This document shows positions 1 through 64,000 of a stretch of DNA of 64,000 nt, one piece after another. The translations under genes were made by a program, and so were the position numbers. Source of the DNA: an uncultured Candidatus Saccharibacteria bacterium (GTDB taxonomy: Bacteria; Patescibacteriota; Minisyncoccia; Phycocordibacterales; UBA9973); contig CAYYSG010000002.1 of the NCBI GenBank assembly GCA_964474375.1, positions 980 through 64,979 on the forward strand. The letters are read 5' to 3'. Below the pieces are notes generated by a model. The model was given only the letters and a program-made list of their open reading frames with translations, had not been told where the DNA came from and did no database searches. Every line of letters starts with the position of its first letter. Positions within the stretch are counted from its first letter, which is position 1.

Positions 1-176
1 GAATTTATTATATACAGACTTTTTTATGAAGGAATAAATACCGCAAACCTAATTTTAGATTCTACAGCATATCTTTTTTCTATAGAATTTTCAGAAACCC
101 CGGAAAAACCCAACAAAAAGAAAGACCAGTATTTAACGTTTAGTCAATCTTCCGCTAAATAATCCGACATTTAAAA

Positions 177-207
177 GCACCGCATATAATATATACGCGG
201 TGTTTTG
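177..207 (+). terminator. intrinsic terminator hairpin (caccgcatataatatatacgcggtg) + T-run, from an upstream gene outside window
   Basis: Inverted repeat followed by ttttgtttt, read directly. Confidence 0.4.
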
Positions 208-209
208 TT

Positions 210-572
210 TTGGGTTATAATATAGTTATGACAATATATAACTTACCCGATGATTTAACTACTGGGCATTGCGTCCCATGTGAAGGCGGAACCGCGCCAC
301 TGACAAAAGACGAGTCCACTGCCCTGTTAGTTAAAATTCCAAAATGGAATTTATCTATAGACTCGCATTCTATAAATCGCGAATTTAAATTTGCTGACTT
401 TAAAACAGCGCTGGAGTTTGTAAACAAAGTTGGCATCGCTGCTGAAATTGAAGGCCACCACCCTGATATAGAACTAGGTTGGGGCCGTGTACACATTACC
501 CTGTCCACCCACACTATTGGCGGACTGTCCGTAAACGACTTTATACTGGCAGCGAAGATAGATAAGATATAA
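210..572 (+). CDS. pterin-4a-carbinolamine dehydratase (PCD/DCoH family)
   Basis: 120 aa; diagnostic EGHHPD motif and family-typical length; -10-like tataat just upstream. Confidence 0.8.
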   Translation: MGYNIVMTIYNLPDDLTTGHCVPCEGGTAPLTKDESTALLVKIPKWNLSIDSHSINREFKFADFKTALEFVNKVGIAAEIEGHHPDIELGWGRVHITLSTHTIGGLSVNDFILAAKIDKI

Positions 573-581
573 AAAATAAAA

Positions 582-604
582 GGCCACCCTATATAAGGGC
601 GGCC
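582..604. terminator. bidirectional terminator hairpin between convergent genes
   Basis: ggccaccc/gggcggcc stem (one mismatch) flanked by A-run and T-run. Confidence 0.5.
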
Positions 605-611
605 GGAATAT

Positions 612-1262
612 TTATTTTAAAAATAAGAACATATCAGTTGACTCAATAAATCTATCGTTAGCAATACGGACAAGTTCTAAAGCTTTACCAGGACTCTTCT
701 TTTTAACCTTTTTACCATAGTAAGATATTCTCAGAATATGTAGACGCTTAGAATCATCCTGCTGGCAAGGTAATGAACCAGAACAATAAACAGCTTGACC
801 TTCCTGAATGGAATCATTGGTAGTTATGCATAAAGCATACAAACCACCAGATACAGACATGTCCTTGAATCCTTGTTCATGGGCAGCCAAGAAAAACTGA
901 TCCATTGAGACCTGAGCTTGGAATCCCAACATTTGAGGTGTTACATATTGAACATCAGTTGGAATATCCTCTTCATCAATAATAAAGTCTTTTTGATTGA
1001 TAAAATTTTTTGCCCAACTCTCAATCCTAACCCCAGATGCAATGACTTCATTTAAAAGTCTATCTTTAGGTGAACCCTCAAAGGAATTCATAAATACTCT
1101 AAACTTATCTAGAACTTTTCTTGATTCATCTTTAGGTCCAGATAATAGTTGCAGTAACCGTTCAATCATAGGAGAAACCTCTCCTAACTCGATTTGGCCG
1201 TTCGGTTCAGGGCCATCTTTTTTTCTTTTGAACCACATATTTTGGTTATATATATTTATCAC
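612..1262 (-). CDS. hypothetical protein (no recognisable domain), last gene of 3-gene operon
   Basis: 216-aa ORF, 41 bp downstream of the 709-aa ORF, same strand. Confidence 0.55.
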   Translation of the reverse strand: MINIYNQNMWFKRKKDGPEPNGQIELGEVSPMIERLLQLLSGPKDESRKVLDKFRVFMNSFEGSPKDRLLNEVIASGVRIESWAKNFINQKDFIIDEEDIPTDVQYVTPQMLGFQAQVSMDQFFLAAHEQGFKDMSVSGGLYALCITTNDSIQEGQAVYCSGSLPCQQDDSKRLHILRISYYGKKVKKKSPGKALELVRIANDRFIESTDMFLFLK

Positions 1263-1303
1263 ATAATATAATCAATTTATGTTTTTGTCAAATAAATTCT
1301 TCC

Positions 1304-3433
1304 CTATTCTTTTGGAACCTTTCTAACAGCCTGAACTTTACTACCACCTGCAATGAACATCTCGTGCGGTATTTTTTCCATATCAGAAATATATGCAGAA
1401 ACATAGCTAACAATTGTTGGTCTATTAGAAAGCCTATCCCCTGTACTATCAATAATATACAGATCTTCGATGTTGTTATCTTCCATAAATTCTCGAGCGA
1501 CTTTTATAGACTCTTCCACGAAAGACACTGGGGATGTTGATTCAAGGTATTGTACAGTTGGATTAAAACCCCGAAGTACTACTGATTTTTTATCATTAAT
1601 AGTTTCAATGTATGCCATAGTGAGACCTTTTATTTGATTATCTTCGTTAACTACATTTACATGAAAATGATTTGGGTTATTCCATAGTTCAATATCTTGC
1701 GCAGTACAAAGTCCTGCTGCAGCCTTGGAAAAGAAAGATCCCTGATTTTTAGAAATATACATATCAGCTGAAATTGATGCACTAGTGGTATCTTCACTTT
1801 TAGTATATTTACGTAATTCTTTATTAGACATCACGACATATTTAGACAAAACCTTGTCCGAAAACACCTGAGCCATTAGTTCAAGCTCGGTAAATTCTTT
1901 TGTGAATTCATTATCTTCTTGATAGCCCAATGCTTTCAAAAGGTTTACTCGCCTCTCAGGACGCGCTAAAATTTTTTCCAAGCGTTCTTTAAATTTTAAA
2001 TCTTTCCCTAAATATAGAGTAATTGCAGATGGTAGATTGTCTTGCGTAAAAATACTAAACATTTCTTTAGAAGACCCTAATGCTCGAAACGTCTTCATAC
2101 CGGGAGATTCTTCTAGCTCACTCGCAGACCATGTATTTTGCTGATTTTTCACCTGATCAAAATCCTGCATCAAGGAAAACAAAGACACGACCTCCTCGTG
2201 TGTAAAATCTGTTGTTGCACGAGCTAATCGTAGTAATGGTTCCTGTATTTCCAAAGATTTTTTGGGTACCTCAAAGAATGACTTTACTTTTGAAATAGTT
2301 TCGGGATTTAGAGATTCTCCTTTTTTAAGTTCAAAACTAACTGTTTTAAATTCTACTGGGTATTTATCCTGAATTATATATTCCTTCAAGTCCTGTGTGC
2401 GATCTGGAACAGCACTGACTAATTCTTTTACCTTAGCAAAACTCATATTTACAGGATTGTACGCTCGGTACATAAGATCAACCATAACATTTCTATCCTC
2501 TTCTGGTAGGTTATCTATAGAAATAGACTCATTCTTAAAAAACCTACTATAGTCAAAAGACTCAAGCCATTTTTTAAATTCTATTTTTTCTTTTCCATCT
2601 AAAGTCCTGTATTTTGCATAAACACCTGGAGTAATTGGACTAATTTCTTGCAACGCATCCCAAATACTATTTTCCTTAGATAAATCAGTTATTCCTAGCT
2701 CCGCACAAATATCTATAACATTATTAAACTGATTTGGTGATTGCGAAATAAGTTTTCTTAATAATGGAATATTACTTTCATTTTTAATTAGAGGTAGTGT
2801 ATTCTTACTAAACCTATTATTTTTTATACACAGATGAGTAAAGTATGAAAATAGTTTATCGGGTACACTTTTGCGTGCCATAAAATGTATTGCGTATTGT
2901 GTGCCTTTTGTATTATCAACATCAATTAAATTCTTTATTAAACGAGATGCACTTTGTGGATTCTGTGCAATATATTCATAAACAACACTATCACCTTCTG
3001 ATGGTAATACATTAAGAACTTTTTCTAAGAAATCAGGAGCTGTTTTAAAGTCATAATGCTCCATTGACTTGAGAAAAGCTCTAATCTCAATGGGCTCATA
3101 AAGAGTACCCAAATCATATTCAGTCAATTTTGTATCATCACGAAGAGCAGTACCCATTTTAGATGCTATTTGAACTGATTTAGAATAAGATTCAATATTA
3201 GGAACAACACTATTAAAATAGTACGTCATTGCAAAAATATTATTAACATTGCCTGATGAAAAAACTTTTTGAATCATCTCATTAGAATCTTTTTCAAAAG
3301 AAGAAGATTTTTCTTTGTTTTTTACTATATTAGTTATCTCAATATTATCACGGACTCCTTCTATGAAAGATTTTAGATTACTAGCCACAAAACCACCTGG
3401 TTTTGGAGATTTTATGTCATCAGAAATATTCAT
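1304..3433 (-). CDS. large hypothetical protein (709 aa, soluble, no recognisable motif)
   Basis: Long uninterrupted ORF, codon usage consistent with neighbours. Confidence 0.6.
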   Translation of the reverse strand: MNISDDIKSPKPGGFVASNLKSFIEGVRDNIEITNIVKNKEKSSSFEKDSNEMIQKVFSSGNVNNIFAMTYYFNSVVPNIESYSKSVQIASKMGTALRDDTKLTEYDLGTLYEPIEIRAFLKSMEHYDFKTAPDFLEKVLNVLPSEGDSVVYEYIAQNPQSASRLIKNLIDVDNTKGTQYAIHFMARKSVPDKLFSYFTHLCIKNNRFSKNTLPLIKNESNIPLLRKLISQSPNQFNNVIDICAELGITDLSKENSIWDALQEISPITPGVYAKYRTLDGKEKIEFKKWLESFDYSRFFKNESISIDNLPEEDRNVMVDLMYRAYNPVNMSFAKVKELVSAVPDRTQDLKEYIIQDKYPVEFKTVSFELKKGESLNPETISKVKSFFEVPKKSLEIQEPLLRLARATTDFTHEEVVSLFSLMQDFDQVKNQQNTWSASELEESPGMKTFRALGSSKEMFSIFTQDNLPSAITLYLGKDLKFKERLEKILARPERRVNLLKALGYQEDNEFTKEFTELELMAQVFSDKVLSKYVVMSNKELRKYTKSEDTTSASISADMYISKNQGSFFSKAAAGLCTAQDIELWNNPNHFHVNVVNEDNQIKGLTMAYIETINDKKSVVLRGFNPTVQYLESTSPVSFVEESIKVAREFMEDNNIEDLYIIDSTGDRLSNRPTIVSYVSAYISDMEKIPHEMFIAGGSKVQAVRKVPKE

Positions 3434-3537
3434 TAGTAGATTCTCTGTGTATTTTATTGACTCTTCAAATAATCCAGCACGGGCTAATGTATTAATAAAT
3501 AGATTTTCATGAGGATGTGTCCCCGACTTTAGTAAAT

Positions 3538-4629
3538 CTATTTTTTTATGTATTGTATAACAAAATCAGATACTATAGGATCAAGTAAGCGTTCTGTTTT
3601 TATTTTTTCTAAAAACTGTGCTGGATATTGCACATCTTCACTTGAAAGCAATTTACCGGCCATGACCAAATCTCCGATATTAATATAGCCAGCTATTATA
3701 TTTTGATACATATTCTCAAACCCACTATCTTGGTTTTCTGCAATTCTAATAGCTTTATTAAAGATATCTTCAACAGGAAGATTCATGCCGTGAGCAGAAA
3801 CGGCAATATCCATAAGTGGACCAACGGCCTCGGTAGGATTTTTTAAAAAATCTATTAGACCTAAAGCCCGGTCTATTTGATTATCATGAATATAGATATG
3901 TATTAAATGCAGTAAATCCTTGTTAGCGTCATTTGTTGAAAAATCTTTAGACAAAGATTCCAGTATAGTATTTTCAATCTGAGTAAAATTAGCTTCACGA
4001 GTAGGATCATCTTTATTTAATCTAAGATTTAAAACAAGCATTTGCCTTTCTTTCTGACGAGGGTCTCTTATTTTTTCAATAACATCCTGAGCTTGTTTAA
4101 CATCCCCATTCCTAATGTATAGAACGGAAATCATTTTTAAAATATCGTCCGAATTTAATCCAAATGGCAAATGAATTTCTGTATGATCATCAATAGTTAA
4201 ACCAGGGTTATCATTTATTTTTTTTTTAAAATGCTCTAATATTTTTACTACGTTATCATCAGGAGGAATTCTAAGGCTTATGTAGAAATCTAAAATTTTT
4301 TGAAAGTTATCATTTGCTATAACCGAAGAATTATAGCCAATCGAATCATTTATGGCTTCGTCAACATAAGTCTGATATGGTTTACCTGTTAAAGCACAAG
4401 ATTCCGCTACAGCAATAAGACCACTTGTATTTAAATTTTTTAAATCTTCTATCTCAGTAGTATTTTCTAAAATGTATTTATTTATTACTTCGATCCTAGT
4501 AGCAATATCTTGACCTCTCGCTGTATTCTGAAAAAATTCTTGAGTATTAGTAAGGCCTTCTAAAGGATTTTTTGTTTTTTCAGGGTTTGGTGTTTCTGAC
4601 GGTTTTCTGGTAAATTCAGGACTTTTCAT
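3538..4629 (-). CDS. hypothetical protein, apparently alpha-helical repeat-like
   Basis: 363-aa ORF immediately after the rpsR terminator; no catalytic motif seen. Confidence 0.55.
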   Translation of the reverse strand: MKSPEFTRKPSETPNPEKTKNPLEGLTNTQEFFQNTARGQDIATRIEVINKYILENTTEIEDLKNLNTSGLIAVAESCALTGKPYQTYVDEAINDSIGYNSSVIANDNFQKILDFYISLRIPPDDNVVKILEHFKKKINDNPGLTIDDHTEIHLPFGLNSDDILKMISVLYIRNGDVKQAQDVIEKIRDPRQKERQMLVLNLRLNKDDPTREANFTQIENTILESLSKDFSTNDANKDLLHLIHIYIHDNQIDRALGLIDFLKNPTEAVGPLMDIAVSAHGMNLPVEDIFNKAIRIAENQDSGFENMYQNIIAGYINIGDLVMAGKLLSSEDVQYPAQFLEKIKTERLLDPIVSDFVIQYIKK

Positions 4630-4656
4630 AGATAGCCCAATTATACCATAAAAAAT

Positions 4657-4677
4657 AAAACCCCCAGAGGGGGTTTT
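4657..4677 (-). terminator. intrinsic terminator (aaaaccccc aga gggggtttt)
   Basis: Perfect GC stem with flanking A/T runs downstream of rpsR. Confidence 0.6.
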
Positions 4678-4693
4678 ATTAAGTGCAATTGTA

Positions 4694-4894
4694 CTATTTT
4701 GCGATAAATGGAATTAGTCCCATGAATCGTGCGCGCTTTACTGCTTCTTCCATCTTGCGTTGGTTTTTAGCTGTAAGGTTTGTCTTTTTGCGAGACAATA
4801 ATCTTGCATTTGGAGCTAAGAACTTTTTCAATAGTTCTGTATCTTTATAGTCCACGTGCTTTAGATTATTTTGTGTAAAAAAATCTTGTTTCAT
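4694..4894 (-). CDS. rpsR: 30S ribosomal protein S18
   Basis: 66 aa; conserved S18 core RKKTNLTAKNQRKM...AVKRARFMGL; third gene of rpsF-ssb-rpsR. Confidence 0.9.
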   Translation of the reverse strand: MKQDFFTQNNLKHVDYKDTELLKKFLAPNARLLSRKKTNLTAKNQRKMEEAVKRARFMGLIPFIAK

Positions 4895-4904
4895 ATATTA
4901 TGGT

Positions 4905-5369
4905 TTAAAACGGAATGTCTTCCAAATTATTATCTTCTCCTGGGTAGTCTATTGGGCCAAAGTCGTCGCTGCCATTTTCCTGTGAAGTGTCTTCACCTTT
5001 GAATGCGCTTGGTCCTGTTATGCCCATTTCTGAGCCATTTGATGTTTTTGGTCCGAATTGGAAACCATCAGTAACTATTTCTGTACGGTATCTCTTTGTG
5101 CCGTCTGGGCCATCCCATGAACGAGTTTGCATGCGACCAGTAATCATCATGATGTTACCCTTTTTCATGTATTTAGCGATTGTTTCGCCTTGGTTACCAA
5201 AAGCTACAACATTGTGATAGTCAGTAGCAGTTTCTTTCGCGCCCTGAGGGTTTTTCCAAGTGCGGTTTGTTGCGATAGTAAAACTTGCAACTTTGATACC
5301 GCTTGGCAATACCTTTAGTTCTGGGTCGCGTGTTAGGTTTCCGATAATAAGTGCTTGGTTAAAGTACAT
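4905..5369 (-). CDS. ssb: single-stranded DNA-binding protein
   Basis: OB-fold SSB N-terminus, Gly/acidic tail ending in DIPF. Confidence 0.9.
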   Translation of the reverse strand: MYFNQALIIGNLTRDPELKVLPSGIKVASFTIATNRTWKNPQGAKETATDYHNVVAFGNQGETIAKYMKKGNIMMITGRMQTRSWDGPDGTKRYRTEIVTDGFQFGPKTSNGSEMGITGPSAFKGEDTSQENGSDDFGPIDYPGEDNNLEDIPF

Positions 5370-5390
5370 ATAGTTTTATATTAATTACTA

Positions 5391-5918
5391 TTAATTGTTT
5401 TCTTCAAGCGGAGCTTTTTCTTCTGTTACTATTTCTGGAGCTGTTACTTCGTCTTCTTTAGCGTCTACAAGAGCGTCGATTTCTTTGTCTACTTGAACAA
5501 CGTCGATTTTTTCTTCGTCGCCTCCGCGTGATGAACGTTTCTTCATTGGAGTAAATAGCTTCTTCGGTGCCATTGTATTTTCGCGTACAGTTACAATAAG
5601 AAGTGAACGGAATACTTCGTCCATTATTTCAAGATCTTTCTTGAAAGAATGAGCTGATTCTGTATCAACTTCGAACTTGATCCAACCGAAATATCCTTTT
5701 GCGAATTTTTGTTTCTTGTTGTTAACTGTTGGAAACATTGTGTATGCCAAATCGATTTTCTTCGGCATTTCTTCACTAATAACTACTGCCCCGTACGAGT
5801 CGAGAGCGTCCTTTATTTTATTGACATACTGTGGAACCTCTTCTTCCGCCAATGTCGGAATAAGATGGTAGCCAAGCTCGTAGACCTTGACTAGCATATC
5901 TTCTTTATTAATACTCAT
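5391..5918 (-). CDS. rpsF: 30S ribosomal protein S6 (with acidic C-terminal extension)
   Basis: S6 fold signature at N-terminus; conserved rpsF-ssb-rpsR order. Confidence 0.8.
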   Translation of the reverse strand: MSINKEDMLVKVYELGYHLIPTLAEEEVPQYVNKIKDALDSYGAVVISEEMPKKIDLAYTMFPTVNNKKQKFAKGYFGWIKFEVDTESAHSFKKDLEIMDEVFRSLLIVTVRENTMAPKKLFTPMKKRSSRGGDEEKIDVVQVDKEIDALVDAKEDEVTAPEIVTEEKAPLEENN

Positions 5919-5939
5919 GCCGACACTATAGCAAATAAA

Positions 5940-6758
5940 TTACCGTTTGTCTAGGTCAAGATTGAACACCTTGTTGGCGTTTTCGATTAGCTTTTTACGG
6001 ACTATTTCAGGCTCTAAACCCCTGATTTCAGCTATTTTCTTGTACACAAATTCTACATAATATGGATAGTTTGTTTGGCCACGATACGGCACAGGAGCCG
6101 CAAAGGGCGCGTCTGTTTCCGCCATAATGTTGTCTATCGAAATAGTGCTAATAACACCGTCATAGTCATTACTGAACGTTATAGGCCCATCGTAGGACAC
6201 ACTCCAGCCTTTCTCTACTATCTTTTGAGCTATTTCAAGGTTACCCACAAAAAAATGAAAATTAGCATGCCTAGTAAATTTCTGCTCTTCTAGTATGCGA
6301 ATTGTATCAATGTAGGCGTCCTGACTATTCACATGCGGACGAGCATGAATCATCAAAGGTAAACCCAGCTCTTCGGCTAATTTGATATGCTGAATAAATA
6401 AATCTTTCTGCCGAGTTATTTCGTCTTCTATTGCCCTACCGTCTACGACTTTTAACCGGTAGTAGTCTATCCCGCATTCGCCTATTGCGACGACTTTTTT
6501 ATTTTGAGCTAGTTCTTTGTATTTATCATAATCGAAATCTTCATCTGGATTGTCGTTAGGATGTTGTCCAACTGTCGCCCAAAGTATGTCCGGGTTTTTA
6601 TTAGCTAACTCTACAGCCGTAACCGAAGTATCATAGTCCACGCCTACTGTAATAGTGCCGATTTTGTTTTCCCGTAAATTACTAATGATGTCACTAGCGT
6701 TACTTAGAAGCGGTTCAATGTTCAAATGCGAATGTATGTCGATATAGTTTAGTTCCAT
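5940..6758 (-). CDS. tatD: TatD-family metal-dependent hydrolase/DNase
   Basis: IDIHSHL, GECGIDYY, HAR and ETDAPF motifs of TatD. Confidence 0.85.
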   Translation of the reverse strand: MELNYIDIHSHLNIEPLLSNASDIISNLRENKIGTITVGVDYDTSVTAVELANKNPDILWATVGQHPNDNPDEDFDYDKYKELAQNKKVVAIGECGIDYYRLKVVDGRAIEDEITRQKDLFIQHIKLAEELGLPLMIHARPHVNSQDAYIDTIRILEEQKFTRHANFHFFVGNLEIAQKIVEKGWSVSYDGPITFSNDYDGVISTISIDNIMAETDAPFAAPVPYRGQTNYPYYVEFVYKKIAEIRGLEPEIVRKKLIENANKVFNLDLDKR

Positions 6759-6792
6759 ATATGAATACTATCATGCAAAATAGCAAAAACAA

Positions 6793-6812
6793 ATCCGCCC
6801 AACTGGGCGGAT
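6793..6812 (-). terminator. intrinsic terminator (atccgccc aact gggcggat)
   Basis: GC hairpin downstream of tatD. Confidence 0.5.
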
Positions 6813-6827
6813 TGTATATAGATATTT

Positions 6828-7454
6828 TTATTTATTTATCAGTCCTTTGTATGAAAGCATTCGGTTATATTTTGAAGGTGATGGAATATATTCAATGTCA
6901 TAGATTCCACAAAACTTGATTGCAGTAGTTGTGGCATCCTCTAGACTAACATCAGACTCTACTTCAATTTCATAATCAATGTAACCGTCCTCGAAAAAAA
7001 CTTGATCAATATAAATTCGGATATGTTCTCCGTAATTATGCTCTATTTGCTTACGCAGTATACTAAGAACGCCTTTATAAAAAACAGGTTCTTGTTTGTA
7101 TACTAAAATAAAATTCAAGGCCTTACGGACGGGACTGTTAGGAATACATTGATTCTTTTTTAAAATATTATACATTCCTTCTGTAAAAAATGAATGGTAT
7201 TCGGATATGCTTTTGTCTTCTCTTTCAACTTTCAAATGTAGCTTGTAATTTTTGTCATCCTTATTACCCCATATTCTAACCCGCAAAGTACAACCGTTAC
7301 GAAAAAGTTTAAATCTAGTAGTATCAAAATATTCATTTTTATATGATGATTCATTTAGTAAAACATTCGTAGATACGATTTGATTATACTTATCTTCTGG
7401 AATCAAAGTCTTGGCTTCGTTTTCAATTTCTGTTGGTTGTACTGTATGTTCCAT
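6828..7454 (-). CDS. CYTH-domain protein (triphosphate tunnel metalloenzyme; class IV adenylate cyclase / triphosphatase family)
   Basis: N-terminal EIENEAK (ExExK), LRVRIW (RxR), KLHLKVERE, C-terminal IDYEIEVES (ExExE) acidic motif pattern. Confidence 0.6.
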   Translation of the reverse strand: MEHTVQPTEIENEAKTLIPEDKYNQIVSTNVLLNESSYKNEYFDTTRFKLFRNGCTLRVRIWGNKDDKNYKLHLKVEREDKSISEYHSFFTEGMYNILKKNQCIPNSPVRKALNFILVYKQEPVFYKGVLSILRKQIEHNYGEHIRIYIDQVFFEDGYIDYEIEVESDVSLEDATTTAIKFCGIYDIEYIPSPSKYNRMLSYKGLINK

Positions 7455-7460
7455 ATTTAT

Positions 7461-8078
7461 TTATATTTTAAAATGTTGTTTGATTGCTTTGTAGGTTTGG
7501 AATTTTAACTCCTCGATCTTTCCAGCGAATCCTCCGGAATTGTTATGAATTATGGGATTACCAAAATAACCTTGCCATATCAGACGAAGATCCATATCGA
7601 TTTTTGCAGCCTCTTCGGGTGTTTCAGGACGCTCGGGGTCTATCTTGTAGTGCTCTATGGCTCCAATAGCTGCTGTTACCAAATGAATAGGTTGAGTATA
7701 TCTTTGCGATATGACTTTTTCCGACATTCTATAATTATCTAGCAGTGTCATCCATTCTGTCTCTGACATGTACGCCTTGTTAGTCATGAGTGAACGATCG
7801 TAGAAAATCGCAACCCTGTCAGCTTGGCTTTTCAAAATCTCAAATGCTTTTTCAAGAGCCTTTGATTCATTTTCAAGCTGTAGGCTAAATATTCCATTGT
7901 GAACCTTTTGCCTGTCTACAATTTCACGGCCATTTTTCTTAAAATAGATTCGGGCTGATTCTGGAACAATTATTGGCATGATTCCTTTTGGAATCAAGTA
8001 GTCTTCAAGATGCATAAATCCTTCTGTTTTACCACCACAAGGACCACCATCGATTGGGATGTGTATTATATTTTTCAT
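7461..8078 (-). CDS. P-loop NTPase, AAA_28/NadR-RNK-like small kinase family
   Basis: Walker A IDGGPCGGKT at residue 9; about 200 aa kinase-size; 6 bp from CYTH gene. Confidence 0.5.
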   Translation of the reverse strand: MKNIIHIPIDGGPCGGKTEGFMHLEDYLIPKGIMPIIVPESARIYFKKNGREIVDRQKVHNGIFSLQLENESKALEKAFEILKSQADRVAIFYDRSLMTNKAYMSETEWMTLLDNYRMSEKVISQRYTQPIHLVTAAIGAIEHYKIDPERPETPEEAAKIDMDLRLIWQGYFGNPIIHNNSGGFAGKIEELKFQTYKAIKQHFKI

Positions 8079-8138
8079 ATTACTTTTTCTTTAGAATACC
8101 ACAATTATATAACTAGTCAAACAGCCAAGATTTAACAA

Positions 8139-8170
8139 AAAAACCACAAAAGGTTTACCTTTGTGGTTTT
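8139..8170 (-). terminator. intrinsic terminator (aaaaccacaaagg ... cctttgtggtttt)
   Basis: Inverted repeat with T-run downstream of metG. Confidence 0.55.
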
Positions 8171-8185
8171 ATAAATACAACTAAT

Positions 8186-9631
8186 TTAGTCCCTGCGTAG
8201 GAATATTGGCATAGCAGGCTTTTTGTTTTGTTTTATTGCAGTTAGGATTTTTTCAGCTGTTTCGGGTAAAAATGGTTCTAACATTTTAGCTATTTTTGCT
8301 AGCTCTATGACATTGTTTTTCATAAGTTCGATGCCTTTGACTTTGTCGGACTTTATAACCTTGAAAGGCTCGGTTTCTTGAATGTGTTTGTCCAGCGCAT
8401 TTGCTTTGTTGAAAACAATATCCATAGCTGTTTGTACGGAATACTGCTCCAAAGCAGAATCGATTTCTTTACTTATAGGAAATTCAGGAATTTCAACACT
8501 GTTATTTATATACTTTTCAGCAAGAGTCATTATTCTTGAAGTCAAATTCCCTATTCCATTCGCAAGCCCGCTGTTATAAGCATCCTTGAAACGATCCATC
8601 GTAAATGGTGAATCTTCAAAATTCGAAACTTCACGCAATAAGAAATAACGCAAGGCATCAGTTCCATATTCAGTTACGATATCACGCGGGTCAATTACAT
8701 TACCCAGTGTTTTACTCATGCGCACACCGCCGTCACCTGTAATGAACCCGTTTACTACTACCCTATGCGAATTCGGAACGTCCGCTGCCATGAGCATGGC
8801 TTGCCACATCGCACCTTGGAAACGGGTATTGTCTTTACCGCAGTATTGAGTCGGTGTGCCATGTATCCAGAACTTTTCAAAATCACCATTTGTTTCTGGC
8901 CAGCCTAGTGTATTTATATAGTTAGTAAGTGCATCAAACCAAACATACATTACATGTTCATCATCCCCAGGTACTGGTATACCCCACGGCATTTTGGATT
9001 TTAATCTAGATATAGAAAAATCCTGCAGCCCGTCGGCAACGAATTTTTTAATTTCGTTATATCTAAATTCTGGAATTATGAATTCAGGATTCTTGTTATA
9101 AAAATCAGTTAGTTTGTCTTGAAAAGCCGAGTATTTGAAAAAATAATTTTCTTCGCTAATTAGTTCCAAATTAATACCCGGATGTAGTGGGCAAAACCCA
9201 TCATCATTTAGTTCACTGTCAGTCTTTTCGGATTCGCAGCCAACACAATATTTAGTAGAATAATTCTTTTTGTATATATAACCGTTATCCATCACACGCT
9301 TCCAAAAAAATTGTGCACTGGACTCATGGTTCTTGTCAGTAGTTCGGATATAATGCACAGCTGATTCGTCTATACCGAACATAGCTAGCTGATCTTTAAA
9401 TGTAGCAAATCCAGCATCGACAAATTCCTGAGCAGTTATACCTTTTTCTTTAGCCTTCTCGTAGATTTTCATGCCGTGTTCGTCCGTACCTGTATTCAAA
9501 AAAACATCAAATCCTGCTATTTTTTTATAACGCGCGATAGAATCCGCTCGTATAAATTCCAATGCATGCCCCATGTGCAGTGGTGCATTCACATATGGTA
9601 ATGTGGTTGTAATGTAAAAGCTTTTATTCAT
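8186..9631 (-). CDS. metG: methionyl-tRNA synthetase, short form lacking C-terminal tRNA-binding domain
   Basis: Class I N-terminus ...LHMGH, zinc knuckle CPLHPG, KMSKTLGNVIDP; only 481 aa. Confidence 0.85.
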   Translation of the reverse strand: MNKSFYITTTLPYVNAPLHMGHALEFIRADSIARYKKIAGFDVFLNTGTDEHGMKIYEKAKEKGITAQEFVDAGFATFKDQLAMFGIDESAVHYIRTTDKNHESSAQFFWKRVMDNGYIYKKNYSTKYCVGCESEKTDSELNDDGFCPLHPGINLELISEENYFFKYSAFQDKLTDFYNKNPEFIIPEFRYNEIKKFVADGLQDFSISRLKSKMPWGIPVPGDDEHVMYVWFDALTNYINTLGWPETNGDFEKFWIHGTPTQYCGKDNTRFQGAMWQAMLMAADVPNSHRVVVNGFITGDGGVRMSKTLGNVIDPRDIVTEYGTDALRYFLLREVSNFEDSPFTMDRFKDAYNSGLANGIGNLTSRIMTLAEKYINNSVEIPEFPISKEIDSALEQYSVQTAMDIVFNKANALDKHIQETEPFKVIKSDKVKGIELMKNNVIELAKIAKMLEPFLPETAEKILTAIKQNKKPAMPIFLRRD

Positions 9632-9633
9632 TT

Positions 9634-10713
9634 TTAGTTTATGTTAGTTATTTTGCGGAGGGATTCTTTTCTGGTTTCGAAATCATTCATGAGTTCAAGT
9701 AAAAATAATGATATTGGCATTGCTAAAACTAGTCCCCAAAATCCAGCTAATTTTGCACCAATTAGTAATGCGAGTATCACCATCAGTGGAGAAATACCTG
9801 TTGTTTTTTTGTTCATTAGTGGAACAAAAACATAGCCTTCTAACTGCTGAAGCAAAAAGTAAACCAGCATCACAATTAGACCTAGTTCTATTCCCCCAGC
9901 GGAAAACCCCGCCAAAACAGCTGGAATGGTCGCAAATATCATACCAAAAGGAATCAAGCTACATAACATGGTTAGCAGTGACAAAATCAAAGCATACGGC
10001 ACATCCAACAAATAAAGCACACTGAATGTAATTACAGACATAAGTATAGCTAGTAACATTTGCCCGCGTATCCATAGTGCGATCTTACGTGCGGAGCGGG
10101 ACCACAAATCCACAACGTATTCTTCATACTTTAGTGGCATTATTAGCTTTAGGAAATTCTCTACTCCTTTTTCTTGAATAGAAAGATAGAATGACAAAAC
10201 CATTATCAGTACCAAGTTGGCAACACTACCGAAAAGAGTTTGAACTGTACCGTAGAATGCTCCTGTAACATTTGTAATCAGGGCTTTGGTTGTCGAAGCG
10301 ACTTCAGATGCTGGTAGTTCCCCACCTATTGAATTCAAAAATCCCTGAATGCTGTTTATGAAATTTGGGTCAATTACAGCTTGGAGTTTGTCCTGTGGGA
10401 CGAATTTGGAAAGTGATGTAAAAGCATAAGCAAGTTCATTAAAAAGAGTCGGCACAACTGCATAAGTAATACCAGCAAGACCTGCAATCATAAACAAAAA
10501 TACCAAAACCACGGAAAGAGTCCGAGGAAATTTGTATTTTTTTAATTTACGAGCGACAGCATCTACAAAAGTAGCTATCACAATGGAAACCAATAGCATA
10601 AACAAAATATTGCTAATGGCATACAAAAATACACCCAAAAGTATAAATAATATAATACGGATTATAGTCCCCGTATTTATGTTTACATGTATAGTCTTAT
10701 TCTCCAGGCTCAT
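9634..10713 (-). CDS. AI-2E family (UPF0118/PerM-like) membrane transporter
   Basis: 359 aa, about 8 TM helices, C-terminal G..LVLAMPISL motif typical of family. Confidence 0.55.
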   Translation of the reverse strand: MSLENKTIHVNINTGTIIRIILFILLGVFLYAISNILFMLLVSIVIATFVDAVARKLKKYKFPRTLSVVLVFLFMIAGLAGITYAVVPTLFNELAYAFTSLSKFVPQDKLQAVIDPNFINSIQGFLNSIGGELPASEVASTTKALITNVTGAFYGTVQTLFGSVANLVLIMVLSFYLSIQEKGVENFLKLIMPLKYEEYVVDLWSRSARKIALWIRGQMLLAILMSVITFSVLYLLDVPYALILSLLTMLCSLIPFGMIFATIPAVLAGFSAGGIELGLIVMLVYFLLQQLEGYVFVPLMNKKTTGISPLMVILALLIGAKLAGFWGLVLAMPISLFLLELMNDFETRKESLRKITNIN

Positions 10714-10774
10714 ATAACCAAACTATACCATAATAAACAAAACCATGCCAAATAGGCCTATTCAAGTCCAGCAA

Positions 10775-10797
10775 AAAAGCCGGTAGTCCCGGCTTTT
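10775..10797 (-). terminator. intrinsic terminator (aaaagccgg tagtc ccggctttt)
   Basis: Hairpin + T-run. Confidence 0.55.
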
Positions 10798-10808
10798 AAG
10801 ATTTGTAG

Positions 10809-11036
10809 CTACATGTCGTCAGTTTCGTTGTTTGCTTTTGATTCATTGTGTCGAGGTTGGATATTGCTATCAATACCATCTTCTCCATCGATGTAATCAA
10901 ACTTTGGGGATTGACCGTTTTCTTCTTGCTGTCGAAGTTTGTGGTATAAATCAATATATTTTTGTTTATCTTGATTAGTTAAACCACCCTGTTGATTTTC
11001 TGATTTTTCAGCTTTGTGTGTATTTAATTTATCCAT
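10809..11036 (-). CDS. small acidic hypothetical protein
   Basis: 75-aa ORF directly downstream of glyQS, low complexity. Confidence 0.35.
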   Translation of the reverse strand: MDKLNTHKAEKSENQQGGLTNQDKQKYIDLYHKLRQQEENGQSPKFDYIDGEDGIDSNIQPRHNESKANNETDDM

Positions 11037-11040
11037 AACG

Positions 11041-12423
11041 CTAATTTTTGAAACTTGTTTTTAAGTATACCACAAGCTCCGCAATTGGCACGCGGGTTTG
11101 CTCCATTGTGTCGCGGTCTCTTACAGTAACACACTGATCATTCAAAGTGTCAAAATCATAAGTTATACAGTATGGTGTACCAATTTCGTCTTGTCTACGA
11201 TATCTTTTACCAATACTCTGGGTTTCATCATACTGACACATGAATTCTTCGGACAATTCTTCAAAAAGAGAACTTGCTGGAATAGATAATTCGTCTTTTT
11301 TGGATAGTGGCAGTATTGCAACTTGTACTGGTGCAATATTTTTCGGAATGCGCATGACGACTCGTGTTTCGTCACCAACTATTTCTTCGTCATAACTCTG
11401 AGTTAGTATTGCTAATACTAATCTTCCGACTCCAATACTTGATTCAATGATATGTGGCAGGAAATGCTGTTTCTTTTCTTCGTCAAAATATTCTAATTTT
11501 GTACCACTATGAGTCTGATGCTGGGTCAAATCATAATTACCTCTGGCGTGGATACCTTCTAATTCTTTAAAGCCAAAAGGAAATTTAAATTCAATGTCGT
11601 AGGCTTCTTTAGCATAAAAAACTAAATTGTCATGTTTGTGCCAACGCAAATTTTCTTCTTTTAGACCTAAAGATAGTAAAGATTTCCAGCGGTAATCTTT
11701 AAGTGACTCATATTCAGCCATTTCATTTTCCGGACTTATGAAATATTGCATTTCCATTTGTTCGAATTCGCGAGTACGAAACACAAACTGACGTGCGGCT
11801 ATTTCGTTACGAAAAGCCTTACCTATTTGAGCAATACCAAAAGGTAATTTTACATTTGTTGTATCAATTACATTTTTATAGTTTACGTATATTCCTTGGC
11901 AGGTTTCTCCACGAAGATATGATTTGTTTTCGCCAGTGCCAGTGAAATCCCCCAGGTTGGATTCAACAAGCAAGTTAAATCTTCTGGCTTCTGTAAAATC
12001 ATCCATATTGTAACCATTCTTTTTGAGCGCGTCTTTATTGGACTGCAGAAGATTATTTATTTCATCTATGGTCATTTTTTCATCAGCTAATATACCAATG
12101 TCTTCCAATATGTGGTCAGCACGGACTCGTTCGTGAGTTTTTTTGTTTTCAATTAGTGGGTCTGAGAATCCTGACACATGTCCTGACGCTACCCAAATCT
12201 TTGGTGACATAAATATAGAACTATCTAGCCCAACAATATCAGGTCTTTTCTGAACCATACTTTTCCACCAATGTGATTTTATGTTGTTAGCCAAAAGTAC
12301 ACCCATTGGCCCGTAGTCATAAACCCCACCGAAACCACCATAAATTTCAGATGATGGGTATATAAAACCTCGTCTTTTAGTCAGATTGACGACTTTGTCA
12401 AATATGTCATTTTTCTCTTCCAT
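11041..12423 (-). CDS. glyQS: glycyl-tRNA synthetase (dimeric alpha2 type); start probably at MEEKNDIF (12423), not the ORF-track start 12468
   Basis: YPSSEIYGGFGGVYDYGPMGV class II motif; internal Met removes a 41-nt overlap with the upstream gene. Confidence 0.85.
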   Translation of the reverse strand: MEEKNDIFDKVVNLTKRRGFIYPSSEIYGGFGGVYDYGPMGVLLANNIKSHWWKSMVQKRPDIVGLDSSIFMSPKIWVASGHVSGFSDPLIENKKTHERVRADHILEDIGILADEKMTIDEINNLLQSNKDALKKNGYNMDDFTEARRFNLLVESNLGDFTGTGENKSYLRGETCQGIYVNYKNVIDTTNVKLPFGIAQIGKAFRNEIAARQFVFRTREFEQMEMQYFISPENEMAEYESLKDYRWKSLLSLGLKEENLRWHKHDNLVFYAKEAYDIEFKFPFGFKELEGIHARGNYDLTQHQTHSGTKLEYFDEEKKQHFLPHIIESSIGVGRLVLAILTQSYDEEIVGDETRVVMRIPKNIAPVQVAILPLSKKDELSIPASSLFEELSEEFMCQYDETQSIGKRYRRQDEIGTPYCITYDFDTLNDQCVTVRDRDTMEQTRVPIAELVVYLKTSFKN

Positions 12424-12427
12424 GGGG

Positions 12428-14365
12428 CTATTGTACCACAATGGCGTCACTAGAGGTACCGTTATCAATTCTGGTATTCAGGTTGCCATGCTGGCTTTTT
12501 ACGTCTTTATTTGAGAACAAATCAGTACCAGTAAAACGCAATGTTTGGAGTAATTCAGGCGAAGATTGAATTTGTGAAAGCGACGGGGTTATAGCTACTT
12601 GGAATTCACCAATTCGGGCTTGGGTTGTATTGCCTGCACCAGCAGCAACATTGCCCATGTTCCAAATTACTTCTCTTGTGTCCGGATTATAAGCGATGCG
12701 TTCTTCTCTGGTGACTTTACCTACCCAACGCACATAAAAAGGAAGCTTTGCGGTGTATCTAGCTCCTGTTATTTCGTTATGTGTATTTTCCACAGAAAGA
12801 GTTATTTGATAAATACTTTCATTAGCAACGACAGGAGGTATTGGACCTGATGCATGAATAACAGTTGCATCGATAGTTGGTTCTGTTGTAACTAATACAT
12901 TTGCGGATTCTATATTTTCTAGATTTTGAACAAGCAAACTAGTATCATCCGGTATACCACTAAATGACAACGATAGTTCAACCGATGGATCACGTACAAC
13001 TTTCGGACCGTCTATTGTCCGTGGCAGCACCCGAAAAGAAAAAGTAAGTCTTCCTTCAGTATTAGGCTGGATAATATTTAAGCCTTCCCTTGTGTTTTTG
13101 TCCCAGAATATTTCTTTTTTAACAGAATCATAGAATCCATCAACAGGTAGAATCGAAAACTCATCAAGTGCAGAACCTGATATTTTGACACGAAATACTG
13201 GGTCTATTACAGCACTACTGTATCTATTCCGATAGACAAGAGTTCCTTGGACATATGAGTCAGGTGCAACTGCAATAGTTTTAGCATTTTCACTACCGAG
13301 CAATATATAAGCATCTAGTAGTGGCCGAGCAATGGATAATACGTGGGCTTTTGAAACATAACTAGTTTTTATTGAAGTCTGGTCATCAGGTAATGGGACT
13401 CCTACTGTAAAACGAAATGATCTTTCGTCTCCTTCTTGGGACCCGAATCTACCTGTAATTACCAAGTCTTCGTAGTCGCCCTCCTTTTCGGTATTTAGGA
13501 CCCAAGTACTAACACCATAAGTAACTTCTCTTGAAACAGATTCCGGTGTAAAATCCCGAGGGTAAGCTACATGCAACAGTGATCCTGGTGGCAATGTTTT
13601 GGTATTCTGAGTAATCCGTGCACGCAAAGTATAAAGCTGTCCGGGTGCAATATCTTTCGGAGCATCGACTTCAACGATTACTGGGGACGAACTTATGGTC
13701 AAAGAACTCAAAGATGATTTTGTATAAGTCAGCGATGAGTCCGGCAAAGAATAATCAATTGTGACATTTATATCTTTTTTGCTACCTTGTTCACCATATA
13801 AAATAACGCTGATGGTTTTCGATGATTCAGCACCACTAGGTATATCACCTAGCTCTATTGTTTGCCTTTCAAAATCATCCCGTGATTCAGCTATGCTACC
13901 CCGGGGGTATTCTATTTCTGCATGTACGTTCGTCAAAGAAACATTATTCCTATTTGTTACAGTAATGACTACTGGTAATTCTTCCCCACCACGAGTAAAA
14001 GGTGCGGTCTTGATAGCAATATCAATATGCCTCGATACAAAATTTTCACGTGATTCAGAAAAAAACAATCTATACGTTGTATAAACCGCAGCAAAAAACA
14101 AAATTATAATAGAAAGAATAAAAAACTTTTTTGCAAAAGAATATCTGGATTTGGAAACCTTTAAATCCCCTATTGATGTTTTGGGCATTGGCGAGCGCAT
14201 TTTAAAAGAAGTGCCTCTTAATGGATGATTCTCTACAGTAGGCGCAGGTTTAGAAATACCGTACAATTCAGTTTCACTTTTTTCTATGAAATTTGGATTT
14301 TTATCATTTCCCTGATTTGGCGAATTCATGTGTTTATTATAACACAACAGCCATTCCATTTTCAT
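12428..14365 (-). CDS. membrane-anchored extracytoplasmic protein with CARDB/DUF11-like beta-sandwich repeats
   Basis: Single N-terminal TM (FFILSIIILFFAAVYTTY), repeated VxITVxNxxNxxLTNV-type segments. Confidence 0.45.
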   Translation of the reverse strand: MKMEWLLCYNKHMNSPNQGNDKNPNFIEKSETELYGISKPAPTVENHPLRGTSFKMRSPMPKTSIGDLKVSKSRYSFAKKFFILSIIILFFAAVYTTYRLFFSESRENFVSRHIDIAIKTAPFTRGGEELPVVITVTNRNNVSLTNVHAEIEYPRGSIAESRDDFERQTIELGDIPSGAESSKTISVILYGEQGSKKDINVTIDYSLPDSSLTYTKSSLSSLTISSSPVIVEVDAPKDIAPGQLYTLRARITQNTKTLPPGSLLHVAYPRDFTPESVSREVTYGVSTWVLNTEKEGDYEDLVITGRFGSQEGDERSFRFTVGVPLPDDQTSIKTSYVSKAHVLSIARPLLDAYILLGSENAKTIAVAPDSYVQGTLVYRNRYSSAVIDPVFRVKISGSALDEFSILPVDGFYDSVKKEIFWDKNTREGLNIIQPNTEGRLTFSFRVLPRTIDGPKVVRDPSVELSLSFSGIPDDTSLLVQNLENIESANVLVTTEPTIDATVIHASGPIPPVVANESIYQITLSVENTHNEITGARYTAKLPFYVRWVGKVTREERIAYNPDTREVIWNMGNVAAGAGNTTQARIGEFQVAITPSLSQIQSSPELLQTLRFTGTDLFSNKDVKSQHGNLNTRIDNGTSSDAIVVQ

Positions 14366-14888
14366 TTAAAACGTATTCGTACATTTTAATTTTCTCGGAC
14401 ACGGGCAACATACTGACATCAAAAGGTTGCTTTGTATAACCCAAAGACGTTAGTAATTTCAAAGCGTATTCATAGTAGATATTGTCTACATTTGATTCAG
14501 TAATCATGTTGTTTTCCAAAAAGTACGCCAGATTCTCAAGAACCCGATAAGCTTCGATACTTTCAACCTGACTCGGCAATAAATACATTACCAATTTTGA
14601 AAATCGAGCTAATACAAAATAGGCTTCTTTTTTGTGCATAACAAATCCTTGGTCAGAACTACGGATTTTCACTATTCGGTAGCCGGTGCGACCATGGACC
14701 ACATCAACTGATACATTCGCAAAACGCATCAAGAAACCCCGCATTTTTGAACCAGGTTTAGCGCTAGATATAGCTACAGCTTCAACTAGCCCATTTTCTT
14801 TGGAAAATAGTGTAATTCTTTTGTCGTACTCCGAACTATTTCGCAATTCTAAAATATACCCATTCCATGTGTATACATCGTATGCCAT
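14337..14888 (-). CDS. recO: DNA repair protein RecO (short form)
   Basis: N-terminal OB-fold pattern ILELRNSSEYDKRITLFSKENGLVEAVAISSAKPGSKMRGFL resembles RecO. Confidence 0.5.
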   Translation of the reverse strand: MAYDVYTWNGYILELRNSSEYDKRITLFSKENGLVEAVAISSAKPGSKMRGFLMRFANVSVDVVHGRTGYRIVKIRSSDQGFVMHKKEAYFVLARFSKLVMYLLPSQVESIEAYRVLENLAYFLENNMITESNVDNIYYEYALKLLTSLGYTKQPFDVSMLPVSEKIKMYEYVLNENGMAVVL

Positions 14889-14889
14889 T

Positions 14890-17800
14890 TTATTTTTTTA
14901 GATTAACAGATATCTCCATTTCACCAATTTTTACGATATCTATTTCAAGATTATTTAAGAATTCATATTCAGTTGCTGAAACTTCTTCTAGTAATTTATC
15001 TTTCCAAGAATTAACAAAATCCTGGGCAACATCACCGGCCATGAATTCGATTTTTATTAACTCTTTTGGTTTTAGTCCCATTAGTTTGCGTTTGTCCATA
15101 ATGACGCGGACTAATTCTCTAAAATTACCTTCGGACTTTAGTTCTTCTGTTAGCTCGGTATCCAGATGGATTTCCTTGCCTAGAGCTACAGACCGCACGT
15201 TAAGCTCGTCACACAAAATAGCAACATAATCTTCCGGTATTGGTTTGTTAACTGTTAAACTTTTCAAAGGCTGACGTACTGGGATATTTTTTTCCTTGCG
15301 CAGTGAATGTCCTATTGTTACAAATTCTTTTACTGTGTCCATGGTCTCAATAACTAGGTCAGATTCAGGGATGCTTATTTCTTTTGGCCATGATGAAAGA
15401 TGCACACTGGAAACATCATCTTTGGTTTTTAATTCTTGCCATAATTCTTCCGCAATAAACGGAGCCATTGGTGCGAATAATTGCGAAAGATTTTTCAAAA
15501 CGAAATACAAAGTCTGAAGAGATAAAGTATTACCGTTACGAATTAGATCACGCGAGCGTCTTAAATACCAAGTAGAAAGATCGTCCACGAAGTCACGGAT
15601 ATTTCTGGCAGGTACGAACAATGAATAATTATCCAATGATTCAGTGTTGGATTTTATCAAATTATTTAATTTAGCTAATATCCAAATGTCTAACGGGTTT
15701 TTTGATATTTTGTTTTCTTTGTAGTTCAGCTCATCTTCCCTGACTCTATATAGTTCATAGAAAGAATAGACATTGCGAACAAGGTTAAAGACTTTTTTGT
15801 TTACTTCGTCTACAGTTTTTTCGTCAAAGTTTTTACTGTCACCTGGCTGGTTAACTCCGTACATCCAGAAGCGCAATGTGTCCGCGCCGTATTTTTCAAA
15901 CATATCCCATGGTGATACAACGTTACCTTTGGATTTACTCATTTTTTGACCTTCTTTGTCTAAAATATGCCCCAAACAAATTACATTTTTATAGGCTTCT
16001 TTCCTGCCCAAAAGAGCCGACACAGCATGCAGTGTATAAAACCAACCACGTGTTTGGTCTACAGCTTCACATATAAAATCAGCTGGGAAATAAGTTTTGT
16101 CAGTTTGAAAAGGATATCCGTCTTGAGCAAACGGCATAGCTCCCGAGTCAAACCAAACATCCATGACTTCTTTTACACGTGTTAGTTTATTACCATCATT
16201 ATCATACACTGGGTATTCATCGAGATAAGGACGATGTAAATCCAGCTCGTATTCTTCATTATGAGGCAAAGGAGTAAAATCGATTTTTGTATGAGCACCA
16301 TTTAAAAGAGATTTCTTCAGATCTTCATTTGTATGTCTCCATTCCAAAGATTCTTCTTTGGTTAGACCTTTTGAAATAGATTCCAACATCCAAACACCTA
16401 CACCATGTGTAATTATTAGAATATTTTTATTTTTCAGATTACTATCCAGATCGTAAATAAAATTACCAAATCTGCTTCGGATATCGCTCATGGATTCGCC
16501 ACCCGGAGCTGGGCTCATAAAATGGTTTTTATAATCAACTGCAAAATCCCAATATTCACTCCATTTTTTACCGTTAAATGTACCCATGAAGACTTCGGCG
16601 ATTCTGTCGTCTGTGATTACGCTAGTGGCCGGCATACCTAATGAGTCAGCTATAATTTTTGCAGTTTCTTGTGTCCTAAGGAATGGTGATACATAAATCA
16701 AATCAAACTTTTGTTCTTTAAGAGTTTCTAGTGCCTGGTTGATTTGTTTTATACCTTCGGGGGTTAGAGAGTCATCGTCGTCTTCTTTGGAAGACGCGAT
16801 CCGGTCTTCTAGATTAGCCATCGTTTGACCATGACGCATAACCGTATATGTGTTACCAGACTTTTGAGTATGGTTTTTTAGTTCATCCCGATTTGAAAAA
16901 ATGTATCTTTTGCCAGATTCATCTTCCCATACTGGTAGTGGTGTACCCCAGTAGCGTTCGCGGGATATTGCCCAGTCTTTGACTTCACGAATCCATTCAC
17001 CGAACCGGCCTTGGCCAATATGGTTTGGTTCCCAATTTATGAAATCGTTATTCATTACTAATTCATCGCGCAATTGACTCATACGGATATACCAAGAATC
17101 CCGCGCGTAATAAATAAGCGGAGTAGAACAACGCCAACAATGCGGGTAACTGTGTTCGTATTTTTCTTTTTTAAATAAAAGACTGCCGGACTTTCTGTTA
17201 GCTAAATCTTTGATTATATCGATTGCTACTTCTTCGTCTTTTACAAACCTGTTAGACAAGAAATCTAGATTGTCCAAAAAAGAACCGGCTTCATTTACTA
17301 AATGGTATTTAGGTAGGCCTAGTTTGTTACCTAGGTCAAAGTCGTCCTGTCCATACATGACAGCCGTATGAACAACCCCTGTACCATCAACCGCTGTTAC
17401 GAAATCCGCTGGATACATTTTAAAAGCCTTTTCTTTTGATTCAACATAAGCTGGCAAATCATTGATACTGTCTTTTAAAAATGGATATAGTGGTTCATAC
17501 GTAAGACCAACTAGCTTCCCGCCGGCAATTTCCTCTTGCACTGAATATTCACCTTCTAGGATACTGAGTCTGTCTTTTGCCAAAATAAAATATTCGCCAT
17601 TTAAAGCTACTTTTACATATGTCATTTCGGGGTTCACAGCCAAAGCCACATTGCCGGGTAATGTCCACGGTGTTGTAGTCCATGCTAATACAAAAGTATT
17701 TTCTTCACCTACTAATTTAAATTTTGCAGTGACAGACAGATCTTTGACATCTTTGTACCCTTGAGCTAATTCGTGTGATGACAAGGCCGTACCACACCTA

Positions 17801-18345
17801 GCGCACCATGGGACAATACGATAATCTTTATACAATAAATCCTTCTTTTCTACTTCACCAAGAATACTCCACAGTGATTCAATGTATTCTGATTTGTAAG
17901 TTATATAAGGATTTTTCAAATCAACCCAATAAGCACTGCGGTTTGTGAACTTTTCCCATTCGTCGATATAAGTCCAGACGCTTTCACGACATTTTTTATT
18001 GAATTTATCTATTCCGTATTCTTCAATTTGTTTTTTGGAAGTTAGACCCAGTTCTTTTTCAACTTGCAGTTCCACTGGCAAGCCATGTGTATCCCAGCCA
18101 CCTTTGCGGCGAACATGATAGCCTTGCATGGTTTTATAACGCGGAATAGCATCTTTAAAAGCCCGCGCCTCTAGATGGTGAATACCAGGTCGTCCATTAG
18201 CTGTTGGCGGTCCATCATAAAACACGAATTCGCCATTCGGTGAATCCTTCTCTAAAGATTTTTCAAAAATATTATTCTTTTTCCAGAACTCTATTATGTC
18301 TAATTCTTTTTCATTATTTGTTTTGTTTTGCTTTTTTTCTTCCAT
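14890..18345 (-). CDS. ileS: isoleucyl-tRNA synthetase carrying an inserted histidine-phosphatase (PGAM-like) domain
   Basis: DGPPTANG, WCARCGTAL, TTTPWTLP, WAISRERYWGTPLP, KMSKSKGNV; residues about 497-697 show RHGQT...SPFLRTQETA...ITHG His-phosphatase motifs. Confidence 0.85.
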   Translation of the reverse strand: MEEKKQNKTNNEKELDIIEFWKKNNIFEKSLEKDSPNGEFVFYDGPPTANGRPGIHHLEARAFKDAIPRYKTMQGYHVRRKGGWDTHGLPVELQVEKELGLTSKKQIEEYGIDKFNKKCRESVWTYIDEWEKFTNRSAYWVDLKNPYITYKSEYIESLWSILGEVEKKDLLYKDYRIVPWCARCGTALSSHELAQGYKDVKDLSVTAKFKLVGEENTFVLAWTTTPWTLPGNVALAVNPEMTYVKVALNGEYFILAKDRLSILEGEYSVQEEIAGGKLVGLTYEPLYPFLKDSINDLPAYVESKEKAFKMYPADFVTAVDGTGVVHTAVMYGQDDFDLGNKLGLPKYHLVNEAGSFLDNLDFLSNRFVKDEEVAIDIIKDLANRKSGSLLFKKEKYEHSYPHCWRCSTPLIYYARDSWYIRMSQLRDELVMNNDFINWEPNHIGQGRFGEWIREVKDWAISRERYWGTPLPVWEDESGKRYIFSNRDELKNHTQKSGNTYTVMRHGQTMANLEDRIASSKEDDDDSLTPEGIKQINQALETLKEQKFDLIYVSPFLRTQETAKIIADSLGMPATSVITDDRIAEVFMGTFNGKKWSEYWDFAVDYKNHFMSPAPGGESMSDIRSRFGNFIYDLDSNLKNKNILIITHGVGVWMLESISKGLTKEESLEWRHTNEDLKKSLLNGAHTKIDFTPLPHNEEYELDLHRPYLDEYPVYDNDGNKLTRVKEVMDVWFDSGAMPFAQDGYPFQTDKTYFPADFICEAVDQTRGWFYTLHAVSALLGRKEAYKNVICLGHILDKEGQKMSKSKGNVVSPWDMFEKYGADTLRFWMYGVNQPGDSKNFDEKTVDEVNKKVFNLVRNVYSFYELYRVREDELNYKENKISKNPLDIWILAKLNNLIKSNTESLDNYSLFVPARNIRDFVDDLSTWYLRRSRDLIRNGNTLSLQTLYFVLKNLSQLFAPMAPFIAEELWQELKTKDDVSSVHLSSWPKEISIPESDLVIETMDTVKEFVTIGHSLRKEKNIPVRQPLKSLTVNKPIPEDYVAILCDELNVRSVALGKEIHLDTELTEELKSEGNFRELVRVIMDKRKLMGLKPKELIKIEFMAGDVAQDFVNSWKDKLLEEVSATEYEFLNNLEIDIVKIGEMEISVNLKK

Positions 18346-18464
18346 AATTAATAAAAGTTTGTAAATGAAGTTAGTTGTCTTTTTGGAAATGTCTGGCCGA
18401 GCTTTTTGCGCCTAGCGAGGAGAACCGAGGACTTTTCAAAAAGATTACTAACGAAATTATAATT

Positions 18465-18657
18465 TATAAAAAAACTCGTCCACATACAACAAAATTAATT
18501 GTTATATAAGGACGAGTTTCACTCGTGGTACCACCTTAATTACTTCTCATTTGCTGGGTTCTACTGATTTACCGCCCGCTGTAAGCGAGGTAAAATTTCT
18601 TCCCAAAGCGTGCCTTGTAAAATACAGACTCGGGGCTGATAACCCCTATAACGCTTA
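18465..18657 (-). promoter_or_regulatory. T-box riboswitch leader of ileS (T-box sequence at 18522-18541, terminator stem 18474-18481/18510-18517, U-tract 18465-18473)
   Basis: Minus-strand AATTAAGGTGGTACCACGAG closely matches the T-box consensus (AAUUAGGGUGGNACCGCG); terminator hairpin aactcgtcc...ggacgagtt plus 7 T follows; ATCA candidate Ile specifier about 30 nt upstream of the T-box sequence. Confidence 0.7.
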
Positions 18658-18664
18658 TATATAC

Positions 18665-18693
18665 ATTATACATCATTTGACAAAGATTTTCAA
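18665..18693 (-). promoter_or_regulatory. sigma70-like promoter of the ileS leader (TTGAAA-17 bp-TATAAT)
   Basis: Read on the minus strand; gives a leader of about 310 nt, typical for T-box. Confidence 0.55.
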
Positions 18694-18713
18694 CAAAGCC
18701 ATAATAAATTTAT

Positions 18714-18938
18714 ATGATAGAATTTCGCAAAAAGATAGATATGCCGAATTTAGAAATTAATTCTGAAGGAGGCCAGAAAGGTAAAGAGGCCCCAGAAGAA
18801 CAAGTTGTAAAAGAACCACAAACTAACCCGAACGAAGAAATTGATGGGGGTAATGACCAAAACCAAACCGGAGACAAACAAAGATTAAGAAAAGAAGGTA
18901 ACGACGAGAACAAAAGACAAAAAGAGGCAGGTAAATAG
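18714..18938 (+). CDS. small highly charged K/E/Q-rich hypothetical protein
   Basis: 74-aa ORF in the ileS-dut intergenic region; low complexity; could be spurious. Confidence 0.25.
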   Translation: MIEFRKKIDMPNLEINSEGGQKGKEAPEEQVVKEPQTNPNEEIDGGNDQNQTGDKQRLRKEGNDENKRQKEAGK

Positions 18939-18951
18939 CTTGCTTCTTTTT

Positions 18952-19377
18952 TTATTTCTTACCAGTAGAGCCGAATCCTGCATCGCCTCGTGAGGAATCA
19001 GCTAAATCTGTTACTTCTATAATTTCTGGAGTTGAGACTTGTTGCAACAATAACTGACATATCTTATCGCCTGCTTCAAAAGAATATTCTTCGTTAGAAA
19101 GGTTTATTAAACCTATAAATATTTCACCTCGATAGCCAGCGTCAATTACTCCGCCAATGGTTTCAATTCCAGCCTTGGACGCAAGAGATGATTTACCCCA
19201 AGCTAGCAAAACATAACCGTTAGGTATTTCAGCGCTGAAACCAACTGGTACGAATTTCCTCTCGCCTGGAATTAACTTAAAAGAATCTGGGGTATAAATA
19301 TCCATACCTGCATCCCCAGCATGCGCATAGGTAGGCAACTTTGCATCATCTTTTAGCCTCTTAATTTTGATTTGCAT
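18952..19377 (-). CDS. dut: dUTP diphosphatase
   Basis: AGDAGMDIY, RGEI, C-terminal RGDAGFGSTGK motifs. Confidence 0.9.
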   Translation of the reverse strand: MQIKIKRLKDDAKLPTYAHAGDAGMDIYTPDSFKLIPGERKFVPVGFSAEIPNGYVLLAWGKSSLASKAGIETIGGVIDAGYRGEIFIGLINLSNEEYSFEAGDKICQLLLQQVSTPEIIEVTDLADSSRGDAGFGSTGKK

Positions 19378-19417
19378 ATAAATTGTATTCTATAAGAAAT
19401 GAGCGTAAAATAAAAGC

Positions 19418-19942
19418 ATGAATAATATACATCCACTACTAGTGCATTTCCCTGTTGCACTACTGTCTTTTTATGCAGTTTTAGAAATAATATCTTTTAA
19501 AAAAGTTCGATCTATTTTTTGGATATTTTATGTAAAAGCAGTATTAGTTATAGGTGGTTTTATTGGTGGTTTACTTGCTTCAAGTAGTGGCGAGGCTATT
19601 GAACACAACTTCCCTATGAAAGAAAATTTGATTGAAATCCATAGCTTTTGGGCTGGAACAACGAATGTAATTTTTGGAATTATTGCTGTAGTTTATTTGA
19701 TAGTTTGGATACACAAAAGCAACATCATAAAACTATTACCGGAAACAGTAATGGGTAAAATTTGGCGTATGAAAGTAATGGTGGCGGAGAAGATTCTTTA
19801 TGCAAGATCAATGATGCTAATATTAGCCATGGCTGGAATAATAGCTGTTACTATTACTGGTGCGCTAGGTGCAAGCATAGTCTACGGACCAGAAATAGAC
19901 CCAATAGTTAAATTCATCTATACAAAATTAATCGGTGTATAA
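19418..19942 (+). CDS. membrane protein (DUF2231-like, HPLLVHFPVAL N-terminus)
   Basis: 174 aa, 4 TM helices. Confidence 0.45.
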   Translation: MNNIHPLLVHFPVALLSFYAVLEIISFKKVRSIFWIFYVKAVLVIGGFIGGLLASSSGEAIEHNFPMKENLIEIHSFWAGTTNVIFGIIAVVYLIVWIHKSNIIKLLPETVMGKIWRMKVMVAEKILYARSMMLILAMAGIIAVTITGALGASIVYGPEIDPIVKFIYTKLIGV

Positions 19943-19954
19943 ATAAATAATAAA

Positions 19955-19979
19955 ATGTGCAACACCGGGTGTTGCACAT
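19955..19979. terminator. bidirectional terminator (atgtgcaacacc g ggtgttgcacat)
   Basis: Perfect 12-bp stem between convergent genes. Confidence 0.6.
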
Positions 19980-19992
19980 TTATAAAATAACT

Positions 19993-20595
19993 TTATAGAT
20001 TTTTTTCTATTTCTTTCCAGATCTGATCAGCAATTACCGCGCGATCTTGATTTGCATTTATAATAGTCCAGTTCAAATCGTTGCCAAGTTCAAGGTGAAT
20101 TTTGCGAATTTTGTTTGTTTTTTCATCATCAGTCTCAAAACGATGACCAGACTCTATACTTTCTAAGTATCGATTTCCATCTAATAGCACTGAAATATCC
20201 GGCTCTATTAAACCCTGATTTATTTCAAGAAGAAAATCTTTTTCAAGACCATCGCCCATACCATACGCGATGCCGGTACCTGTATACATTTCTGCAATAA
20301 TAATATCAGTGTCAGAAAGTAGCTCTTCAAGTCTAGGCTCAAAATCTTTTCTATTTTGTGCACATAATTCTTGTAACTGTTTTGCGCTTAGATTTTCTGG
20401 ATTACCTTGTTTCAGTACAGCATGTATCTGAGGACCAGTAGGCGCAAGATCATAAATAGGATACTTTAACATTTTAAAACTTAAACCCTGAGTTATTAGT
20501 CTCTTTTCTAGGATTTCCATTTGAGTCGTTTTACCAACGTTAGTTACACCCATTATTGTTACTAGCTTGCCTTTGTTTTTAGATAATTTATTCAT
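19993..20595 (-). CDS. thymidylate kinase-like P-loop nucleotide kinase
   Basis: GVTNVGKTTQ Walker A (Tmk-type GKTTQ), about 200 aa; lies in the dut / nrdAB gene neighbourhood. Confidence 0.5.
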   Translation of the reverse strand: MNKLSKNKGKLVTIMGVTNVGKTTQMEILEKRLITQGLSFKMLKYPIYDLAPTGPQIHAVLKQGNPENLSAKQLQELCAQNRKDFEPRLEELLSDTDIIIAEMYTGTGIAYGMGDGLEKDFLLEINQGLIEPDISVLLDGNRYLESIESGHRFETDDEKTNKIRKIHLELGNDLNWTIINANQDRAVIADQIWKEIEKNL

Positions 20596-20638
20596 AATAC
20601 TTTTTTGTGAGTATACATCAAATAATAATTACAGCAAA

Positions 20639-21019
20639 CTATGCAGCTATGGATTCTGTTGTTTCAGAATATAACTCTTTTAATTCAGACATTATTTCAC
20701 TCCGACTTATATCTTTGTTTTTAATCTTTTCCACAAGCCTGTTAAATTGAGCAACATAGCCAGGATAAAGTTCATCTACTTTATCACTATTGTATTCCAT
20801 TCCTTTGTCTTGATAGTATTCGTCGAACTTTTTAATATCGTAACCTTCAATTTTTTTAAAAAAGTCCTCATCACTTAGTGCACTAAGTGACGCCAGTCTT
20901 TCAATAGCAGAAAATTCATTATAAGCATCCTGAACTAGCATTTTGTAATGAAGATCATCTTTGTTATCCAAAGACGTATCTTTATTTGTTTCTAGCCTAA
21001 TTTTAGGATTATTTTCCAT
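20639..21019 (-). CDS. hypothetical acidic protein
   Basis: 126-aa ORF, no motif. Confidence 0.4.
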   Translation of the reverse strand: MENNPKIRLETNKDTSLDNKDDLHYKMLVQDAYNEFSAIERLASLSALSDEDFFKKIEGYDIKKFDEYYQDKGMEYNSDKVDELYPGYVAQFNRLVEKIKNKDISRSEIMSELKELYSETTESIAA

Positions 21020-21021
21020 AA

Positions 21022-21831
21022 TTAATTATCTTCAGATTCTATTAATTTTATTGCTTTGTTCATATCATCCGGCAAAGGTGCAATATAACGCACGGTTTTG
21101 CCAGTTGTTGGGTGTTTGATAGTTATGTCTTCCGCATGCAGGGCTTGGCGTTCCATACCAAACATTTTCGGGATATAAGATGCATAAAGCTGGTCACCAA
21201 TAATTGGGTGCTGGATGTATTGCATATGTACACGGATTTGGTGTGTCCGCCCTGTTTCTGGGTATATGTCCACGATACTAACACTGTAAGTCTGCCCATC
21301 ATCGGGACCAGTGGTTTTACCTGACCTAAGAGCCATGTAGCGAGTTACAGCTTCTCTTTTTTCACCACGTGCATGCACACCAGCTGCCCATTTGCGGATG
21401 TCTTGGTTGGACCGACCAATGGGTTCTTTTATGATACCCCGTGGTGCTCGAAATGTACCCATAACAATGGCTTTATAGTGCTTCTTTACTGTATGGTCCT
21501 GAAACTGACTTTTTAAAGAGTCATAGGCTTCGGCAGTTTTTGCTATTACCATGACTCCGCTAGTATCCCGGTCCAGCCTATGCATAATACCCGGACGTAG
21601 TATGACCTCGCCTGTTTCTAGTGTTAGTGGTTCTCCTATGAATTTCATTTCAGGTCTTTCTTCTAGCAATATTTCAGAAAGAGTTTCAAACTTGGCTTTA
21701 CCGTCAGGGTGCACAGTCAGTCCAGCGGGTTTGTTGATAACGATAATTGAGTCGTCTTCGTGGATTATAAGGTTAGCTAATTTCATAACCCTACTATAGC
21801 GCGATTTCGGATATTTAAAAAGCCCTATCAA
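21022..21831 (-). CDS. RluA-family pseudouridine synthase
   Basis: HRLDRDTSGVMVIAK catalytic motif. Confidence 0.8.
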   Translation of the reverse strand: MIGLFKYPKSRYSRVMKLANLIIHEDDSIIVINKPAGLTVHPDGKAKFETLSEILLEERPEMKFIGEPLTLETGEVILRPGIMHRLDRDTSGVMVIAKTAEAYDSLKSQFQDHTVKKHYKAIVMGTFRAPRGIIKEPIGRSNQDIRKWAAGVHARGEKREAVTRYMALRSGKTTGPDDGQTYSVSIVDIYPETGRTHQIRVHMQYIQHPIIGDQLYASYIPKMFGMERQALHAEDITIKHPTTGKTVRYIAPLPDDMNKAIKLIESEDN

Positions 21832-21849
21832 ATAGGACTTTTTAAATGG

Positions 21850-22857
21850 TTATTTATCTCCTTCTTCTTCTTTTTTACTACTGTGGCCAGATGCATCCAC
21901 TTCGTAACTAGTATTTTGAGCTTCAAAAAAGTTTACAAGCTCATAAACATCGTTTGCTGTGGACATCCATTTAGCAGGATTAGTTACATTGTAGTGAGCA
22001 GGCAGACCTAGTTCTTCTAAACGTCTGTCAGCTATGTATTGTACGTATTGGTTTACATACTCAGCATTCAGCCCTAGTATTCCACGTGGGAACAAATCTT
22101 TGTTATAAGCAACTTCTAAATCTACTCCTTCGATAATTATACTTCGAATTTCTTCAGCGAATTCTTCTGTCAGTAAGTCAGGGTTTTCTTCCAAGGAATT
22201 CATAATTAGCCCGATTCCGAATTTAAGATGTAGTGATTCATCACGAACAACCCAGTTAATCATTGAGCCCAAGTTGCGTAATAAATTACGTTGACGGAAT
22301 GACAGCGCCACCATGAATCCAGTGTAAAACCAAACACCTTCCATAACGATATTAGTTGCAACCAGGTTACGGATGAATTCTTTTTTACCTTCAATAGTTT
22401 CGATGTCTAAAGACATCTCGGTCATGCGCATTAAATACTTTTCAATGAAAGCTTCTTTCTTTTTCATTGAGTCAGTATTCAAATGAACCTTGTAAACTTC
22501 TTCGCGGTCCAGTGGAAATGTTTCGAGTACGTATTCAAAAGCCACACAGTGGTTAGCTTCTTCCCACATTTGTTTTGCTAAATACAAATGAGCTTCAGGG
22601 GCTTTGACATAAGGATACACGCCCAAAGCTAGTGACCTATTCACAATTAGTTCAGCTGGGTTAAAGAATGCCATCAGGAATGACAATGCATGCTTTTCAT
22701 CATCGGTCATTTTTTTCCAGTCAGCCAAATCTTCACCAAGAGCAATTTCGTGCGGGAACCAAGTATTTCTGACAGCTTGTTGATACAAATCATATGCCCA
22801 CTTGTGGTGCATTGGGTGCAAGGTTGTATCTGCTGGTGCGGGTTTTCCTAATAACAT
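21850..22857 (-). CDS. nrdB: ribonucleotide reductase class I beta subunit
   Basis: Ferritin-like di-iron fold residues (EEANHC, RDESLH), length 335. Confidence 0.85.
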   Translation of the reverse strand: MLLGKPAPADTTLHPMHHKWAYDLYQQAVRNTWFPHEIALGEDLADWKKMTDDEKHALSFLMAFFNPAELIVNRSLALGVYPYVKAPEAHLYLAKQMWEEANHCVAFEYVLETFPLDREEVYKVHLNTDSMKKKEAFIEKYLMRMTEMSLDIETIEGKKEFIRNLVATNIVMEGVWFYTGFMVALSFRQRNLLRNLGSMINWVVRDESLHLKFGIGLIMNSLEENPDLLTEEFAEEIRSIIIEGVDLEVAYNKDLFPRGILGLNAEYVNQYVQYIADRRLEELGLPAHYNVTNPAKWMSTANDVYELVNFFEAQNTSYEVDASGHSSKKEEEGDK

Positions 22858-22881
22858 ATGTAATTATTTTATATGATTAAT

Positions 22882-25419
22882 TTACTGACAGCCTTCACAA
22901 GTGAGAGCATCTTGCGGGTCAACAGGAGCATGAACTTTGACTTCGGGTTTGTCGTTATGAGCTGGTACAACAACATCAGAATCAAGTGAAGTGACAACAG
23001 GGTCAACGGATTCTATATTCATAACAGGACTAACTGCTTTCATTTTAAGAGCGGCGAATCCGACTTTACCTAGAGACTGCGATTTGTTTACAGACACAGT
23101 ACTTTGCTCAGCAGTGTGACGTGGCTTCATATGAAGATAATAAGTAGTCTTCAAACCTTTTTGCCAAGCAGTAGTATAGACTTTTGAAACTTCATCAATA
23201 TCACGACTTTCAAGGTACATATTACGCGATATTGCTTGGTCTACCCATTTTTGAGCTCTGGCTGCAACTTCAATAAAAGCAAATGGTGACACAGAGAATG
23301 ATGTTTTGTAAATGTGCTTTATTCTGTCGGGTATTTCGTCTATTTCACTAATGTCTCCTTGGTTAGCAAGTATCTTTGACGAAACTTTGTCCCAAAGATT
23401 TTCTTTTTTCAAATCAGCAATCAGGTTAGGATTTACTTCCAGATATTTACCAGATATTTTGTTACGTGAGAACATTTGCGCAAAACGTGGATCAATACCA
23501 GGAGAAGTTCCTGCTACTAGTCCAATGTTGGCATTCGGTGCAATAGCCATAACAGTAGCGTTGCGGACTCCATTTTTGACCTTTCTCCGGAGATTATCCC
23601 AATCAAGTATAGGGTTAACTAATGCTGAGACTTTCGGAACTGTTAGTTCTTCCCCACGCTCGTATTCTAGAACTGCAAGTGTGTCTATTGGTACCATACC
23701 ACGGCTCCAACCAGACCCAGGGAAATTCTTATAAGCTCCACGCTCATTTGCTAAGTTAGCTGATTCGTCTATTGCGCAGTATGATATGAATTCAAAAACC
23801 TTGTCAGCTATTTCAAAAGCATCTTTGTCTTCATATGAAAAACCTAGTTTTTCTATTGTATCAGTGAATCCCATTAGTCCTAGTCCAACTGCTCGGTTTT
23901 CACTGTCAGCTTTGACGGCTTCGGCAATAGGTGGACGGTTAACTTCGATAAGGTTGTCGAGCTGTCTGATAGCTAGACGTGTTGATTCTTCGAGTAGCGG
24001 CCAGTTTATTTCCTTACCTTCTAAATGTTTCGGTAGGTTGATAGATATTAGGTTACAAACAGCGACTTCATCTTTACTAGTAGGCAAAGTAACTTCGGTA
24101 CAAAGGTTAGAACAATGAATTGTACCAGTATTGTTGTTTAGTGCACGAGCATTGATTGTGTCTTTCCAAGTTAGCCATGGGTGTGAAGTAGTCTCAAGCA
24201 TCACAATGATGTTTTTGTATTGCTGAGAAGCTGGGAGTTTTGTAAATAACTTTATTTTACCTTCATCGGCCATTTGGCAGTATTCGTTGTATCTTTTTGA
24301 AAAAGCATCACCATATAGTTCGTTCAAATCTTTTACTTCTTTTGGGTCAAATAGGTACCAGTCTTCCCCTGCAGTTACGCGACGCATAAATTCGTCGGAT
24401 ATAAATACAGCAGTATTTGCAGTACGAGCACGACGATAGTCATCCCCTGCATTTTGTTTCAAATCTAAAAAGTCTTGGAAATTAAGATGCCAGTTTTCCA
24501 TATAGAAACACAGTGCGCCTTTTTTCTTACCGCCACGCTGTACCGCACGAACCGCAGAGTCAATGATATGCAAAAATGGGATAGGGCCACTAGATGCTGT
24601 GTTGTTAGATGACAGGATCGAACCTTCGGCACGAAGCTTTGTAACAGATAGCCCAATACCACCGGTGGCTTTGGATAGAAGCAATACATCAGAAACTGTT
24701 TTACCGATGTGTTCCATGTCATCATGAACTTCCATAAGATAACAATTAGAAAGTGATGACCTGTTAGTACCAGCACCAATGTTAGTTGACCCAGCTGAAA
24801 GATATTCCAGACGTGACATTTTGTTATAGAATTTCTCCGCCCAAGCATTTGGGTCAGATTCTTTTACTGACATAGCCATAGCAATACGCATCCAGAAATA
24901 TTGAGGAGTCTCCACAGGGTGACCATCCTCACCTTTGGTAAGATAGCGGTTCTGCATAGAAGAAAGTCCTGAGTAGTAATATAGTTCGTCTCTTTCGGTA
25001 TTCAGCACAGAAGCCAAACGGTCCAAATCAAACTTTTCACCCAAGTCTTTGTGGATCATATTGTTTTCGACGCCTTCTAGAATGAACTTTTTAAAGCCAT
25101 TTTTGTGGACATTTATGAAATCTGCCTCGGAATATGAGCCTAATACTCTTTTATATATGACTTTTAGAAGTAGTCTGGTTGCGATTTTGTCGAATTCGAT
25201 GTCTTCTTGAGCATTCTGCAGAGATGCATTAATAGTAGCAATGTCTAATTCATCAGTCGTGATACCGTCATACAAAGTAAGTTGTGTTTCAGAAGCAATC
25301 TGCATTACCTTGGAAGTAATATCAGTAAGACCCATTGCCGCACGTTCAATAGAGCGGTTTATATGGTCAGCATTGAACGGTTCTTTTGTACCGTCACGGT
25401 GGGTGATGTTAATCGACAT
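22882..25419 (-). CDS. nrdA: ribonucleotide reductase class I alpha subunit with N-terminal ATP-cone
   Basis: ATP-cone ITHRDGTKEPFNADHI, catalytic core (NLCTEV), C-terminal Cys pair. Confidence 0.85.
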   Translation of the reverse strand: MSINITHRDGTKEPFNADHINRSIERAAMGLTDITSKVMQIASETQLTLYDGITTDELDIATINASLQNAQEDIEFDKIATRLLLKVIYKRVLGSYSEADFINVHKNGFKKFILEGVENNMIHKDLGEKFDLDRLASVLNTERDELYYYSGLSSMQNRYLTKGEDGHPVETPQYFWMRIAMAMSVKESDPNAWAEKFYNKMSRLEYLSAGSTNIGAGTNRSSLSNCYLMEVHDDMEHIGKTVSDVLLLSKATGGIGLSVTKLRAEGSILSSNNTASSGPIPFLHIIDSAVRAVQRGGKKKGALCFYMENWHLNFQDFLDLKQNAGDDYRRARTANTAVFISDEFMRRVTAGEDWYLFDPKEVKDLNELYGDAFSKRYNEYCQMADEGKIKLFTKLPASQQYKNIIVMLETTSHPWLTWKDTINARALNNNTGTIHCSNLCTEVTLPTSKDEVAVCNLISINLPKHLEGKEINWPLLEESTRLAIRQLDNLIEVNRPPIAEAVKADSENRAVGLGLMGFTDTIEKLGFSYEDKDAFEIADKVFEFISYCAIDESANLANERGAYKNFPGSGWSRGMVPIDTLAVLEYERGEELTVPKVSALVNPILDWDNLRRKVKNGVRNATVMAIAPNANIGLVAGTSPGIDPRFAQMFSRNKISGKYLEVNPNLIADLKKENLWDKVSSKILANQGDISEIDEIPDRIKHIYKTSFSVSPFAFIEVAARAQKWVDQAISRNMYLESRDIDEVSKVYTTAWQKGLKTTYYLHMKPRHTAEQSTVSVNKSQSLGKVGFAALKMKAVSPVMNIESVDPVVTSLDSDVVVPAHNDKPEVKVHAPVDPQDALTCEGCQ

Positions 25420-25555
25420 GTGTATTATTAATTATGATTAATCGAACAAATTAGAGCCTAGACTCTTATAATACCAAAATTGAGCCAACTGCGCACAGTG
25501 GAAAAGACCAAAATGGCACCTATAGTACCGAACACGGCATGCGTCAATACATAAA

Positions 25556-25591
25556 GAAAAAATGCTTTTATATAAAAGCATTTTTTCAGAG
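25556..25591. terminator. hairpin (aaaatgctttta tat aaaagcatttt) with flanking A/T runs
   Basis: Perfect palindrome read directly. Confidence 0.45.
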
Positions 25592-25606
25592 AATTTTATA
25601 TTTTTT

Positions 25607-25762
25607 CTAGAACCAACCAAGAAGGAATGCGAATGTAAAGAGAACTCCAAGAACACCTAGAACTGGGTGGATTTTCCAGAGTATAATATCAGCTACAATT
25701 ATAAGTAAAAAGTATATATAACCGATGCTTTGGATAGTAGCTAGGACTTTTGTGAAAAACAT
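25607..25762 (-). CDS. small (51 aa) membrane protein, not in ORF track
   Basis: ATG 1 nt after stop of upstream membrane gene; two hydrophobic helices; translated by hand. Confidence 0.3.
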   Translation of the reverse strand: MFFTKVLATIQSIGYIYFLLIIVADIILWKIHPVLGVLGVLFTFAFLLGWF

Positions 25763-25763
25763 A

Positions 25764-26537
25764 TTAATTTTGAGCCACACCTCCTACTGGAGATTCCGGC
25801 ATATTAGCTGATAATTCTAGGGGTTGGATTTCTGGAACAAGACTTGGTTCATTTGTTCGTGAAAAAGCCTTGTAAATCATGACTTGAGCAATAATTACTG
25901 TTGGTATTGCCCAAAATAGCCCGATAACCAAAGCCAGTAATCCCAAAACCATAACCAGTAGACCAAAAAGATTAAGAGCGATTAGCTTCCAGAAATAGCC
26001 TTTTGTAACTTTGTAGGAATTTTTTATGCTATCTATCACTCCAGAGCCAGTATCCAATGCAAAATACTTTGCCAAACTAAGACGAACAGACAAAAATATC
26101 GCTACAGGAATAGAAATAATCAAACCAAGAATTGCAAAGACTAATCCAATTGCAGCACTACCACCTACGCCAAGAGCTATGGCTAATACAATAACACCTA
26201 TTATAAAAGGAGCGATTGCTAATTTAGCTAAAATATCAGTAAAAAGCATTTTGAAGCCGTTCTTAGGCCAAATAAAAAATTCGGAGAAGCTAACAGTTTT
26301 GTCGTTTGTAATATCCAGAATAGCTCTATACATAGAAATTGATAAATAAATAGAACCCACAAAACTAACCAAACTACGCAAGAATACCATACTAGCACCC
26401 TTCTCCCCACTAGGATCAATAAAACTCAAGACAACAAAACAAAAACCTACTGCTAAAAATTTAAAGAAATTCTCTTTTGTTTTTTTGAAAGCCGAAAGAT
26501 ATAGGTCTTTGGCTTTTAAGGTAATATTATTTTCCAT
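25764..26537 (-). CDS. polytopic membrane protein, hypothetical
   Basis: 257 aa, 5-6 TM helices with Gly-zipper-rich segments. Confidence 0.5.
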   Translation of the reverse strand: MENNITLKAKDLYLSAFKKTKENFFKFLAVGFCFVVLSFIDPSGEKGASMVFLRSLVSFVGSIYLSISMYRAILDITNDKTVSFSEFFIWPKNGFKMLFTDILAKLAIAPFIIGVIVLAIALGVGGSAAIGLVFAILGLIISIPVAIFLSVRLSLAKYFALDTGSGVIDSIKNSYKVTKGYFWKLIALNLFGLLVMVLGLLALVIGLFWAIPTVIIAQVMIYKAFSRTNEPSLVPEIQPLELSANMPESPVGGVAQN

Positions 26538-26664
26538 ATATCCCTATTATAACATATATAGGTAAAGAAGTAAGCCCAGAAAGAACAAAACCCTCTTGCC
26601 AGTTGGCAGAGGGTTTTGTTGATAGTTTTTATACTTGTTAGTACATTTACTATTTTCAGTATTT

Positions 26665-27099
26665 TTAATCTAAGACTTGGATACCCATAGAACGAGCTGA
26701 TCCGGCAATGATTTTAACTGCACCTTCTAGGTCTTTAGCGTTTAGGTCTTGCATTTTCTTTTTTGCAATTTCTTCTGCTTGGGCGCGAGTTATTTTACCA
26801 GCTTTACTTGTTCCAGCTTTAGCTGCACCTTTTTCAAGACCAGCGGCTTTTAGGATAAGTCCTGATACAGGTGGTGTTTTGATAACGAATTCATAAGTTC
26901 TGTCTTCGAATACCTTTAATTTAACACCTAGTGTTTCGCCAAGATAGTCTTGTGATACTGCATTGAACTTTTGACAGAATTCTGCAATGTTCACACCGGC
27001 CTGACCAAGAACTGGACCAAGTGGTGGCGCTGGATTAGCTTTACCAGCTGGAGCTAAGAATTTTACATTCTTTATGATTTTTTTTCCTTGTGCTGCCAT
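26665..27099 (-). CDS. rplK: 50S ribosomal protein L11
   Basis: PAGKANPAPPLGPVLGQAGVNI conserved L11 N-domain. Confidence 0.95.
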   Translation of the reverse strand: MAAQGKKIIKNVKFLAPAGKANPAPPLGPVLGQAGVNIAEFCQKFNAVSQDYLGETLGVKLKVFEDRTYEFVIKTPPVSGLILKAAGLEKGAAKAGTSKAGKITRAQAEEIAKKKMQDLNAKDLEGAVKIIAGSARSMGIQVLD

Positions 27100-27184
27100 A
27101 TAATTTGTTATTATTTATTGTCGCCCCGGGAGAAGCGTGCTCGCGACATATATTTCGAGCCCCGGAACTATTTGTATTAATCTA

Positions 27185-27730
27185 CTATATTTTTTTTATC
27201 TGTAAGAAGTCAAGTTCGACTGGAGTTTCGCGACCGAAGAGCGATACTAGGACTTTTACTTTACCATGGACTGTATCAACTTCGGAAACAACGCCTTCTA
27301 AGTCTTTGAATGGGCCGTCATTGATTCTTACTGGTTCATCCACACTGTATAGTGCAGCAAATTCAGCTGTAGTATCGTTGTTCATTGTCTTGAATAGTGC
27401 TTCGACTTCGTCTGGTCTTAGTGGAACTGGGTTTACCCCTGCTCCAACGAATCCTGTAACACGTGGAGTATTACGTACTACGTACCATGAATCATCGGTT
27501 ACTATCATGTCGACAAGAACATAACCAGGATAGGTTTTTTCTTCTACTTCAACACGTTTATTACCTTTGATTTTGATTTTCTTTTCAGTTGGGACTACTA
27601 CGTTGAAAATCTTTTCTTGCATTCCTAGAGAGTCAATACGCTGTTTTAAATTTCGAAGAACTGCATTTTCATAACCAGCATATGTATGTACTGCGTACCA
27701 GTTACGATTTCCTTCACCTTGTTTTGCCAT
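27185..27730 (-). CDS. nusG: transcription termination/antitermination factor NusG
   Basis: WYAVHTYAGYE NGN domain, KOW GPFKDLEGVV. Confidence 0.9.
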   Translation of the reverse strand: MAKQGEGNRNWYAVHTYAGYENAVLRNLKQRIDSLGMQEKIFNVVVPTEKKIKIKGNKRVEVEEKTYPGYVLVDMIVTDDSWYVVRNTPRVTGFVGAGVNPVPLRPDEVEALFKTMNNDTTAEFAALYSVDEPVRINDGPFKDLEGVVSEVDTVHGKVKVLVSLFGRETPVELDFLQIKKI

Positions 27731-27752
27731 ATATTTCTAAATAATTAAGCTT

Positions 27753-27938
27753 TTAAAGACCCAAAGCACGAGCAAGACCGAATTTAAAAATAGAATCAAA
27801 CACGCCAGAAAGATAACCAACAACAAGTGCCACAACTATAACAATAGCTGTGTGCGTAAATGTAACTGGCCATTTTGGCCAAACTACGTTTTTTAGTTCT
27901 ATCTTGGTCTCATTAAGATATTTCGCGATTTTTTGCAT
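27753..27938 (-). CDS. secE: preprotein translocase subunit SecE
   Basis: 61 aa, single TM, conserved secE-nusG-rplK order. Confidence 0.8.
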   Translation of the reverse strand: MQKIAKYLNETKIELKNVVWPKWPVTFTHTAIVIVVALVVGYLSGVFDSIFKFGLARALGL

Positions 27939-28044
27939 AAATTTATAAAAATTGAGGTATTAAAAATTCGGGTAATTTTAAAAGCCCTCGCGGGGCCTTA
28001 TATTTATATAATACCAAGACCCAAGACAAAAGTCAATATAACAA

Positions 28045-28069
28045 AAACCCCTGCAATGCAGGGGTTTTT
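28045..28069 (-). terminator. intrinsic terminator (aaaacccctgca at gcaggggtttt)
   Basis: Perfect hairpin + T-run downstream of SIMPL gene. Confidence 0.6.
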
Positions 28070-28079
28070 AAGCTAAAAT

Positions 28080-28865
28080 TTAGCGGATTTCGTAAGTAAT
28101 TGTTACGTTTGATACGTATTTATTCTCGCCGGCTGGCAATTCTGGAGTAACTGATGCGTCCATTGCCATTTCTACTTTAGCCATAGAACCATAAGCAAGT
28201 GGGTACATACCACCACCAGTGTTTTCAGAGAAAGATTGAATATCCCCTAGGCGAACCCCAAGCTGTTTGGATAGCTTCATTGCTTTTACTTTGGCATCCA
28301 CGATTGCGTCTTGGCGAGCTTTAGCATTGGCTTCATCTTCGTCAGCCAAAGTAAATTCAGGACCATATACGTTAGTAGCGCCCCATTCAGCTAGTTTGCC
28401 TGCGACTTCGCCTGCAGTATCTAGATTGTTGATTTTTACTGTTACTGATTGACTAAATGTATAACCGATTACTTTTGGGTTTCTTACTGGACAATTGTAT
28501 CCATAACAAGGCTGGTCGTATTCGTATTTTGGGTTAATTGAAAGATTTGTAGTTTTCAAATCTTTGTCGGCCATATTGTAGTCCTTTTTAAGAGATTCAA
28601 TTATGGTGTTTATGATAGCTGCCCCAGCGTCTTTGGCGTCCTTTTGAGTAGCACCATCCTTTTCAACTGAAAATGAAAAAGTAGCAGTATCAGGAACAGC
28701 AAAAAATTCACCTTCGCCTGATACTGTTATAGTTGCAGGTATTTTACCTTCGTAATTACCACGCATTGCATTTTTAGCACTAGATAGGAAAAATATAGCA
28801 ACTGACAAAACCCCTACTATTACTAATGCTTGCGTTATTTTTTTATTCTCGAACAAATTATTCAT
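28080..28865 (-). CDS. SIMPL-domain (DUF541, BP26/YggE-like) envelope protein
   Basis: N-terminal anchor, IxVxGxG....PDxA pattern and overall match to YggE-family layout. Confidence 0.65.
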   Translation of the reverse strand: MNNLFENKKITQALVIVGVLSVAIFFLSSAKNAMRGNYEGKIPATITVSGEGEFFAVPDTATFSFSVEKDGATQKDAKDAGAAIINTIIESLKKDYNMADKDLKTTNLSINPKYEYDQPCYGYNCPVRNPKVIGYTFSQSVTVKINNLDTAGEVAGKLAEWGATNVYGPEFTLADEDEANAKARQDAIVDAKVKAMKLSKQLGVRLGDIQSFSENTGGGMYPLAYGSMAKVEMAMDASVTPELPAGENKYVSNVTITYEIR

Positions 28866-28920
28866 ATATGTATAATTAACTTTTATAAAGCCAGTATAGC
28901 ATATAAAAATATCCCAAAAA

Positions 28921-29598
28921 CTACGAATTCATAGTATCCGACACGATTTGACCGTCGGCAAGTGTTATTGTACGGTGTGCTAATTTTGCATATTCCGCTT
29001 CATGGGTAACCATAACTATAGTCTGGCCTTCTTTGTTAAGTTCCAAAAAAGTCTTTATGACTTGTTCAGATGTTTCGGAATCTAGGTTAGCTGTTGGTTC
29101 ATCAGCAAATATAATCTTCGGACTATGTGCAATAGCGCGAGCTATAGCTACGCGCTGTTGCTGACCACCGGAGAGCTGTGACGGCAAATTGTTTAGTCTG
29201 TCACCTAGGCCAACTTTGTTCAAAGCTTTGATGCTCTTTTCTTTGGTTATATTTTCGGTATAGCCTTGCATAAGAAGAGGCACCATTACATTCTCTAATG
29301 CTGTTAATGATGGAATAATCGCATAGTCTTGGAAGATATACCCCAAATCATTGAGTCTAATTAATGTTCGGTCATTTTCATTTAATTTCACAACTTCGAG
29401 TCCATCTATATGGATTTCGCCATTGGTTGGTTCATCTAATAGTCCTAACTGGTAGAGTAGTGTTGATTTACCTGAACCGGATTTACCGGTAATAGTCAGG
29501 AATTGTCCTTCGGGTACATCAAAGCTAAGGTTGTCCAGTGCAACTATCCGGCTGTCACCGCTTTCAAATATTTTGTTTATTTTTTCTACTTTAATCAT
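28921..29598 (-). CDS. ABC transporter ATP-binding protein (MacB/LolD/FtsE-type)
   Basis: GKSGSGKSTLL Walker A, LSGGQQQRVAIARAIA signature. Confidence 0.9.
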   Translation of the reverse strand: MIKVEKINKIFESGDSRIVALDNLSFDVPEGQFLTITGKSGSGKSTLLYQLGLLDEPTNGEIHIDGLEVVKLNENDRTLIRLNDLGYIFQDYAIIPSLTALENVMVPLLMQGYTENITKEKSIKALNKVGLGDRLNNLPSQLSGGQQQRVAIARAIAHSPKIIFADEPTANLDSETSEQVIKTFLELNKEGQTIVMVTHEAEYAKLAHRTITLADGQIVSDTMNS

Positions 29599-29603
29599 AA
29601 TAT

Positions 29604-30884
29604 TTATCTACCTAATATCGCGCCTAATGTGTTTTGTTTTACTACAATGCGTGCTGGAATATAACCAGCAATAATGGTTGCTATCATCAAAATCAACGCT
29701 CTTTTAAGAGTACCAGTAAAAGTTGCAACGAGTATCCCATCAGAAAAAGGAAAATCAATAGGATTCTCGGCAAAGAAAGGCTTGATTACACCAAAAGTAA
29801 GTATCATTCCTATTACAATACCGAGGAATGCATAAATAACTGCTTGCATCATGTATGAATACAGGATGGCTTTTTTGTTAATACCGATACCTTTTAGAAT
29901 ACCAATGAATCTTCGGCGTGTGATTGCATTTACGAATATAACAATGAATATTGTAATCGATGCTACAACTAGCCCAATTCCTGAAATAGCATTACCGAGT
30001 ATTGCAAATGTACCTTTGATGTCTGTTAGGAATTTAGGTATAGCTTCGTCAAAAGTCTGAACGCGGGCGTATTCACCAACACCGGACTCTATTAAAAAGT
30101 TTTTAAACGCAGCATCACTATAGCCGTCTTTGAGTTTGACTGAAATACCATCCGCATTTAAATTATCCTGTCCGATTAATTTTCGAACTTCACTGTCGAC
30201 TGTCAAAATAACGCTATCGAATTCGTCCACTTTGGATGACAATATACCTTTGATATAGTATTCTTTGGAATTTTTACCGACAGTTACTTTGACTCTGTCA
30301 CCTATTTTTATATCTTTCAAGGTCTGGAAACCTGGGGATTCGATAGGAGTAAATTCGTACAATAAATTTTTACCTATAAGAACTGAGTCAAAGTCTGTTG
30401 GTTCTAGCATTTCCCCGCGCACAATGAACTTGGAAAAATTCGAGAATTCTTGTTCTTGGTCAATATCAACACCGGTCAAAGCCCCACCTACACCATTACG
30501 GACATCGCCTTCTCTTATGGTTGAACGGTACTCGGACTCGACGCGCGCTGATGCGGTATACCTGACAGTATGAGTTCTATACCCCGGATAAGTCTTAATA
30601 ATGTCCACAATTTCTGGAGTTTTTTCAATGTTAGTTTTGTTTAAAAAAGCAGAAATAACCACATCCCCTGTTCCATATTCACGAGCAGAATTTTCGGACC
30701 CTTGGATCAAGCCGACTAATATTCCAGATACAACAACTAAGTTAAGAAAAGTAAAAATCATAACCGATACGATAAGTACCGTTGTCCATATATTGGCTCT
30801 TTTTATATCACGCTTGGCTAAGAAAAGACCGACTTTGATATTCTGAGAAAAAGAATTTTCCTTTTTAACTTTTTCGGCATCCAT
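29604..30884 (-). CDS. ABC transporter permease, FtsX/MacB-like
   Basis: N-terminal TM, large periplasmic domain, 3 C-terminal TMs. Confidence 0.75.
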   Translation of the reverse strand: MDAEKVKKENSFSQNIKVGLFLAKRDIKRANIWTTVLIVSVMIFTFLNLVVVSGILVGLIQGSENSAREYGTGDVVISAFLNKTNIEKTPEIVDIIKTYPGYRTHTVRYTASARVESEYRSTIREGDVRNGVGGALTGVDIDQEQEFSNFSKFIVRGEMLEPTDFDSVLIGKNLLYEFTPIESPGFQTLKDIKIGDRVKVTVGKNSKEYYIKGILSSKVDEFDSVILTVDSEVRKLIGQDNLNADGISVKLKDGYSDAAFKNFLIESGVGEYARVQTFDEAIPKFLTDIKGTFAILGNAISGIGLVVASITIFIVIFVNAITRRRFIGILKGIGINKKAILYSYMMQAVIYAFLGIVIGMILTFGVIKPFFAENPIDFPFSDGILVATFTGTLKRALILMIATIIAGYIPARIVVKQNTLGAILGR

Positions 30885-30885
30885 A

Positions 30886-32469
30886 TTATTCTTTCTCTAC
30901 TAGTGCTATTTTTTCACCTAGATCAAGTCCACTGGTTATTTCCACCAAGTTTGAACTACCTTTTGTTCCAAGATTGACTAGTCTTTCAATGTAGGTTTTC
31001 TTTTTTTCATTTGTAATTACTTTTACGAAATTTTGACCCTCTATATTTTCGACAGCAGCCATAGGAATTGCAATTACATTTTCCTTGGAACCAGTTGTGA
31101 TTACAATGTTAGCATTCATTCCAGGTTTAACATTTACATCATTCTCGTCGAGTGATACTTTGACGCGGTAGTTAACGATACCGTCGGTTATTGTTGCTCC
31201 TGGTTCAACTTCGGTAACTAGCCCTGTAAAAATTTTGTCTTTACCATAAGCATCAATCGTTAGTTCAACTTTTTGACCCACCATTACATCAGTAATGTTT
31301 GATTCGTTAATATTAGCTTCGATATACAGGTTGCCTACGTCTTGCAAAACTATGACTGGTTCCAGTGATTTTGCTAACTCGCCTACCTTTACATCAACGC
31401 GAGTAATAGTACCGTCAGCTGGCGCGCGGATTACAGTATTTTCATATGCTCCTTGGGCTGCTTGGAGTTGTCCTTCGGCACGCAGAACTTCGGCTTCTTT
31501 TAGAGAAACATCAGCTGGACGAGCTGCTGACTTTTTCAAAGCCAAGTTAGCTTCCGCAGAATCAATGCTGGACTGCGCTGTTTCCAGAGTACTAGACCTT
31601 GTTTCAAGAGCGCTATTATAAGCATTCAAATTAGTTGCATACACAGAACTAGCAGTGTTTGGGATTTTTATTTTAAAAGTCTCACCGTTATTCATACCAG
31701 TAGGAAATGTGACGTAAAGACCTTTACTGCCCAGTGGTAATGGGCCAGAGGTAGATACAGACATAGATCCAGAATCACCCTGTGTACTAGTATAAGCAGC
31801 GTAAGAACCACCACCTGTTGGATAAACGTTAATGGTGTATTCATCTTCAATTTGACCAATATAAGTACCACTAATAGTAGGTACATTGGAAGATGTTATA
31901 CCCAAAGTAGAAACAGCTGCCAAAGATGATGAATATAGTGTAGCAAGAGCATTTCGAACAAGAGTATCCTGCAGTTTTACAGTATTACCGTAAGCACGCT
32001 TTGCGTTTTCAAGAGTAACTTCAGCCACGCGAACTTCTTCGGTAGTTGAGCCTTCGATTGTTCTTTCTAGTGACGCTTTGGCTGACAATACTGATGCACG
32101 AGCTTGGGTCAACGCACCGAGTTCGCTACCATTTTTAAGAGTCGCAAGAACTTGGCCTTTTCGAACCTTTTGACCAACGAATACATTGACGCTGGACACC
32201 AAGTCGCTACCTTTGAATGATAAATTCAAATCAGTAACAGAAGTCACAGACCCTGAAGCTTTGACTGTTGAAATTAAATTTGTACTTTCTACTGGGAAAA
32301 TAGTTATTAGGTTAGGGTTAATTCTTTTGGGTTTGATGACATTCCAAATTATAAAAAGAATAACTAACAGTATTAATAGTCTAGTTATTTTTTTCCTTAG
32401 GGGCCAAGATTTGATTTGATTCAAGAATAATGTGATTTTATTTTTCATACAAGACCAATCATACCACAA
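30886..32469 (-). CDS. HlyD/MacA-family periplasmic adaptor with long coiled coil
   Basis: N-terminal anchor, biotinyl-lipoyl-like halves, coiled-coil region, beta-barrel C-terminus. Confidence 0.7.
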   Translation of the reverse strand: MWYDWSCMKNKITLFLNQIKSWPLRKKITRLLILLVILFIIWNVIKPKRINPNLITIFPVESTNLISTVKASGSVTSVTDLNLSFKGSDLVSSVNVFVGQKVRKGQVLATLKNGSELGALTQARASVLSAKASLERTIEGSTTEEVRVAEVTLENAKRAYGNTVKLQDTLVRNALATLYSSSLAAVSTLGITSSNVPTISGTYIGQIEDEYTINVYPTGGGSYAAYTSTQGDSGSMSVSTSGPLPLGSKGLYVTFPTGMNNGETFKIKIPNTASSVYATNLNAYNSALETRSSTLETAQSSIDSAEANLALKKSAARPADVSLKEAEVLRAEGQLQAAQGAYENTVIRAPADGTITRVDVKVGELAKSLEPVIVLQDVGNLYIEANINESNITDVMVGQKVELTIDAYGKDKIFTGLVTEVEPGATITDGIVNYRVKVSLDENDVNVKPGMNANIVITTGSKENVIAIPMAAVENIEGQNFVKVITNEKKKTYIERLVNLGTKGSSNLVEITSGLDLGEKIALVEKE

Positions 32470-32491
32470 AAATAGCCCTTTAGAAAGCAGG

Positions 32492-33562
32492 CTATTTTAT
32501 GGAATCTATTTGGTATTTGGTGTTAAGGTAAACTGTTTTTTGAGAACTATTCACTAGATTCGTACCATCAAATTCCGCCACATATAGCATGCCTTGCATT
32601 GTTTCTTTGGAAAAATACTGGTCAAAAACAAAATTACCTAATGAGTATATTATGGGTTTGTCTTTATAGGAACCAATGTCCTGCACAACATGCGGATGAT
32701 GCCCCACTACCATATCAGCGCCGGCGTCGATTGCACTATGGGCTAATTTTTCCTGTCGACTATTATGAGTAGTTTTGTATTCCTCGCCCCAGTGGAAAGA
32801 AACTATTAGTACATCAGATTCGGATTTTGCTTTTGTTATAATTTCATTTAGTTTGGGGTCGCTGGCTAGTAGTTGCCCTGAATTATTTGGACCGGCCTTT
32901 ATCCAATCAGGCCCAACATCAGAGAACCCAACGAACCCGAATTTGATTCCGTTTTTTTCTATGATTTTTACTTTTTCGGCATCTTGCTTGTTTGTACCAG
33001 CACCAACGTGCATTATCCCGGCGCCCGTTAGCCTAGACAGAGTGTCTTTAAAAGCAGGAACATTCCAATCCCCTACGTGGTTGTTCGCAAAAGACACAAT
33101 ATCAAAACCAACATTTTTAAATACATCTAAAACTACTGGATTCATGCGGAATGAATAAATAGAGCCAACATTGTTACCCACGTCCGACACCGGACCTTCT
33201 AAATTGCCAAACAAAATATCATAGTCTTTTAGGATATCTGCATTTATAAAAATCTGAGAATAATCCCCTGCAAAATGCTTGTTAACCATGCCTTTGACTC
33301 CACGATCCAGCATGATGTCACCCACGAATGCAATAGTTGTGTTTTCCCTTACATCCGGAATAATACTGATTTTATTCTCTACACTATTTATAACTTGAGC
33401 TGTTTGGCTATGGACACTAGCTAAAATTCCATAATCACCACTGTATATAGCAAACCCTAAAAATAATCCCATGGAGATGAGAATCGTCCCAAATATCTTT
33501 GCGGTAGTGTTACCCATATATTGCGAGTATATACCTAATACAAATAAAAACAAACCCCGCAC
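32492..33562 (-). CDS. CapA/PGA_cap family metallophosphatase-like capsule biosynthesis protein
   Basis: GDIMLDRG, NLEGP, ANNH, HWGEEY, GHHPH motifs. Confidence 0.7.
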   Translation of the reverse strand: MRGLFLFVLGIYSQYMGNTTAKIFGTILISMGLFLGFAIYSGDYGILASVHSQTAQVINSVENKISIIPDVRENTTIAFVGDIMLDRGVKGMVNKHFAGDYSQIFINADILKDYDILFGNLEGPVSDVGNNVGSIYSFRMNPVVLDVFKNVGFDIVSFANNHVGDWNVPAFKDTLSRLTGAGIMHVGAGTNKQDAEKVKIIEKNGIKFGFVGFSDVGPDWIKAGPNNSGQLLASDPKLNEIITKAKSESDVLIVSFHWGEEYKTTHNSRQEKLAHSAIDAGADMVVGHHPHVVQDIGSYKDKPIIYSLGNFVFDQYFSKETMQGMLYVAEFDGTNLVNSSQKTVYLNTKYQIDSIK

Positions 33563-33578
33563 ATGTGCGGGGTTTGTT
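33549..33578 (-). terminator. intrinsic terminator (aacaaaccccgcacatgtgcggggtttgtt) after fusA
   Basis: Perfect palindrome. Confidence 0.6.
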
Positions 33579-33595
33579 AAATAATTTAGTAAAAA

Positions 33596-35737
33596 TTATT
33601 TACGAGCTGCAACGATATCTTTTTCTACGTTTGGTGGAACAATATCATAACGAGCAAATTCCATAGTGAATGATGCGCGTCCTTCGGTCATAGAGCGAAG
33701 TGAGTTAATGTATCCAAACATTTCAGATAGTGGAACAATAGCACGGATTGCTTTGTTCATACCACGGTCCTCCATTCCTTCTACGAGACCACGTTTTGAT
33801 GATAGGTTACCTGTTACGTCTCCCATGAATTTTTCTGGAGTAACAACTTCTACTTTCATCATAGGTTCAAGAATTACAGGACGAGCTAATTTACATGCAT
33901 CCTGCACAGCCATAGAAGCTGCGATTTTGAAAGCCATTTCGTTCGAGTCAACATCGTGGAATGATCCGTCGTATAGTTCAACTGACACATTCACCATTTT
34001 AAATCCTGCAACAACACCACGGTCGAGTCCTTCACGGAATCCTTTTTCACAAGCAGGGATATATTCAGTTGGAATAGCTCCTCCTTTGATTGTGTTTATA
34101 AATTCGAAATGATCATCACGCTTTGTGTTCTTCGGTAGGTTTTCTACATCAACGTCCATGTCCATAGGCTTGATACGAATACGTGTATGTCCATAGTTAC
34201 CACGTCCACCGGATTGTTTGATGTATTTACCTTCTGCTTCAGCAGGATTTGTAATAGTTTCGCGGTATGCCACCATTGGTTTACCAACGTTTGCTTCTAC
34301 AGAGAATTCACGCTTCATACGGTCAACGATGATTTCCAAGTGTAATTCTCCCATACCGGCAATGATTGTTTCGTTTGTTTCTTGGTCAGTACTGACTTTG
34401 AAAGTTGGGTCTTCTTGCGCTAGACGTGACAATGCCATACCCATTTTTTCTTGGTCAGCTTTTGTCTTTGGTTCGATACGTAGTGACACAACTGGTTCTG
34501 GGAACACAATACGGTCAAGCTCGATTGGACTTGATTCACTACAAATTGTATCAGATGTAATTGTGTCTTTTAGTCCTACAGCTGCAGCGATTTCACCAGC
34601 GAAAACTTTTTTAACTTCTTCACGGTCGTTAGCATGCATACGCAAAATTCGGCCGATACGTTCTTTGTTTCTTGTACGTGGGTTATATACATAACTTCCA
34701 GACTCCAGACTACCTGAATAAACACGGAAGAATACAAGCTGTCCAACGTATGGGTCACTTGCTAATTTAAACGCAAGAGCTGAGAAAGGTTCTTTGTCAT
34801 CAGCATGACGCACCATAGGTGAATCATCATTTGGATTAATACCACCAATCGGAGGAATATCCAGCGGTGATGGCAAATAGTCAACAACAGCATCTAGTAC
34901 TAGTTGAACACCTTTGTTCTTTAGTGCTGAACCAGCAAAAACTGGGAAGATTTCGTTAGCAATAACTGCTTTACGCAAAACTTCTTTTAACTTAGCTAAT
35001 GGAATTTCTTTACCTTCTAGGTAGTCATTCATCATTGCTTCGTCATTAAGAGCGATTCTTTCTATTAGTTCACCTCTGTATTTTTCAACATCTTGAACCA
35101 TATCAGCTGGTATATCGATTTCAACAATCTTGTTTCCCATTTCGCCTTCGAATTTGTAGCCTTTCTTTGTAAGTAGGTCTACTACACCTTCGTGGTTTTC
35201 TTCTAGTCCAATTGGAAGCTGTGCACGCACTGCTTTCTTGGAAAGACGGTCTAGAATAGAAGCGTAAGATTTTTCGAAAGATGCACCTGTACGGTCAAGC
35301 TTGTTAATAAAACAAATACGAGGAACGTTAGCTTCGTCAGCATAACGCCAGTTTGTTTCAGATTGTGGTTCTACACCAGCAACACCGTCAAACACAACAA
35401 CAGCACCGTCGAGTACTCTTAGTGATCTTTTAACTTCAACAGTAAAGTCAATGTGCCCAGGAGTATCAATAATGTTGAAACGCACTTTTTTGTTTTTGTC
35501 AGCACCAGCATATGTTGGTGTCCAGAAACATGTAACAGCCGCGGATGTAATAGTAATTCCACGTTCTTTTTCTTGTTCCATCCAGTCGGTTGTAGTTTCT
35601 CCATTGTGAACTTCACCAATTTTGTGAGAAACACCAGTGTAAAACAACACACGTTCTGACGTAGTGGTTTTACCAGCATCAATGTGGGCAATGATACCGA
35701 AATTACGAACTTTTTCTAGAGGATAATCTCTTTCCAT
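33596..35737 (-). CDS. fusA: elongation factor G
   Basis: [16 protein letters not shown]-domain, full 713-aa EF-G architecture. Confidence 0.95.
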
Positions 35738-35785
35738 ATGATAATTATTTTATGATTTATTTTATAAGTTTACCAAGCAAAAATA

Positions 35786-36256
35786 CTACCAAGCAAAGTG
35801 AGCAAATGCTTTGTTAGATTCAGCCATTTTGTGAGTATCTGTACGTTTCTTTACAGCTAGTCCTTCGTTCTTAGAAGCCATAATTAGCTCATCAGCTAAT
35901 CTTTCTGCCATTGGTTTACCTTTTACGTTTCTTGCTGCACCAATAACCCAACGAATAGCTAATGCTTGCTGGCGTTCTTTACGAACTTCTCTTGGAACTT
36001 GATAGTTAGCACCACCGATACGGCGTGAACGGACTTCGATCAAAGGAGATGAATTTTTAATAGCAAGGTCAAAGACCTCTAGCGGATTTGGATTGCCAGT
36101 TTTTTCTTTTATTATTTCAAAAGCATCATAAACAACTTTGGATGCAGTATTTTTCTTACCGTCTTGCATCACGATGTTGATAAATTTAGATAGCTTTTCT
36201 GAGTTATAGTTACGGTCAGCACCGACTATATTTCTGTTTGTTACTTTTCTTCGCAT
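35786..36256 (-). CDS. rpsG: 30S ribosomal protein S7
   Basis: Conserved S7 sequence, str operon position. Confidence 0.95.
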   Translation of the reverse strand: MRRKVTNRNIVGADRNYNSEKLSKFINIVMQDGKKNTASKVVYDAFEIIKEKTGNPNPLEVFDLAIKNSSPLIEVRSRRIGGANYQVPREVRKERQQALAIRWVIGAARNVKGKPMAERLADELIMASKNEGLAVKKRTDTHKMAESNKAFAHFAW

Positions 36257-36271
36257 AGTTTCAATCTAAAA

Positions 36272-36697
36272 TTATTTCTTAGCATCAGCTTTCGGGCGTT
36301 TTGCACCGTACTTACTACGCTCTTTACGACGCTTGTCGACACCACTTGCATCAAGTCTTCCACGTACTATGTGATAACGTACACCGATAAGGTCTTTAAC
36401 ACGACCACCACGAATCATTACGACTGAGTGTTCTTGTAAGTTGTGACCCATACCTGGAATATAAGCTGTAACTTCCATACCATTAGTAAGACGCACACGA
36501 GCAATCTTACGAACAGCTGAGTTAGGCTTTTTAGGAGTTGTAGTAGTAACTTTTGTACATACCCCACGCTTAAATGGTGAAGGGTAAAATACTGGACGGT
36601 TATGAAGCTGGTTGAACCCACGTGCTAGAGCAACAGCCTTTGATTTCTTAACCACCTTTTTTCGGCCCTTGCGGACCAATTGATTTACTGTTGGCAT
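36272..36697 (-). CDS. rpsL: 30S ribosomal protein S12 (true start MPTVNQL; ORF-track N-terminal extension rejected)
   Basis: [11 protein letters not shown]...PKKPNSA conserved S12. Confidence 0.95.
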
Positions 36698-36832
36698 TAT
36701 TCTAAATGTACTTTTACAAGCCAGATATCTCAAGTAAACGTACGCTACTATTAAAATCCCGCAAGCGGGACTTGTAGAGACAAAATAACATAATAACCCA
36801 CAAAACGCAAGAGTGGGCACCCTTGCGTAATA

Positions 36833-36889
36833 AAAAACTCCTAGGAAACGTCTGGTGAGCCAACCCGAGGACTTTTCTAGGAGTTTTTT
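36833..36889. terminator. hairpin with 13-bp stem (aaaaaactcctag/ctaggagtttttt) and about 30-nt loop
   Basis: Read directly; loop carries a gtctgg...ccgaggactttt motif also seen near 18401-18440. Confidence 0.45.
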
Positions 36890-36901
36890 ATGTAGCAGAA
36901 T

Positions 36902-37450
36902 TTAGTTTATCTTATGCAACTCTATATCAAATACAAGAGTCGAACCGCCCGGTATAGGACCATAGTCATTAGGGCCGTAACCTAAACCAGGTGGTACGGT
37001 TAGTCGACGCTTCTCGCCTACTTTCATACCTAGTAGTCCTTCGTCCCAGCCAGCTATCACCATACCACCGCCAACACTAAAACTAAATTGTTGTCCGCGT
37101 TTATAAGACTCATCAAAAACTGTGCCATCCGTAAAATAGCCTCGGTAGTCGACACTAACAGTGTCCCCTGATTTTACAGGACTACCAATCCCTTCGTTTA
37201 GTATTTCTATAATAAGGCCACTGTCTTTTTTAATAACTTGTATTGGATTCATACTTTCATTGTCTTTTTTACCTAATAATAATGAACCTGTTGGCAAGAC
37301 TTGTATTTCTTCACTGGTTCCTAAATTACCTTTTACCTGAGGGGCTGTGACTGTAGCACCAAACTGACGATAGCCAAATACAGCTAGTATAACAACCACA
37401 ATTATTATTACTATTCCGAATATAACTTTGGAATCTTTTTTATTATTCAT
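36902..37450 (-). CDS. FKBP-type peptidyl-prolyl cis-trans isomerase, membrane-anchored
   Basis: N-terminal TM; VSVDYRGYFTDGTVFDES...GWDEGLLGMKVGEKRRLTVPPGLGYG. Confidence 0.85.
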   Translation of the reverse strand: MNNKKDSKVIFGIVIIIVVVILAVFGYRQFGATVTAPQVKGNLGTSEEIQVLPTGSLLLGKKDNESMNPIQVIKKDSGLIIEILNEGIGSPVKSGDTVSVDYRGYFTDGTVFDESYKRGQQFSFSVGGGMVIAGWDEGLLGMKVGEKRRLTVPPGLGYGPNDYGPIPGGSTLVFDIELHKIN

Positions 37451-37470
37451 ATTTTATAATTTAACTAAAA

Positions 37471-38835
37471 CTATAATTCTTTTTGGGTAATACGCAGAAC
37501 CCAAGGATAAAGATATTCCACCACTACTACAAAAACTACAACTAGCGTTGCCATGAGCATGAATTCTTTTTTAAGATACGCAAAACTAAATAATGCCAAG
37601 CCCCCAATAAGTAGTGTTGAGTCGAATCTATTATAGACTTCCATCATATAAGTCTTTATACGAGCTTGTGGCAGTAATCCGAACTTTCCAAAGATATAGA
37701 AAACCAAAGATATAACAAGCATCGCAAATATTGTAACAAACAAAGTTACCACCGCCCCAAAAGATGATAGTGCCATAAGCGCAGCATAGGACACACTAGC
37801 TCCTATAATAAGAAATACAATAATAGAAACAAACGATTCAACTTTAGCTAATATGTGTGACTCAGGGTCGCTCTTCGCATCGCGAATATTAACCAATAGT
37901 CCCATAATACCAGCAGCGATGAACGGATTTGCCCCCACGAAAAATGCTAATGCCAGCATTCCAGCAAGCAGTGTAATAGTGTAGAGATTTTCCTTTTTCT
38001 CTTCACCAGCAAGAGTCCACATACGATGATGACGGTGTAATAAATATGCACCAATTAAACCAATGAGTACTCCGTAAACAGTACTAATAATAGCTGAACT
38101 ATATAGTGACGGGTGTTTGAATATCATAACCAAAGAATCCGGAGAGAATCGTGAACTGAAAAGTACAAAGTTATAAAGTATAACTAATAGTGTCATATCA
38201 TAAGCAAACCTGACTGTGCCCATTTGAGACAATGATTTGCTGTTCACATGTGAACCCAGCATGAGCATTATGGCACTGGCACTATAACGTAGTGGTTCAC
38301 TTAATTCTGGGAATACGCTACTAATCAAAGTATTAGTTAGCATAAAAAGAACAACCGAAGTAACAACACCTACAAATACATCTTTCCAGAAAACACGACC
38401 TAGCTTACTTGTTTCAACTAACAAGCCCTGTCTTAGTAATATAAAACATGTTGCAGAAACACCCAGTACTAGATACAAGTTGGGGTTAATATCAATAAGA
38501 GTATTCCAAAGAGTAAAACCAGATACACCGAAAATCATAGCACTGATGGAATAAGGAATATGTAGATTCTTCTTTGCTTCTATAGAAACATAAAAGATAA
38601 GACCAAGTAATCCAACTAATAGAAATGAGTTAAACAAAGTATACTGGTCAAGCATTGCAAAGTAGCTAATAACCGGACCATAGATCCACGGAGCCAATGC
38701 TAATAAAAGAGCAGTTATACCAATAATGAACATCGTAGCGAGTCCACTATGCATAGAACGAAATACATTTTTCATATATCCATTATAGCAAGATAAAACC
38801 ACCAAAGCCAAAGACTTTGGTGGTTTTATTAACAA
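37471..38835 (-). CDS. large polytopic membrane protein, hypothetical
   Basis: More than 10 predicted TM helices; no motif recognised. Confidence 0.5.
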   Translation of the reverse strand: MLIKPPKSLALVVLSCYNGYMKNVFRSMHSGLATMFIIGITALLLALAPWIYGPVISYFAMLDQYTLFNSFLLVGLLGLIFYVSIEAKKNLHIPYSISAMIFGVSGFTLWNTLIDINPNLYLVLGVSATCFILLRQGLLVETSKLGRVFWKDVFVGVVTSVVLFMLTNTLISSVFPELSEPLRYSASAIMLMLGSHVNSKSLSQMGTVRFAYDMTLLVILYNFVLFSSRFSPDSLVMIFKHPSLYSSAIISTVYGVLIGLIGAYLLHRHHRMWTLAGEEKKENLYTITLLAGMLALAFFVGANPFIAAGIMGLLVNIRDAKSDPESHILAKVESFVSIIVFLIIGASVSYAALMALSSFGAVVTLFVTIFAMLVISLVFYIFGKFGLLPQARIKTYMMEVYNRFDSTLLIGGLALFSFAYLKKEFMLMATLVVVFVVVVEYLYPWVLRITQKEL

Positions 38836-38839
38836 GAAT

Positions 38840-39220
38840 TTATTTGTTCTTTAGTAGGTCACGGATTTCAGTAAGAAGAGCAATGTCTTCGGGAGTAGGA
38901 GCTGGGGCGCCGTCTACCTTTTTTTGTTTTTTTAATCTATTTATAGATTTTATTAGTACAAATAGTGCAGCAGCTACAACTAGCAAATTAAATACGGCTT
39001 GGATGAAATTACCATATTTGATTTGGGCATCTAATATACCAAAAGAAAGTTTTGTAAAATCAACACCACCGATTACTGTACCTATTATTGGCATTACAAT
39101 ATCAGATACGAGTGATTCAATTATTTTACCAAAAGCTGCACCAATGATGACACCCACTGCCAGATCCATTACATTGCCCTTTAGGGCAAATGTTTTGAAT
39201 TCGGAAATGTATCTTTTCAT
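38840..39220 (-). CDS. mscL: large-conductance mechanosensitive channel
   Basis: FKTFALKGNVMDLAVGVIIGAAFGKII conserved TM1. Confidence 0.9.
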   Translation of the reverse strand: MKRYISEFKTFALKGNVMDLAVGVIIGAAFGKIIESLVSDIVMPIIGTVIGGVDFTKLSFGILDAQIKYGNFIQAVFNLLVVAAALFVLIKSINRLKKQKKVDGAPAPTPEDIALLTEIRDLLKNK

Positions 39221-39225
39221 AGGAA

Positions 39226-39657
39226 TTAAAGGAAGAATTTAATTAGCCAAATAAATAGTGGAGCAACAATAAGGAAAGAAATGATTGAGTAACCTGCACC
39301 TAGCCAAAAGATAGTCCATGAGTCACCCTTGCCTCGACCGCTCCAAATAGCAGTACTAGCTTTTTGTGGCATAACAATAAAGAACCAGAATAGGGCTGCG
39401 AAAACTAGAGCCGCTGAATAAGTTCCAGCAAAAGCCAAATTCATAAGAGTTAAGAATCCGAACAACATTACAAATGTCATTAGGAAATCAATGACCATAC
39501 GAATCATCATGTCCTTGCGGGCAGTATCCATATTTACTGGTGCTACAATACCCATAGCGCGCATATAAGATTTGCTAAATAATGGACCGTACCAAATCGA
39601 ACCTAAGACAGTTACAAGAGCAGCCCCAATAAGAGGTAGAACAAAAATTGCTAACAT
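39226..39657 (-). CDS. small membrane protein, hypothetical
   Basis: 143 aa, 4 TM. Confidence 0.45.
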   Translation of the reverse strand: MLAIFVLPLIGAALVTVLGSIWYGPLFSKSYMRAMGIVAPVNMDTARKDMMIRMVIDFLMTFVMLFGFLTLMNLAFAGTYSAALVFAALFWFFIVMPQKASTAIWSGRGKGDSWTIFWLGAGYSIISFLIVAPLFIWLIKFFL

Positions 39658-39796
39658 TTTCTATATATAATTAATAACGAATATGGTTACATTATACCAT
39701 ACAAAGCCCCCTATTTTGCAATATTGTAATAAACTGAAAAAATATGCGTATTAATATATGAGTGCTCATTAGCACAAGTGCATAATAATCGACAAT

Positions 39797-39828
39797 CCAA
39801 AGGGCGCGCCGTACGGCGCGCCCTTTGG
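39797..39828. terminator. perfect 32-bp GC-rich palindrome (ccaaagggcgcgcc gtac ggcgcgccctttgg)
   Basis: Self-complementary over full length; sits immediately 3' of the NUDIX gene. Confidence 0.5.
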
Positions 39829-39832
39829 GCTT

Positions 39833-40258
39833 TTATTCTTTATCGTAATAATTTTGACCTGTTTTATAGCTTTCTATTGCCATTTTAGATTGTAGAAAAA
39901 TATTTTCTGGCAAATTATCCATACTGAACCATTCCCAACTTTCACATTTTTCCGGCTCCAAAACTACAGGATCACCAGATTCCCAATCAGCAATAAGTCC
40001 GATGTGGGTATAATGTTTTGGTGAATAATGAGTAATATTTGAAACATGCTGGAATTGAATATTTTTTATTTTTATATTGCACTCTTCCAAGGTTTCTCTT
40101 TTTGCACACTCAGCAAAACCTTCCATGTATTCGAGATGCCCACCAGGAAATGCATATTCACCTGAGCCGTGAGAATTCTTTCTTTTACCCATTAAGAATT
40201 TATCATCTTTCCAAATCATAACACCCACACCAGTTTTAGGCCGAAGACTGTCGTCCAT
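39833..40258 (-). CDS. NUDIX hydrolase
   Basis: Nudix box GGHLEYMEGFAECAKRETLEECNI. Confidence 0.8.
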   Translation of the reverse strand: MDDSLRPKTGVGVMIWKDDKFLMGKRKNSHGSGEYAFPGGHLEYMEGFAECAKRETLEECNIKIKNIQFQHVSNITHYSPKHYTHIGLIADWESGDPVVLEPEKCESWEWFSMDNLPENIFLQSKMAIESYKTGQNYYDKE

Positions 40259-40259
40259 A

Positions 40260-41459
40260 TTATTTACCTCTTAGGACTTTATCTATCTTTCTTGCAATAT
40301 TTAGCATATCTTTTTCTTTTTTGCCACGAGTCGTTTCAGCGCATGTACCCAAACGAATTCCAGACGGGTCCATAACACTGCGAGTATCCCCTGGTACTGT
40401 ATTCATGTTTACTATAATTCCAGCTTTTTCTAATTTCTTACTTGCTTCACTGCCTGATACTCCGGCGCCATCCATCCAAGTATTCATCAGCACAAGATGC
40501 GAGTCAGTACCACCAGAAATAATTTCCCAGCCTAACTTTTGCAACTCACCTGCCAGAGCCTGCGCATTCTTAACAACTTGCTTCGTATAGGTTTTAAACT
40601 TTGATGTATCAGCTTCTTTTAGTGCCACGGCCACTGCAGCAATAGTGTTTTCGTGCGGGCCACCGAATAGTCCTGGAATTACTGTTTTGTCTAACTTTTT
40701 ATCAAACTCCCTACTATCTTTTTTAACAAACATTAGTGCATGCCTTGGTCCACGAAGTGATTTGTGGGTAGTAGTCATAACACTGTCAGCGTATTTAAAA
40801 GGACTTGGGTATACATCACCAGCAACAAGCCCGGCAAAGTGCGACATGTCTACATGTAGCAAGGCTCCACATTTGTCCACAATTTGTCGAAACTTTTTAA
40901 AATCAACAAATCTTGGATACGCAGTAAACCCAGCCACTATTATGTCAGGGCGTTCTTTCGTTGCCATAACTTCTAATGCTTTATAGTCGATGATTTTTTT
41001 CTTTGGGTCTAGTTCAAACTGAATAGGCTTCCATAATTTGCCAGTCATAGACAATGGGTGTCCGTGTGTCAAGTGTCCACCACTGGTTAGCTTCATACCC
41101 ATTATTTTTTTTGTTGGTTTGCCATCGTTACCAAAAACAGGTGGCACCAGTGCACTATATATTGCAAAGTTAGCAGGACTGCCAGATAGCCCCTGCACAT
41201 TTACATGCCAGTCTTTTTCCTTAAGACCAAAAAGTTTCAACGCTCGCTGTATACAAAGATTTTCAACTTGGTCGATAATTTCATTACCACCATAGTAACG
41301 ACGACCTGGGTAACCTTCGGCATATTTATTTTGTAGTGTGGAGCCCAGTGCATCTAGTACATCTTTGGAAACAATATTCTCAGATGCGATTAAATTTATG
41401 ACGCTTTTTTGACGCTTATCTTCAGCTTGTATTAGTTTCTCTATTTGTTTGTCTACCAT
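40260..41459 (-). CDS. glyA: serine hydroxymethyltransferase
   Basis: Full-length SHMT, PLP-Lys region TTTHKSLRGPR. Confidence 0.9.
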   Translation of the reverse strand: MVDKQIEKLIQAEDKRQKSVINLIASENIVSKDVLDALGSTLQNKYAEGYPGRRYYGGNEIIDQVENLCIQRALKLFGLKEKDWHVNVQGLSGSPANFAIYSALVPPVFGNDGKPTKKIMGMKLTSGGHLTHGHPLSMTGKLWKPIQFELDPKKKIIDYKALEVMATKERPDIIVAGFTAYPRFVDFKKFRQIVDKCGALLHVDMSHFAGLVAGDVYPSPFKYADSVMTTTHKSLRGPRHALMFVKKDSREFDKKLDKTVIPGLFGGPHENTIAAVAVALKEADTSKFKTYTKQVVKNAQALAGELQKLGWEIISGGTDSHLVLMNTWMDGAGVSGSEASKKLEKAGIIVNMNTVPGDTRSVMDPSGIRLGTCAETTRGKKEKDMLNIARKIDKVLRGK

Positions 41460-41602
41460 GTTATTTCTTAATTAATTCTAATAAATCGCTGGAGTAAGTT
41501 AAATCATAAATAAATAAGCCTTATATTAATAGGGTTATTATACCACACAGGTATCCTGACTAAAAGTAGAAAAATTGGACTATAAAAGTATATAATTGAA
41601 CT

Positions 41603-42094
41603 ATGATTTCACTCATTGCAGCTATTGGCGAAGGACGAGAACTAGGTAAGAGTGGCCAATTACTGTGGCATTTACCGAAAGACTTTGCATATTTTAAAGA
41701 AAAAACCATAGATACAGCCATAATAATGGGCAGAAAAACTTTTGAAGCCATTGGTCGCCCACTACCCCGAAGAACCAATATCATAATCACATCACAGGAC
41801 GACTGGGCTCATGATGGGGTTATAGTTGCTAAAAGCATTGAAGATGCTATATCCAAAGCCAAAGAACTAAACAAAGAAATATTTGTCATAGGTGGTGGTG
41901 ATGTCTATCGCCAGTCACTACCCTATGTTGATACAATGTATATTACAGAAGTAAAAGGCGTCTTTCCTTATGCTGATACATTCTTTCCAGAATTTAGTAA
42001 AAATGAATGGCACGAAACACAAAGAACTCATAATGAAAAAGACGGAGAGCATGAATACGAATTTGATTTTGTGGAATATAAAAAAAGCTTGTAA
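41603..42094 (+). CDS. folA: dihydrofolate reductase
   Basis: MISLIAAIGEGRELG...LPWHLPKDF-type N-terminus, GGG(D)VY. Confidence 0.85.
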   Translation: MISLIAAIGEGRELGKSGQLLWHLPKDFAYFKEKTIDTAIIMGRKTFEAIGRPLPRRTNIIITSQDDWAHDGVIVAKSIEDAISKAKELNKEIFVIGGGDVYRQSLPYVDTMYITEVKGVFPYADTFFPEFSKNEWHETQRTHNEKDGEHEYEFDFVEYKKSL

Positions 42095-42131
42095 TTATTA
42101 GTTAATAGTAGTAACCTAAAGAAAAAATATC

Positions 42132-43082
42132 ATGGAAAAGAAATACAACGAACATGCAGATGTAAGCTATCTAGAAATGGCCGAATACATCCTAGAGCAC
42201 GGCAACCAAAAAGGTGACCGTACCGGAACAGGCACAATATCAACTTTTGGATACCAAATGAGGTTTGACCTTAACAAAGGATTCCCTCTTTTAACAACTA
42301 AAAAAGTCAATTTGAAATCAGTCATTCATGAGCTTATTTGGTTTCTGCGTGGTGATACTAATTTGAAATATCTTGACGACAACGGTGTATATATCTGGGA
42401 TGAATGGCCTTACAAAGCCTATCTAAAAAAGAACGGTTTAAATATACCCAAAACAGATAGTGAGGAATGGAAAATTGGAATTAAAGAATTCAGAGAAAAG
42501 ATTAAAACTGATCCTGATTTTGCAAAAGAACATGGAGACCTTGGTCCAATTTATGGATATCAGTGGCGTAGCTGGCCAACACATGACGGAAAATATATTG
42601 ACCAGATTAAAAACATAATTGAAACATTAAAAAAGAATCCGAATGACAGGAGAATGATAGTTTCAGCCTGGAATGTAGGCCAAATAGAATTAATGATGGT
42701 GTCAGGCCTACCACCATGTCACTGCTTGTTTCAATTCTACGTAGCTGACGGAAAATTATCATGCCTTCTTTATCAAAGAAGTTGCGATACTTTCTTAGGT
42801 GTACCATTTAACATTGCTAGCTATGCACTACTAACAATGATGATAGCGCAAATTACGGGATTTGAAGTTGGTGAATTTGTTTGGACAGGTGGTGATGTAC
42901 ATTTATACAATAACCATATTGATCAAATTAATCTTCAGATTTCCAGAAAAGACGACCGTAAGCCAATGCCTAAGATGAAAATAAATCCTAATGTAAAAAA
43001 TATCGAAGACTTTACAATAGACGATTTTGAACTAGTAGATTACGACCCACATCCAGGTATCAAAGCTCCTATCGCCGTTTAA
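42132..43082 (+). CDS. thyA: thymidylate synthase (long form with about 50-aa insert)
   Basis: RTGTGT, catalytic [11 protein letters not shown]; 316 aa. Confidence 0.9.
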
Positions 43083-43102
43083 ACAATATTTAGCTCATTC
43101 TT

Positions 43103-43127
43103 AAGACCCCTGTTAAAAAGGGGTCTT
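43103..43127 (+). terminator. hairpin aagacccct gttaaaa aggggtctt after thyA
   Basis: Perfect stem, followed by tattataat -10-like box of dcd. Confidence 0.5.
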
Positions 43128-43145
43128 TTGTATTATAATCTGGAA

Positions 43146-43682
43146 ATGATACTTTCAGACAAAAAGATTCTAGAATACATAGATTCTGGCAAAATCGTAG
43201 TTAAACCTTTTGATATTAAAAATATGGGTGGAAATTCCTACGATGTTCATCTTAGTAAACATTTAGCTCAATACGTAGACGATGTTATTGATGCTAAAAA
43301 GCACAACGAAATAAAACATTTTGAAATCCCCGAAGAAGGTTTTGTATTACAACCTGGACAGCTGTATTTGGGTTCTACTCAAGAATGGACCGAGACACAC
43401 GAGCATGTGCCATTTCTCGAAGGCAAATCTAGCACAGGACGTCTAGGTATAGATATCCACGCAACAGCCGGCAAAGGTGATGTTGGTTTCTGTGGATATT
43501 GGACTCTTGAAATATCCAGCTCAAAACCAGTCCGAGTTTACGAAGGTATGCCAATTGGTCAAATTATATATTATGTAGTCGAAGGTGAAGTAGAAAGACT
43601 CTATTCCACAAAAGACTCTGCTAAATACCACAATCAATCCAACCTACCCAAGGAATCCATGATGTGGAAAAATAATTTCTAA
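43146..43682 (+). CDS. dcd: dCTP deaminase (start taken at MILSDKKIL, 18 nt inside ORF-track start)
   Basis: dCTP deaminase/dUTPase-fold family sequence; upstream ATG would fall inside the thyA terminator. Confidence 0.75.
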   Translation: MILSDKKILEYIDSGKIVVKPFDIKNMGGNSYDVHLSKHLAQYVDDVIDAKKHNEIKHFEIPEEGFVLQPGQLYLGSTQEWTETHEHVPFLEGKSSTGRLGIDIHATAGKGDVGFCGYWTLEISSSKPVRVYEGMPIGQIIYYVVEGEVERLYSTKDSAKYHNQSNLPKESMMWKNNF

Positions 43683-43688
43683 AAGACG

Positions 43689-43711
43689 AAACCGCGATTA
43701 ATCGCGGTTTT
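43689..43711. terminator. bidirectional terminator aaaaccgcgattaatcgcggtttt
   Basis: Perfect palindrome between convergent dcd and pilus genes. Confidence 0.6.
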
Positions 43712-44099
43712 ATCTTGTAACAGGTGTTTTAGTTTCAGTATCAACCACTGGTGGGACTACTACTCTGTTCTTCGAAGGATCCGGAACAGCAGGTTTGTTT
43801 TTTATTATATCAGCGCGGACAGCGGACCTTTCTTCAAACTTGGTAAATATTTCATTTAGCTTGTTTTCATTTAACTCAACCACAACTAATGATTTGACCT
43901 TTTCCTTGCTTTCATTAGTCACAAAGAAATCCCTGTTTGCCAAATAATAAACAGTAAAAGAAGCTATCGCTGTAAAAATAAGTACGACCAACATTAGAAT
44001 CAAAATTCTTTTCCAGTAGAAAAACGGGTCTATTTCAGATACTTTGCGTAAATTTATAGACTTGGTTTTTTTATTTTTTTTAAATAAATTCAATTTCAT
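43710..44099 (-). CDS. pilus-assembly-associated membrane protein (PilP/PilO-like, uncertain)
   Basis: N-terminal TM; position directly after pilO-like gene. Confidence 0.35.
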   Translation of the reverse strand: MKLNLFKKNKKTKSINLRKVSEIDPFFYWKRILILMLVVLIFTAIASFTVYYLANRDFFVTNESKEKVKSLVVVELNENKLNEIFTKFEERSAVRADIIKNKPAVPDPSKNRVVVPPVVDTETKTPVTR

Positions 44100-44103
44100 A
44101 GTT

Positions 44104-44715
44104 TTATTTTATATTAGTCTCAATTAAAACTTTTGTTCCTAGCATCCATGTTTTATTACTAACAGTAGACGAATCATCATTGTATGAAATATCACGATAA
44201 GTCACCTCGCCCCCTAGCCTATTCGGCTGGATTATTACGACTTCACGCAAATAATATTCTTCGGTCGTCATTATATAGTCAGCATTTTCGAACATTTTCA
44301 TCAGGTTCAGCAATGACCCAAATGAGCCATTGGCTGTAATTTCAATAGATAGGCTGCGCCCAGATGATGTATCACCTTCTTTTGTTTCATTTAGTGAAAT
44401 TGAATTAACAACAATGTTTACTCCTACATCTTCGGCGTATTCTTCTATTTTACTAACTATAAATGGTATTTCGTCTTGGGACTTAATAACATGCACTCCT
44501 AATGACTGAATTCTTTCAATGTTATCCAAGAAAACGCTTTTAGAGCGAATCGTGTTCTCTCTTTCTTTGTGCATATTTTGCACTGACTCAAACAAAACAA
44601 AAGAATTAGAGCTATAACTTTTCAACGTCCGAAGCATAAAGTAAACTGCAAACAATGTTATTAAAAACAATAACACAGCCATGATCAAACGTGATGTAAA
44701 ACGACCCTTCTTCAT
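44104..44715 (-). CDS. pilO: type IV pilus assembly protein PilO-like
   Basis: N-terminal TM + periplasmic domain; operon context pilM-pilN. Confidence 0.5.
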   Translation of the reverse strand: MKKGRFTSRLIMAVLLFLITLFAVYFMLRTLKSYSSNSFVLFESVQNMHKERENTIRSKSVFLDNIERIQSLGVHVIKSQDEIPFIVSKIEEYAEDVGVNIVVNSISLNETKEGDTSSGRSLSIEITANGSFGSLLNLMKMFENADYIMTTEEYYLREVVIIQPNRLGGEVTYRDISYNDDSSTVSNKTWMLGTKVLIETNIK

Positions 44716-44716
44716 A

Positions 44717-45277
44717 CTACAATTCGCAAGTTATATTAAATGGTACTTCGACTCTGCGGGCATAGGTAGTAACCGGCACATTTACACTAGCGCACATTCC
44801 ACCATTTTTATTTTCCAAACTACTACCAAAATTAATTATCGAGTCACGTGTTCCTGAAATACCGGAAATGAGTAGTATCTTTTTACCTTCTTTATTATTA
44901 GTCATATGGAATTTACTGATTCGTAAGTCAGTTGGTCTTACTGCTACGATTTGTTCAATGCTCTTGGTATGTTCTTTGGCAGATTTGAAATTATTTTGAA
45001 ACATTGAAATAGCACTATTAGCAGACCTAATTTGGTTAACCATTAAACCAGCTTCACCATTTTGGGCAGCTGCTTCGAGCTCGATGTATTCTGAATTTAT
45101 TAAATTAGCTTCGGTGTATTTTACATAAGAAAGAACACCTAGCACAAAAACCAAAGGCAAGATAACAACGGACACTGATATAAACCCCACCACAAAAAGT
45201 CGTCTTTTGTATAAAGATTTTAATGAAACTCTTTTTTCGTAGGGTAATAAATTTATCATATTATGTTTCAAATGCAC
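44717..45277 (-). CDS. pilN: type IV pilus assembly protein PilN
   Basis: LLPYEKRVSLKSLYKRR then TM (PilN N-terminal signature). Confidence 0.6.
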   Translation of the reverse strand: MHLKHNMINLLPYEKRVSLKSLYKRRLFVVGFISVSVVILPLVFVLGVLSYVKYTEANLINSEYIELEAAAQNGEAGLMVNQIRSANSAISMFQNNFKSAKEHTKSIEQIVAVRPTDLRISKFHMTNNKEGKKILLISGISGTRDSIINFGSSLENKNGGMCASVNVPVTTYARRVEVPFNITCEL

Positions 45278-46340
45278 CTAATGCGAGTCCAATAGCTGTT
45301 CCATAAATAACAGAATCATCAAAATGTATTTTTGGTACACGAGCAGAAACCGCTTCTATTCGTGTCCATACGTCAGCTAACATTGCTGGTTTATGAAAAG
45401 TAGCCTGGAATAAATCAATGAACCCAGGAGTCAATGATTCGGTTCCGACTATTTGTACAGAATCTATTGGACGGTATGTATCACTACGTTCTTTTATATA
45501 AGTACTCCATGAATTATATTGTTTTATTATTTCATCAAACAAAGGAATATAAGCTTGACCCAAGACTTCAGCCATTCCTGCGTATTCGCCAGTCGCATTC
45601 ATACCTATTTTATGTTTTATCTCTTCGGCTTTCTTTGCATCGATATTTAGTTTTGTAGCCACAGCTGTGGTTACTTCTTCACCTCCACGCATAATAGTCC
45701 GAGATGACACAACAAGACCATCCTGAACAACACTAGCAGTAGTCGAAGCATGACCAATATCGATGATAAATATAACTGCAGTATCTTTAGGTTTAGTAAC
45801 AGCGCGTGCTAAAGCCTGACATTCATATTCACACGACACGACTTCCATACCAGCTAACATACATGCTTCTACATAGCCCTCGACTACATTACGCTCAACA
45901 GCGGCTACTTGGACCTTGGCTTTGTCATTGTCGTGAGAAATAACATCATAGTCAAATTCTACGGTATCAGCTGGTACCGGAATAAATCCTTCGAGTAGTA
46001 GCAATATACTGTCCCGTAAATCAACTCCTGGAACAAGATCGACTTCGGTTTGAAAAGTATAAACCTGTTCTTCAGGTATAGAAATACGTACTGATTCTAT
46101 TTTCTTAGTACGGCGCATTGTTTCAAGTACTGGTACTAGTTTCGTAGTATCCTGGACTACGCCTTTGCCGACAGCACCAACGGGAATATGCTCAAGCCCA
46201 TAATTCTCGACTACTATACCTTCACTTCCTTCACGCATTTCTACATATTTAACTGTACGCTCAGAAATTTCCAAACCAAAAGAAGGCATCACAATATAGC
46301 GAGGTATTGGGAAAAATTGGAAAATTTTTGAACGTGCCAT
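45261..46340 (-). CDS. pilM: type IV pilus assembly ATPase-fold protein PilM
   Basis: Actin-like fold, FGLEISERTVKYVEM N-terminus. Confidence 0.65.
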   Translation of the reverse strand: MARSKIFQFFPIPRYIVMPSFGLEISERTVKYVEMREGSEGIVVENYGLEHIPVGAVGKGVVQDTTKLVPVLETMRRTKKIESVRISIPEEQVYTFQTEVDLVPGVDLRDSILLLLEGFIPVPADTVEFDYDVISHDNDKAKVQVAAVERNVVEGYVEACMLAGMEVVSCEYECQALARAVTKPKDTAVIFIIDIGHASTTASVVQDGLVVSSRTIMRGGEEVTTAVATKLNIDAKKAEEIKHKIGMNATGEYAGMAEVLGQAYIPLFDEIIKQYNSWSTYIKERSDTYRPIDSVQIVGTESLTPGFIDLFQATFHKPAMLADVWTRIEAVSARVPKIHFDDSVIYGTAIGLALGAFET

Positions 46341-46369
46341 AGATAGTATTAGTATACCATCTAAAAGTT

Positions 46370-46696
46370 TTAGCCGACAATAGATCCAGGCGCTATATCA
46401 CGGTTCGGATGCATTAGTACAATACCATCATCGTCTTTCATAGCCATTATCATACCTTGGGATTCAAGACCTTTGATTGTGCGGACTTCCAAATTCGTAA
46501 CAAAAGGACACATCTTACTGACTAATACACTTGGGTCAGTAAAAGTCATAGCGATACCAGAGAGTATCTGACGCTCACCTATTTCACCAAAATCAACACG
46601 CAATTTCAGTATTTTATCGAGTCCTTCTACCTTTTCAGCGGACAATATCTTCCCGATTCTTATTTCTATTTCTTTGAATTGATCAATGTTTATCAT
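46370..46696 (-). CDS. stand-alone tRNA-binding domain protein (CsaA/Trbp111/MetRS-C-terminal-like OB fold)
   Basis: 108 aa; IGKILSAEKVEGLDKILKLRVDFGE...SGI pattern of Myf domain. Confidence 0.7.
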   Translation of the reverse strand: MINIDQFKEIEIRIGKILSAEKVEGLDKILKLRVDFGEIGERQILSGIAMTFTDPSVLVSKMCPFVTNLEVRTIKGLESQGMIMAMKDDDGIVLMHPNRDIAPGSIVG

Positions 46697-46699
46697 AAA

Positions 46700-47089
46700 T
46701 TATTTCTTGTTAGTTCTATCTAAAAATCTTTGTAGTATTAGTGCGGCGGCGGATGAGTCTATTCGGCCTTTTGTTTCGCCGCCACCGTGGCGAGCATGGG
46801 CTGATGTAAACTGCTCTTTTTCGTATTTTACAGCAAGTCCTGTTTGTTTTTCTAAGGCACTAGCGAATTCAGATATTTTGTCTTGTATTTTATTCGGTAT
46901 GCCATTTTGGTCTACCGAGTTACCTATGACTATTTGGTCTATGTTCTTTTCTTTGCAAATTTTTTCTATAACATTCATGACGGTCTTGTTGTTTTTCAAA
47001 ACATGCATGGGAAAAGCCATGGACCCCATTTCGTCCGAACAAGCAATACCTATGTATTTAGAACCATAGTCAATACCAAGATAAATCAT
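46700..47089 (-). CDS. ruvX: Holliday junction resolvase-like YqgF/RuvX (start at MIYLGIDYG; longer ORF-track start overlaps tRNA)
   Basis: MIYLGIDYGSKYIGIACSD N-terminus. Confidence 0.85.
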   Translation of the reverse strand: MIYLGIDYGSKYIGIACSDEMGSMAFPMHVLKNNKTVMNVIEKICKEKNIDQIVIGNSVDQNGIPNKIQDKISEFASALEKQTGLAVKYEKEQFTSAHARHGGGETKGRIDSSAAALILQRFLDRTNKK

Positions 47090-47091
47090 TG

Positions 47092-47163
47092 TGCTCTCAC
47101 TAGGAATCGAACCTAGATTTTGGGTACCGCAAACCCATGTCCTATCCATTGAACGATGAGAGC
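47092..47163 (-). tRNA. tRNA-Arg, anticodon GCG as hand-folded (no encoded CCA)
   Basis: 72 nt; acceptor GCTCTCA/TGAGAGC, D-loop AATGGATA, anticodon loop TTGCGGT, T-loop TTCGATT; hand-folded cloverleaf. Confidence 0.75.
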
Positions 47164-47204
47164 AATAGAGTTAAATTAACACAAAAAATCTATTTTAACA
47201 AGCT

Positions 47205-47678
47205 TTATAGTTTATACTTGGCGATGAATCTCCTACCGATATGTGGAACCAGTGCTTTGTCTTCCTTCATTAGACTAAGCATACTGTTTTTAACATCTTG
47301 GGCAATTTCGTCCGGCAGACAAACCGACACCATTGGTTGATATGCTCTGTCTACACTCAGAACTAAATCCTTCTCTTCACCTATCTCCAGCACATTAAAC
47401 GATTTGATTTTAGAAACATCATAAACATCGTTACCTATCGTTATATCCATATTAGTTATTAGCACAGGTAAATCATTTGGTTTTTTAGACGAAACATATC
47501 CGTACATAAAAGCACCTATTAACACAAGTACCCCAAACAAAGCATTATTAAAAATAAAAGAAAGCACCGCAACAACAACAGCCAATATGCCCACAGTCCA
47601 ATAAAAGTCATTGCTTCTGGCATGGTAAATATGATCCTGCGTTACAAACGATATTAGTGTCTTTTTTTCATTATCCAT
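47205..47678 (-). CDS. hypothetical membrane protein
   Basis: 157 aa, 2 TM. Confidence 0.45.
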   Translation of the reverse strand: MDNEKKTLISFVTQDHIYHARSNDFYWTVGILAVVVAVLSFIFNNALFGVLVLIGAFMYGYVSSKKPNDLPVLITNMDITIGNDVYDVSKIKSFNVLEIGEEKDLVLSVDRAYQPMVSVCLPDEIAQDVKNSMLSLMKEDKALVPHIGRRFIAKYKL

Positions 47679-47712
47679 AAAACGTATCTTTATTGTACAT
47701 TTTTTAGCACTA

Positions 47713-48978
47713 CTACTGCAAGCTGTTTTTAAAAGAATTTAGTGCTGATTTATAAACAGCTTCTACTACCTTATCATCAAACGGTGACGGTATTATATAC
47801 GTTGGAGTCACTTCTTCGACTACGCTAGCTAAAGCCTGTGCTACCTCTAAGAAAACTTCGTCTTTAAATTGGCAACCTCGCACGTCCAATGCTGCTTTTA
47901 ATATCCCTGGGAAAACTAGTGCGTTATTAACCTGATTCGGAAAATCTGACCGTCCAGTCGCCACCACTAATGCACCAGCATTCATTGCTAATTCTGGCAT
48001 AATTTCGGGTATTGGGTTCGCCAAAGCAAAAATTACCGGCTGACTATTCATTGTCCGAATCATTTCTTCTGTCAGGACTCCAGGCTTGGATAGACCAATG
48101 AATACATCTCTACCTACTACTGCTTCTAGTAGTCCACCTGCTAAATTTTGGTTTGTAGAATTATTTAGTAATTCTATTTTTTCTTTTGATAAATCAGTCC
48201 TATCAGTGTTGATTATCCCTCTTGAGTCAACAAACAATATATCCTTAACACCTGATTTAAAAAGTAATCTTGCTACTGCTACACCAGCAGCACCAATTCC
48301 AGAAATTACAATTTTAATTTCATCTAATTTTTTACCTTTTAGTTTCAGTGAATTCAATAGCCCTGCTAAAACAACAGTAGCTGTACCCCACTGGTCATCG
48401 TGCATAACAGGAATATCTAATTCTTGTCTTAATTTTTCTTCCACATAGAAGCACCTTGGAGCAGAAATATCTTCTAAATTAATAGCCCCAAAAACAGGTG
48501 CAATTCTTTTTACTGTTTCTATTATTTCATCTGGGTCTTGAGTCGTTAGGCATATTGGAAAAGCATCCACCCCGGCAAAATGCTTCAGCAGTGCGGCTTT
48601 GCCTTCCATTACAGGTATAGCTGATTCTGGACCCAAGTTGCCCAGCCCAAGTATAGCTGAACCATCAGTTACTATAGCCACTGTATGGCCTTTTAAGGTC
48701 AAATCGTGCACAGTACTAGGATCTTCACTAATAGCTATTGAAACTGCCCCCACGCCAGGACTATAAGCCAACGATAGGTCATTCTTATCACTAATTGGTG
48801 CGTTTATTTGGGTTCCAATCTTGCCTTTATATTGCTTGTGGTACTCTATTGCTCTGTCTCCTAAATCTTGATTCATAAGAAGCATTATACTACATAAATC
48901 AAAATCCCCCCTAATGGGGGGATTTTGAGCGATATTATTCGCGTGGCTTTGATTCCTGAACAGTGATCTTGCGACCAT
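47713..48978 (-). CDS. NAD(P)-dependent malic enzyme (true start probably an internal Met)
   Basis: Malic enzyme N-domain and Rossmann (VISGIGAAGVAVARLL). Confidence 0.85.
   Translation of the reverse strand: MVARSLFRNQSHANNIAQNPPIRGDFDLCSIMLLMNQDLGDRAIEYHKQYKGKIGTQINAPISDKNDLSLAYSPGVGAVSIAISEDPSTVHDLTLKGHTVAIVTDGSAILGLGNLGPESAIPVMEGKAALLKHFAGVDAFPICLTTQDPDEIIETVKRIAPVFGAINLEDISAPRCFYVEEKLRQELDIPVMHDDQWGTATVVLAGLLNSLKLKGKKLDEIKIVISGIGAAGVAVARLLFKSGVKDILFVDSRGIINTDRTDLSKEKIELLNNSTNQNLAGGLLEAVVGRDVFIGLSKPGVLTEEMIRTMNSQPVIFALANPIPEIMPELAMNAGALVVATGRSDFPNQVNNALVFPGILKAALDVRGCQFKDEVFLEVAQALASVVEEVTPTYIIPSPFDDKVVEAVYKSALNSFKNSLQ
48901..48926 (-). terminator. intrinsic terminator aaaatcccccc taat ggggggatttt
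   Basis: Perfect stem after RRM gene. Confidence 0.6.
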
Positions 48979-49186
48979 CTAATTCAGAGCCATTTAGTTT
49001 TTCGATTGCAGTTGCAGCATCAGCTTCATTTTCGTATTCAACGAAACCGAAACCTTTTGAACGTCCAGTCATTTTGTCCATTACAACACGTACTTCCTTT
49101 ACAGGACCGATAGCGCTAAAATGGTCAGACAATGTACTGTCGTTTGTTGCCCATGCAAGAGAACCAACGAAAAGCTTTGTAGACAT
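48935..49186 (-). CDS. RRM-type (RNP-1/RNP-2) RNA-binding protein; start at MSTKLFVGSL
   Basis: RNP-2 KLFVGSL and RNP-1 KGFGFVEY. Confidence 0.8.
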   Translation of the reverse strand: MSTKLFVGSLAWATNDSTLSDHFSAIGPVKEVRVVMDKMTGRSKGFGFVEYENEADAATAIEKLNGSELDGRKITVQESKPRE

Positions 49187-49318
49187 ATGTGGAAAAATTT
49201 TTCCTGATAATGCGTAAACACCAGAACCTCGTAACCATTGCATTAGCAGGAAATCGAAGATTGGAACTTTTACAAAATAAAGTATAACACGTTATACATA
49301 ATATAGCTATAGCTACAG

Positions 49319-50983
49319 TTATTTGTTAATAACTCCATATATCAGCCGAGCCAAGCGTAAATCATCATAGGAATAACCCCCGGCAAAATGCTCGTAAACA
49401 GGTGTTAATTTTTCAGCTCCAATTTCATTAAATATCCTATATATTTTTGATAAATTCTTCGCTAATCCAGCTTCTGGCAATAGTGCAATGTCTTGGCTAG
49501 ATAATTCGCCTCTTTCATGCAGTACATACACATGGTCAATTATGGTATTTATTTTTAAATCACGAATTTTAGCTATTTGATTTATATTTTTTCCAGATCG
49601 AACTAATTCCAGTGTTTCATCATGTGTACTTAGCTTTTTATTTTTACTTTTATCGATTTTATTTTTTGTACCACCACAAAAATCAATAAATTTTTCTTGT
49701 ATTTTTTCTAAACTATCCCCGCTCTCTGTATATAAAAAATTTTCACTTTTACTAGATTCATTTCTAAAGAAACCGTCCATTTCTTTTACGGTATCGTGCA
49801 CACTCAATGCTCGGTTATTTATACCGAGCAATTCTAAATTATCAATGGACGAAAGACGCGAAAGAGCCACATAGCCCTGACCGTGTTCAAACGTTTTAGA
49901 CAAATCAATAGTCGCAGAAGTCAGAGTCATACCTTGTGATTTATGTACAGTTATTGCCCAAGCATGCCGGAGCGGTACTTGGGTTATTTCAGCTTTTACT
50001 TTGCCATCTTCTTCTATTTGCCAGGTCATGGGTTCAACCAATATTTCATTGCCTTTGTCGGTCTTTATTATTGGATAGCCACCATTACTACCGAACCCTA
50101 TAACTGTACCAATGGTTCCATTCACAAAAGCCCTGGCGGTATTATTCTTAGTACACATAACAACAGCCCCTACCTTGAGTTCCAGAATCTCTGGCGATAA
50201 ACAACCCCGAAGTAGTGCTTCGACTAATTTGGGTGATCCTTTGGTCTTGGTCTCAAAAATATACTTTTTACCTTTTATGCTGTTTAGTTTTTCTAAGTTA
50301 AAACTATCCACGTCTTTATTGTGCGTAAACAACTTTGTTTCATTTTTTATATTTTCAATTTTAATTATTTTAGATTTCAAAACATCAAAATGATCTTGTG
50401 TTAGATTATCATTTCTTATAGCTGAAAGTATGGAAACCAATACCCCGTCACTTTGTCTATGTTGCTCTTCCAGGTAACACACAACCACCCCACTGTTATT
50501 CCAAGCTTTGGACATAAAAGCAAAATCATCCTCCTCGAAATTTCTTTTAATCGGTGGTAATTGAAAGAAATCCCCCACAAATACAACCTGCAGACCTCCA
50601 AAAGCCTCTTCATTACCTTTTATATTCTTTAGCAACAAATCTATACTATTTAATAAACTGCCTGAGAGCATAGAGACTTCGTCAATTATCAATACTTTGG
50701 CTTTGTTGATTCTTTTGACGATATGTTCAGTTGTGGCGATTCTGTCTATCTCATAAGCCGAAATATCATTCCTCGCTCCAATACCTGTCCACGAATGTAT
50801 TGTAACTCCACCAATATGAGTAGCCGCTATGCCAGTAGACGCAGTTATGGCATGCGCTATATCATGCTCTTTTAAATACTCTATATAAGATCTCAGTGTG
50901 TGCGTTTTGCCTGAACCAGGTTCACCGGTCAAGAATACATTGACTCCTGTTTTTAGTATATTAAGTGCGTCATTTTGTGTCAT
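49319..50983 (-). CDS. Pif1-family ATP-dependent DNA helicase with C-terminal HTH
   Basis: Walker A TGEPGSGKT, SF1 helicase motifs, Pif1-like layout. Confidence 0.6.
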   Translation of the reverse strand: MTQNDALNILKTGVNVFLTGEPGSGKTHTLRSYIEYLKEHDIAHAITASTGIAATHIGGVTIHSWTGIGARNDISAYEIDRIATTEHIVKRINKAKVLIIDEVSMLSGSLLNSIDLLLKNIKGNEEAFGGLQVVFVGDFFQLPPIKRNFEEDDFAFMSKAWNNSGVVVCYLEEQHRQSDGVLVSILSAIRNDNLTQDHFDVLKSKIIKIENIKNETKLFTHNKDVDSFNLEKLNSIKGKKYIFETKTKGSPKLVEALLRGCLSPEILELKVGAVVMCTKNNTARAFVNGTIGTVIGFGSNGGYPIIKTDKGNEILVEPMTWQIEEDGKVKAEITQVPLRHAWAITVHKSQGMTLTSATIDLSKTFEHGQGYVALSRLSSIDNLELLGINNRALSVHDTVKEMDGFFRNESSKSENFLYTESGDSLEKIQEKFIDFCGGTKNKIDKSKNKKLSTHDETLELVRSGKNINQIAKIRDLKINTIIDHVYVLHERGELSSQDIALLPEAGLAKNLSKIYRIFNEIGAEKLTPVYEHFAGGYSYDDLRLARLIYGVINK

Positions 50984-50991
50984 ATGTAAAA

Positions 50992-53676
50992 TTATTTTTT
51001 ATTTCTTCTATATACGCGGAAACCCCATTTAGTTACTTCAATCAAAGCTATATTAACTACAAACCAAATTGGTAACACAGTTATTGATTCTTTCGGCAAT
51101 GGGTCTAGTTCAAATATTTTACGCATAAATGGAACAAATAATGTAATAGCACACATTGCCGTACTAAAGATTATGCTTCTGTTCAGTATCTTATTTGCAA
51201 ACACTGGGTAAGAGAATATCGGCTTGTACAAACTCCGGAAAGAATAAGCAGCAAAAACAACATACAATGAGAAACACGCAAACAGAATTGACCGAACTTC
51301 CCCAAAAGATAAATTATGGGAAAGTAGCACGTTATAAAGAACAAGCAACATCACAGAAGTCAAAAACCCAATTCCTGCCGTAAGTATTACAACTTCCTTA
51401 TTAAAAACTGATTTTGTTTTTGAACTTTTTATAAAAGCACCGTCATAGTTATCATCAAATGCAAAAGACAATGCCGGCAAAGATCCTGTAAAAAAGTTAA
51501 TCCATATAATATGTAGTGCTGTTAGAGGTAAAGGCAATGCAAGTATCAAACTCCCCCCTAGTAAAACCACGCCATCTAAAACTGATGACATCAAATAAAC
51601 AAAGGCTTTACGAATATTGGACAATATTCTGCGACCCTCTTCAATTGCCAAAACTATCGTTTTAAAATTATCGTCTAGCAATACCAAATCCGCAACACTC
51701 TTAGCCACATCTGATCCTGAACCCAAAGCTATTCCAATATCCGCCATTTTTAACGAAGGAGCATCATTAACACCGTCGCCCGTCATTGCCACAATATAAC
51801 CCAGTCTTTTGTACAAAGTACCAATACGAAGCTTGTCCTCTGGTGTAACACGTGCAAAAACTTTGATATTAGGCATATTAGCCAAAAGCTCTTCATCAGT
51901 AAGATTATGTAGCTCTGCTCCCGAAATAACATTACTCTCTTCTACGGTCCAGCCTAGCTCTTTCGCCACAGACACAGCGGTGCCTTTCATATCACCAGTT
52001 ACAATGACAACTTTGGATCCACTATTCTCAATTGATCGAACAGCTTCTGGGACTTCAGGTCGAACAGGATCCCGCAACACGATTAAGCCCAAGAATATTA
52101 ATTCTTTAACATCTTTTTGATCTAACGGATTATTTTTATTTTGCTCTGGCAATATAGCAACACCGAGAAGCCTGTTACCTTCGGCACTGATTTTTTCAAT
52201 AGCATTTTTAATTACAATATAATCATCTTTACTTATATTAGACCTATCGAGCAATATGTCCGGCGCACCAAGAGCAATTATTTTGTTTTCATCATTATCA
52301 AGTCCAACAGAGAATTTATAGCTGGAACTAAAAGGCAATAATATGCTTCTTTTGGATTTATCAAAAATAATATTATTTTTATTTGCAGCGATGGCAATAT
52401 TTACTTCCAATGGGCGGCCTACGAACATTTCTTCTTCCTTAGAATCCTTTGGACCAAAAGCCACGTCAATATTAGACACAGCAAATTTTAATAATTGCTT
52501 TTGTTTTTCAAATGGTAAGCTATTTTCATTTTCTGTTACTTCTCGATTATTAAAAATATCTTCTATTGTAAAAATATCTACGAGTTTCATTTTAGCTTCA
52601 GTCAAAGTACCAGTCTTGTCAGTCATAATTAGGTTTGTTGAACCTAATGTTTCAACTGCTGAAAGAGACCTCATGATACCTTTCTTAAGAGCTAATCTTT
52701 CTGCACCAATAGCAAGTATTACAGTCAAAGCTATAGGTAAAGCTTCGGGGATTGCACCAACAGCAATAGCAGCAGAAAGTATAAGCATGTCACCAATATT
52801 CTGCCCGCGAGAGACTCCTAGTAAAAATATACCCGAAACAAGTAATATAACGGTATAAAAAACCAGCCAGCCAAATTTAGCTAATGAATTTTGAAGCGGG
52901 GTTTTGTCTCTTTTAGTGGATGATACCAGGTTAGCTATCTTACCAAGCTCAGTTTTAATCCCTGTTCTAAACACAACAGCAGTAGCATATCCTTCTGTAA
53001 CCAAAGTTCCAGCAAAGACCATATTTGATCTCTCTGCAACTAATGAACCTTCGGAACAATTTTCAATGTTTTTACGCACAGGTAAAGATTCACCAGTCAA
53101 AATAGATTCATCAACAGAAAAATTATTTACGCTAACCAGTCTTGCGTCTGCCGGGATTCTGCTGCCATAAACTAATTTAATTATGTCTCCTGGTACTATA
53201 TCTGTTGCATCTATTTCCTGATCTACCCCAGAACGAATTACTCTTACTCGTTCTTTTATATACATTGTTAATTTTTGCAATGTTTGTTCAGCATGATATT
53301 CCTGGAAAAATCCTAATATAACATTTACAAACACAGCGAGCATTATAACTATTGTATTTAGCCATTCATTAAGAAAGCCAGCCAAAATAGCCGCACCAAT
53401 GAGCATAAAAATTAGTGGGCTTTTGAATTGCTCACTGAATATCTTTACTTTGGAAATTTCATTCTTATGTTTTAATTCGTTTTTACCAAAAAAATTAAGA
53501 CGCGATAAAACTTCCTCGTAAGCCAAACCATCTTTATTCGATTTTAAAGATTTAATAACATCATCTTCTGATATCGCCCACACAGCCAAGTCTGTCGATA
53601 TATCTAGAAAATCAAGATTTTGTGGTGATTCTTTATAGCCTAAAAGCCTTCTTATGGATCTATGGATGAAGTTCAT
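50992..53676 (-). CDS. P-type cation-transporting ATPase (P2-type, Ca2+/Mg2+-like)
   Basis: DKTGTLT phosphorylation site, TGDGVNDAPSLK hinge, 10 TM. Confidence 0.9.
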   Translation of the reverse strand: MNFIHRSIRRLLGYKESPQNLDFLDISTDLAVWAISEDDVIKSLKSNKDGLAYEEVLSRLNFFGKNELKHKNEISKVKIFSEQFKSPLIFMLIGAAILAGFLNEWLNTIVIMLAVFVNVILGFFQEYHAEQTLQKLTMYIKERVRVIRSGVDQEIDATDIVPGDIIKLVYGSRIPADARLVSVNNFSVDESILTGESLPVRKNIENCSEGSLVAERSNMVFAGTLVTEGYATAVVFRTGIKTELGKIANLVSSTKRDKTPLQNSLAKFGWLVFYTVILLVSGIFLLGVSRGQNIGDMLILSAAIAVGAIPEALPIALTVILAIGAERLALKKGIMRSLSAVETLGSTNLIMTDKTGTLTEAKMKLVDIFTIEDIFNNREVTENENSLPFEKQKQLLKFAVSNIDVAFGPKDSKEEEMFVGRPLEVNIAIAANKNNIIFDKSKRSILLPFSSSYKFSVGLDNDENKIIALGAPDILLDRSNISKDDYIVIKNAIEKISAEGNRLLGVAILPEQNKNNPLDQKDVKELIFLGLIVLRDPVRPEVPEAVRSIENSGSKVVIVTGDMKGTAVSVAKELGWTVEESNVISGAELHNLTDEELLANMPNIKVFARVTPEDKLRIGTLYKRLGYIVAMTGDGVNDAPSLKMADIGIALGSGSDVAKSVADLVLLDDNFKTIVLAIEEGRRILSNIRKAFVYLMSSVLDGVVLLGGSLILALPLPLTALHIIWINFFTGSLPALSFAFDDNYDGAFIKSSKTKSVFNKEVVILTAGIGFLTSVMLLVLYNVLLSHNLSFGEVRSILFACFSLYVVFAAYSFRSLYKPIFSYPVFANKILNRSIIFSTAMCAITLFVPFMRKIFELDPLPKESITVLPIWFVVNIALIEVTKWGFRVYRRNKK

Positions 53677-53712
53677 ACATACATAATAACCAAAAAATCC
53701 ATTTGAGCAAAA

Positions 53713-54756
53713 TTAAAACAAGGCTGGGCTCATAAACAACATTTTATTCAAATAAGACAAGCCCATTATGAGCATTATTACGATTATGCCGTAAACTACA
53801 TTTTTTAAATGCTTCCTTTTAAACTCTAAACCGACAAATAGTATCATTGCCAAAGCTGCCAAATACAGCATTACTTTGTATATGATATCTACATACATAG
53901 GACTTTTATATATAGCTTTCTGACTAAAAGATACGTTAGATGTTTGATATTCATTAAAAGAAGTGACCTGCCCCACTGATTCAATATTGCTAGTGTTCTC
54001 TACCATAATGAATTCTTTAGACTCAGAAAGTACATTAACTGGAATATTTTCCGATGCAGATTCACCTTTTACCAGACCATCCAACTCAACCAAGTCTTGG
54101 TTATTTTGTGCTAATTTTTCCGTTGGTATTTCGGTACTTGATGTCCTATTGTAGATATTTTTTTCTGTAAATGCTGGTCGGCCAAACATTTGGACGACAA
54201 ATATAGTTTTCCTACCTTGGAAAATTCCTTCTTTAGCTGCTATACCGATTTCGGTAAATCTAGGATCGATTATATTCTTCTTATGAGCTGGTGATTTCAT
54301 CCACGCATCTTCAACATCGATTGATTCAGTAAAATCAATCGCTAGGTTTTCACCAGCATAAACAAAGCTATAGCCAGATTCCTTCATCCAGTACCATGGA
54401 CTAATACCTGTGGGACTATGGTGTGCAAAATATTGGTTGTTAACCATGTCTTCTGCTTTCATGCGAGCCGCTTCTTCTAACACTGGACTCACTACAAGCT
54501 CTGTTTGCCCGCTTGAAGACCTGTCTTTGTTGGTTAAATCAACAAGAACTGCCGGCAAGACAGCTGCAGTCATATTTGTATTTTTTACATAAATTGAGCC
54601 ACCAAAAGAAGCTCCCAGTAGGGACACTGCCAAAATAGACACAATAAAGAGCATATACTCTCGGAAAAAATGAGGTTTATGGTCGTTACCCGCATGAGGT
54701 ATCAACAAATCTTTGATCCATTTAGTAAACTTATTCACAATAAAACTATACCACAA
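53713..54756 (-). CDS. CAP/SCP-domain (YkwD-like) extracellular protein with N- and C-terminal TM
   Basis: YFAHHSP...GENLA...AWMKSPAHKKNI CAP motifs. Confidence 0.65.
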   Translation of the reverse strand: MWYSFIVNKFTKWIKDLLIPHAGNDHKPHFFREYMLFIVSILAVSLLGASFGGSIYVKNTNMTAAVLPAVLVDLTNKDRSSSGQTELVVSPVLEEAARMKAEDMVNNQYFAHHSPTGISPWYWMKESGYSFVYAGENLAIDFTESIDVEDAWMKSPAHKKNIIDPRFTEIGIAAKEGIFQGRKTIFVVQMFGRPAFTEKNIYNRTSSTEIPTEKLAQNNQDLVELDGLVKGESASENIPVNVLSESKEFIMVENTSNIESVGQVTSFNEYQTSNVSFSQKAIYKSPMYVDIIYKVMLYLAALAMILFVGLEFKRKHLKNVVYGIIVIMLIMGLSYLNKMLFMSPALF

Positions 54757-54768
54757 AAATAAAATAAA

Positions 54769-54800
54769 AACAGACTCAAGCCGCTGGGCTTGAGTCTGTT
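54769..54800. terminator. bidirectional terminator aacagactcaagcc gctg ggcttgagtctgtt
   Basis: 14-bp perfect stem. Confidence 0.6.
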
Positions 54801-54807
54801 TTATATT

Positions 54808-57800
54808 TTAAAGTTTTGGTGAATCAGGATTTTGCTCAAAAGGCACAAGTTCCGGATTTGCTAAATTAAGTTCAGGACACATTATTTCGTTTATTTTTTT
54901 AGTTGTGGTTAGGTATACAATTCCTGTTGGAGAATTTAGTTTCCAAGGAGTTAAGATAGAATCTTTGTGCATCCATTGGAACTTTTTAACTTCGGCATCA
55001 GTCAGTGTTCCAAAGAATCCTGTAATTGGTAGATTTGATTTCAGATAATCATTTAAGAATTTTTGAATTTTCTTTACAGACTCAGGATCATTTTTGTAAC
55101 CTTTACGTAAGAATTTGTCTAAATATATTCCACAAGTTGTTGATTCACCTAATACTTGACCTGTTGTTACTGGTGCTGAGAAATTACCCAAAAATGCTAT
55201 TGGTACTGAACCTCCTCCGCCGCCATTATTGGTTGGTGGATTTTGAGGAGGATTATTGTCCTCTTCATCGTCTTCGTCTTCTGGTTCTTCCGGTTGTTCT
55301 GGTTGTTCTGGCAAAGCATTGACTGTTATGTTTCTAATAACTGCTACTGCTGGTAAAGCCCCTGAATCTATATAGTTATAGGTAACTTGATAATTCCCAG
55401 GTACATTAGTGTCTACAGTTCCAGTTATATTAGTGACTGGTAAGTTATTACCGTCTTCTGTGTCGTTAGCTACTGCACCTAGCTCACTGTAAGCGTCGCC
55501 TACATTTAAAATAATAGAAGCATCACCATTTAGAACAATAACGGGTACATTATTAACTGGTGCTTCTGGTTCAGGTTCTTCGTCAACAGGTGTACATTCT
55601 TCATAGTTTACAGTTAGTTTGTATGCAAGACCTGCGGGATTAGTCTGTGGAGTAGAGCCGGCCAATGCCCAGTTTTTAACAGAGAAAGACAGAATGTTCG
55701 TACCGTTTATTAAGTCAGTGTCAGGTATATTATATGTATCTATTGCACCAAAATTGTTTTCAGTACTATCACCAATAGTTGTAAATGTATTGAGACTACC
55801 GCTGTATGAATTATCCACTAAAACTTCAAGCACTGCGGATAATGGTGTGCCTGGAATTGTGAATGATTTTGCAAAGTTCACAAATTCGTCCTGAGTAGGA
55901 TTACTTACCCCATCAACATTCCAGATCCAATTTGCTCCACTTATACTACTCCAGCCTGTGTGAATAAATGACAGGATAGATGTAGTACCAGAATCAACAG
56001 AGTCATTAGTATCACTAACAACAGTCATAGTTTTTTCAGTACAAACTTGTGGCGGATTTTCTGGCTCAGGTTCTGGGTTGTTACATTTTGTATTATGAAC
56101 TATTACATGTACGTCCCCATCCACCACAATAGGATCCAGTGTTGGTGTTATAGATGCAGATACAGCTTCTTCGTAAGTTTTACCTACAGAATATCCAACT
56201 AATGCGTATGGTTTGTATTGATCAGTGTGAAAAGGTTTTAGTTCACCACAACTAGCACCAACAGTAGCGGTTGCTAATTCTTCATTTAATTCATAAACAG
56301 ACCCGCCTGGTAGAACTAAAGTAGATGCTTGGTACGGGACGTCGCCTTCTCTGTGTCCATCATTGTCTAGGTTGAACCACAAAGCTTCGGTTATAGAATA
56401 AATTGGGAAATGTATACTAGTAGTCATTAAAGATGTTGCTTTTACACCATCTATAAATTTAGAAACCCTGACTCTCCCCGGTTCTTTTGTGCTAATTATT
56501 TGATTCACGATAGTAAATGTTTCGTTTTGAGAATCTATTTGAACATCACCTAGTCCGGAAACATTTTCCCAGCCTTCTTGCATTATTTCATCAACAGCAT
56601 ATGTTCCATAAGGTACATTTTCGAAACTAACACAGCCATTCTCACCGGTTACACCAGCATAGCCTTTATTAATATCAACAGTTAGACTACCTGAATTATC
56701 ACCAAACCAGCCTTCGTTTTGAGTAGTACCACTACCGTCAAATATACGTAGATTTGCTGGACCATCAATAGGCGCAATTATTGAACGCGCATAGTTATGC
56801 AAACTATTATATGGACCCCAGACAGAATCTGGGTCAAAGCTATTGTTGATTTGTAGTTCCAATATGTCTGTTTGGTAGCCAGTATAGCCATCCATTTGAG
56901 TTGCCCAAGAATCAGTAGTTGAGTATTCAGTGTCTACTGGATTAGCACCACCTTGGTTTAGCCATGTACCAGCTGATTTAAAAATATAGGATAGTCCAGA
57001 AAGTAGTAAATTAGTGTTAACACCAGATGAGATATTCGTAGGAACATTTAGACCTGACTGCACAGATTCACCTTTGAGCATAACAGTCCAACCGGATAAA
57101 TTGTTTTGATTTTGATCCACCTTACAAACATTCACTGTGGAAGTTTCCGGGACACAAGCCCCGTTAACTTTGTGCATTCCATTAGGTACACCGAGCTGCT
57201 CGCCTTCTATATTAGGGCAAGAGTCAATTTCATAGTTAAAAGCTACACAGTGAACAGTGTCTGATTTTGTAGGTTGTTCTATGTAATCATAGTTATCATA
57301 ATTCAAAACATCGTTTTGACAATATAGTTCTGCTGAATATTTTGATTCAGTAGAATCCATATCATCAACCCCAGTAAGGGCACCAGAAAAACCTAAGTAA
57401 TATGGGCTTACCTTTTCACGAATCCAAAGAGGTTCTTGTCCTGTTACTTCAGTAGAAGTAACACCATTGTTCATAGTTGCCCCAAAAGTAGTCCAGCCAC
57501 TGCCACCGGTTTCAAGATTATCACCAGGATTAGCAGCAGTATAAAGAGCCCACTCAAAACTAAAGTCCGATGCTAAATAACATCCAGGATGAGAATTTAC
57601 CCAGTCAGTTGCTGTAGTGCTAGTTATATCAGGTCCACCATTACCCCAGTTAGGCAGGTCGCTTTCATGAGTACAAACAACTTTGGTCATAACAATAGTT
57701 GTTTTTATTTCTTCAGGAACTTCTATTGCTATTTGATCGCCTGTTACATTAACTTCATCAAATTTAACTTCATCGTTTTCTGCATCTAAATTAGCCAAAA

Positions 57801-58281
57801 ATCTTATACCAAAATTAGGATTATTTGATGCACCTTCAGGTAAAATTTGTGATACATTATTCCATCCATCATTTTGCTCTGAATTTGTATCATTAGAATT
57901 ATCAATAGTAAAAAAAGTAACCCAATTAGAACCATCTAAGGTATATTCAGTTTTTACGGTATCTGAGCTATCTAGACTACCTCCAGCTTTATACCAAAAA
58001 GACACTGAGATGTTTTCAAAACCTGTGGTGTCAATGTTAGTCTTTTTTAAAACAGAATCCTCTACCTCACCCTTTACACGAGCAGACTTTGAACCGGAAT
58101 ACGCTGTATTACTAGAAGCCCATTTTGAGCCAACTGGCGTCGACCATGATGAAAAACCAGTCTCAAAACCATCACTAAATAAATCTGTAGCCGCTGAGAT
58201 ATTGGAAATTATTCCAAACACAAGCATACCAAGTATACCTGTAAATAAACCGAACTTTATGAACTTTTGCATAATAATCAA
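54808..58281 (-). CDS. 1157-aa secreted surface protein: N-terminal CBM/LamG-like domain, DUF5011 Ig-like domain, P/E-rich linker, C-terminal PG_binding_1-like domain
   Basis: Signal peptide; IVLNGDASIILNVGDAYSELGAVANDTEDG...VTYNYIDSGA (DUF5011); PEQPEQPEEPEDEDDEED linker; KKIQKFLNDYL...GFFGTLTDAEVKKFQ (PG-binding). Confidence 0.7.
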   Translation of the reverse strand: MIIMQKFIKFGLFTGILGMLVFGIISNISAATDLFSDGFETGFSSWSTPVGSKWASSNTAYSGSKSARVKGEVEDSVLKKTNIDTTGFENISVSFWYKAGGSLDSSDTVKTEYTLDGSNWVTFFTIDNSNDTNSEQNDGWNNVSQILPEGASNNPNFGIRFLANLDAENDEVKFDEVNVTGDQIAIEVPEEIKTTIVMTKVVCTHESDLPNWGNGGPDITSTTATDWVNSHPGCYLASDFSFEWALYTAANPGDNLETGGSGWTTFGATMNNGVTSTEVTGQEPLWIREKVSPYYLGFSGALTGVDDMDSTESKYSAELYCQNDVLNYDNYDYIEQPTKSDTVHCVAFNYEIDSCPNIEGEQLGVPNGMHKVNGACVPETSTVNVCKVDQNQNNLSGWTVMLKGESVQSGLNVPTNISSGVNTNLLLSGLSYIFKSAGTWLNQGGANPVDTEYSTTDSWATQMDGYTGYQTDILELQINNSFDPDSVWGPYNSLHNYARSIIAPIDGPANLRIFDGSGTTQNEGWFGDNSGSLTVDINKGYAGVTGENGCVSFENVPYGTYAVDEIMQEGWENVSGLGDVQIDSQNETFTIVNQIISTKEPGRVRVSKFIDGVKATSLMTTSIHFPIYSITEALWFNLDNDGHREGDVPYQASTLVLPGGSVYELNEELATATVGASCGELKPFHTDQYKPYALVGYSVGKTYEEAVSASITPTLDPIVVDGDVHVIVHNTKCNNPEPEPENPPQVCTEKTMTVVSDTNDSVDSGTTSILSFIHTGWSSISGANWIWNVDGVSNPTQDEFVNFAKSFTIPGTPLSAVLEVLVDNSYSGSLNTFTTIGDSTENNFGAIDTYNIPDTDLINGTNILSFSVKNWALAGSTPQTNPAGLAYKLTVNYEECTPVDEEPEPEAPVNNVPVIVLNGDASIILNVGDAYSELGAVANDTEDGNNLPVTNITGTVDTNVPGNYQVTYNYIDSGALPAVAVIRNITVNALPEQPEQPEEPEDEDDEEDNNPPQNPPTNNGGGGGSVPIAFLGNFSAPVTTGQVLGESTTCGIYLDKFLRKGYKNDPESVKKIQKFLNDYLKSNLPITGFFGTLTDAEVKKFQWMHKDSILTPWKLNSPTGIVYLTTTKKINEIMCPELNLANPELVPFEQNPDSPKL

Positions 58282-58391
58282 AATAACACTAATCGAACCC
58301 CCTCTATCAAAAAGAGATACTAATATAACTTCATAGTACTACTATCAGCTCTAATGTCAATGGTAAAAAAATAATTGTGTGTAATACCTGT

Positions 58392-58697
58392 TTATAAGAT
58401 TTCAAAGACTATATTTAAATGATCCCCCTGGAAAACACCCTCTTTTTTGCGGATTTGTTTTTTTATAGATAATAAATATATTTCCTGAGTTTTGTACGGG
58501 AAAAGGGCTGTAGTCCAAATGCTTTTTCCAATACTTGCTTTTATTTTTATAAACCCCGCACCGTAAATCTTATTTTTATATTTTTGTTTTATTTCTGAAG
58601 ACGTCTTTTTGTCCAGCCCTACAAAATGCCACCCTGCATCCCCGGGCCACACAAAAACCTTACCTTTTATTTTATGTATTTTATTTTTGAGATTCAT
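58392..58697 (-). CDS. DUF1905-domain protein
   Basis: GDAGWHFVGLDKKTSSEIK pattern. Confidence 0.5.
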   Translation of the reverse strand: MNLKNKIHKIKGKVFVWPGDAGWHFVGLDKKTSSEIKQKYKNKIYGAGFIKIKASIGKSIWTTALFPYKTQEIYLLSIKKQIRKKEGVFQGDHLNIVFEIL

Positions 58698-59967
58698 CTC
58701 CCGAAGTATTTTGGTTTATATTTCTAAAATACCTATAAGTCTTGCGTATGTTATCGAGTATATGATGTCCAAATAGGTAATGTAGTATTAATTCTAGAAT
58801 AACCAAACCTAACAATATAAATGCAATATACAGTCCAAATTTCTTAAATAACTGCATGAATGAATATCCAGGATACAAATCCACATAAGATTCTGTAACA
58901 TTACCAGCATTATCATATGCTCGAACAATAACCCGGGTGGAGTCTGTGTTATCCATAGGCACAAGATATGGGGATTCTGTTTCCACAAAAACAGGTGAAG
59001 CTGAGCCTATTGAATTTTTATTAATTACACCAACTTCATAATGCGATACTCCGGACATTGTATCTGTCGTAAAGAAAGATGCCATGTATTTTTTCATACC
59101 ATTTTCATCTTTGAATGAATTAGCGCCTATTTTAAAACTGGCTGGAGGCAAGGTATCTATACGCACAGCAAAATGTGAAGTCGCACCCCAAACACCCTTA
59201 GAAAATGATTTTACATGCAAATATGTAATTCCATCTTTGACTGCTTCATAAAAAACAGAAGCATCTTTATGAGTAATAGTACTGGCAGGTATAGTTCCGG
59301 CTGTATTATCAAGAAAAACACTAAACCCTGTTATGTCAGCATTTTTATCCCAAGAAAATATCGGGCTATTATTGTTATACCAGCTATCCTGTGAAGGATG
59401 TGTTTCAGAATATATGTTTACTCCATCTGGTGCACGGTTTACCAAATTATAAGTAGCACCGGATTTTGCTAACAAAACCTCGGAACCAAGTCCATCATTT
59501 AAATTAGCGCTAGAATTATCGCTTATTGTGACTCTGGTTGTACCAGACGATAGAACTTTAAACGTAATAGTGATTATCAACCCAGAGCTAGTTACAATAC
59601 CAGGACTAGGAACAACTCCAGCTAAAGATGCGGTTCCCTTTCTATTGTCGTATTTGGGTGGTTCTACCCATATACCAAATATAGATTTTCCGCCTGATGG
59701 ATTAACAATAGATAATTTCGCAGGGTCAAAATTAATTTTTAAATCAATAGCATTTATATTACTACCTTTGGTGTCTATATATATAGGAGCTTCAAATGTT
59801 GAACCAACTAAAAATGTAGCATTTCTTGGAGATATAAATATTTCTGACTTAGCTAAAAGATTCTGGGCGTTTATATTTATAGATTCTTGTGCAAATACAA
59901 AAACAGGCGCTAGTGTAAAAACTAGAATCAAATAAATTGCTGACATTTTTTTTACTAAAAAATTCAT
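58681..59967 (-). CDS. cohesin-like domain + Ig/FN3-like domain, C-terminal TM-anchored surface protein
   Basis: Signal peptide, VGSTFEAPIYIDTKGSNINAIDLKINFDPAKLSIVN cohesin-like beta-sandwich, C-terminal TM + short cytoplasmic tail. Confidence 0.55.
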   Translation of the reverse strand: MNFLVKKMSAIYLILVFTLAPVFVFAQESININAQNLLAKSEIFISPRNATFLVGSTFEAPIYIDTKGSNINAIDLKINFDPAKLSIVNPSGGKSIFGIWVEPPKYDNRKGTASLAGVVPSPGIVTSSGLIITITFKVLSSGTTRVTISDNSSANLNDGLGSEVLLAKSGATYNLVNRAPDGVNIYSETHPSQDSWYNNNSPIFSWDKNADITGFSVFLDNTAGTIPASTITHKDASVFYEAVKDGITYLHVKSFSKGVWGATSHFAVRIDTLPPASFKIGANSFKDENGMKKYMASFFTTDTMSGVSHYEVGVINKNSIGSASPVFVETESPYLVPMDNTDSTRVIVRAYDNAGNVTESYVDLYPGYSFMQLFKKFGLYIAFILLGLVILELILHYLFGHHILDNIRKTYRYFRNINQNTSGDESQK

Positions 59968-60857
59968 TACATTTTTTCGATATCGTCTATCTTATCCATT
60001 ATAACTTTTTCTGCGTCATATATATCGCTCTCTATTGCACTACCATGCTTTTCTTTTATATCTTCTTTTAGAATAGCAAAACTTTTTCTAGCAATTCTCT
60101 TTGTTTCTTCTAGTTTTTGGTCAACCTTGTATCTGTAACGTAAATAGATATAAAGTAAAGAGAAAATTAAAAATACCCAGATAAATAATAGTAATATTGA
60201 GCCTGTATCAAATTTATGTATATAAGAATAGAACACAGTTTGGGTGGCAGGATTTTCACTAATATCGGTTTTTGGTGTTACGGCTTCTTTTATTATGTCT
60301 TTTATTTCTTTTGGCTCTGGTTTTGTAGGCGTAGTAACTTCAGCTGCCGGAGCAATATTAAAACTAGCTTCGTTCATGCTTTTCAAAGTATTAGTCCCAG
60401 CACCATCATTGGCCAACACACTACCTGATATAAAATTGACTATACCTATACCCGTAGACTTAGCCCTAAAAGTCAGATTCACTACAGTTGCACCACTACC
60501 AGTGTACCCACCTAGCGTAACACCTTCGAAAGATGCAGTCCCAGCCGTATTAGAAAAAGTTGGCTCTTGTGCCCACAGGCTGATAATAGAACCTGCTTTT
60601 GAAATAGAAACCAGAGACAAATTATCCTGAGTAAAACGCAGACGTGACGAAACTGCATTTATTGACTCATTTGGGCTAACGACCAGTAATTTGACTACTA
60701 TTGCATCTCCAACGTTATAGCTTCCCCCTTCTGGTGTAAGTAATAAATTAGAAGCAGAAACACTACTCGCACTAATTAAAAATGTAGCAAAAGCTAAAAA
60801 TATTACTTTATTTAATTTTAAAAATTTTATTTTTAGCATTTTTTTTAAATACGACAA
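59967..60857 (-). CDS. cohesin-like domain, C-terminal TM-anchored surface protein
   Basis: Signal peptide, VGDAIVVKLLVVSPNESINAVSSRLRFTQDNLSLVSI, C-terminal TM and charged tail. Confidence 0.55.
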   Translation of the reverse strand: MSYLKKMLKIKFLKLNKVIFLAFATFLISASSVSASNLLLTPEGGSYNVGDAIVVKLLVVSPNESINAVSSRLRFTQDNLSLVSISKAGSIISLWAQEPTFSNTAGTASFEGVTLGGYTGSGATVVNLTFRAKSTGIGIVNFISGSVLANDGAGTNTLKSMNEASFNIAPAAEVTTPTKPEPKEIKDIIKEAVTPKTDISENPATQTVFYSYIHKFDTGSILLLFIWVFLIFSLLYIYLRYRYKVDQKLEETKRIARKSFAILKEDIKEKHGSAIESDIYDAEKVIMDKIDDIEKM

Positions 60858-61671
60858 TTACTACTGCAATTAGGATCAAAAATATAAACAAATAGACCCT
60901 AGGAATATCTGAATTAAACAAAGTATGAATTTCTTCATTGTCAGCAAAATCGACAGCTTTTATTTTAACAAAAATATTTTTATTAGATTCTAAACTATAT
61001 GGACTGTCGATTCGAATCCATTCACCTTTTGATTTAATATAGACGCCCTTAATACCTGTTTCTTTGTCTATCGCATTAAATATTATAACATTCTCACCAT
61101 TATATAGTAATTCATCTTTGACTATTTTTACTTCAAGAGTTGGCTTATTTGCATCGTTGATTTCAAATCTTTTATCTTTTATTTGTGAATTTATTTGAAC
61201 AACCGCACTAACACTATTTGGTTTAATTAATGTACCCATACCATCATTCCTTGCTACTTCGACATTATTAAAAGTTATTATTGCCGTTCCTTGTTTTTTA
61301 GGTATAAAAAAAGCTCTTCCAATATTACCCCTGTTTAGTAAACTAGGCTCATTTAAAAATCCTGAAAAACCATTTGGGGTTACACCAGCTATTTGAAACG
61401 AACCTTTGTCTATTATTTTTGAACTAATCCAGTGTGTAATAATAGACTGGCTATTATCAAAACGACTGAATTCTAGAATATCTTCATCAAAATTTAAATT
61501 TGATTCTATTGCATTAATACTGGCACCTTCTGTGTTTATATAAATATCTACATAAAATTCTTCGGAAATAGAAACATTGTTTGAATTTGGAACAAGAAGA
61601 ACAACCTCGGCATTAGCAAAGCCATAAAAACTTAGGAAACAAATGAGTAAAACAAATATAAATCTTTTCAT
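60808..61671 (-). CDS. cohesin-like domain, C-terminal TM-anchored surface protein
   Basis: Signal peptide, ISEEFYVDIYINTEGASINAIESNLNFDEDILEF, C-terminal TM. Confidence 0.55.
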   Translation of the reverse strand: MKRFIFVLLICFLSFYGFANAEVVLLVPNSNNVSISEEFYVDIYINTEGASINAIESNLNFDEDILEFSRFDNSQSIITHWISSKIIDKGSFQIAGVTPNGFSGFLNEPSLLNRGNIGRAFFIPKKQGTAIITFNNVEVARNDGMGTLIKPNSVSAVVQINSQIKDKRFEINDANKPTLEVKIVKDELLYNGENVIIFNAIDKETGIKGVYIKSKGEWIRIDSPYSLESNKNIFVKIKAVDFADNEEIHTLFNSDIPRVYLFIFLILIAVVIVVFKKNAKNKIFKIK

Positions 61672-61675
61672 AAAA

Positions 61676-63007
61676 TTATCCGGTCCAGTTATAAGCCATT
61701 ATAGAGAAGTCGACAATACTAATAATTCCATCGTTATTCAAATCAATATTAGCTGGTGGATTTGATTTCTTATACCAATAAGCCATTATAGAAAAGTCGA
61801 CTAGGTTAACTTTGCCGTCACAGTTTAAGTCGCCTCGTAAACTAGAACAAGTAGTAGCTTCTTTTTTCTTAGTCTCGGTTCCAACATTAAACCCGACAGT
61901 ATTCCCGAATGGTGAAACTTCGGTGTTTATTGCTGATTTTGATTTAGCAGTATGCGAACCAATTTCAAGAGGAGCTGTATCAAAATTCAAAAGATATACT
62001 CCGTCTTTATCTGTACTAACTTTATTAAAAAATTCTTGTTCGGAATGTACCGAAATTGTAATTTCGCTCTCAGGAACACTTTGTCCAAAGATAGCCACAT
62101 TCTCACCTTGTTTAACAACTGACTTATCTACATCAATTGTTGGTGAAAGAAATATTCCACCAATATTAATAGTTGCATTCTCGGTCACATAAACAGGAAA
62201 AGAAAATGCTGTTGATTTTCGAAAGGTTGAATCTTCACCATATACAGAAAAAGTATAATTACCGTTAGATAATGCACTGACAGCTACGGAGAAGTTAGCC
62301 AAAGGGTCAGCAATGGTCGTAGCAACTATAGTACCATCTTTCAGAATTGTGACTTTTGATGAAGGATAAGCTCTTCCTGATAAATTTATATTACCAGAAC
62401 CAGTTGTATCAGTACTACCGGTGGTACCAGTAAAGCCACCACCGCCACCTCCTCCTCCGCCAGTAGTAGCGGGGGGTGAACCAGCTGGGGTACCAGAAAC
62501 AACAACGGAATCACTAACTATTAACCCTGATACGTAGCTTCGTACTTTGAAATAATACGTTGTTCCATTGCTCAAAGATGAAAATGTATTATTAAGAGAA
62601 ACCCCAACGTTAGTATAAGTAAACGGACCACTGGAATTAGTACTAATTCCAACCTCATAGCTAGTTACATTACCTAAAGTCCCAACAGAAGCCGTCCAAG
62701 AAACTAGGACATTTTGATTACCAGCAGTAGTCGAAACTACTGGAGTTGTAGCTATCGGAAAATATAAGAAACCAGCATTTTTATCAAAACTAGTAGACGA
62801 AGATTCCCCGCTTTCAAGTTGTCCCGATGAAGATATATATTGAAAACTAGTACTACTAGATATTCCACCTTCTGCAATACCAATAAGAGGGTTTTCTATT
62901 TGAAAATTAGTACTACTCATATATTGTGCATGAGCAAAGGAAAACAAAAAACCCATTATGATTAAGATTGTAGAAATAGTTAAAATGCTTTTTACAAATC
63001 TTTTCAT
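61676..63007 (-). CDS. secreted FN3 + Gly-linker + beta-sandwich + C-terminal type-I dockerin protein
   Basis: Signal peptide; FN3 (TYYFKVRSY); poly-Gly; tandem Ca-binding repeats GDLNCDGKVNLVDFSIMAYWY / DLNNDGIISIVDFSIMAYNW. Confidence 0.7.
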   Translation of the reverse strand: MKRFVKSILTISTILIIMGFLFSFAHAQYMSSTNFQIENPLIGIAEGGISSSTSFQYISSSGQLESGESSSTSFDKNAGFLYFPIATTPVVSTTAGNQNVLVSWTASVGTLGNVTSYEVGISTNSSGPFTYTNVGVSLNNTFSSLSNGTTYYFKVRSYVSGLIVSDSVVVSGTPAGSPPATTGGGGGGGGGFTGTTGSTDTTGSGNINLSGRAYPSSKVTILKDGTIVATTIADPLANFSVAVSALSNGNYTFSVYGEDSTFRKSTAFSFPVYVTENATINIGGIFLSPTIDVDKSVVKQGENVAIFGQSVPESEITISVHSEQEFFNKVSTDKDGVYLLNFDTAPLEIGSHTAKSKSAINTEVSPFGNTVGFNVGTETKKKEATTCSSLRGDLNCDGKVNLVDFSIMAYWYKKSNPPANIDLNNDGIISIVDFSIMAYNWTG

Positions 63008-63043
63008 AATGGGTTTTTGCGCTATTTTAAAATAGCGGATCTA

Positions 63044-63433
63044 CTAGTTAGTAGCTGGTGCTGCTTCTCCAATATTTAGTGGTGCAACTTCAATGATTTT
63101 ATTCATTTCAACACTATAAAGGATAGCTTTTCTTGACTGAGCAAAAATTAGAACCTTGTCACCTTGTTTTGCATTAGCAAAAAATGGTTGTGATTTAAGA
63201 GCTTCTACATCTGATACTGTAGCTACTGTTGGTGTTTCCCCTTCAGGCAGTACTACTAGTTTTGAAACTTTTGCAACAAGAGTGTTTACTTCTTTTCTTG
63301 CTTGAGCGTTAGGGTCTTGTTTCAATGTGTAAAGTTCATAATAAAAGTAACCAGCAGCTGCTATGGCTAAAATTGCAATTACTGTAGCAATTTTTGAACT
63401 CATAGGTTTTTTTGTTGTTTCTACGTTATCCAT
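63044..63433 (-). CDS. hypothetical single-TM protein
   Basis: 129 aa, N-terminal TM. Confidence 0.45.
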   Translation of the reverse strand: MDNVETTKKPMSSKIATVIAILAIAAAGYFYYELYTLKQDPNAQARKEVNTLVAKVSKLVVLPEGETPTVATVSDVEALKSQPFFANAKQGDKVLIFAQSRKAILYSVEMNKIIEVAPLNIGEAAPATN

Positions 63434-63560
63434 ATATATAATATAACCTTATAATAGAGCTTACCTCCTTATCCTTTAATTATATTCTAATTAATTAGAA
63501 TATCAAGACATTTAACCTTAAACATAGGCAAGACTATTTTAGGAATGTTTTGTCAATTTT

Positions 63561-64000
63561 TTAAATTATAAACAAGTGGCCTTTTATTAGATTAACAAAC
63601 AAAGCAAATATTTTTATATCACTTATATTGTAACCCAGGTCATCACCACCGCCGCCTTGGCCGCCGCCGCCTTGGCCGCCAGTACCACCACCTGATTCAA
63701 CATCTCCTTCTCCACCACCTTCATCACCGCCACCTACCTCATCATCAGGAGTAGCTGATGACTCAACAGAACCACCTCCGCCGCCTACCGTATAATTCAC
63801 AAGAGACCAACCACTATTCCCCGAAACAAGAGTACTCATAAATGCATAGAATGTTGCTCCACCTGTAGCGATACTATCCCTAATTGATAAATAATAACTG
63901 ACTAAATTACCGCTGGCTTTTGATAGCGTCCAGGTACTTGTGTCGACTGTACTTTTTAAAGTAATCACTGAACTTCCACCACTACCATTAACATCCCAAT
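63561..64000 (-). CDS. C-terminal part of a Gly-rich secreted protein; ORF open to window edge
   Basis: Gly/Gln/Asp repeats GGQGGGGQGGGG; no stop before window end on the 5' side. Confidence 0.35.
   Translation of the reverse strand, partial: WDVNGSGGSSVITLKSTVDTSTWTLSKASGNLVSYYLSIRDSIATGGATFYAFMSTLVSGNSGWSLVNYTVGGGGGSVESSATPDDEVGGGDEGGGEGDVESGGGTGGQGGGGQGGGGDDLGYNISDIKIFALFVNLIKGHLFII

Follow-up and report, generated by a model that had tools for sequence, protein, structure and literature searches.

A histidine-phosphatase domain embedded in the isoleucyl-tRNA synthetase of Patescibacteria

Genomic context of ileS

The window, by which we mean the whole 64,000-nucleotide stretch of DNA that was analyzed, harbors an ileS gene on the reverse strand, preceded by a short leader and followed by recO, a gene for a 645-aa protein and a class II aminoacyl-tRNA synthetase (aaRS) gene:

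18466..18660 (-): short T-box-like leader of ileS, comprising a hairpin, the T-box sequence AAGGUGGUACCACGAG and a terminator
14890..18345 (-): ileS, an uninterrupted open reading frame predicted to encode a 1151-aa type-2 isoleucyl-tRNA synthetase (IleRS) into which a phosphatase domain is embedded; the stop codon occupies 14890-14892
14337..14888 (-): recO, which follows ileS as its conserved operon partner, with a RecO_N match and synteny with relatives L081-L088
12428..14365 (-): 645-aa protein that matches no Pfam family; its homologue in relatives is the CLIPPER/DUF7619-like gene located after recO
11041..12468 (-): class II aaRS (tRNA-synt_2b and HGTP_anticodon), placed as in L088

The homology of the 645-aa protein is reflected in a tblastn match to the L088 'CLIP' protein at 12632-14050. 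A tblastn search of the 64-kb window and related loci for a pyrophosphatase, with an E. coli Ppa query, returned no match, a result that carries no weight in either direction for so short a stretch of sequence.

The leader contains a GGGG-UUAUCAG-CCCC hairpin with an AUC (Ile) triplet in its loop (approximately 18632-18646) and ends in a terminator, a hairpin with a trailing U-run (18466-18524). Its match to the T-box family RF00230 reached 35.4 bits (E 2.5e-6), under the gathering score of 93; Stem I is drastically shortened, and the T-box sequence and the antiterminator/terminator match well. Because the match is sub-gathering and Stem I is shortened, we describe the leader as T-box-like and not as a canonical member by score. 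The same element lies upstream of ileS in five of eight relatives, and the leader probably works like a T-box of the tRNA-Ile type. A TATAAT sequence is present further upstream (18665-18670), but no properly spaced -35 box accompanies it and no promoter is claimed.

A type-2 isoleucyl-tRNA synthetase

The IleRS sequence is identical to that of database protein P0112. Alignment with reference and related enzymes divides it into the following segments:

16927..18345 (-): aa 1-473, first half of the Rossmann fold, CP core, CP1 editing domain, CP2 and the WAISRERYWGTPLP motif
16870..16926 (-): aa 474-492, first arm of CP3 (EDESGKRYIFSNRDELKNH), which corresponds to the CxxC half of the knuckle that binds zinc in insert-free relatives but has lost the cysteines
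16264..16869 (-): aa 493-694, inserted PGAM-like histidine-phosphatase domain, with boundaries taken from the gap in the PDB alignment and from the alignment of insert-free CPR IleRS
16162..16263 (-): aa 695-728, second arm of CP3 (HNEEYELDLHRPYLDEYPVYDNDGNKLTRVKEVM), leading to the beta-strand DVWFDSG, with the CxCG half lost
14893..16161 (-): aa 729-1151, second half of the Rossmann fold (DVWFDSG, DQTRGWF, KMSKS), anticodon-binding domain and DUF5915 C-terminal domains

The class I signatures of IleRS2 are both present, as GIHH, a variant of HIGH, at aa 54-57 (nt 18175-18186) and KMSKS at aa 801-805; the G/AXHH variant has been documented as functional and naturally occurring in IleRS2 (PMC10485003). 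The CP1 editing motifs WTTTPWT (aa 222-228) and GTGVVH (aa 321-326) are invariant in 118 relatives, and the isolated Thermus thermophilus editing domain (1wk8) was matched in the PDB search. Further conserved segments are WAISRERYWGTPLPVW at aa 458-473, DLHRPYLDE at aa 702-710 and DVWFDSG at aa 729-735. Besides His_Phos_1, Pfam identifies tRNA-synt_1, Anticodon_1 (PF08264) and DUF5915 (PF19302); the C-terminus thus has the type-2 organization of Anticodon_1 plus DUF5915 without a C-terminal zinc-binding domain, and the best PDB matches are IleRS2 enzymes. The protein is collinear over its whole length with Priestia megaterium IleRS2 (PDB 8C8U/8C8W) and T. thermophilus IleRS (1ILE), with E-values of 1e-235 and 1e-218, and has in common with them the CP1 editing motifs, KMSKS, Anticodon_1 and the DUF5915 C-terminal domains. 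With all catalytic and editing motifs intact, the ileS product is, as judged from sequence, most probably the working type-2 isoleucyl-tRNA synthetase of this organism. Indirect support for its isoleucine specificity comes from the T-box-like leader, in which the AUC triplet of the first hairpin loop points to tRNA-Ile.

The insertion site

A first-pass annotation of this DNA had proposed that ileS carries an insert of about 200 aa with the hallmarks of a histidine phosphatase at 16255-16857, which corresponds to aa 497-697. The claim holds: every motif that it quoted lies where it had been placed, within a single 1151-aa open reading frame. The possibility that this segment is a normal IleRS subdomain was addressed by alignment. 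A phmmer search against the PDB aligned residues 3-492 of the query with residues 3-477 of 8c8w and residues 695-1053 with residues 480-847, and since the ~200 additional residues fall in the gap of this alignment, they constitute a clean insertion. The reference IleRS structures lack it at this position.

In insert-free CPR IleRS, the insertion site is occupied by a CxxC...CxCG knuckle, which corresponds in the alignment to the CP3 subdomain defined for IleRS (PMC7191050). CP3 sits before beta-strand 4 of the Rossmann fold, and published tRNA complexes describe few acceptor-stem contacts with the catalytic domain and do not mention contacts with CP3. The four zinc-knuckle cysteines, present in the T. 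thermophilus, P. megaterium and insert-free CPR enzymes, are all missing from the window IleRS, which further differs from P. megaterium IleRS2 in holding the ~200-aa phosphatase domain inside CP3, between the equivalents of residues 477 and 480. Some relatives, such as the Nomurabacteria orthologue P0176, keep both the zinc knuckle and the insert. CP3 topology varies among IleRSs and loss of the zinc site is tolerated, and the junctions of the insert are conserved (SGNxY and PHNE). The phosphatase is grafted into the tip of the peripheral CP3 zinc-knuckle hairpin, a surface loop.

A complete branch-1 histidine phosphatase

The inserted domain contains the following elements:

16318..16842 (-): Pfam His_Phos_1 (PF00300) match, aa 502-676, E 3e-31, 109 bits against a cutoff of 21.7
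16828..16836 (-): RHG motif (R504, nucleophile H505, G506), invariant among relatives
16675..16677 (-): R557, second catalytic arginine, within SPFLRTQETA (aa 553-562); Arg in 269 of 270 aligned domains, with one gap
16594..16596 (-): E584, putative general acid, within DDRIAEVFMG; among 270 domains, 244 have Glu here and 24 have Asp
16405..16407 (-): H647, second catalytic histidine, within ILIITHG; His in 266 of 270 aligned domains, with three gaps and one Tyr

The proposed check of the insert against PF00300 placed it far over the threshold, and it displays the RHG motif (within RHGQT, aa 504-508, nt 16822-16836), the second Arg and His (the latter within ILIITHGVG, aa 642-650) and the acidic donor that define branch 1 of the phosphatase superfamily. 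The first-pass view that the domain is not a degenerate remnant was borne out by the retention of the Arg-His-Arg-(Glu)-His set in relatives. The R-H-R-H core is intact in all 255 domains that span both histidines, from a set of 267 proteins, and the position of E584 is acidic in 268 of 270; across 118-120 relatives, R504, H505, G506, R557 and H647 do not vary. These residues are conserved in a domain that evolves faster than the remaining IleRS (40% vs 62% identity).

AlphaFold2 (AF2) modeled the insert alone with a pLDDT of 94.3 and a pTM of 0.91, and the full-length IleRS with a pLDDT of 88.8 and a pTM of 0.79, the junction blocks exceeding 90, which suggests that the insert is joined to IleRS by ordered rather than floppy connections. 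A Foldseek search of the PDB with the predicted insert returned histidine-phosphatase family members exclusively (probability 1.00, TM 0.7-0.8, E ~1e-13), so that the PGAM-like alpha/beta fold is recovered in the predicted structure. The insert is a real and complete branch-1 histidine phosphatase domain, predicted with high confidence to adopt a PGAM-like fold, and it is apparently catalytically competent, its putative active site being intact.

The fold and the R-H-R-E-H constellation are shared with the PspA/iPSP1 phosphoserine phosphatase (4IJ5), the HFP riboflavin-pathway phosphatase (9MMH), the CobC alpha-ribazole phosphatase (6NRU), PhoE (1H2E) and GpgP (4PZ9). These characterized branch-1 phosphatases are only 19-24% identical to the insert, with a cap region that is not confidently alignable, and unlike the insert they are free-standing enzymes acting on metabolites; to our knowledge, none of the characterized branch-1 histidine phosphatases forms part of an aaRS. 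The substrates of the nearest solved structures (phosphoserine, alpha-ribazole phosphate, ARPP and glucosyl-3-phosphoglycerate) provide no specific substrate lead and are just as compatible with a metabolic role. Most of the fused domains are acidic, with a pI of 5.2-6 and a net charge of -4 to -13, which does not favor broad RNA binding.

Identity with the glycolytic mutase dPGM/GpmA was considered and rejected. Enzymes of that type have ~230-250 aa, further residues that bind 2,3-BPG and, following the general acid, an ERHYG-type motif, whereas the insert is a short form of ~190 aa with AEVFMGTFNG in place of the ERHYG-type motif, and the structures closest to it are those of phosphatases, not of GpmA. 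An intein was likewise rejected. The insert is bounded by conserved S496 and H695-N696, superficially resembling intein termini, but it has no Hint-family Pfam match, and H695-N696 is followed by Glu here and by Glu, Asp, Lys or Gln in relatives, never by a nucleophile. Because the residue following HN is not Cys, Ser or Thr, the phosphatase domain stays in the mature protein, in agreement with the first-pass annotation.

Distribution among Patescibacteria

The survey of related reduced genomes suggested at the outset revealed the same insertion across Patescibacteria. PF00300 is carried by all 120 of the best IleRS homologues and, conversely, IleRS sequences account for 108 of the 150 best His_Phos representatives. 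A genome scan built on the alignment of the insert/IleRS junction matched at least 597 GTDB species genomes, among them Nomurabacteria, Paceibacteria and Taylorbacteria; the best 80 of the matching loci were kept, and all of them span the phosphatase C-terminus and the junction. Recurrence of the architecture in hundreds of independent assemblies argues that it is no artefact, and the clean insertion carries a Pfam match far beyond chance. From these sequence matches, a phosphatase-bearing IleRS appears to be common to hundreds of related CPR species.

Origin from an operon neighbor

Stand-alone homologues of the histidine phosphatase (HP) occur in CPR genomes. Among the closest ones, those represented by P0005, P0015, P0016, P0017 and P0018 lie in AA_kinase-argS-HP-ileS-recO operons, in which HP and ileS overlap or are 2 nt apart, and P0004 directly follows argS; more distant HP homologues show no linkage to argS or ileS. 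The insert-bearing genomes keep the order argS-ileS(+HP)-recO, with argS directly upstream of ileS in ~47 of the 80 best insert-bearing loci. The stand-alone phosphatases, such as P0016 and, from Ca. Staskawiczbacteria, P0017, are 31-38% identical to the insert and have in common with it an N-terminal NxY-x3-RHG, the C-terminal helical extension, the catalytic residues and the neighborhood. They differ in being separate proteins of 189-200 aa, whose partner IleRS (934-971 aa) have an uninterrupted zinc knuckle. No T-box leader was detected in the stand-alone argS-HP-ileS operons.

In a neighbor-joining tree, the fused inserts form a single clade, whose sister group is that of the operon-linked phosphatases. 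The fused domain thus most likely descends from a ~190-aa phosphatase gene that, in sister CPR lineages, is located right after argS and usually right before ileS, which it often overlaps. This origin is the new result of the analysis, which also goes beyond the first-pass annotation in placing the insertion in the CP3 zinc knuckle and in establishing that the architecture is lineage-wide.

HP domains were also found at other IleRS sites (A', B and C) in two singleton sequences, P0378 and P0328, and the IleRS of some relatives contain two HP copies. The alternative-site insertions, represented by these two singletons, may be independent events. Another relative, P0351, has an IS200-type transposase domain elsewhere in its IleRS. 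Rare fusions of HP to TsaC, encoded next to the genes of TGT, TruD and the CCA-adding enzyme, form only four clusters. Given this small number, and since CPR TsaC is joined to many unrelated domains (for example DNA_binding_1, TruB, Nudix and GNAT), the TsaC-HP fusion is weak evidence and its reading as a strong 'Rosetta stone' link was downgraded.

Relation to known synthetase architectures

Second catalytic domains inserted in aaRS cores are exemplified by CP1 of IleRS, ValRS and LeuRS and by INS of ProRS. Like the phosphatase, these editing domains are autonomous hydrolytic units inserted in a loop of the catalytic fold and retained; they are, however, ancient and universal ester hydrolases that clear mis-acylated tRNA, whereas the insert is a phosphatase, lineage-restricted and recently acquired from a neighboring gene. 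The only additional catalytic domains that we know of in bacterial aaRS are editing hydrolases. We found no description of a phosphatase-bearing IleRS in the searchable full-text literature or in an IleRS domain survey of 96,219 sequences, sources whose coverage is incomplete. A parallel is provided by the yeast TFIIIC subunit tau55 (Tfc7), which has a lineage-specific histidine phosphatase domain dispensable for partner interaction (PMC3799434). In both cases an HP domain has been joined to part of the core machinery of tRNA biogenesis; the tau55 domain differs in being eukaryotic and N-terminal in a transcription factor instead of inside an enzyme, and represents an evolutionarily separate event.

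The aaRSs are among the best-studied enzymes, and here a conserved phosphatase sits in the catalytic body of an essential synthetase in a class of ultra-small bacteria. Its presence points to a phosphate-dependent step, so far unrecognized and connected with tRNA charging, or, at a minimum, offers a clean natural example of how a neighboring gene becomes an inserted domain, along a path traceable from the operon. It would also make a core gene of the Patescibacteria, which are largely uncultured, accessible to functional study.

Proposed function and alternative explanations

On balance, we lean towards a working IleRS2 with a grafted, competent HP serving as a phosphomonoesterase coupled to aaRS or tRNA metabolism. 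The domain would act via a phospho-histidine intermediate, and its job would be tied to the tRNA-charging machinery and not to unrelated metabolism, because HP shared an operon with ArgRS and IleRS prior to the fusion, because it entered IleRS at several positions in different lineages, and because occasional fusions join it to TsaC, an enzyme of t6A synthesis. In streamlined genomes, however, adjacent genes of an operon may simply be co-expressed.

Among the conceivable substrates, a phosphate-blocked tRNA 3' end (2'/3'-phosphate or 3'-pyrophosphate) presented by IleRS is a tentative candidate. Nucleotides or by-products of adenylate-forming reactions (PPi, AMP or another NMP, pAp, alarmone-type nucleotides) are an equally tentative possibility, and so is a small metabolite unrelated to tRNA charging; a phosphoprotein, IleRS itself included, seems improbable. 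Blocked tRNA ends arise from ribotoxins, 2',3'-cyclic-phosphate processing and toxSAS-type pyrophosphokinases, and a phosphate block on the tRNA 3' end would need removing before aminoacylation. It is imaginable, and in our estimate rather unlikely, that IleRS is a two-step 'repair-then-charge' enzyme, which would heal the tRNA end before the same polypeptide aminoacylates it; the stand-alone operon HP would then serve ArgRS and IleRS in trans. Such an enzyme, if real, would represent a new class of aaRS quality control, directed at the tRNA end instead of the amino acid. If HP acts on blocked tRNA ends or on nucleotides of the alarmone type, aaRS biology would be connected with toxin and defense systems that target the tRNA 3' end.

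The domain may instead be an ordinary small-molecule phosphatase, phosphoserine phosphatase-like or PhoE-like, that was captured as an operon neighbor by the permissive and variable CP3 loop and kept for its own activity, the fusion ensuring co-expression with no mechanistic coupling to aminoacylation. We regard this explanation as possible and somewhat doubtful. The best structural neighbors are indeed metabolite phosphatases, the domain surface is acidic, the zinc site can be lost from the variable CP3, opportunistic fusions such as those of TsaC are frequent in CPR proteins, and the insert outpaces the IleRS core in evolution. The argS/ileS linkage, however, is specific to this HP subfamily and kept across deep lineages, and overlapping HP and ileS genes would more easily yield an N-terminal fusion than the internal insertion observed. 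The occurrence of HP in IleRS at several sites and in two copies, together with the conserved and confidently modeled SGNxY and PHNE junctions, also speaks against simple capture.

A non-catalytic module, in which the PGAM fold would serve as a scaffold replacing the zinc knuckle, as a dimerizer or as a phospho-metabolite sensor tuning IleRS allosterically, with turnover slight or absent, appears improbable. Loss of all four CP3 cysteines from the window IleRS implies that the insert may stabilize CP3, and the high-confidence junction residues of the full-length model accord with such a role. Many PGAM-family enzymes dimerize, and the two HP copies of some relatives are compatible with a pseudo-dimer. 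A pure scaffold, however, would not be expected to keep its catalytic set in all of 255 domains across a sequence divergence of 30-45%, and the insert is also present in relatives, such as P0176, where the zinc knuckle is kept.

Finally, an assembly chimera, an unrecognized intein or a selfish insertion, whether spliced out or disrupting a pseudogene, is very improbable, the intein-like termini and the transposase domain of P0351 being outweighed by the PGAM fold and the missing Hint domain, by a continuous open reading frame recovered in hundreds of independent assemblies from many studies, and by IleRS catalytic and editing motifs that are all intact.

A histidine phosphatase domain inserted in isoleucyl-tRNA synthetase

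The window ileS gene encodes an isoleucyl-tRNA synthetase (IleRS; protein P0112 in the public NCBI collection) in which Pfam analysis identified a class-I synthetase core together with Anticodon_1 and the type-2 IleRS C-terminal module, DUF5915. A His_Phos_1 histidine phosphatase (HP) domain (PF00300, aa 502-676, E-value 3e-31) lies between the two tRNA-synt_1 halves, and all the motifs quoted in the first-pass annotation, which had proposed a histidine-phosphatase domain inserted in ileS, were found at the places given.

Features of the ileS region in the window
14890-18345, minus strand: ileS, one unbroken ORF of 1151 aa
18175-18186, minus strand: GIHH, the "HIGH" motif of the window IleRS (aa 54-57)
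16870-16926 and 16162-16263, minus strand: arms of the CP3 subdomain with replaced zinc-knuckle cysteines, located by alignment
18466-18660, minus strand: short T-box-like leader 5' of ileS, identified by sequence reading and Rfam score
12428-14365, minus strand: 645-aa ORF with no Pfam match, homologous to a CLIPPER/DUF7619-like protein

In a phmmer search of PDB sequences, Priestia megaterium IleRS2 (8c8w) matched in two blocks, its residues 3-477 with aa 3-492 and its residues 480-847 with aa 695-1053, and the same split pattern was obtained with Thermus thermophilus IleRS. The two-block alignment around approximately 200 additional residues, which lack a counterpart in the reference enzymes, therefore identifies a clean insertion (aa 493-694). 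Since the insert scores 109 bits against PF00300, far above the Pfam cutoff of 21.7 bits, and does not correspond to a normal IleRS subdomain, the original observation of a phosphatase insert stands. The host belongs to IleRS2 and the insert to His_Phos_1; both assignments held in every sequence and fold test available.

The host enzyme itself looks fully functional from its sequence: KMSKS is present, as are the WTTTPWT and GTGVVH motifs of CP1 editing and DVWFDSG, the strand of the amino-acid pocket, and none of these varies in relatives. Its GIHH motif is of the non-canonical G/AXHH type, which is found naturally in IleRS2 and makes the enzyme hyper-resistant to mupirocin while leaving it functional (PMC10485003). 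With H56 and H57 invariant and G54 conserved in at least 90% of 118 aligned relatives, the whole clade appears to carry the G/AXHH form.

The insertion falls within CP3, a peripheral subdomain that connects CP2 with the second Rossmann-fold half; its topology differs from one solved IleRS to the next, and the T. thermophilus form has a zinc motif (PMC7191050). Alignment with the window protein revealed that insert-free IleRS of Patescibacteria (CPR) have a CxxC...CxCG zinc knuckle at this site, and that the HP domain lies between the knuckle halves. The four cysteines, present in insert-free CPR enzymes and in some insert-bearing relatives (e.g. P0176), are all absent from the window IleRS, where they are replaced by ED-ESGK...D-NDGNK. 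The full-length AF2 model (pLDDT 88.8, pTM 0.79) scores above 90 in the junction blocks, which suggests ordered connections between HP and IleRS instead of floppy linkers.

Fold, active site and distribution of the insert

Folded alone from a 65-sequence alignment, the insert yielded a predicted structure of high confidence (pLDDT 94.3, pTM 0.91), and a Foldseek search against the PDB returned exclusively histidine-phosphatase enzymes (E-value ~1e-13, TM 0.7-0.8, 19-24% identity), including PspA phosphoserine phosphatase, HFP, CobC, PhoE, GpgP, TIGAR and dPGMs. Alignments of 118-120 close IleRS relatives show no variation at R504, H505, G506, T528, G531, S553, R557 or H647. Among 270 related domains from 267 proteins, a set that takes in 50%-identity cluster representatives with 30-43% identity to the window insert, the R-H-R-H core is complete in all 255 domains spanning both histidines, and 268 of the 270 have an acidic residue (Glu or Asp) at position 584. 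The catalytic residues are thus intact, as first proposed. Their retention despite the faster divergence of the insert (mean identity 40%, vs 62% for the remainder of the enzyme) indicates selection on the active site, and sequence and structural model together argue that the insert is a genuine phosphatase domain, and probably an active one.

Within its family, the insert falls among the short phosphatases; a dPGM identity was rejected, as the dPGM-type motif after the general acid is missing (AEVFMG in the window). An intein was also rejected, in agreement with the first-pass annotation: the segment has a PGAM fold and no Hint domain, and the superficially intein-like H695-N696 is followed by Glu, Asp, Lys or Gln, none of them a nucleophile.

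PF00300 was detected in all 120 best IleRS matches (55-76% identity, 1126-1211 aa), deposited as Nomurabacteria, Paceibacterota/Pacebacteria and "Patescibacteria group", and when the insert was matched to His_Phos proteins, IleRS and its fragments made up 108 of the 150 best representatives. A junction-pattern scan of one genome per GTDB species gave at least 597 confirmed matches, and the same ileS insertion recurs across Patescibacteria. The best 80 of these loci all span the phosphatase C-terminus and the junction, and come from Nomurabacteria, Paceibacteria, Parcubacteria, Taylorbacteria, Zambryskiibacteria, Wolfebacteria and Minisyncoccia, some carrying the depositor label Saccharibacteria. 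This recurrence across many species genomes excludes an assembly artefact as the source of the insert.

To our knowledge, a phosphatase within the catalytic body of an aminoacyl-tRNA synthetase (aaRS), conserved over a bacterial class, is new. The combination of PF00133 and PF00300 is already machine-annotated in public databases; the papers searched, among them a 2026 survey of 96,219 IleRS domain architectures, gave no description of it. In concept the insert is comparable to the editing domains embedded in synthetases of classes I and II, and yeast TFIIIC tau55 likewise has a lineage-specific His-phosphatase domain.

Origin from an argS-HP-ileS operon

The main new result of this analysis is the operon origin of the insert. 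Its closest stand-alone homologues are CPR proteins of ~190-200 aa, which share with it an N-terminal NxY...RHGQT motif and a C-terminal helical extension. Five of them (P0005, P0015, P0016, P0017, P0018) are encoded in the same type of operon, ordered AA_kinase - argS - HP - (0-3 small genes) - ileS - recO - CLIPPER/DUF7619-like - class II aaRS, in which the ileS product has 934-971 aa and lacks the insert. HP and ileS are separated by a 2-nt gap or overlap by 8 nt in three of these operons. P0004 makes a sixth: its gene overlaps the last part of argS, with no ileS after it. More distant homologues showed no linkage to aaRS genes at the loci examined.

The window has the same downstream order, with insert-bearing ileS followed by recO, the 645-aa CLIPPER-like homologue and a class II aaRS gene. 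Of the best 80 insert-bearing loci from the junction scan (at least 597 matches), ~47 still have argS directly 5' of ileS. In a neighbour-joining tree, crude and without support values, the 28 fused inserts sampled all fall in a single clade, sister to a stand-alone clade containing all the operon-linked genes. The simplest history consistent with these sequences is that, in an ancestor shared by a large group of Paceibacteria, a phosphatase gene by then co-transcribed with argS and ileS moved into the CP3 loop of the latter.

Most relatives have argS directly upstream; in the window genome and its closest relatives (loci L001-L004) its place is taken by a deoxynucleotide-metabolism cluster (dut, tmk, nrdB and nrdA with ATP-cone), which in the window occupies 18952-25419 together with an RluA-type pseudouridine synthase. 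The 645-aa ORF, which begins with a hydrophobic N-terminal segment, starts before recO ends and ends after the class II aaRS gene has begun; a CLIPPER/DUF7619-like protein follows recO in many CPR genomes.

The T-box-like leader has AAGGUGGUACCACGAG as its T-box sequence and a terminator hairpin followed by a U-run. Its first stem is ultrashort, and an AUC (Ile) triplet sits in the terminal loop of that stem, UUAUCAG. With an Rfam score of 35 bits, below the gathering score of 93, it escapes a standard scan. The same leader directly precedes ileS in five of eight relatives examined (L001-L004, L016), and was not found in the operons with a stand-alone phosphatase.

Other insertions and fusions

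Two IleRS proteins, each known from a single sequence, carry two HP domains at points other than that of the window enzyme. In P0378 (1087 aa) one lies inside the second zinc-knuckle turn and the other between MPYA..YPF and ADFIAEG. P0328 (1379 aa), whose contig resembles an ordinary CPR contig, has an uninterrupted CP3, with one HP at the same MPYA..YPF/ADFIAEG site (in the loop that precedes the PADFIAEG strand); its other HP lies in the loop where the anticodon-binding helices begin.

4034-8173 of locus L096: ileS encoding P0328

If confirmed, these proteins would mean that HP domains entered IleRS repeatedly and independently. Another relative, P0351 (1066 aa), combines the phosphatase insert with an IS200-type Y1 transposase domain in the CP1 region and a GNAT acetyltransferase in place of the anticodon-binding domain, and may be a disrupted or chimeric gene.

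The same HP subfamily is also fused, rarely, to TsaC (Sua5/YrdC), which makes threonylcarbamoyl-AMP for t6A. These fusions form four clusters (P0368, P0379-P0381; loci L092, L093), and in one genome the fusion adjoins genes for CCA-adding enzyme, TGT and TruD, with a Q_salvage gene also adjacent. We give them little weight, as the TsaC proteins of CPR occur in fusions with many unrelated partners (DNA_binding_1/MGMT C-terminal domain, TruB, 2H/CPDase, Nudix, GNAT and methylpurine glycosylase).

Possible function

The analysis establishes what the domain is, that its active site is conserved, where it is inserted, where it came from and which genes it is linked to. By inference, the HP domain would hydrolyse a phosphomonoester via phospho-His505, in a reaction presumably tied to tRNA charging. 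ArgRS, IleRS and TsaC all use ATP, make an acyl-adenylate and release PPi, and the first two also handle tRNA at its 3' end. An attractive candidate substrate is tRNA with a phosphate-blocked 3' end; toxSAS toxins pyrophosphorylate the tRNA CCA end and thereby block aminoacylation (bioRxiv 10.1101/2021.04.30.441581; PMC11559606). An unrelated metabolite and nucleotide by-products each have roughly the same probability as this candidate. The domain has an acidic surface, and its nearest structural neighbours are metabolite phosphatases; both points argue against extensive RNA binding and keep alive the explanation that HP is a hitch-hiking housekeeping phosphatase. A purely structural role is unlikely because the catalytic residues are invariant.

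Wider features of the window

The minus strand carries nearly all long ORFs of the window, and the cumulative GC skew declines monotonically, so the 64 kb appear to belong to a single replichore in which genes strongly favour one strand. GC content is ~37%, and the sole tRNA gene is tRNA-Arg GCG (47091-47163).

Follow-up and report, generated by a model that had tools for sequence, protein, structure and literature searches.

A non-cellulosomal cohesin-dockerin gene cassette, widespread in CPR bacteria, with a probable role in surface display of a pilus-tip-like module

To our knowledge, cohesin-dockerin pairs are understood almost wholly through their part in holding cellulosomes together, and no role has been assigned to their many occurrences elsewhere. 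The CPR (candidate phyla radiation) is a huge, mostly uncultured group of bacteria that presumably spend their lives attached to host cells; its cells bear a wall and have no outer membrane. What, then, might cohesins and a dockerin do in such an organism? A preliminary description of the window (the whole 64-kb stretch of DNA analyzed here) had proposed four adjacent genes for three membrane-anchored cohesin-like proteins and a secreted dockerin protein. ORF calling recovered all four genes, P1 to P4, on the minus strand at the coordinates given there (Table 1), with one amendment, since public gene calls take an ATG at 60839 as the likely start of P2, for a product of 290 aa. The P4-P3 gap is 4 nt, P3 and P2 overlap by 32 to 50 nt, and P2 and P1 overlap by 1 nt.

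Table 1. Predicted features of the cassette and its upstream neighbors (all on the minus strand; positions are those of the window)
Feature	Position	Residues	Length	Description and basis
P1	58681..59967		428 aa	cohesin-TM protein; ORF, Pfam Cohesin, PDB 4uyp match
P1 cohesin	59437-59853	39-177		Pfam Cohesin, 46 bits
P1 TM	58771-58839	377-399		hydrophobic helix
P2	59967..60857		296 aa	cohesin-TM protein; ORF, family HMM
P2 cohesin	60345-60767	31-171		family HMM
P2 TM	60141-60206	218-239		hydrophobic helix
P3	60808..61671		287 aa	short cohesin-TM protein; AF2 model, Foldseek, family HMM
P3 cohesin	61186-61614	20-162		AF2 model, Foldseek
P3 second small beta-domain		178-253		AF2 model
P3 TM helix	60814-60900	258-286		helix in AF2 model
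P4	61676..63007		443 aa	secreted dockerin protein; ORF, Pfam, AF2 model
P4 dockerin module	61679..61843	389-443		two Ca2+-loop + helix repeats; Pfam, PDB match, model
P4 stalk	61880..62758			FN3, Gly-rich linker, Ig-like 1, Ig-like 2; AF2, Foldseek, Pfam
P4 FN3		84-175		FN3-type sandwich in AF2 model
P4 Ig-like domain 1		205-286		Pfam Big_6 above cut-off
P4 Ig-like domain 2		290-376		AF2 model
P4 STNF module	62750..62932	26-86		alignment, pLDDT, NCBIfam PamT
Small TM protein	63044..63433		129 aa	N-terminal TM segment; accessory gene beside long-form P4
Large upstream protein, C-terminal end	63561..64000			Gly-rich, 'DLGY', hydrophobic tail; cut by window edge

The N-terminal domains of P1, P2, and P3 are paralogous (BLASTP E = 3e-15, 3e-10, and 7e-13), and no other ORF of the window was matched by an HMM of this domain. 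Each protein also carries a hydrophobic signal-like segment at its N terminus and a hydrophobic helix at its C terminus. P1, which contains two Ig-like domains besides its cohesin and TM segment, matched Pfam Cohesin (PF00963) with 46 bits (cut-off, 24.1) and the solved ScaC cohesin (PDB 4uyp) with an E value of 4.6e-5. P2 has a Pro/Thr/Lys-rich linker between cohesin and TM helix and a charged cytoplasmic tail of ~57 aa. On their individual HMM scores, P2 and P3 themselves fell below the Pfam Cohesin threshold; of 40 P2-family members, 18 matched on their own sequence. P3, the most divergent and weakest cohesin candidate, was recognized by the family HMM (E = 5.3e-26), and its AlphaFold (AF2) model (pLDDT 88.3) contained 9 to 10 strands across residues 23-161. 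When this model was compared with the PDB by Foldseek, the best 26 matches were all cohesins (TM score, 0.63 to 0.83 normalised to the target), with the highest scores going to the non-cellulosomal cohesins 2xdh (0.81) and 2vo8 (0.83). We assign the cohesin fold to P1 and P2 by homology and to P3 by predicted structure. Paralogy, the Pfam search, and the fold prediction, the last two having been suggested as checks, all agree with the initial reading of a signal peptide, a cohesin, and a C-terminal TM anchor in each protein.

In type I cohesins, the dockerin-binding face is the 8-3-6-5 sheet. Residues invariant across the cassette cohesin family map, as placed from secondary structure only, to strands 3, 5, and 6 and just after strand 8, an indication that they may lie on the putative dockerin-binding face. 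The invariant motifs, N-D-G-x-G-T, a Trp (W81), and a Pro (P85), are unlike classic cohesin signatures.

P4 consists of a signal peptide, an STNF module, an FN3 domain, a Gly linker, two Ig-like domains, and a dockerin that forms the exact C terminus. It has at least 1,561 homologs, the top 120 of which are full-length and 48 to 93% identical. The C-terminal repeats (DLNCDGKVNLVD.../DLNNDGIISIVD...) share 13 of 22 positions, and both loops are intact in sequence (D1-N3-D5-G6-D12). This region matched Pfam Dockerin_1 (PF00404) with 28.5 bits (cut-off, 22.9) and, by phmmer, the solved dockerin PDB 2y3n_B (E = 1.4e-5). In the AF2 model of P4 (mean pLDDT, 78), it forms two loop-helix units with helices at residues 402-410 and 431-442 (pLDDT about 84-90), which is the dockerin geometry that the preliminary description had anticipated for a secreted FN3 protein. 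The fn3 score itself is slightly under the Pfam cut-off, the modeled domain is an FN3-type sandwich, and Foldseek matched the stalk model to tandem FN3 arrays. Weak EF-hand matches overlap the dockerin. Neither a catalytic nor a CBM domain was found in P4 by Pfam, the AF2 model, or Foldseek. In the family alignment, the dockerin is near-invariant, varies less than any other part of P4, and in every member forms the exact C terminus; we predict that it binds Ca2+ and a cohesin. The topologies are complementary, with cohesins on TM proteins and the dockerin on a secreted protein that has no other anchor.

At least 171 species genomes, apparently all from Patescibacteria, contain relatives of the cassette. 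A P4 homolog with a terminal dockerin lay 0 to 150 bp upstream of a tandem, same-strand cohesin-TM pair in 67 of the 71 loci that could be assessed, so that the arrangement first noticed here recurs in relatives; a dockerin HMM placed a dockerin within about 3 kb of the pair in 70 of the 71. That HMM detected essentially one dockerin gene per locus, always the neighbor of the cohesin pair. Because the coupling is this frequent and spans so many species genomes, the adjacency is not due to chance. P3-class orthologs follow the dockerin gene in nearly all loci, and P1-class orthologs occur in a subset. An unrelated metagenome contig encodes a minimal 167-aa STNF-dockerin protein amid the same gene layout, and in two loci a cohesin-TM gene stands alone, lacking a dockerin gene beside it. 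The cassette conserved in the CPR thus comprises two or three membrane cohesins and one secreted dockerin protein. We found no description of it in the searchable literature.

The surroundings of the cassette are less constant. In 24 of 64 loci, the gene directly upstream of P4 is that for the 129-aa protein; nearly all of these loci encode a P4 with an STNF+FN3 head. The 129-aa product had no family match in HMM searches of Pfam and NCBIfam. The best promoter-like site, itself weak evidence, is upstream of this gene at 63506-63479. The next ORF has no start codon within the window; at the same position, a related locus encodes a protein of >4465 aa with PATR repeats, and 18 of the 29 long-form loci encode a very large protein upstream of the small gene. 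This large protein is possibly associated with the cassette. The genes for a 1157-aa PG-binding protein and a DUF1905 protein, listed initially as part of the setting, are present (the former with PG_binding_1) but are kept only in close relatives, outside the core cassette. PilM is encoded elsewhere in the window.

P4 carries a variable head (STNF+FN3, a Cys-rich repeat, or others) on a constant Gly linker, two Ig domains, and dockerin. The STNF module (~60 aa) is strongly conserved in the alignment, yet disordered in the monomer model (pLDDT <50). It was found in 185 representative proteins, N-terminal in all, combined with a dockerin, a TM helix, or a Pam pilin C-domain. Without the signal peptide, it matched NCBIfam PamT with E = 9.5e-8; the PamT HMM (NF058579, equivalog) scored 25.1 bits on full-length P4 and 31.7 bits on residues 22-92 against a cut-off of 240, and the match spans model positions 21-78 of 241. 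STNF is homologous, locally and in the N-terminal module only, to the N-terminal part of PamT-like proteins. We rejected the identification of P4 as PamT, given bit scores far under the cut-off and a P4 that has no Pam pilin C-domain. The Pam pilus of CPR bacteria is built from PamA/B/E pilins, a PamT tip, PamC/D chaperones, and a PamR anchor composed of an N-terminal strand, FnIII domains, and a TM helix (Troman et al., bioRxiv 10.64898/2026.03.03.709456). The preprint places PamT at the distal tip, not the base, and mentions neither cohesin nor dockerin.

We consider it likely that the locus is a non-cellulosomal surface-display cassette, widespread in CPR/Patescibacteria, for the Ca2+-dependent, non-covalent display of a pilus-tip-like module. 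P1, P2, and P3 would be exported by Sec and retained in the cytoplasmic membrane by their C-terminal TM helices, presenting one cohesin each on stalks of different length. P4 would be secreted without an anchor of its own; its C-terminal dockerin would bind Ca2+ and plug into at least one membrane cohesin, and this non-covalent tether would let the FN3/Ig stalk point the N-terminal head away from the cell. The STNF head probably stays unfolded until it joins a partner by beta-strand addition; this partner may be a host surface or another filament subunit. The analysis establishes the identities and folds of the modules, their topology signals, the paralogy, the coupling of the genes across the CPR, and the variation of the head above an unchanging anchor; we infer the physical cohesin-dockerin binding, the cohesin used, the Ca2+ dependence, and an adhesion- or pilus-related role.

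A different, rather unlikely reading, which would extend surface display without contradicting it, is that the cassette anchors a filament in the membrane or acts as its adaptor there: STNF would insert a complementing beta-strand into a Pam-type pilin or the giant upstream protein, and the dockerin-cohesin pair would substitute for the TM helix of PamR. The homology of STNF to PamT-like N termini, its conservation despite disorder in the monomer model, as in donor strands, its alternative partners, the layout of PamR, and the giant protein upstream in long-form loci are all consistent with this. Furthermore, 8 loci have Pam pilin genes directly upstream of the cassette, among them one whose product bears a true Pam pilin C-domain (76.9 bits; cut-off, 55), and 2 more have PamT-like genes nearby. 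However, Pam-like genes occur within 10 kb in only about 10 of 78 loci, those with Pam pilins carry a short-form P4 with a Cys-rich head and no STNF, and Pam pilin, PamT, Pam chaperone, and Pam pilin C-domain were all undetected in the 64-kb window. Because PamT is the distal tip in the Pam model, we favor a tip module displayed on the cell over an anchor. We give only a small chance to docking being the membrane attachment device of the filament in the sampled Paceibacteria/ABY1-type CPR, with STNF as a strand-complementation element that links the P4 stalk to the giant protein or a Pam-type pilus. It is quite improbable, too, that the modules are merely co-located, the dockerin being a Ca2+-stabilized EF-hand-like terminus and the cohesins binding a glycan, the cell wall, or a host protein. 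The EF-hand matches and the atypical invariant residues (NDGxGT, W81, and P85) would fit such a scheme, but the near-obligate gene coupling over a very wide phylogenetic span, which includes even minimal STNF-dockerin proteins, and the conservation of the dockerin at the exact C terminus argue against it, as do the solved precedents: in all of them the two folds of the pair bind each other, and the Foldseek matches of P3 are largely cohesin-dockerin complexes.

PamC, PamD, and PamR share the gross architecture of P1-P3 (signal peptide, beta-sandwich domains, and C-terminal TM helix), and P4 matches PamT weakly, so the locus could be read as a divergent donor-strand-exchange Pam operon in which P1-P3 are membrane-anchored PapD/FimC-like chaperones or a PamR-like anchor. 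This has very little chance of being right: no PapD/FimC chaperone appeared in the top 50 matches to the P3 model, P1-P3 had no NCBIfam Pam match at E up to 1, and Pfam Cohesin was significant for P1 and many family members. The cohesin fold essentially refutes such an assignment, the shared TM helix notwithstanding. Finally, the cohesin and dockerin are of the cellulosomal type I kind, which might point to a minimal enzyme scaffold for polysaccharide degradation. We find this barely credible, since P4 has no catalytic or CBM domain, each membrane protein has a single cohesin, the dockerin HMM detected no second dockerin ORF in the window, a scan of 38 window proteins revealed no glycoside hydrolase, and the carriers are CPR bacteria with small genomes. 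The cassette has none of the parts that define a cellulosome (multi-cohesin scaffoldin, CBM, and dockerin-tagged enzymes), and the preliminary description, too, had held that it is not one.

As a compact linked operon of membrane cohesins, a single adjacent dockerin client, and a swappable non-enzymatic head, the cassette offers a concrete, testable model of surface-module display in CPR bacteria, tied to the Pam pilus by a common N-terminal module and by gene adjacency. Experiments are feasible, since the cassette is present in Ca. Microsyncoccus archaeolyticus, a parasite of archaea that is grown in enrichment culture. It may also provide protein engineering with a naturally minimal, orthogonal cohesin-dockerin pair. 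Should docking prove to be filament attachment, these cell-attached bacteria would have a modular, non-covalent means of anchoring in place of a sortase or TM helix.

Among known systems, the Pam pilus shares with the cassette the N-terminal STNF-PamT homology and the 8 loci of adjacent pilin genes, and in general plan (N-terminal strand, FnIII domains, and membrane tether) PamR is similar to P4; the system differs in that P1-P3 are cohesins rather than PapD-like and in the 25 to 32 bits of P4 against the PamT cut-off of 240. Southlakia epibionticum, a Saccharibacterium of the CPR, needs the essential SEML1_0315, an Ig-rich envelope protein with a dockerin annotation, to grow on its host (Wang et al., Cell 2023, PMC10633639). 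Likened to P4 by description only, it is a standalone 927-aa gene between a tRNA and a hydrolase, with no neighboring cohesin genes listed (PMC10633639). The non-cellulosomal cohesins of Archaeoglobus fulgidus (2xdh) and Clostridium perfringens (cohesin-like 2vo8 and 2jh2), which gave the best TM scores to the P3 model (0.81-0.83), stand like the cassette outside cellulose degradation. Unlike it, they belong to soluble or enzyme/toxin-associated multidomain proteins, none in a conserved operon of TM-anchored single cohesins and a non-enzymatic dockerin protein. Cellulosomal type I pairs (C. thermocellum OlpC-Doc435, PDB 4dh2; C. acetobutylicum CohA2-Doc0917, PDB 6kgf) have the same cohesin beta-sandwich fold and, as in P4, a dockerin of duplicated D-x-N-x-D-G...D Ca2+-loop and helix. 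By analogy, the layout resembles that of cellulosomal single-cohesin anchors, in which one cell-bound cohesin captures a secreted dockerin-tagged partner. In contrast to these pairs, the cassette has no enzymes, CBM, or multi-cohesin scaffoldin, positions 10-11 of the P4 dockerin are hydrophobic (LV/IV) where Ser-Thr is typical, and the anchor is a C-terminal TM helix instead of SLH domains or a sortase; its cohesins, with their family-specific invariant motifs, are encoded by two or three paralogous genes per adjacent dockerin gene, and its hosts are CPR bacteria.

All four minus-strand open reading frames (ORFs) of the putative cohesin-dockerin system were found where the preliminary description had placed them; we call this group the cassette, in which P1, P2, and P3 are the three cohesin proteins with a transmembrane (TM) anchor and P4 is the secreted protein that ends in a dockerin. 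The cassette genes abut or overlap, which indicates that they would be co-transcribed. Public gene calls start P2 at the ATG at 60839 and give a protein of 290 aa. A promoter and terminator scan placed the strongest sigma-70-like match on the minus strand (11/12) upstream of the 129-aa gene preceding P4. The counts of the scan, those of promoter-like sites around the cassette included, are at chance level, so this match is only a hint of a possible cassette promoter.

Positions of the cassette, of other features of the window, and of the modeled parts of P4
Feature	Position	Strand	Remarks
P1	58681-59967	-	428 aa
P2	59967-60857	-	296 aa
P3	60808-61671	-	287 aa
P4	61676-63007	-	443 aa
STNF head of P4	residues 26-86		about 60 aa
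FN3 domain of P4	residues 84-175		AlphaFold2 model; followed by Gly-rich linker
Two Ig-like sandwiches of P4	residues 205-286 and 290-376		AlphaFold2 model
Two loop-helix units of P4	helices 402-410 and 431-442		AlphaFold2 model, pLDDT about 84-90
Sigma-70-like match	63506-63479	-	11/12
ORF at right edge of window	63561-64000	-	no start codon in window
1157-aa secreted protein	54808-58281	-	Bact_surface_Ig-like and C-terminal PG_binding_1 domains
PilM gene	45261-46340 (within 43710-46340)	-	PF11104
Isoleucyl-tRNA synthetase	14890-18345	-	1151 aa; histidine-phosphatase domain inserted at about residues 500-670
Ribosomal protein S12	36272-36820	-	182 aa; Pfam domain begins at residue 77

P1 scored 46 bits against Pfam Cohesin (gathering score, 24.1) and aligned with the solved ScaC cohesin 4uyp (E = 4.6e-5), and the Pfam search gave no match of their own for P2 and P3. 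The N-terminal domains of the three proteins are clearly paralogous (BLASTP E = 3e-15, 3e-10, and 7e-13), and a cohesin-domain HMM run over the whole window recovered P1 (1.8e-35), P2, and P3 (5.3e-26) and nothing else. [quoted passage not shown] When the P2 family was compared over its full length with PDB profiles, only marginal cohesin matches (E about 0.02) emerged amid TM-helix noise, and the comparison was uninformative. For P3, a word-indexed homolog search returned P3 alone, and its orthologs were recovered by HMMs from the loci fetched from other genomes. As the weakest cohesin candidate of the three, P3 was modeled with AlphaFold2 (mean pLDDT, 88.3), which yielded a beta-sandwich (residues 23 to 161), a small second beta-domain (178 to 253), and a TM helix (258 to 286). 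Cohesins made up all 26 best Foldseek matches of this model in the PDB, including CaCohA2 (6kgf, E = 2.9e-9), OlpC (4dh2), and the noncellulosomal cohesins of A. fulgidus (2xdh, TM 0.81) and C. perfringens (2vo8, TM 0.83, rmsd 2.8 A). The three consecutive cohesin-like TM proteins claimed earlier are borne out for P1 by Pfam, for P2 and P3 by paralogy, and for P3 also by the modeled fold.

A different identity for P1-P3 is suggested by the Pam pilus system of CPR bacteria, whose chaperones and anchor start with a signal peptide, continue with beta-sandwiches, and end in a TM helix (bioRxiv 10.64898/2026.03.03.709456), the same gross layout as that of P1-P3. We rejected the Pam-chaperone reading on the fold of P3, for which no PapD/FimC-type chaperone appeared among the top 50 Foldseek PDB matches, and on the lack of NCBIfam Pam matches to P1-P3 at E up to 1.

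The description of P4 as an FN3 protein ending in a dockerin also held. P4 passed the Pfam cut-offs for Dockerin_1 (28.5 bits; cut-off, 22.9) and Big_6 (30.8; cut-off, 27.6), and its C terminus aligned with solved dockerins (2y3n_B, E = 1.4e-5). Each of the two dockerin repeats has an intact canonical D1-N3-D5-G6-D12 loop, and the repeats are identical to each other at 13 of 22 positions; this similarity would be compatible with a dual binding mode. The AlphaFold2 model (pLDDT 78) contains the two corresponding loop-helix units. Foldseek of the full-length model returned tandem FN3 arrays only, which confirmed the stalk and swamped the search; it yielded no independent fold match for the dockerin. 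P4 has at least 1,561 homologs, the top 120 being full length with 48 to 93% identity, and it is much more conserved than the cohesins. Across the family, the Gly linker, the pair of Ig domains, and the dockerin stay the same, and the N-terminal head is swapped by lineage: it consists of the STNF module plus FN3 (long form, as in the window), of a Cys-rich repeat (short form; in locus L045, myxo_disulf_rpt at 37 bits), or of other domains. A display system would be expected to have this layout, in which the stalk and anchor are fixed and the distal head varies.

We evaluated the arrangement in related genomes with a 15-sequence P2-family alignment as the query. With each species represented by a single genome, P2 relatives occurred in 171 genomes, from which 80 loci were fetched. 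All informative locus labels were Patescibacteria: Paceibacterota; Nomura-, Kaiser-, Vogel-, Magasanik-, Falkow-, Komeili-, and Portnoybacteria; and "Ca. Microsyncoccus archaeolyticus," a parasite of archaea grown in enrichment culture. Nearly all loci carried a tandem cohesin-TM pair composed of a short first gene (about 290 aa) orthologous to P3 and a long second gene (about 480 to 600 aa) that joins a P2-like cohesin to P1-like Ig domains; in some lineages, the window's included, the P2-class and P1-class genes are separate. Of the 71 loci that could be assessed, 67 have a P4 homolog as the gene 0 to 150 bp upstream of the cohesin pair and in the same orientation. All of these 67 homologs end with GDLNxDGxVNLVDFSIxAYWYK...DLNxDGKVxLVDFSIMAYYWTG at the extreme C terminus. 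With a dockerin HMM, each locus of roughly 20 kb yielded essentially a single dockerin ORF, always the cohesin-adjacent P4 homolog, and three of the four exceptions have a dockerin ORF slightly displaced or cut by the contig end.

Several loci depart from this scheme. L057 (9872-11428) and L079 (9992-11764) each contain a lone long cohesin-TM gene, with full upstream flanks and neither a short cohesin nor a dockerin neighbor within 10 kb. In L045 (12438-13205) and L072 (5179-5940), a polypeptide of about 255 aa carries both a cohesin-like domain and, at its C terminus, a dockerin-like module; these fusions, possibly adaptors, are encoded downstream of the long cohesin gene, and the cohesin genes of these two loci come directly after a Pam pilin gene. 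The cassette also occurs in metagenome-assembled genome (MAG) records labeled "uncultured Gammaproteobacteria bacterium" or "Candidatus Saccharibacteria" (L025, L026, L053, L056, L068, L081, and many "Saccharibacteria"-labeled loci). It is otherwise typical of Paceibacteria/ABY1; these labels are probably taxonomic artefacts of bulk MAG submissions.

The genes upstream of the cassette bear on a link with CPR pili. In L030, a 353-aa protein encoded about 3 kb upstream passed the NCBIfam model "Pam pilus system pilin subunit" (76.9 bits versus 55), and jackhmmer and hhalign detected Pam pilin genes immediately upstream and in the same orientation in 8 loci, and proteins distantly resembling the tip protein PamT in 2 further loci. 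The pilin-associated loci are a minority and carry short-form P4 without the STNF module; neither Pam pilin nor PamT was found in the window. Two families are encoded just upstream of short-form P4, one of about 254 aa with a signal peptide, a beta-domain, and a C-terminal hydrophobic segment (30 loci; e.g., L083:1108-1863) and one of about 172 aa (16 loci; e.g., L020:6850-7368). Long-form P4 is accompanied by a small TM protein of 129 to 134 aa (24 of 64 loci), upstream of which lies a very large surface protein in 18 of 29 long-form loci. At the window's right edge, the truncated ORF is the C terminus of such a protein, with the Gly-rich stretch, "DLGY" motif, and hydrophobic tail common to the giant upstream proteins (L002:1-7221, L004, L005, L036, and L078); that of L002 exceeds 4,465 aa and carries PATR repeats. 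The 254-, 172-, and 134-aa families gave no significant Pfam or NCBIfam match. Profile-profile comparison with Pam pilins found no relation for the 254- and 134-aa families and an ambiguous local match for the 172-aa family (hhalign probability, 40 to 59%).

The STNF segment is among the best-conserved parts of the P4 family alignment, yet the monomer model predicts it to be disordered (pLDDT below 50). Without the signal peptide, it matched NCBIfam "CPR-type pilus protein PamT" (E = 9.5e-8) with 31.7 bits against a cut-off of 240 and over model positions 21 to 78 only; P4 shares local homology with PamT and is not a member of its family. By exhaustive phmmer search, the module occurs in 185 representative proteins, in every case directly behind the signal peptide, and a cassette-type dockerin was also present in 95 of the best 150. 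The architectures included a minimal signal peptide-STNF-dockerin (160 to 190 aa), STNF-FN3-dockerin, STNF-(FN3)-dockerin followed by a TM tail, STNF-Pam-pilin-C (PamT-like), and STNF-FN3-large ectodomain-TM. A minimal 167-aa STNF-dockerin gene lies in the same layout, with genes for a small TM protein, the dockerin protein, and cohesin-TM proteins of 294 and 676 aa. The link between the cassette and CPR pili is attractive but unproven.

In the best-supported model, the cohesin proteins would be inserted in the membrane with their cohesins facing outside, P4 would be secreted, its dockerin would bind Ca2+ and dock onto a cohesin, and the stalk would present the head. Cohesin-dockerin binding, the partner chosen among P1-P3, the Ca2+ dependence, and the biological role are what we infer. 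Residues invariant among 177 cohesin domains (N53/A54, S76/W81/P85, G96/G101, and N-D-G-x-G-T after strand 8) map, by secondary structure only, to strands 3, 5, 6, and 8 of the P3 model, the strands through which type I cohesins bind dockerins.

The DUF1905 gene and the gene for the 1157-aa peptidoglycan (PG)-binding protein, noted earlier on the same strand, are present, but they are not a conserved part of the system. Together with a CAP protein gene, they were excluded from the core, since their synteny does not extend beyond close relatives and an ABC transporter interrupts the group in L002. High expression of secreted PG-binding proteins has been reported for archaea-parasitizing Paceibacteria (PMC10936435). 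The proposal of a pilus-bearing organism agrees with the type IV pilus genes of the window, where PilM and the three small ORFs that follow it, which had no Pfam match, probably encode an assembly subcomplex. Two other genes of the window were noted. The domain inserted between the two halves of the isoleucyl-tRNA synthetase is ribazole-phosphatase/phosphoglycerate-mutase-like, and the position of the Pfam domain in S12 leaves about 76 aa in front of it as an N-terminal extension, provided that the start codon is called correctly.

Overall, the preliminary observation is confirmed, and its interpretation is supported as far as the identity of the modules and their architecture are concerned. 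What the modules are was known before, because the name "dockerin type I domain-containing protein" is already given to P4 homologs in some NCBI records. The searched literature on cohesins or dockerins in CPR bacteria, Patescibacteria, or Parcubacteria contained no description of the cassette, and neither the Pam preprint (bioRxiv 10.64898/2026.03.03.709456) nor the PMX.50 paper (PMC10936435) mentions cohesin or dockerin. What is new is the conserved operon of membrane cohesins and a dedicated dockerin protein, with its variable head and its PamT/Pam-pilin connection. Wang et al. described an essential dockerin-domain protein, SEML1_0315, in the Saccharibacterium Southlakia epibionticum (PMC10633639); it is encoded by a standalone gene whose neighborhood is unrelated to the cassette, and we therefore regard it as a loose precedent only and not as an ortholog of the cassette.
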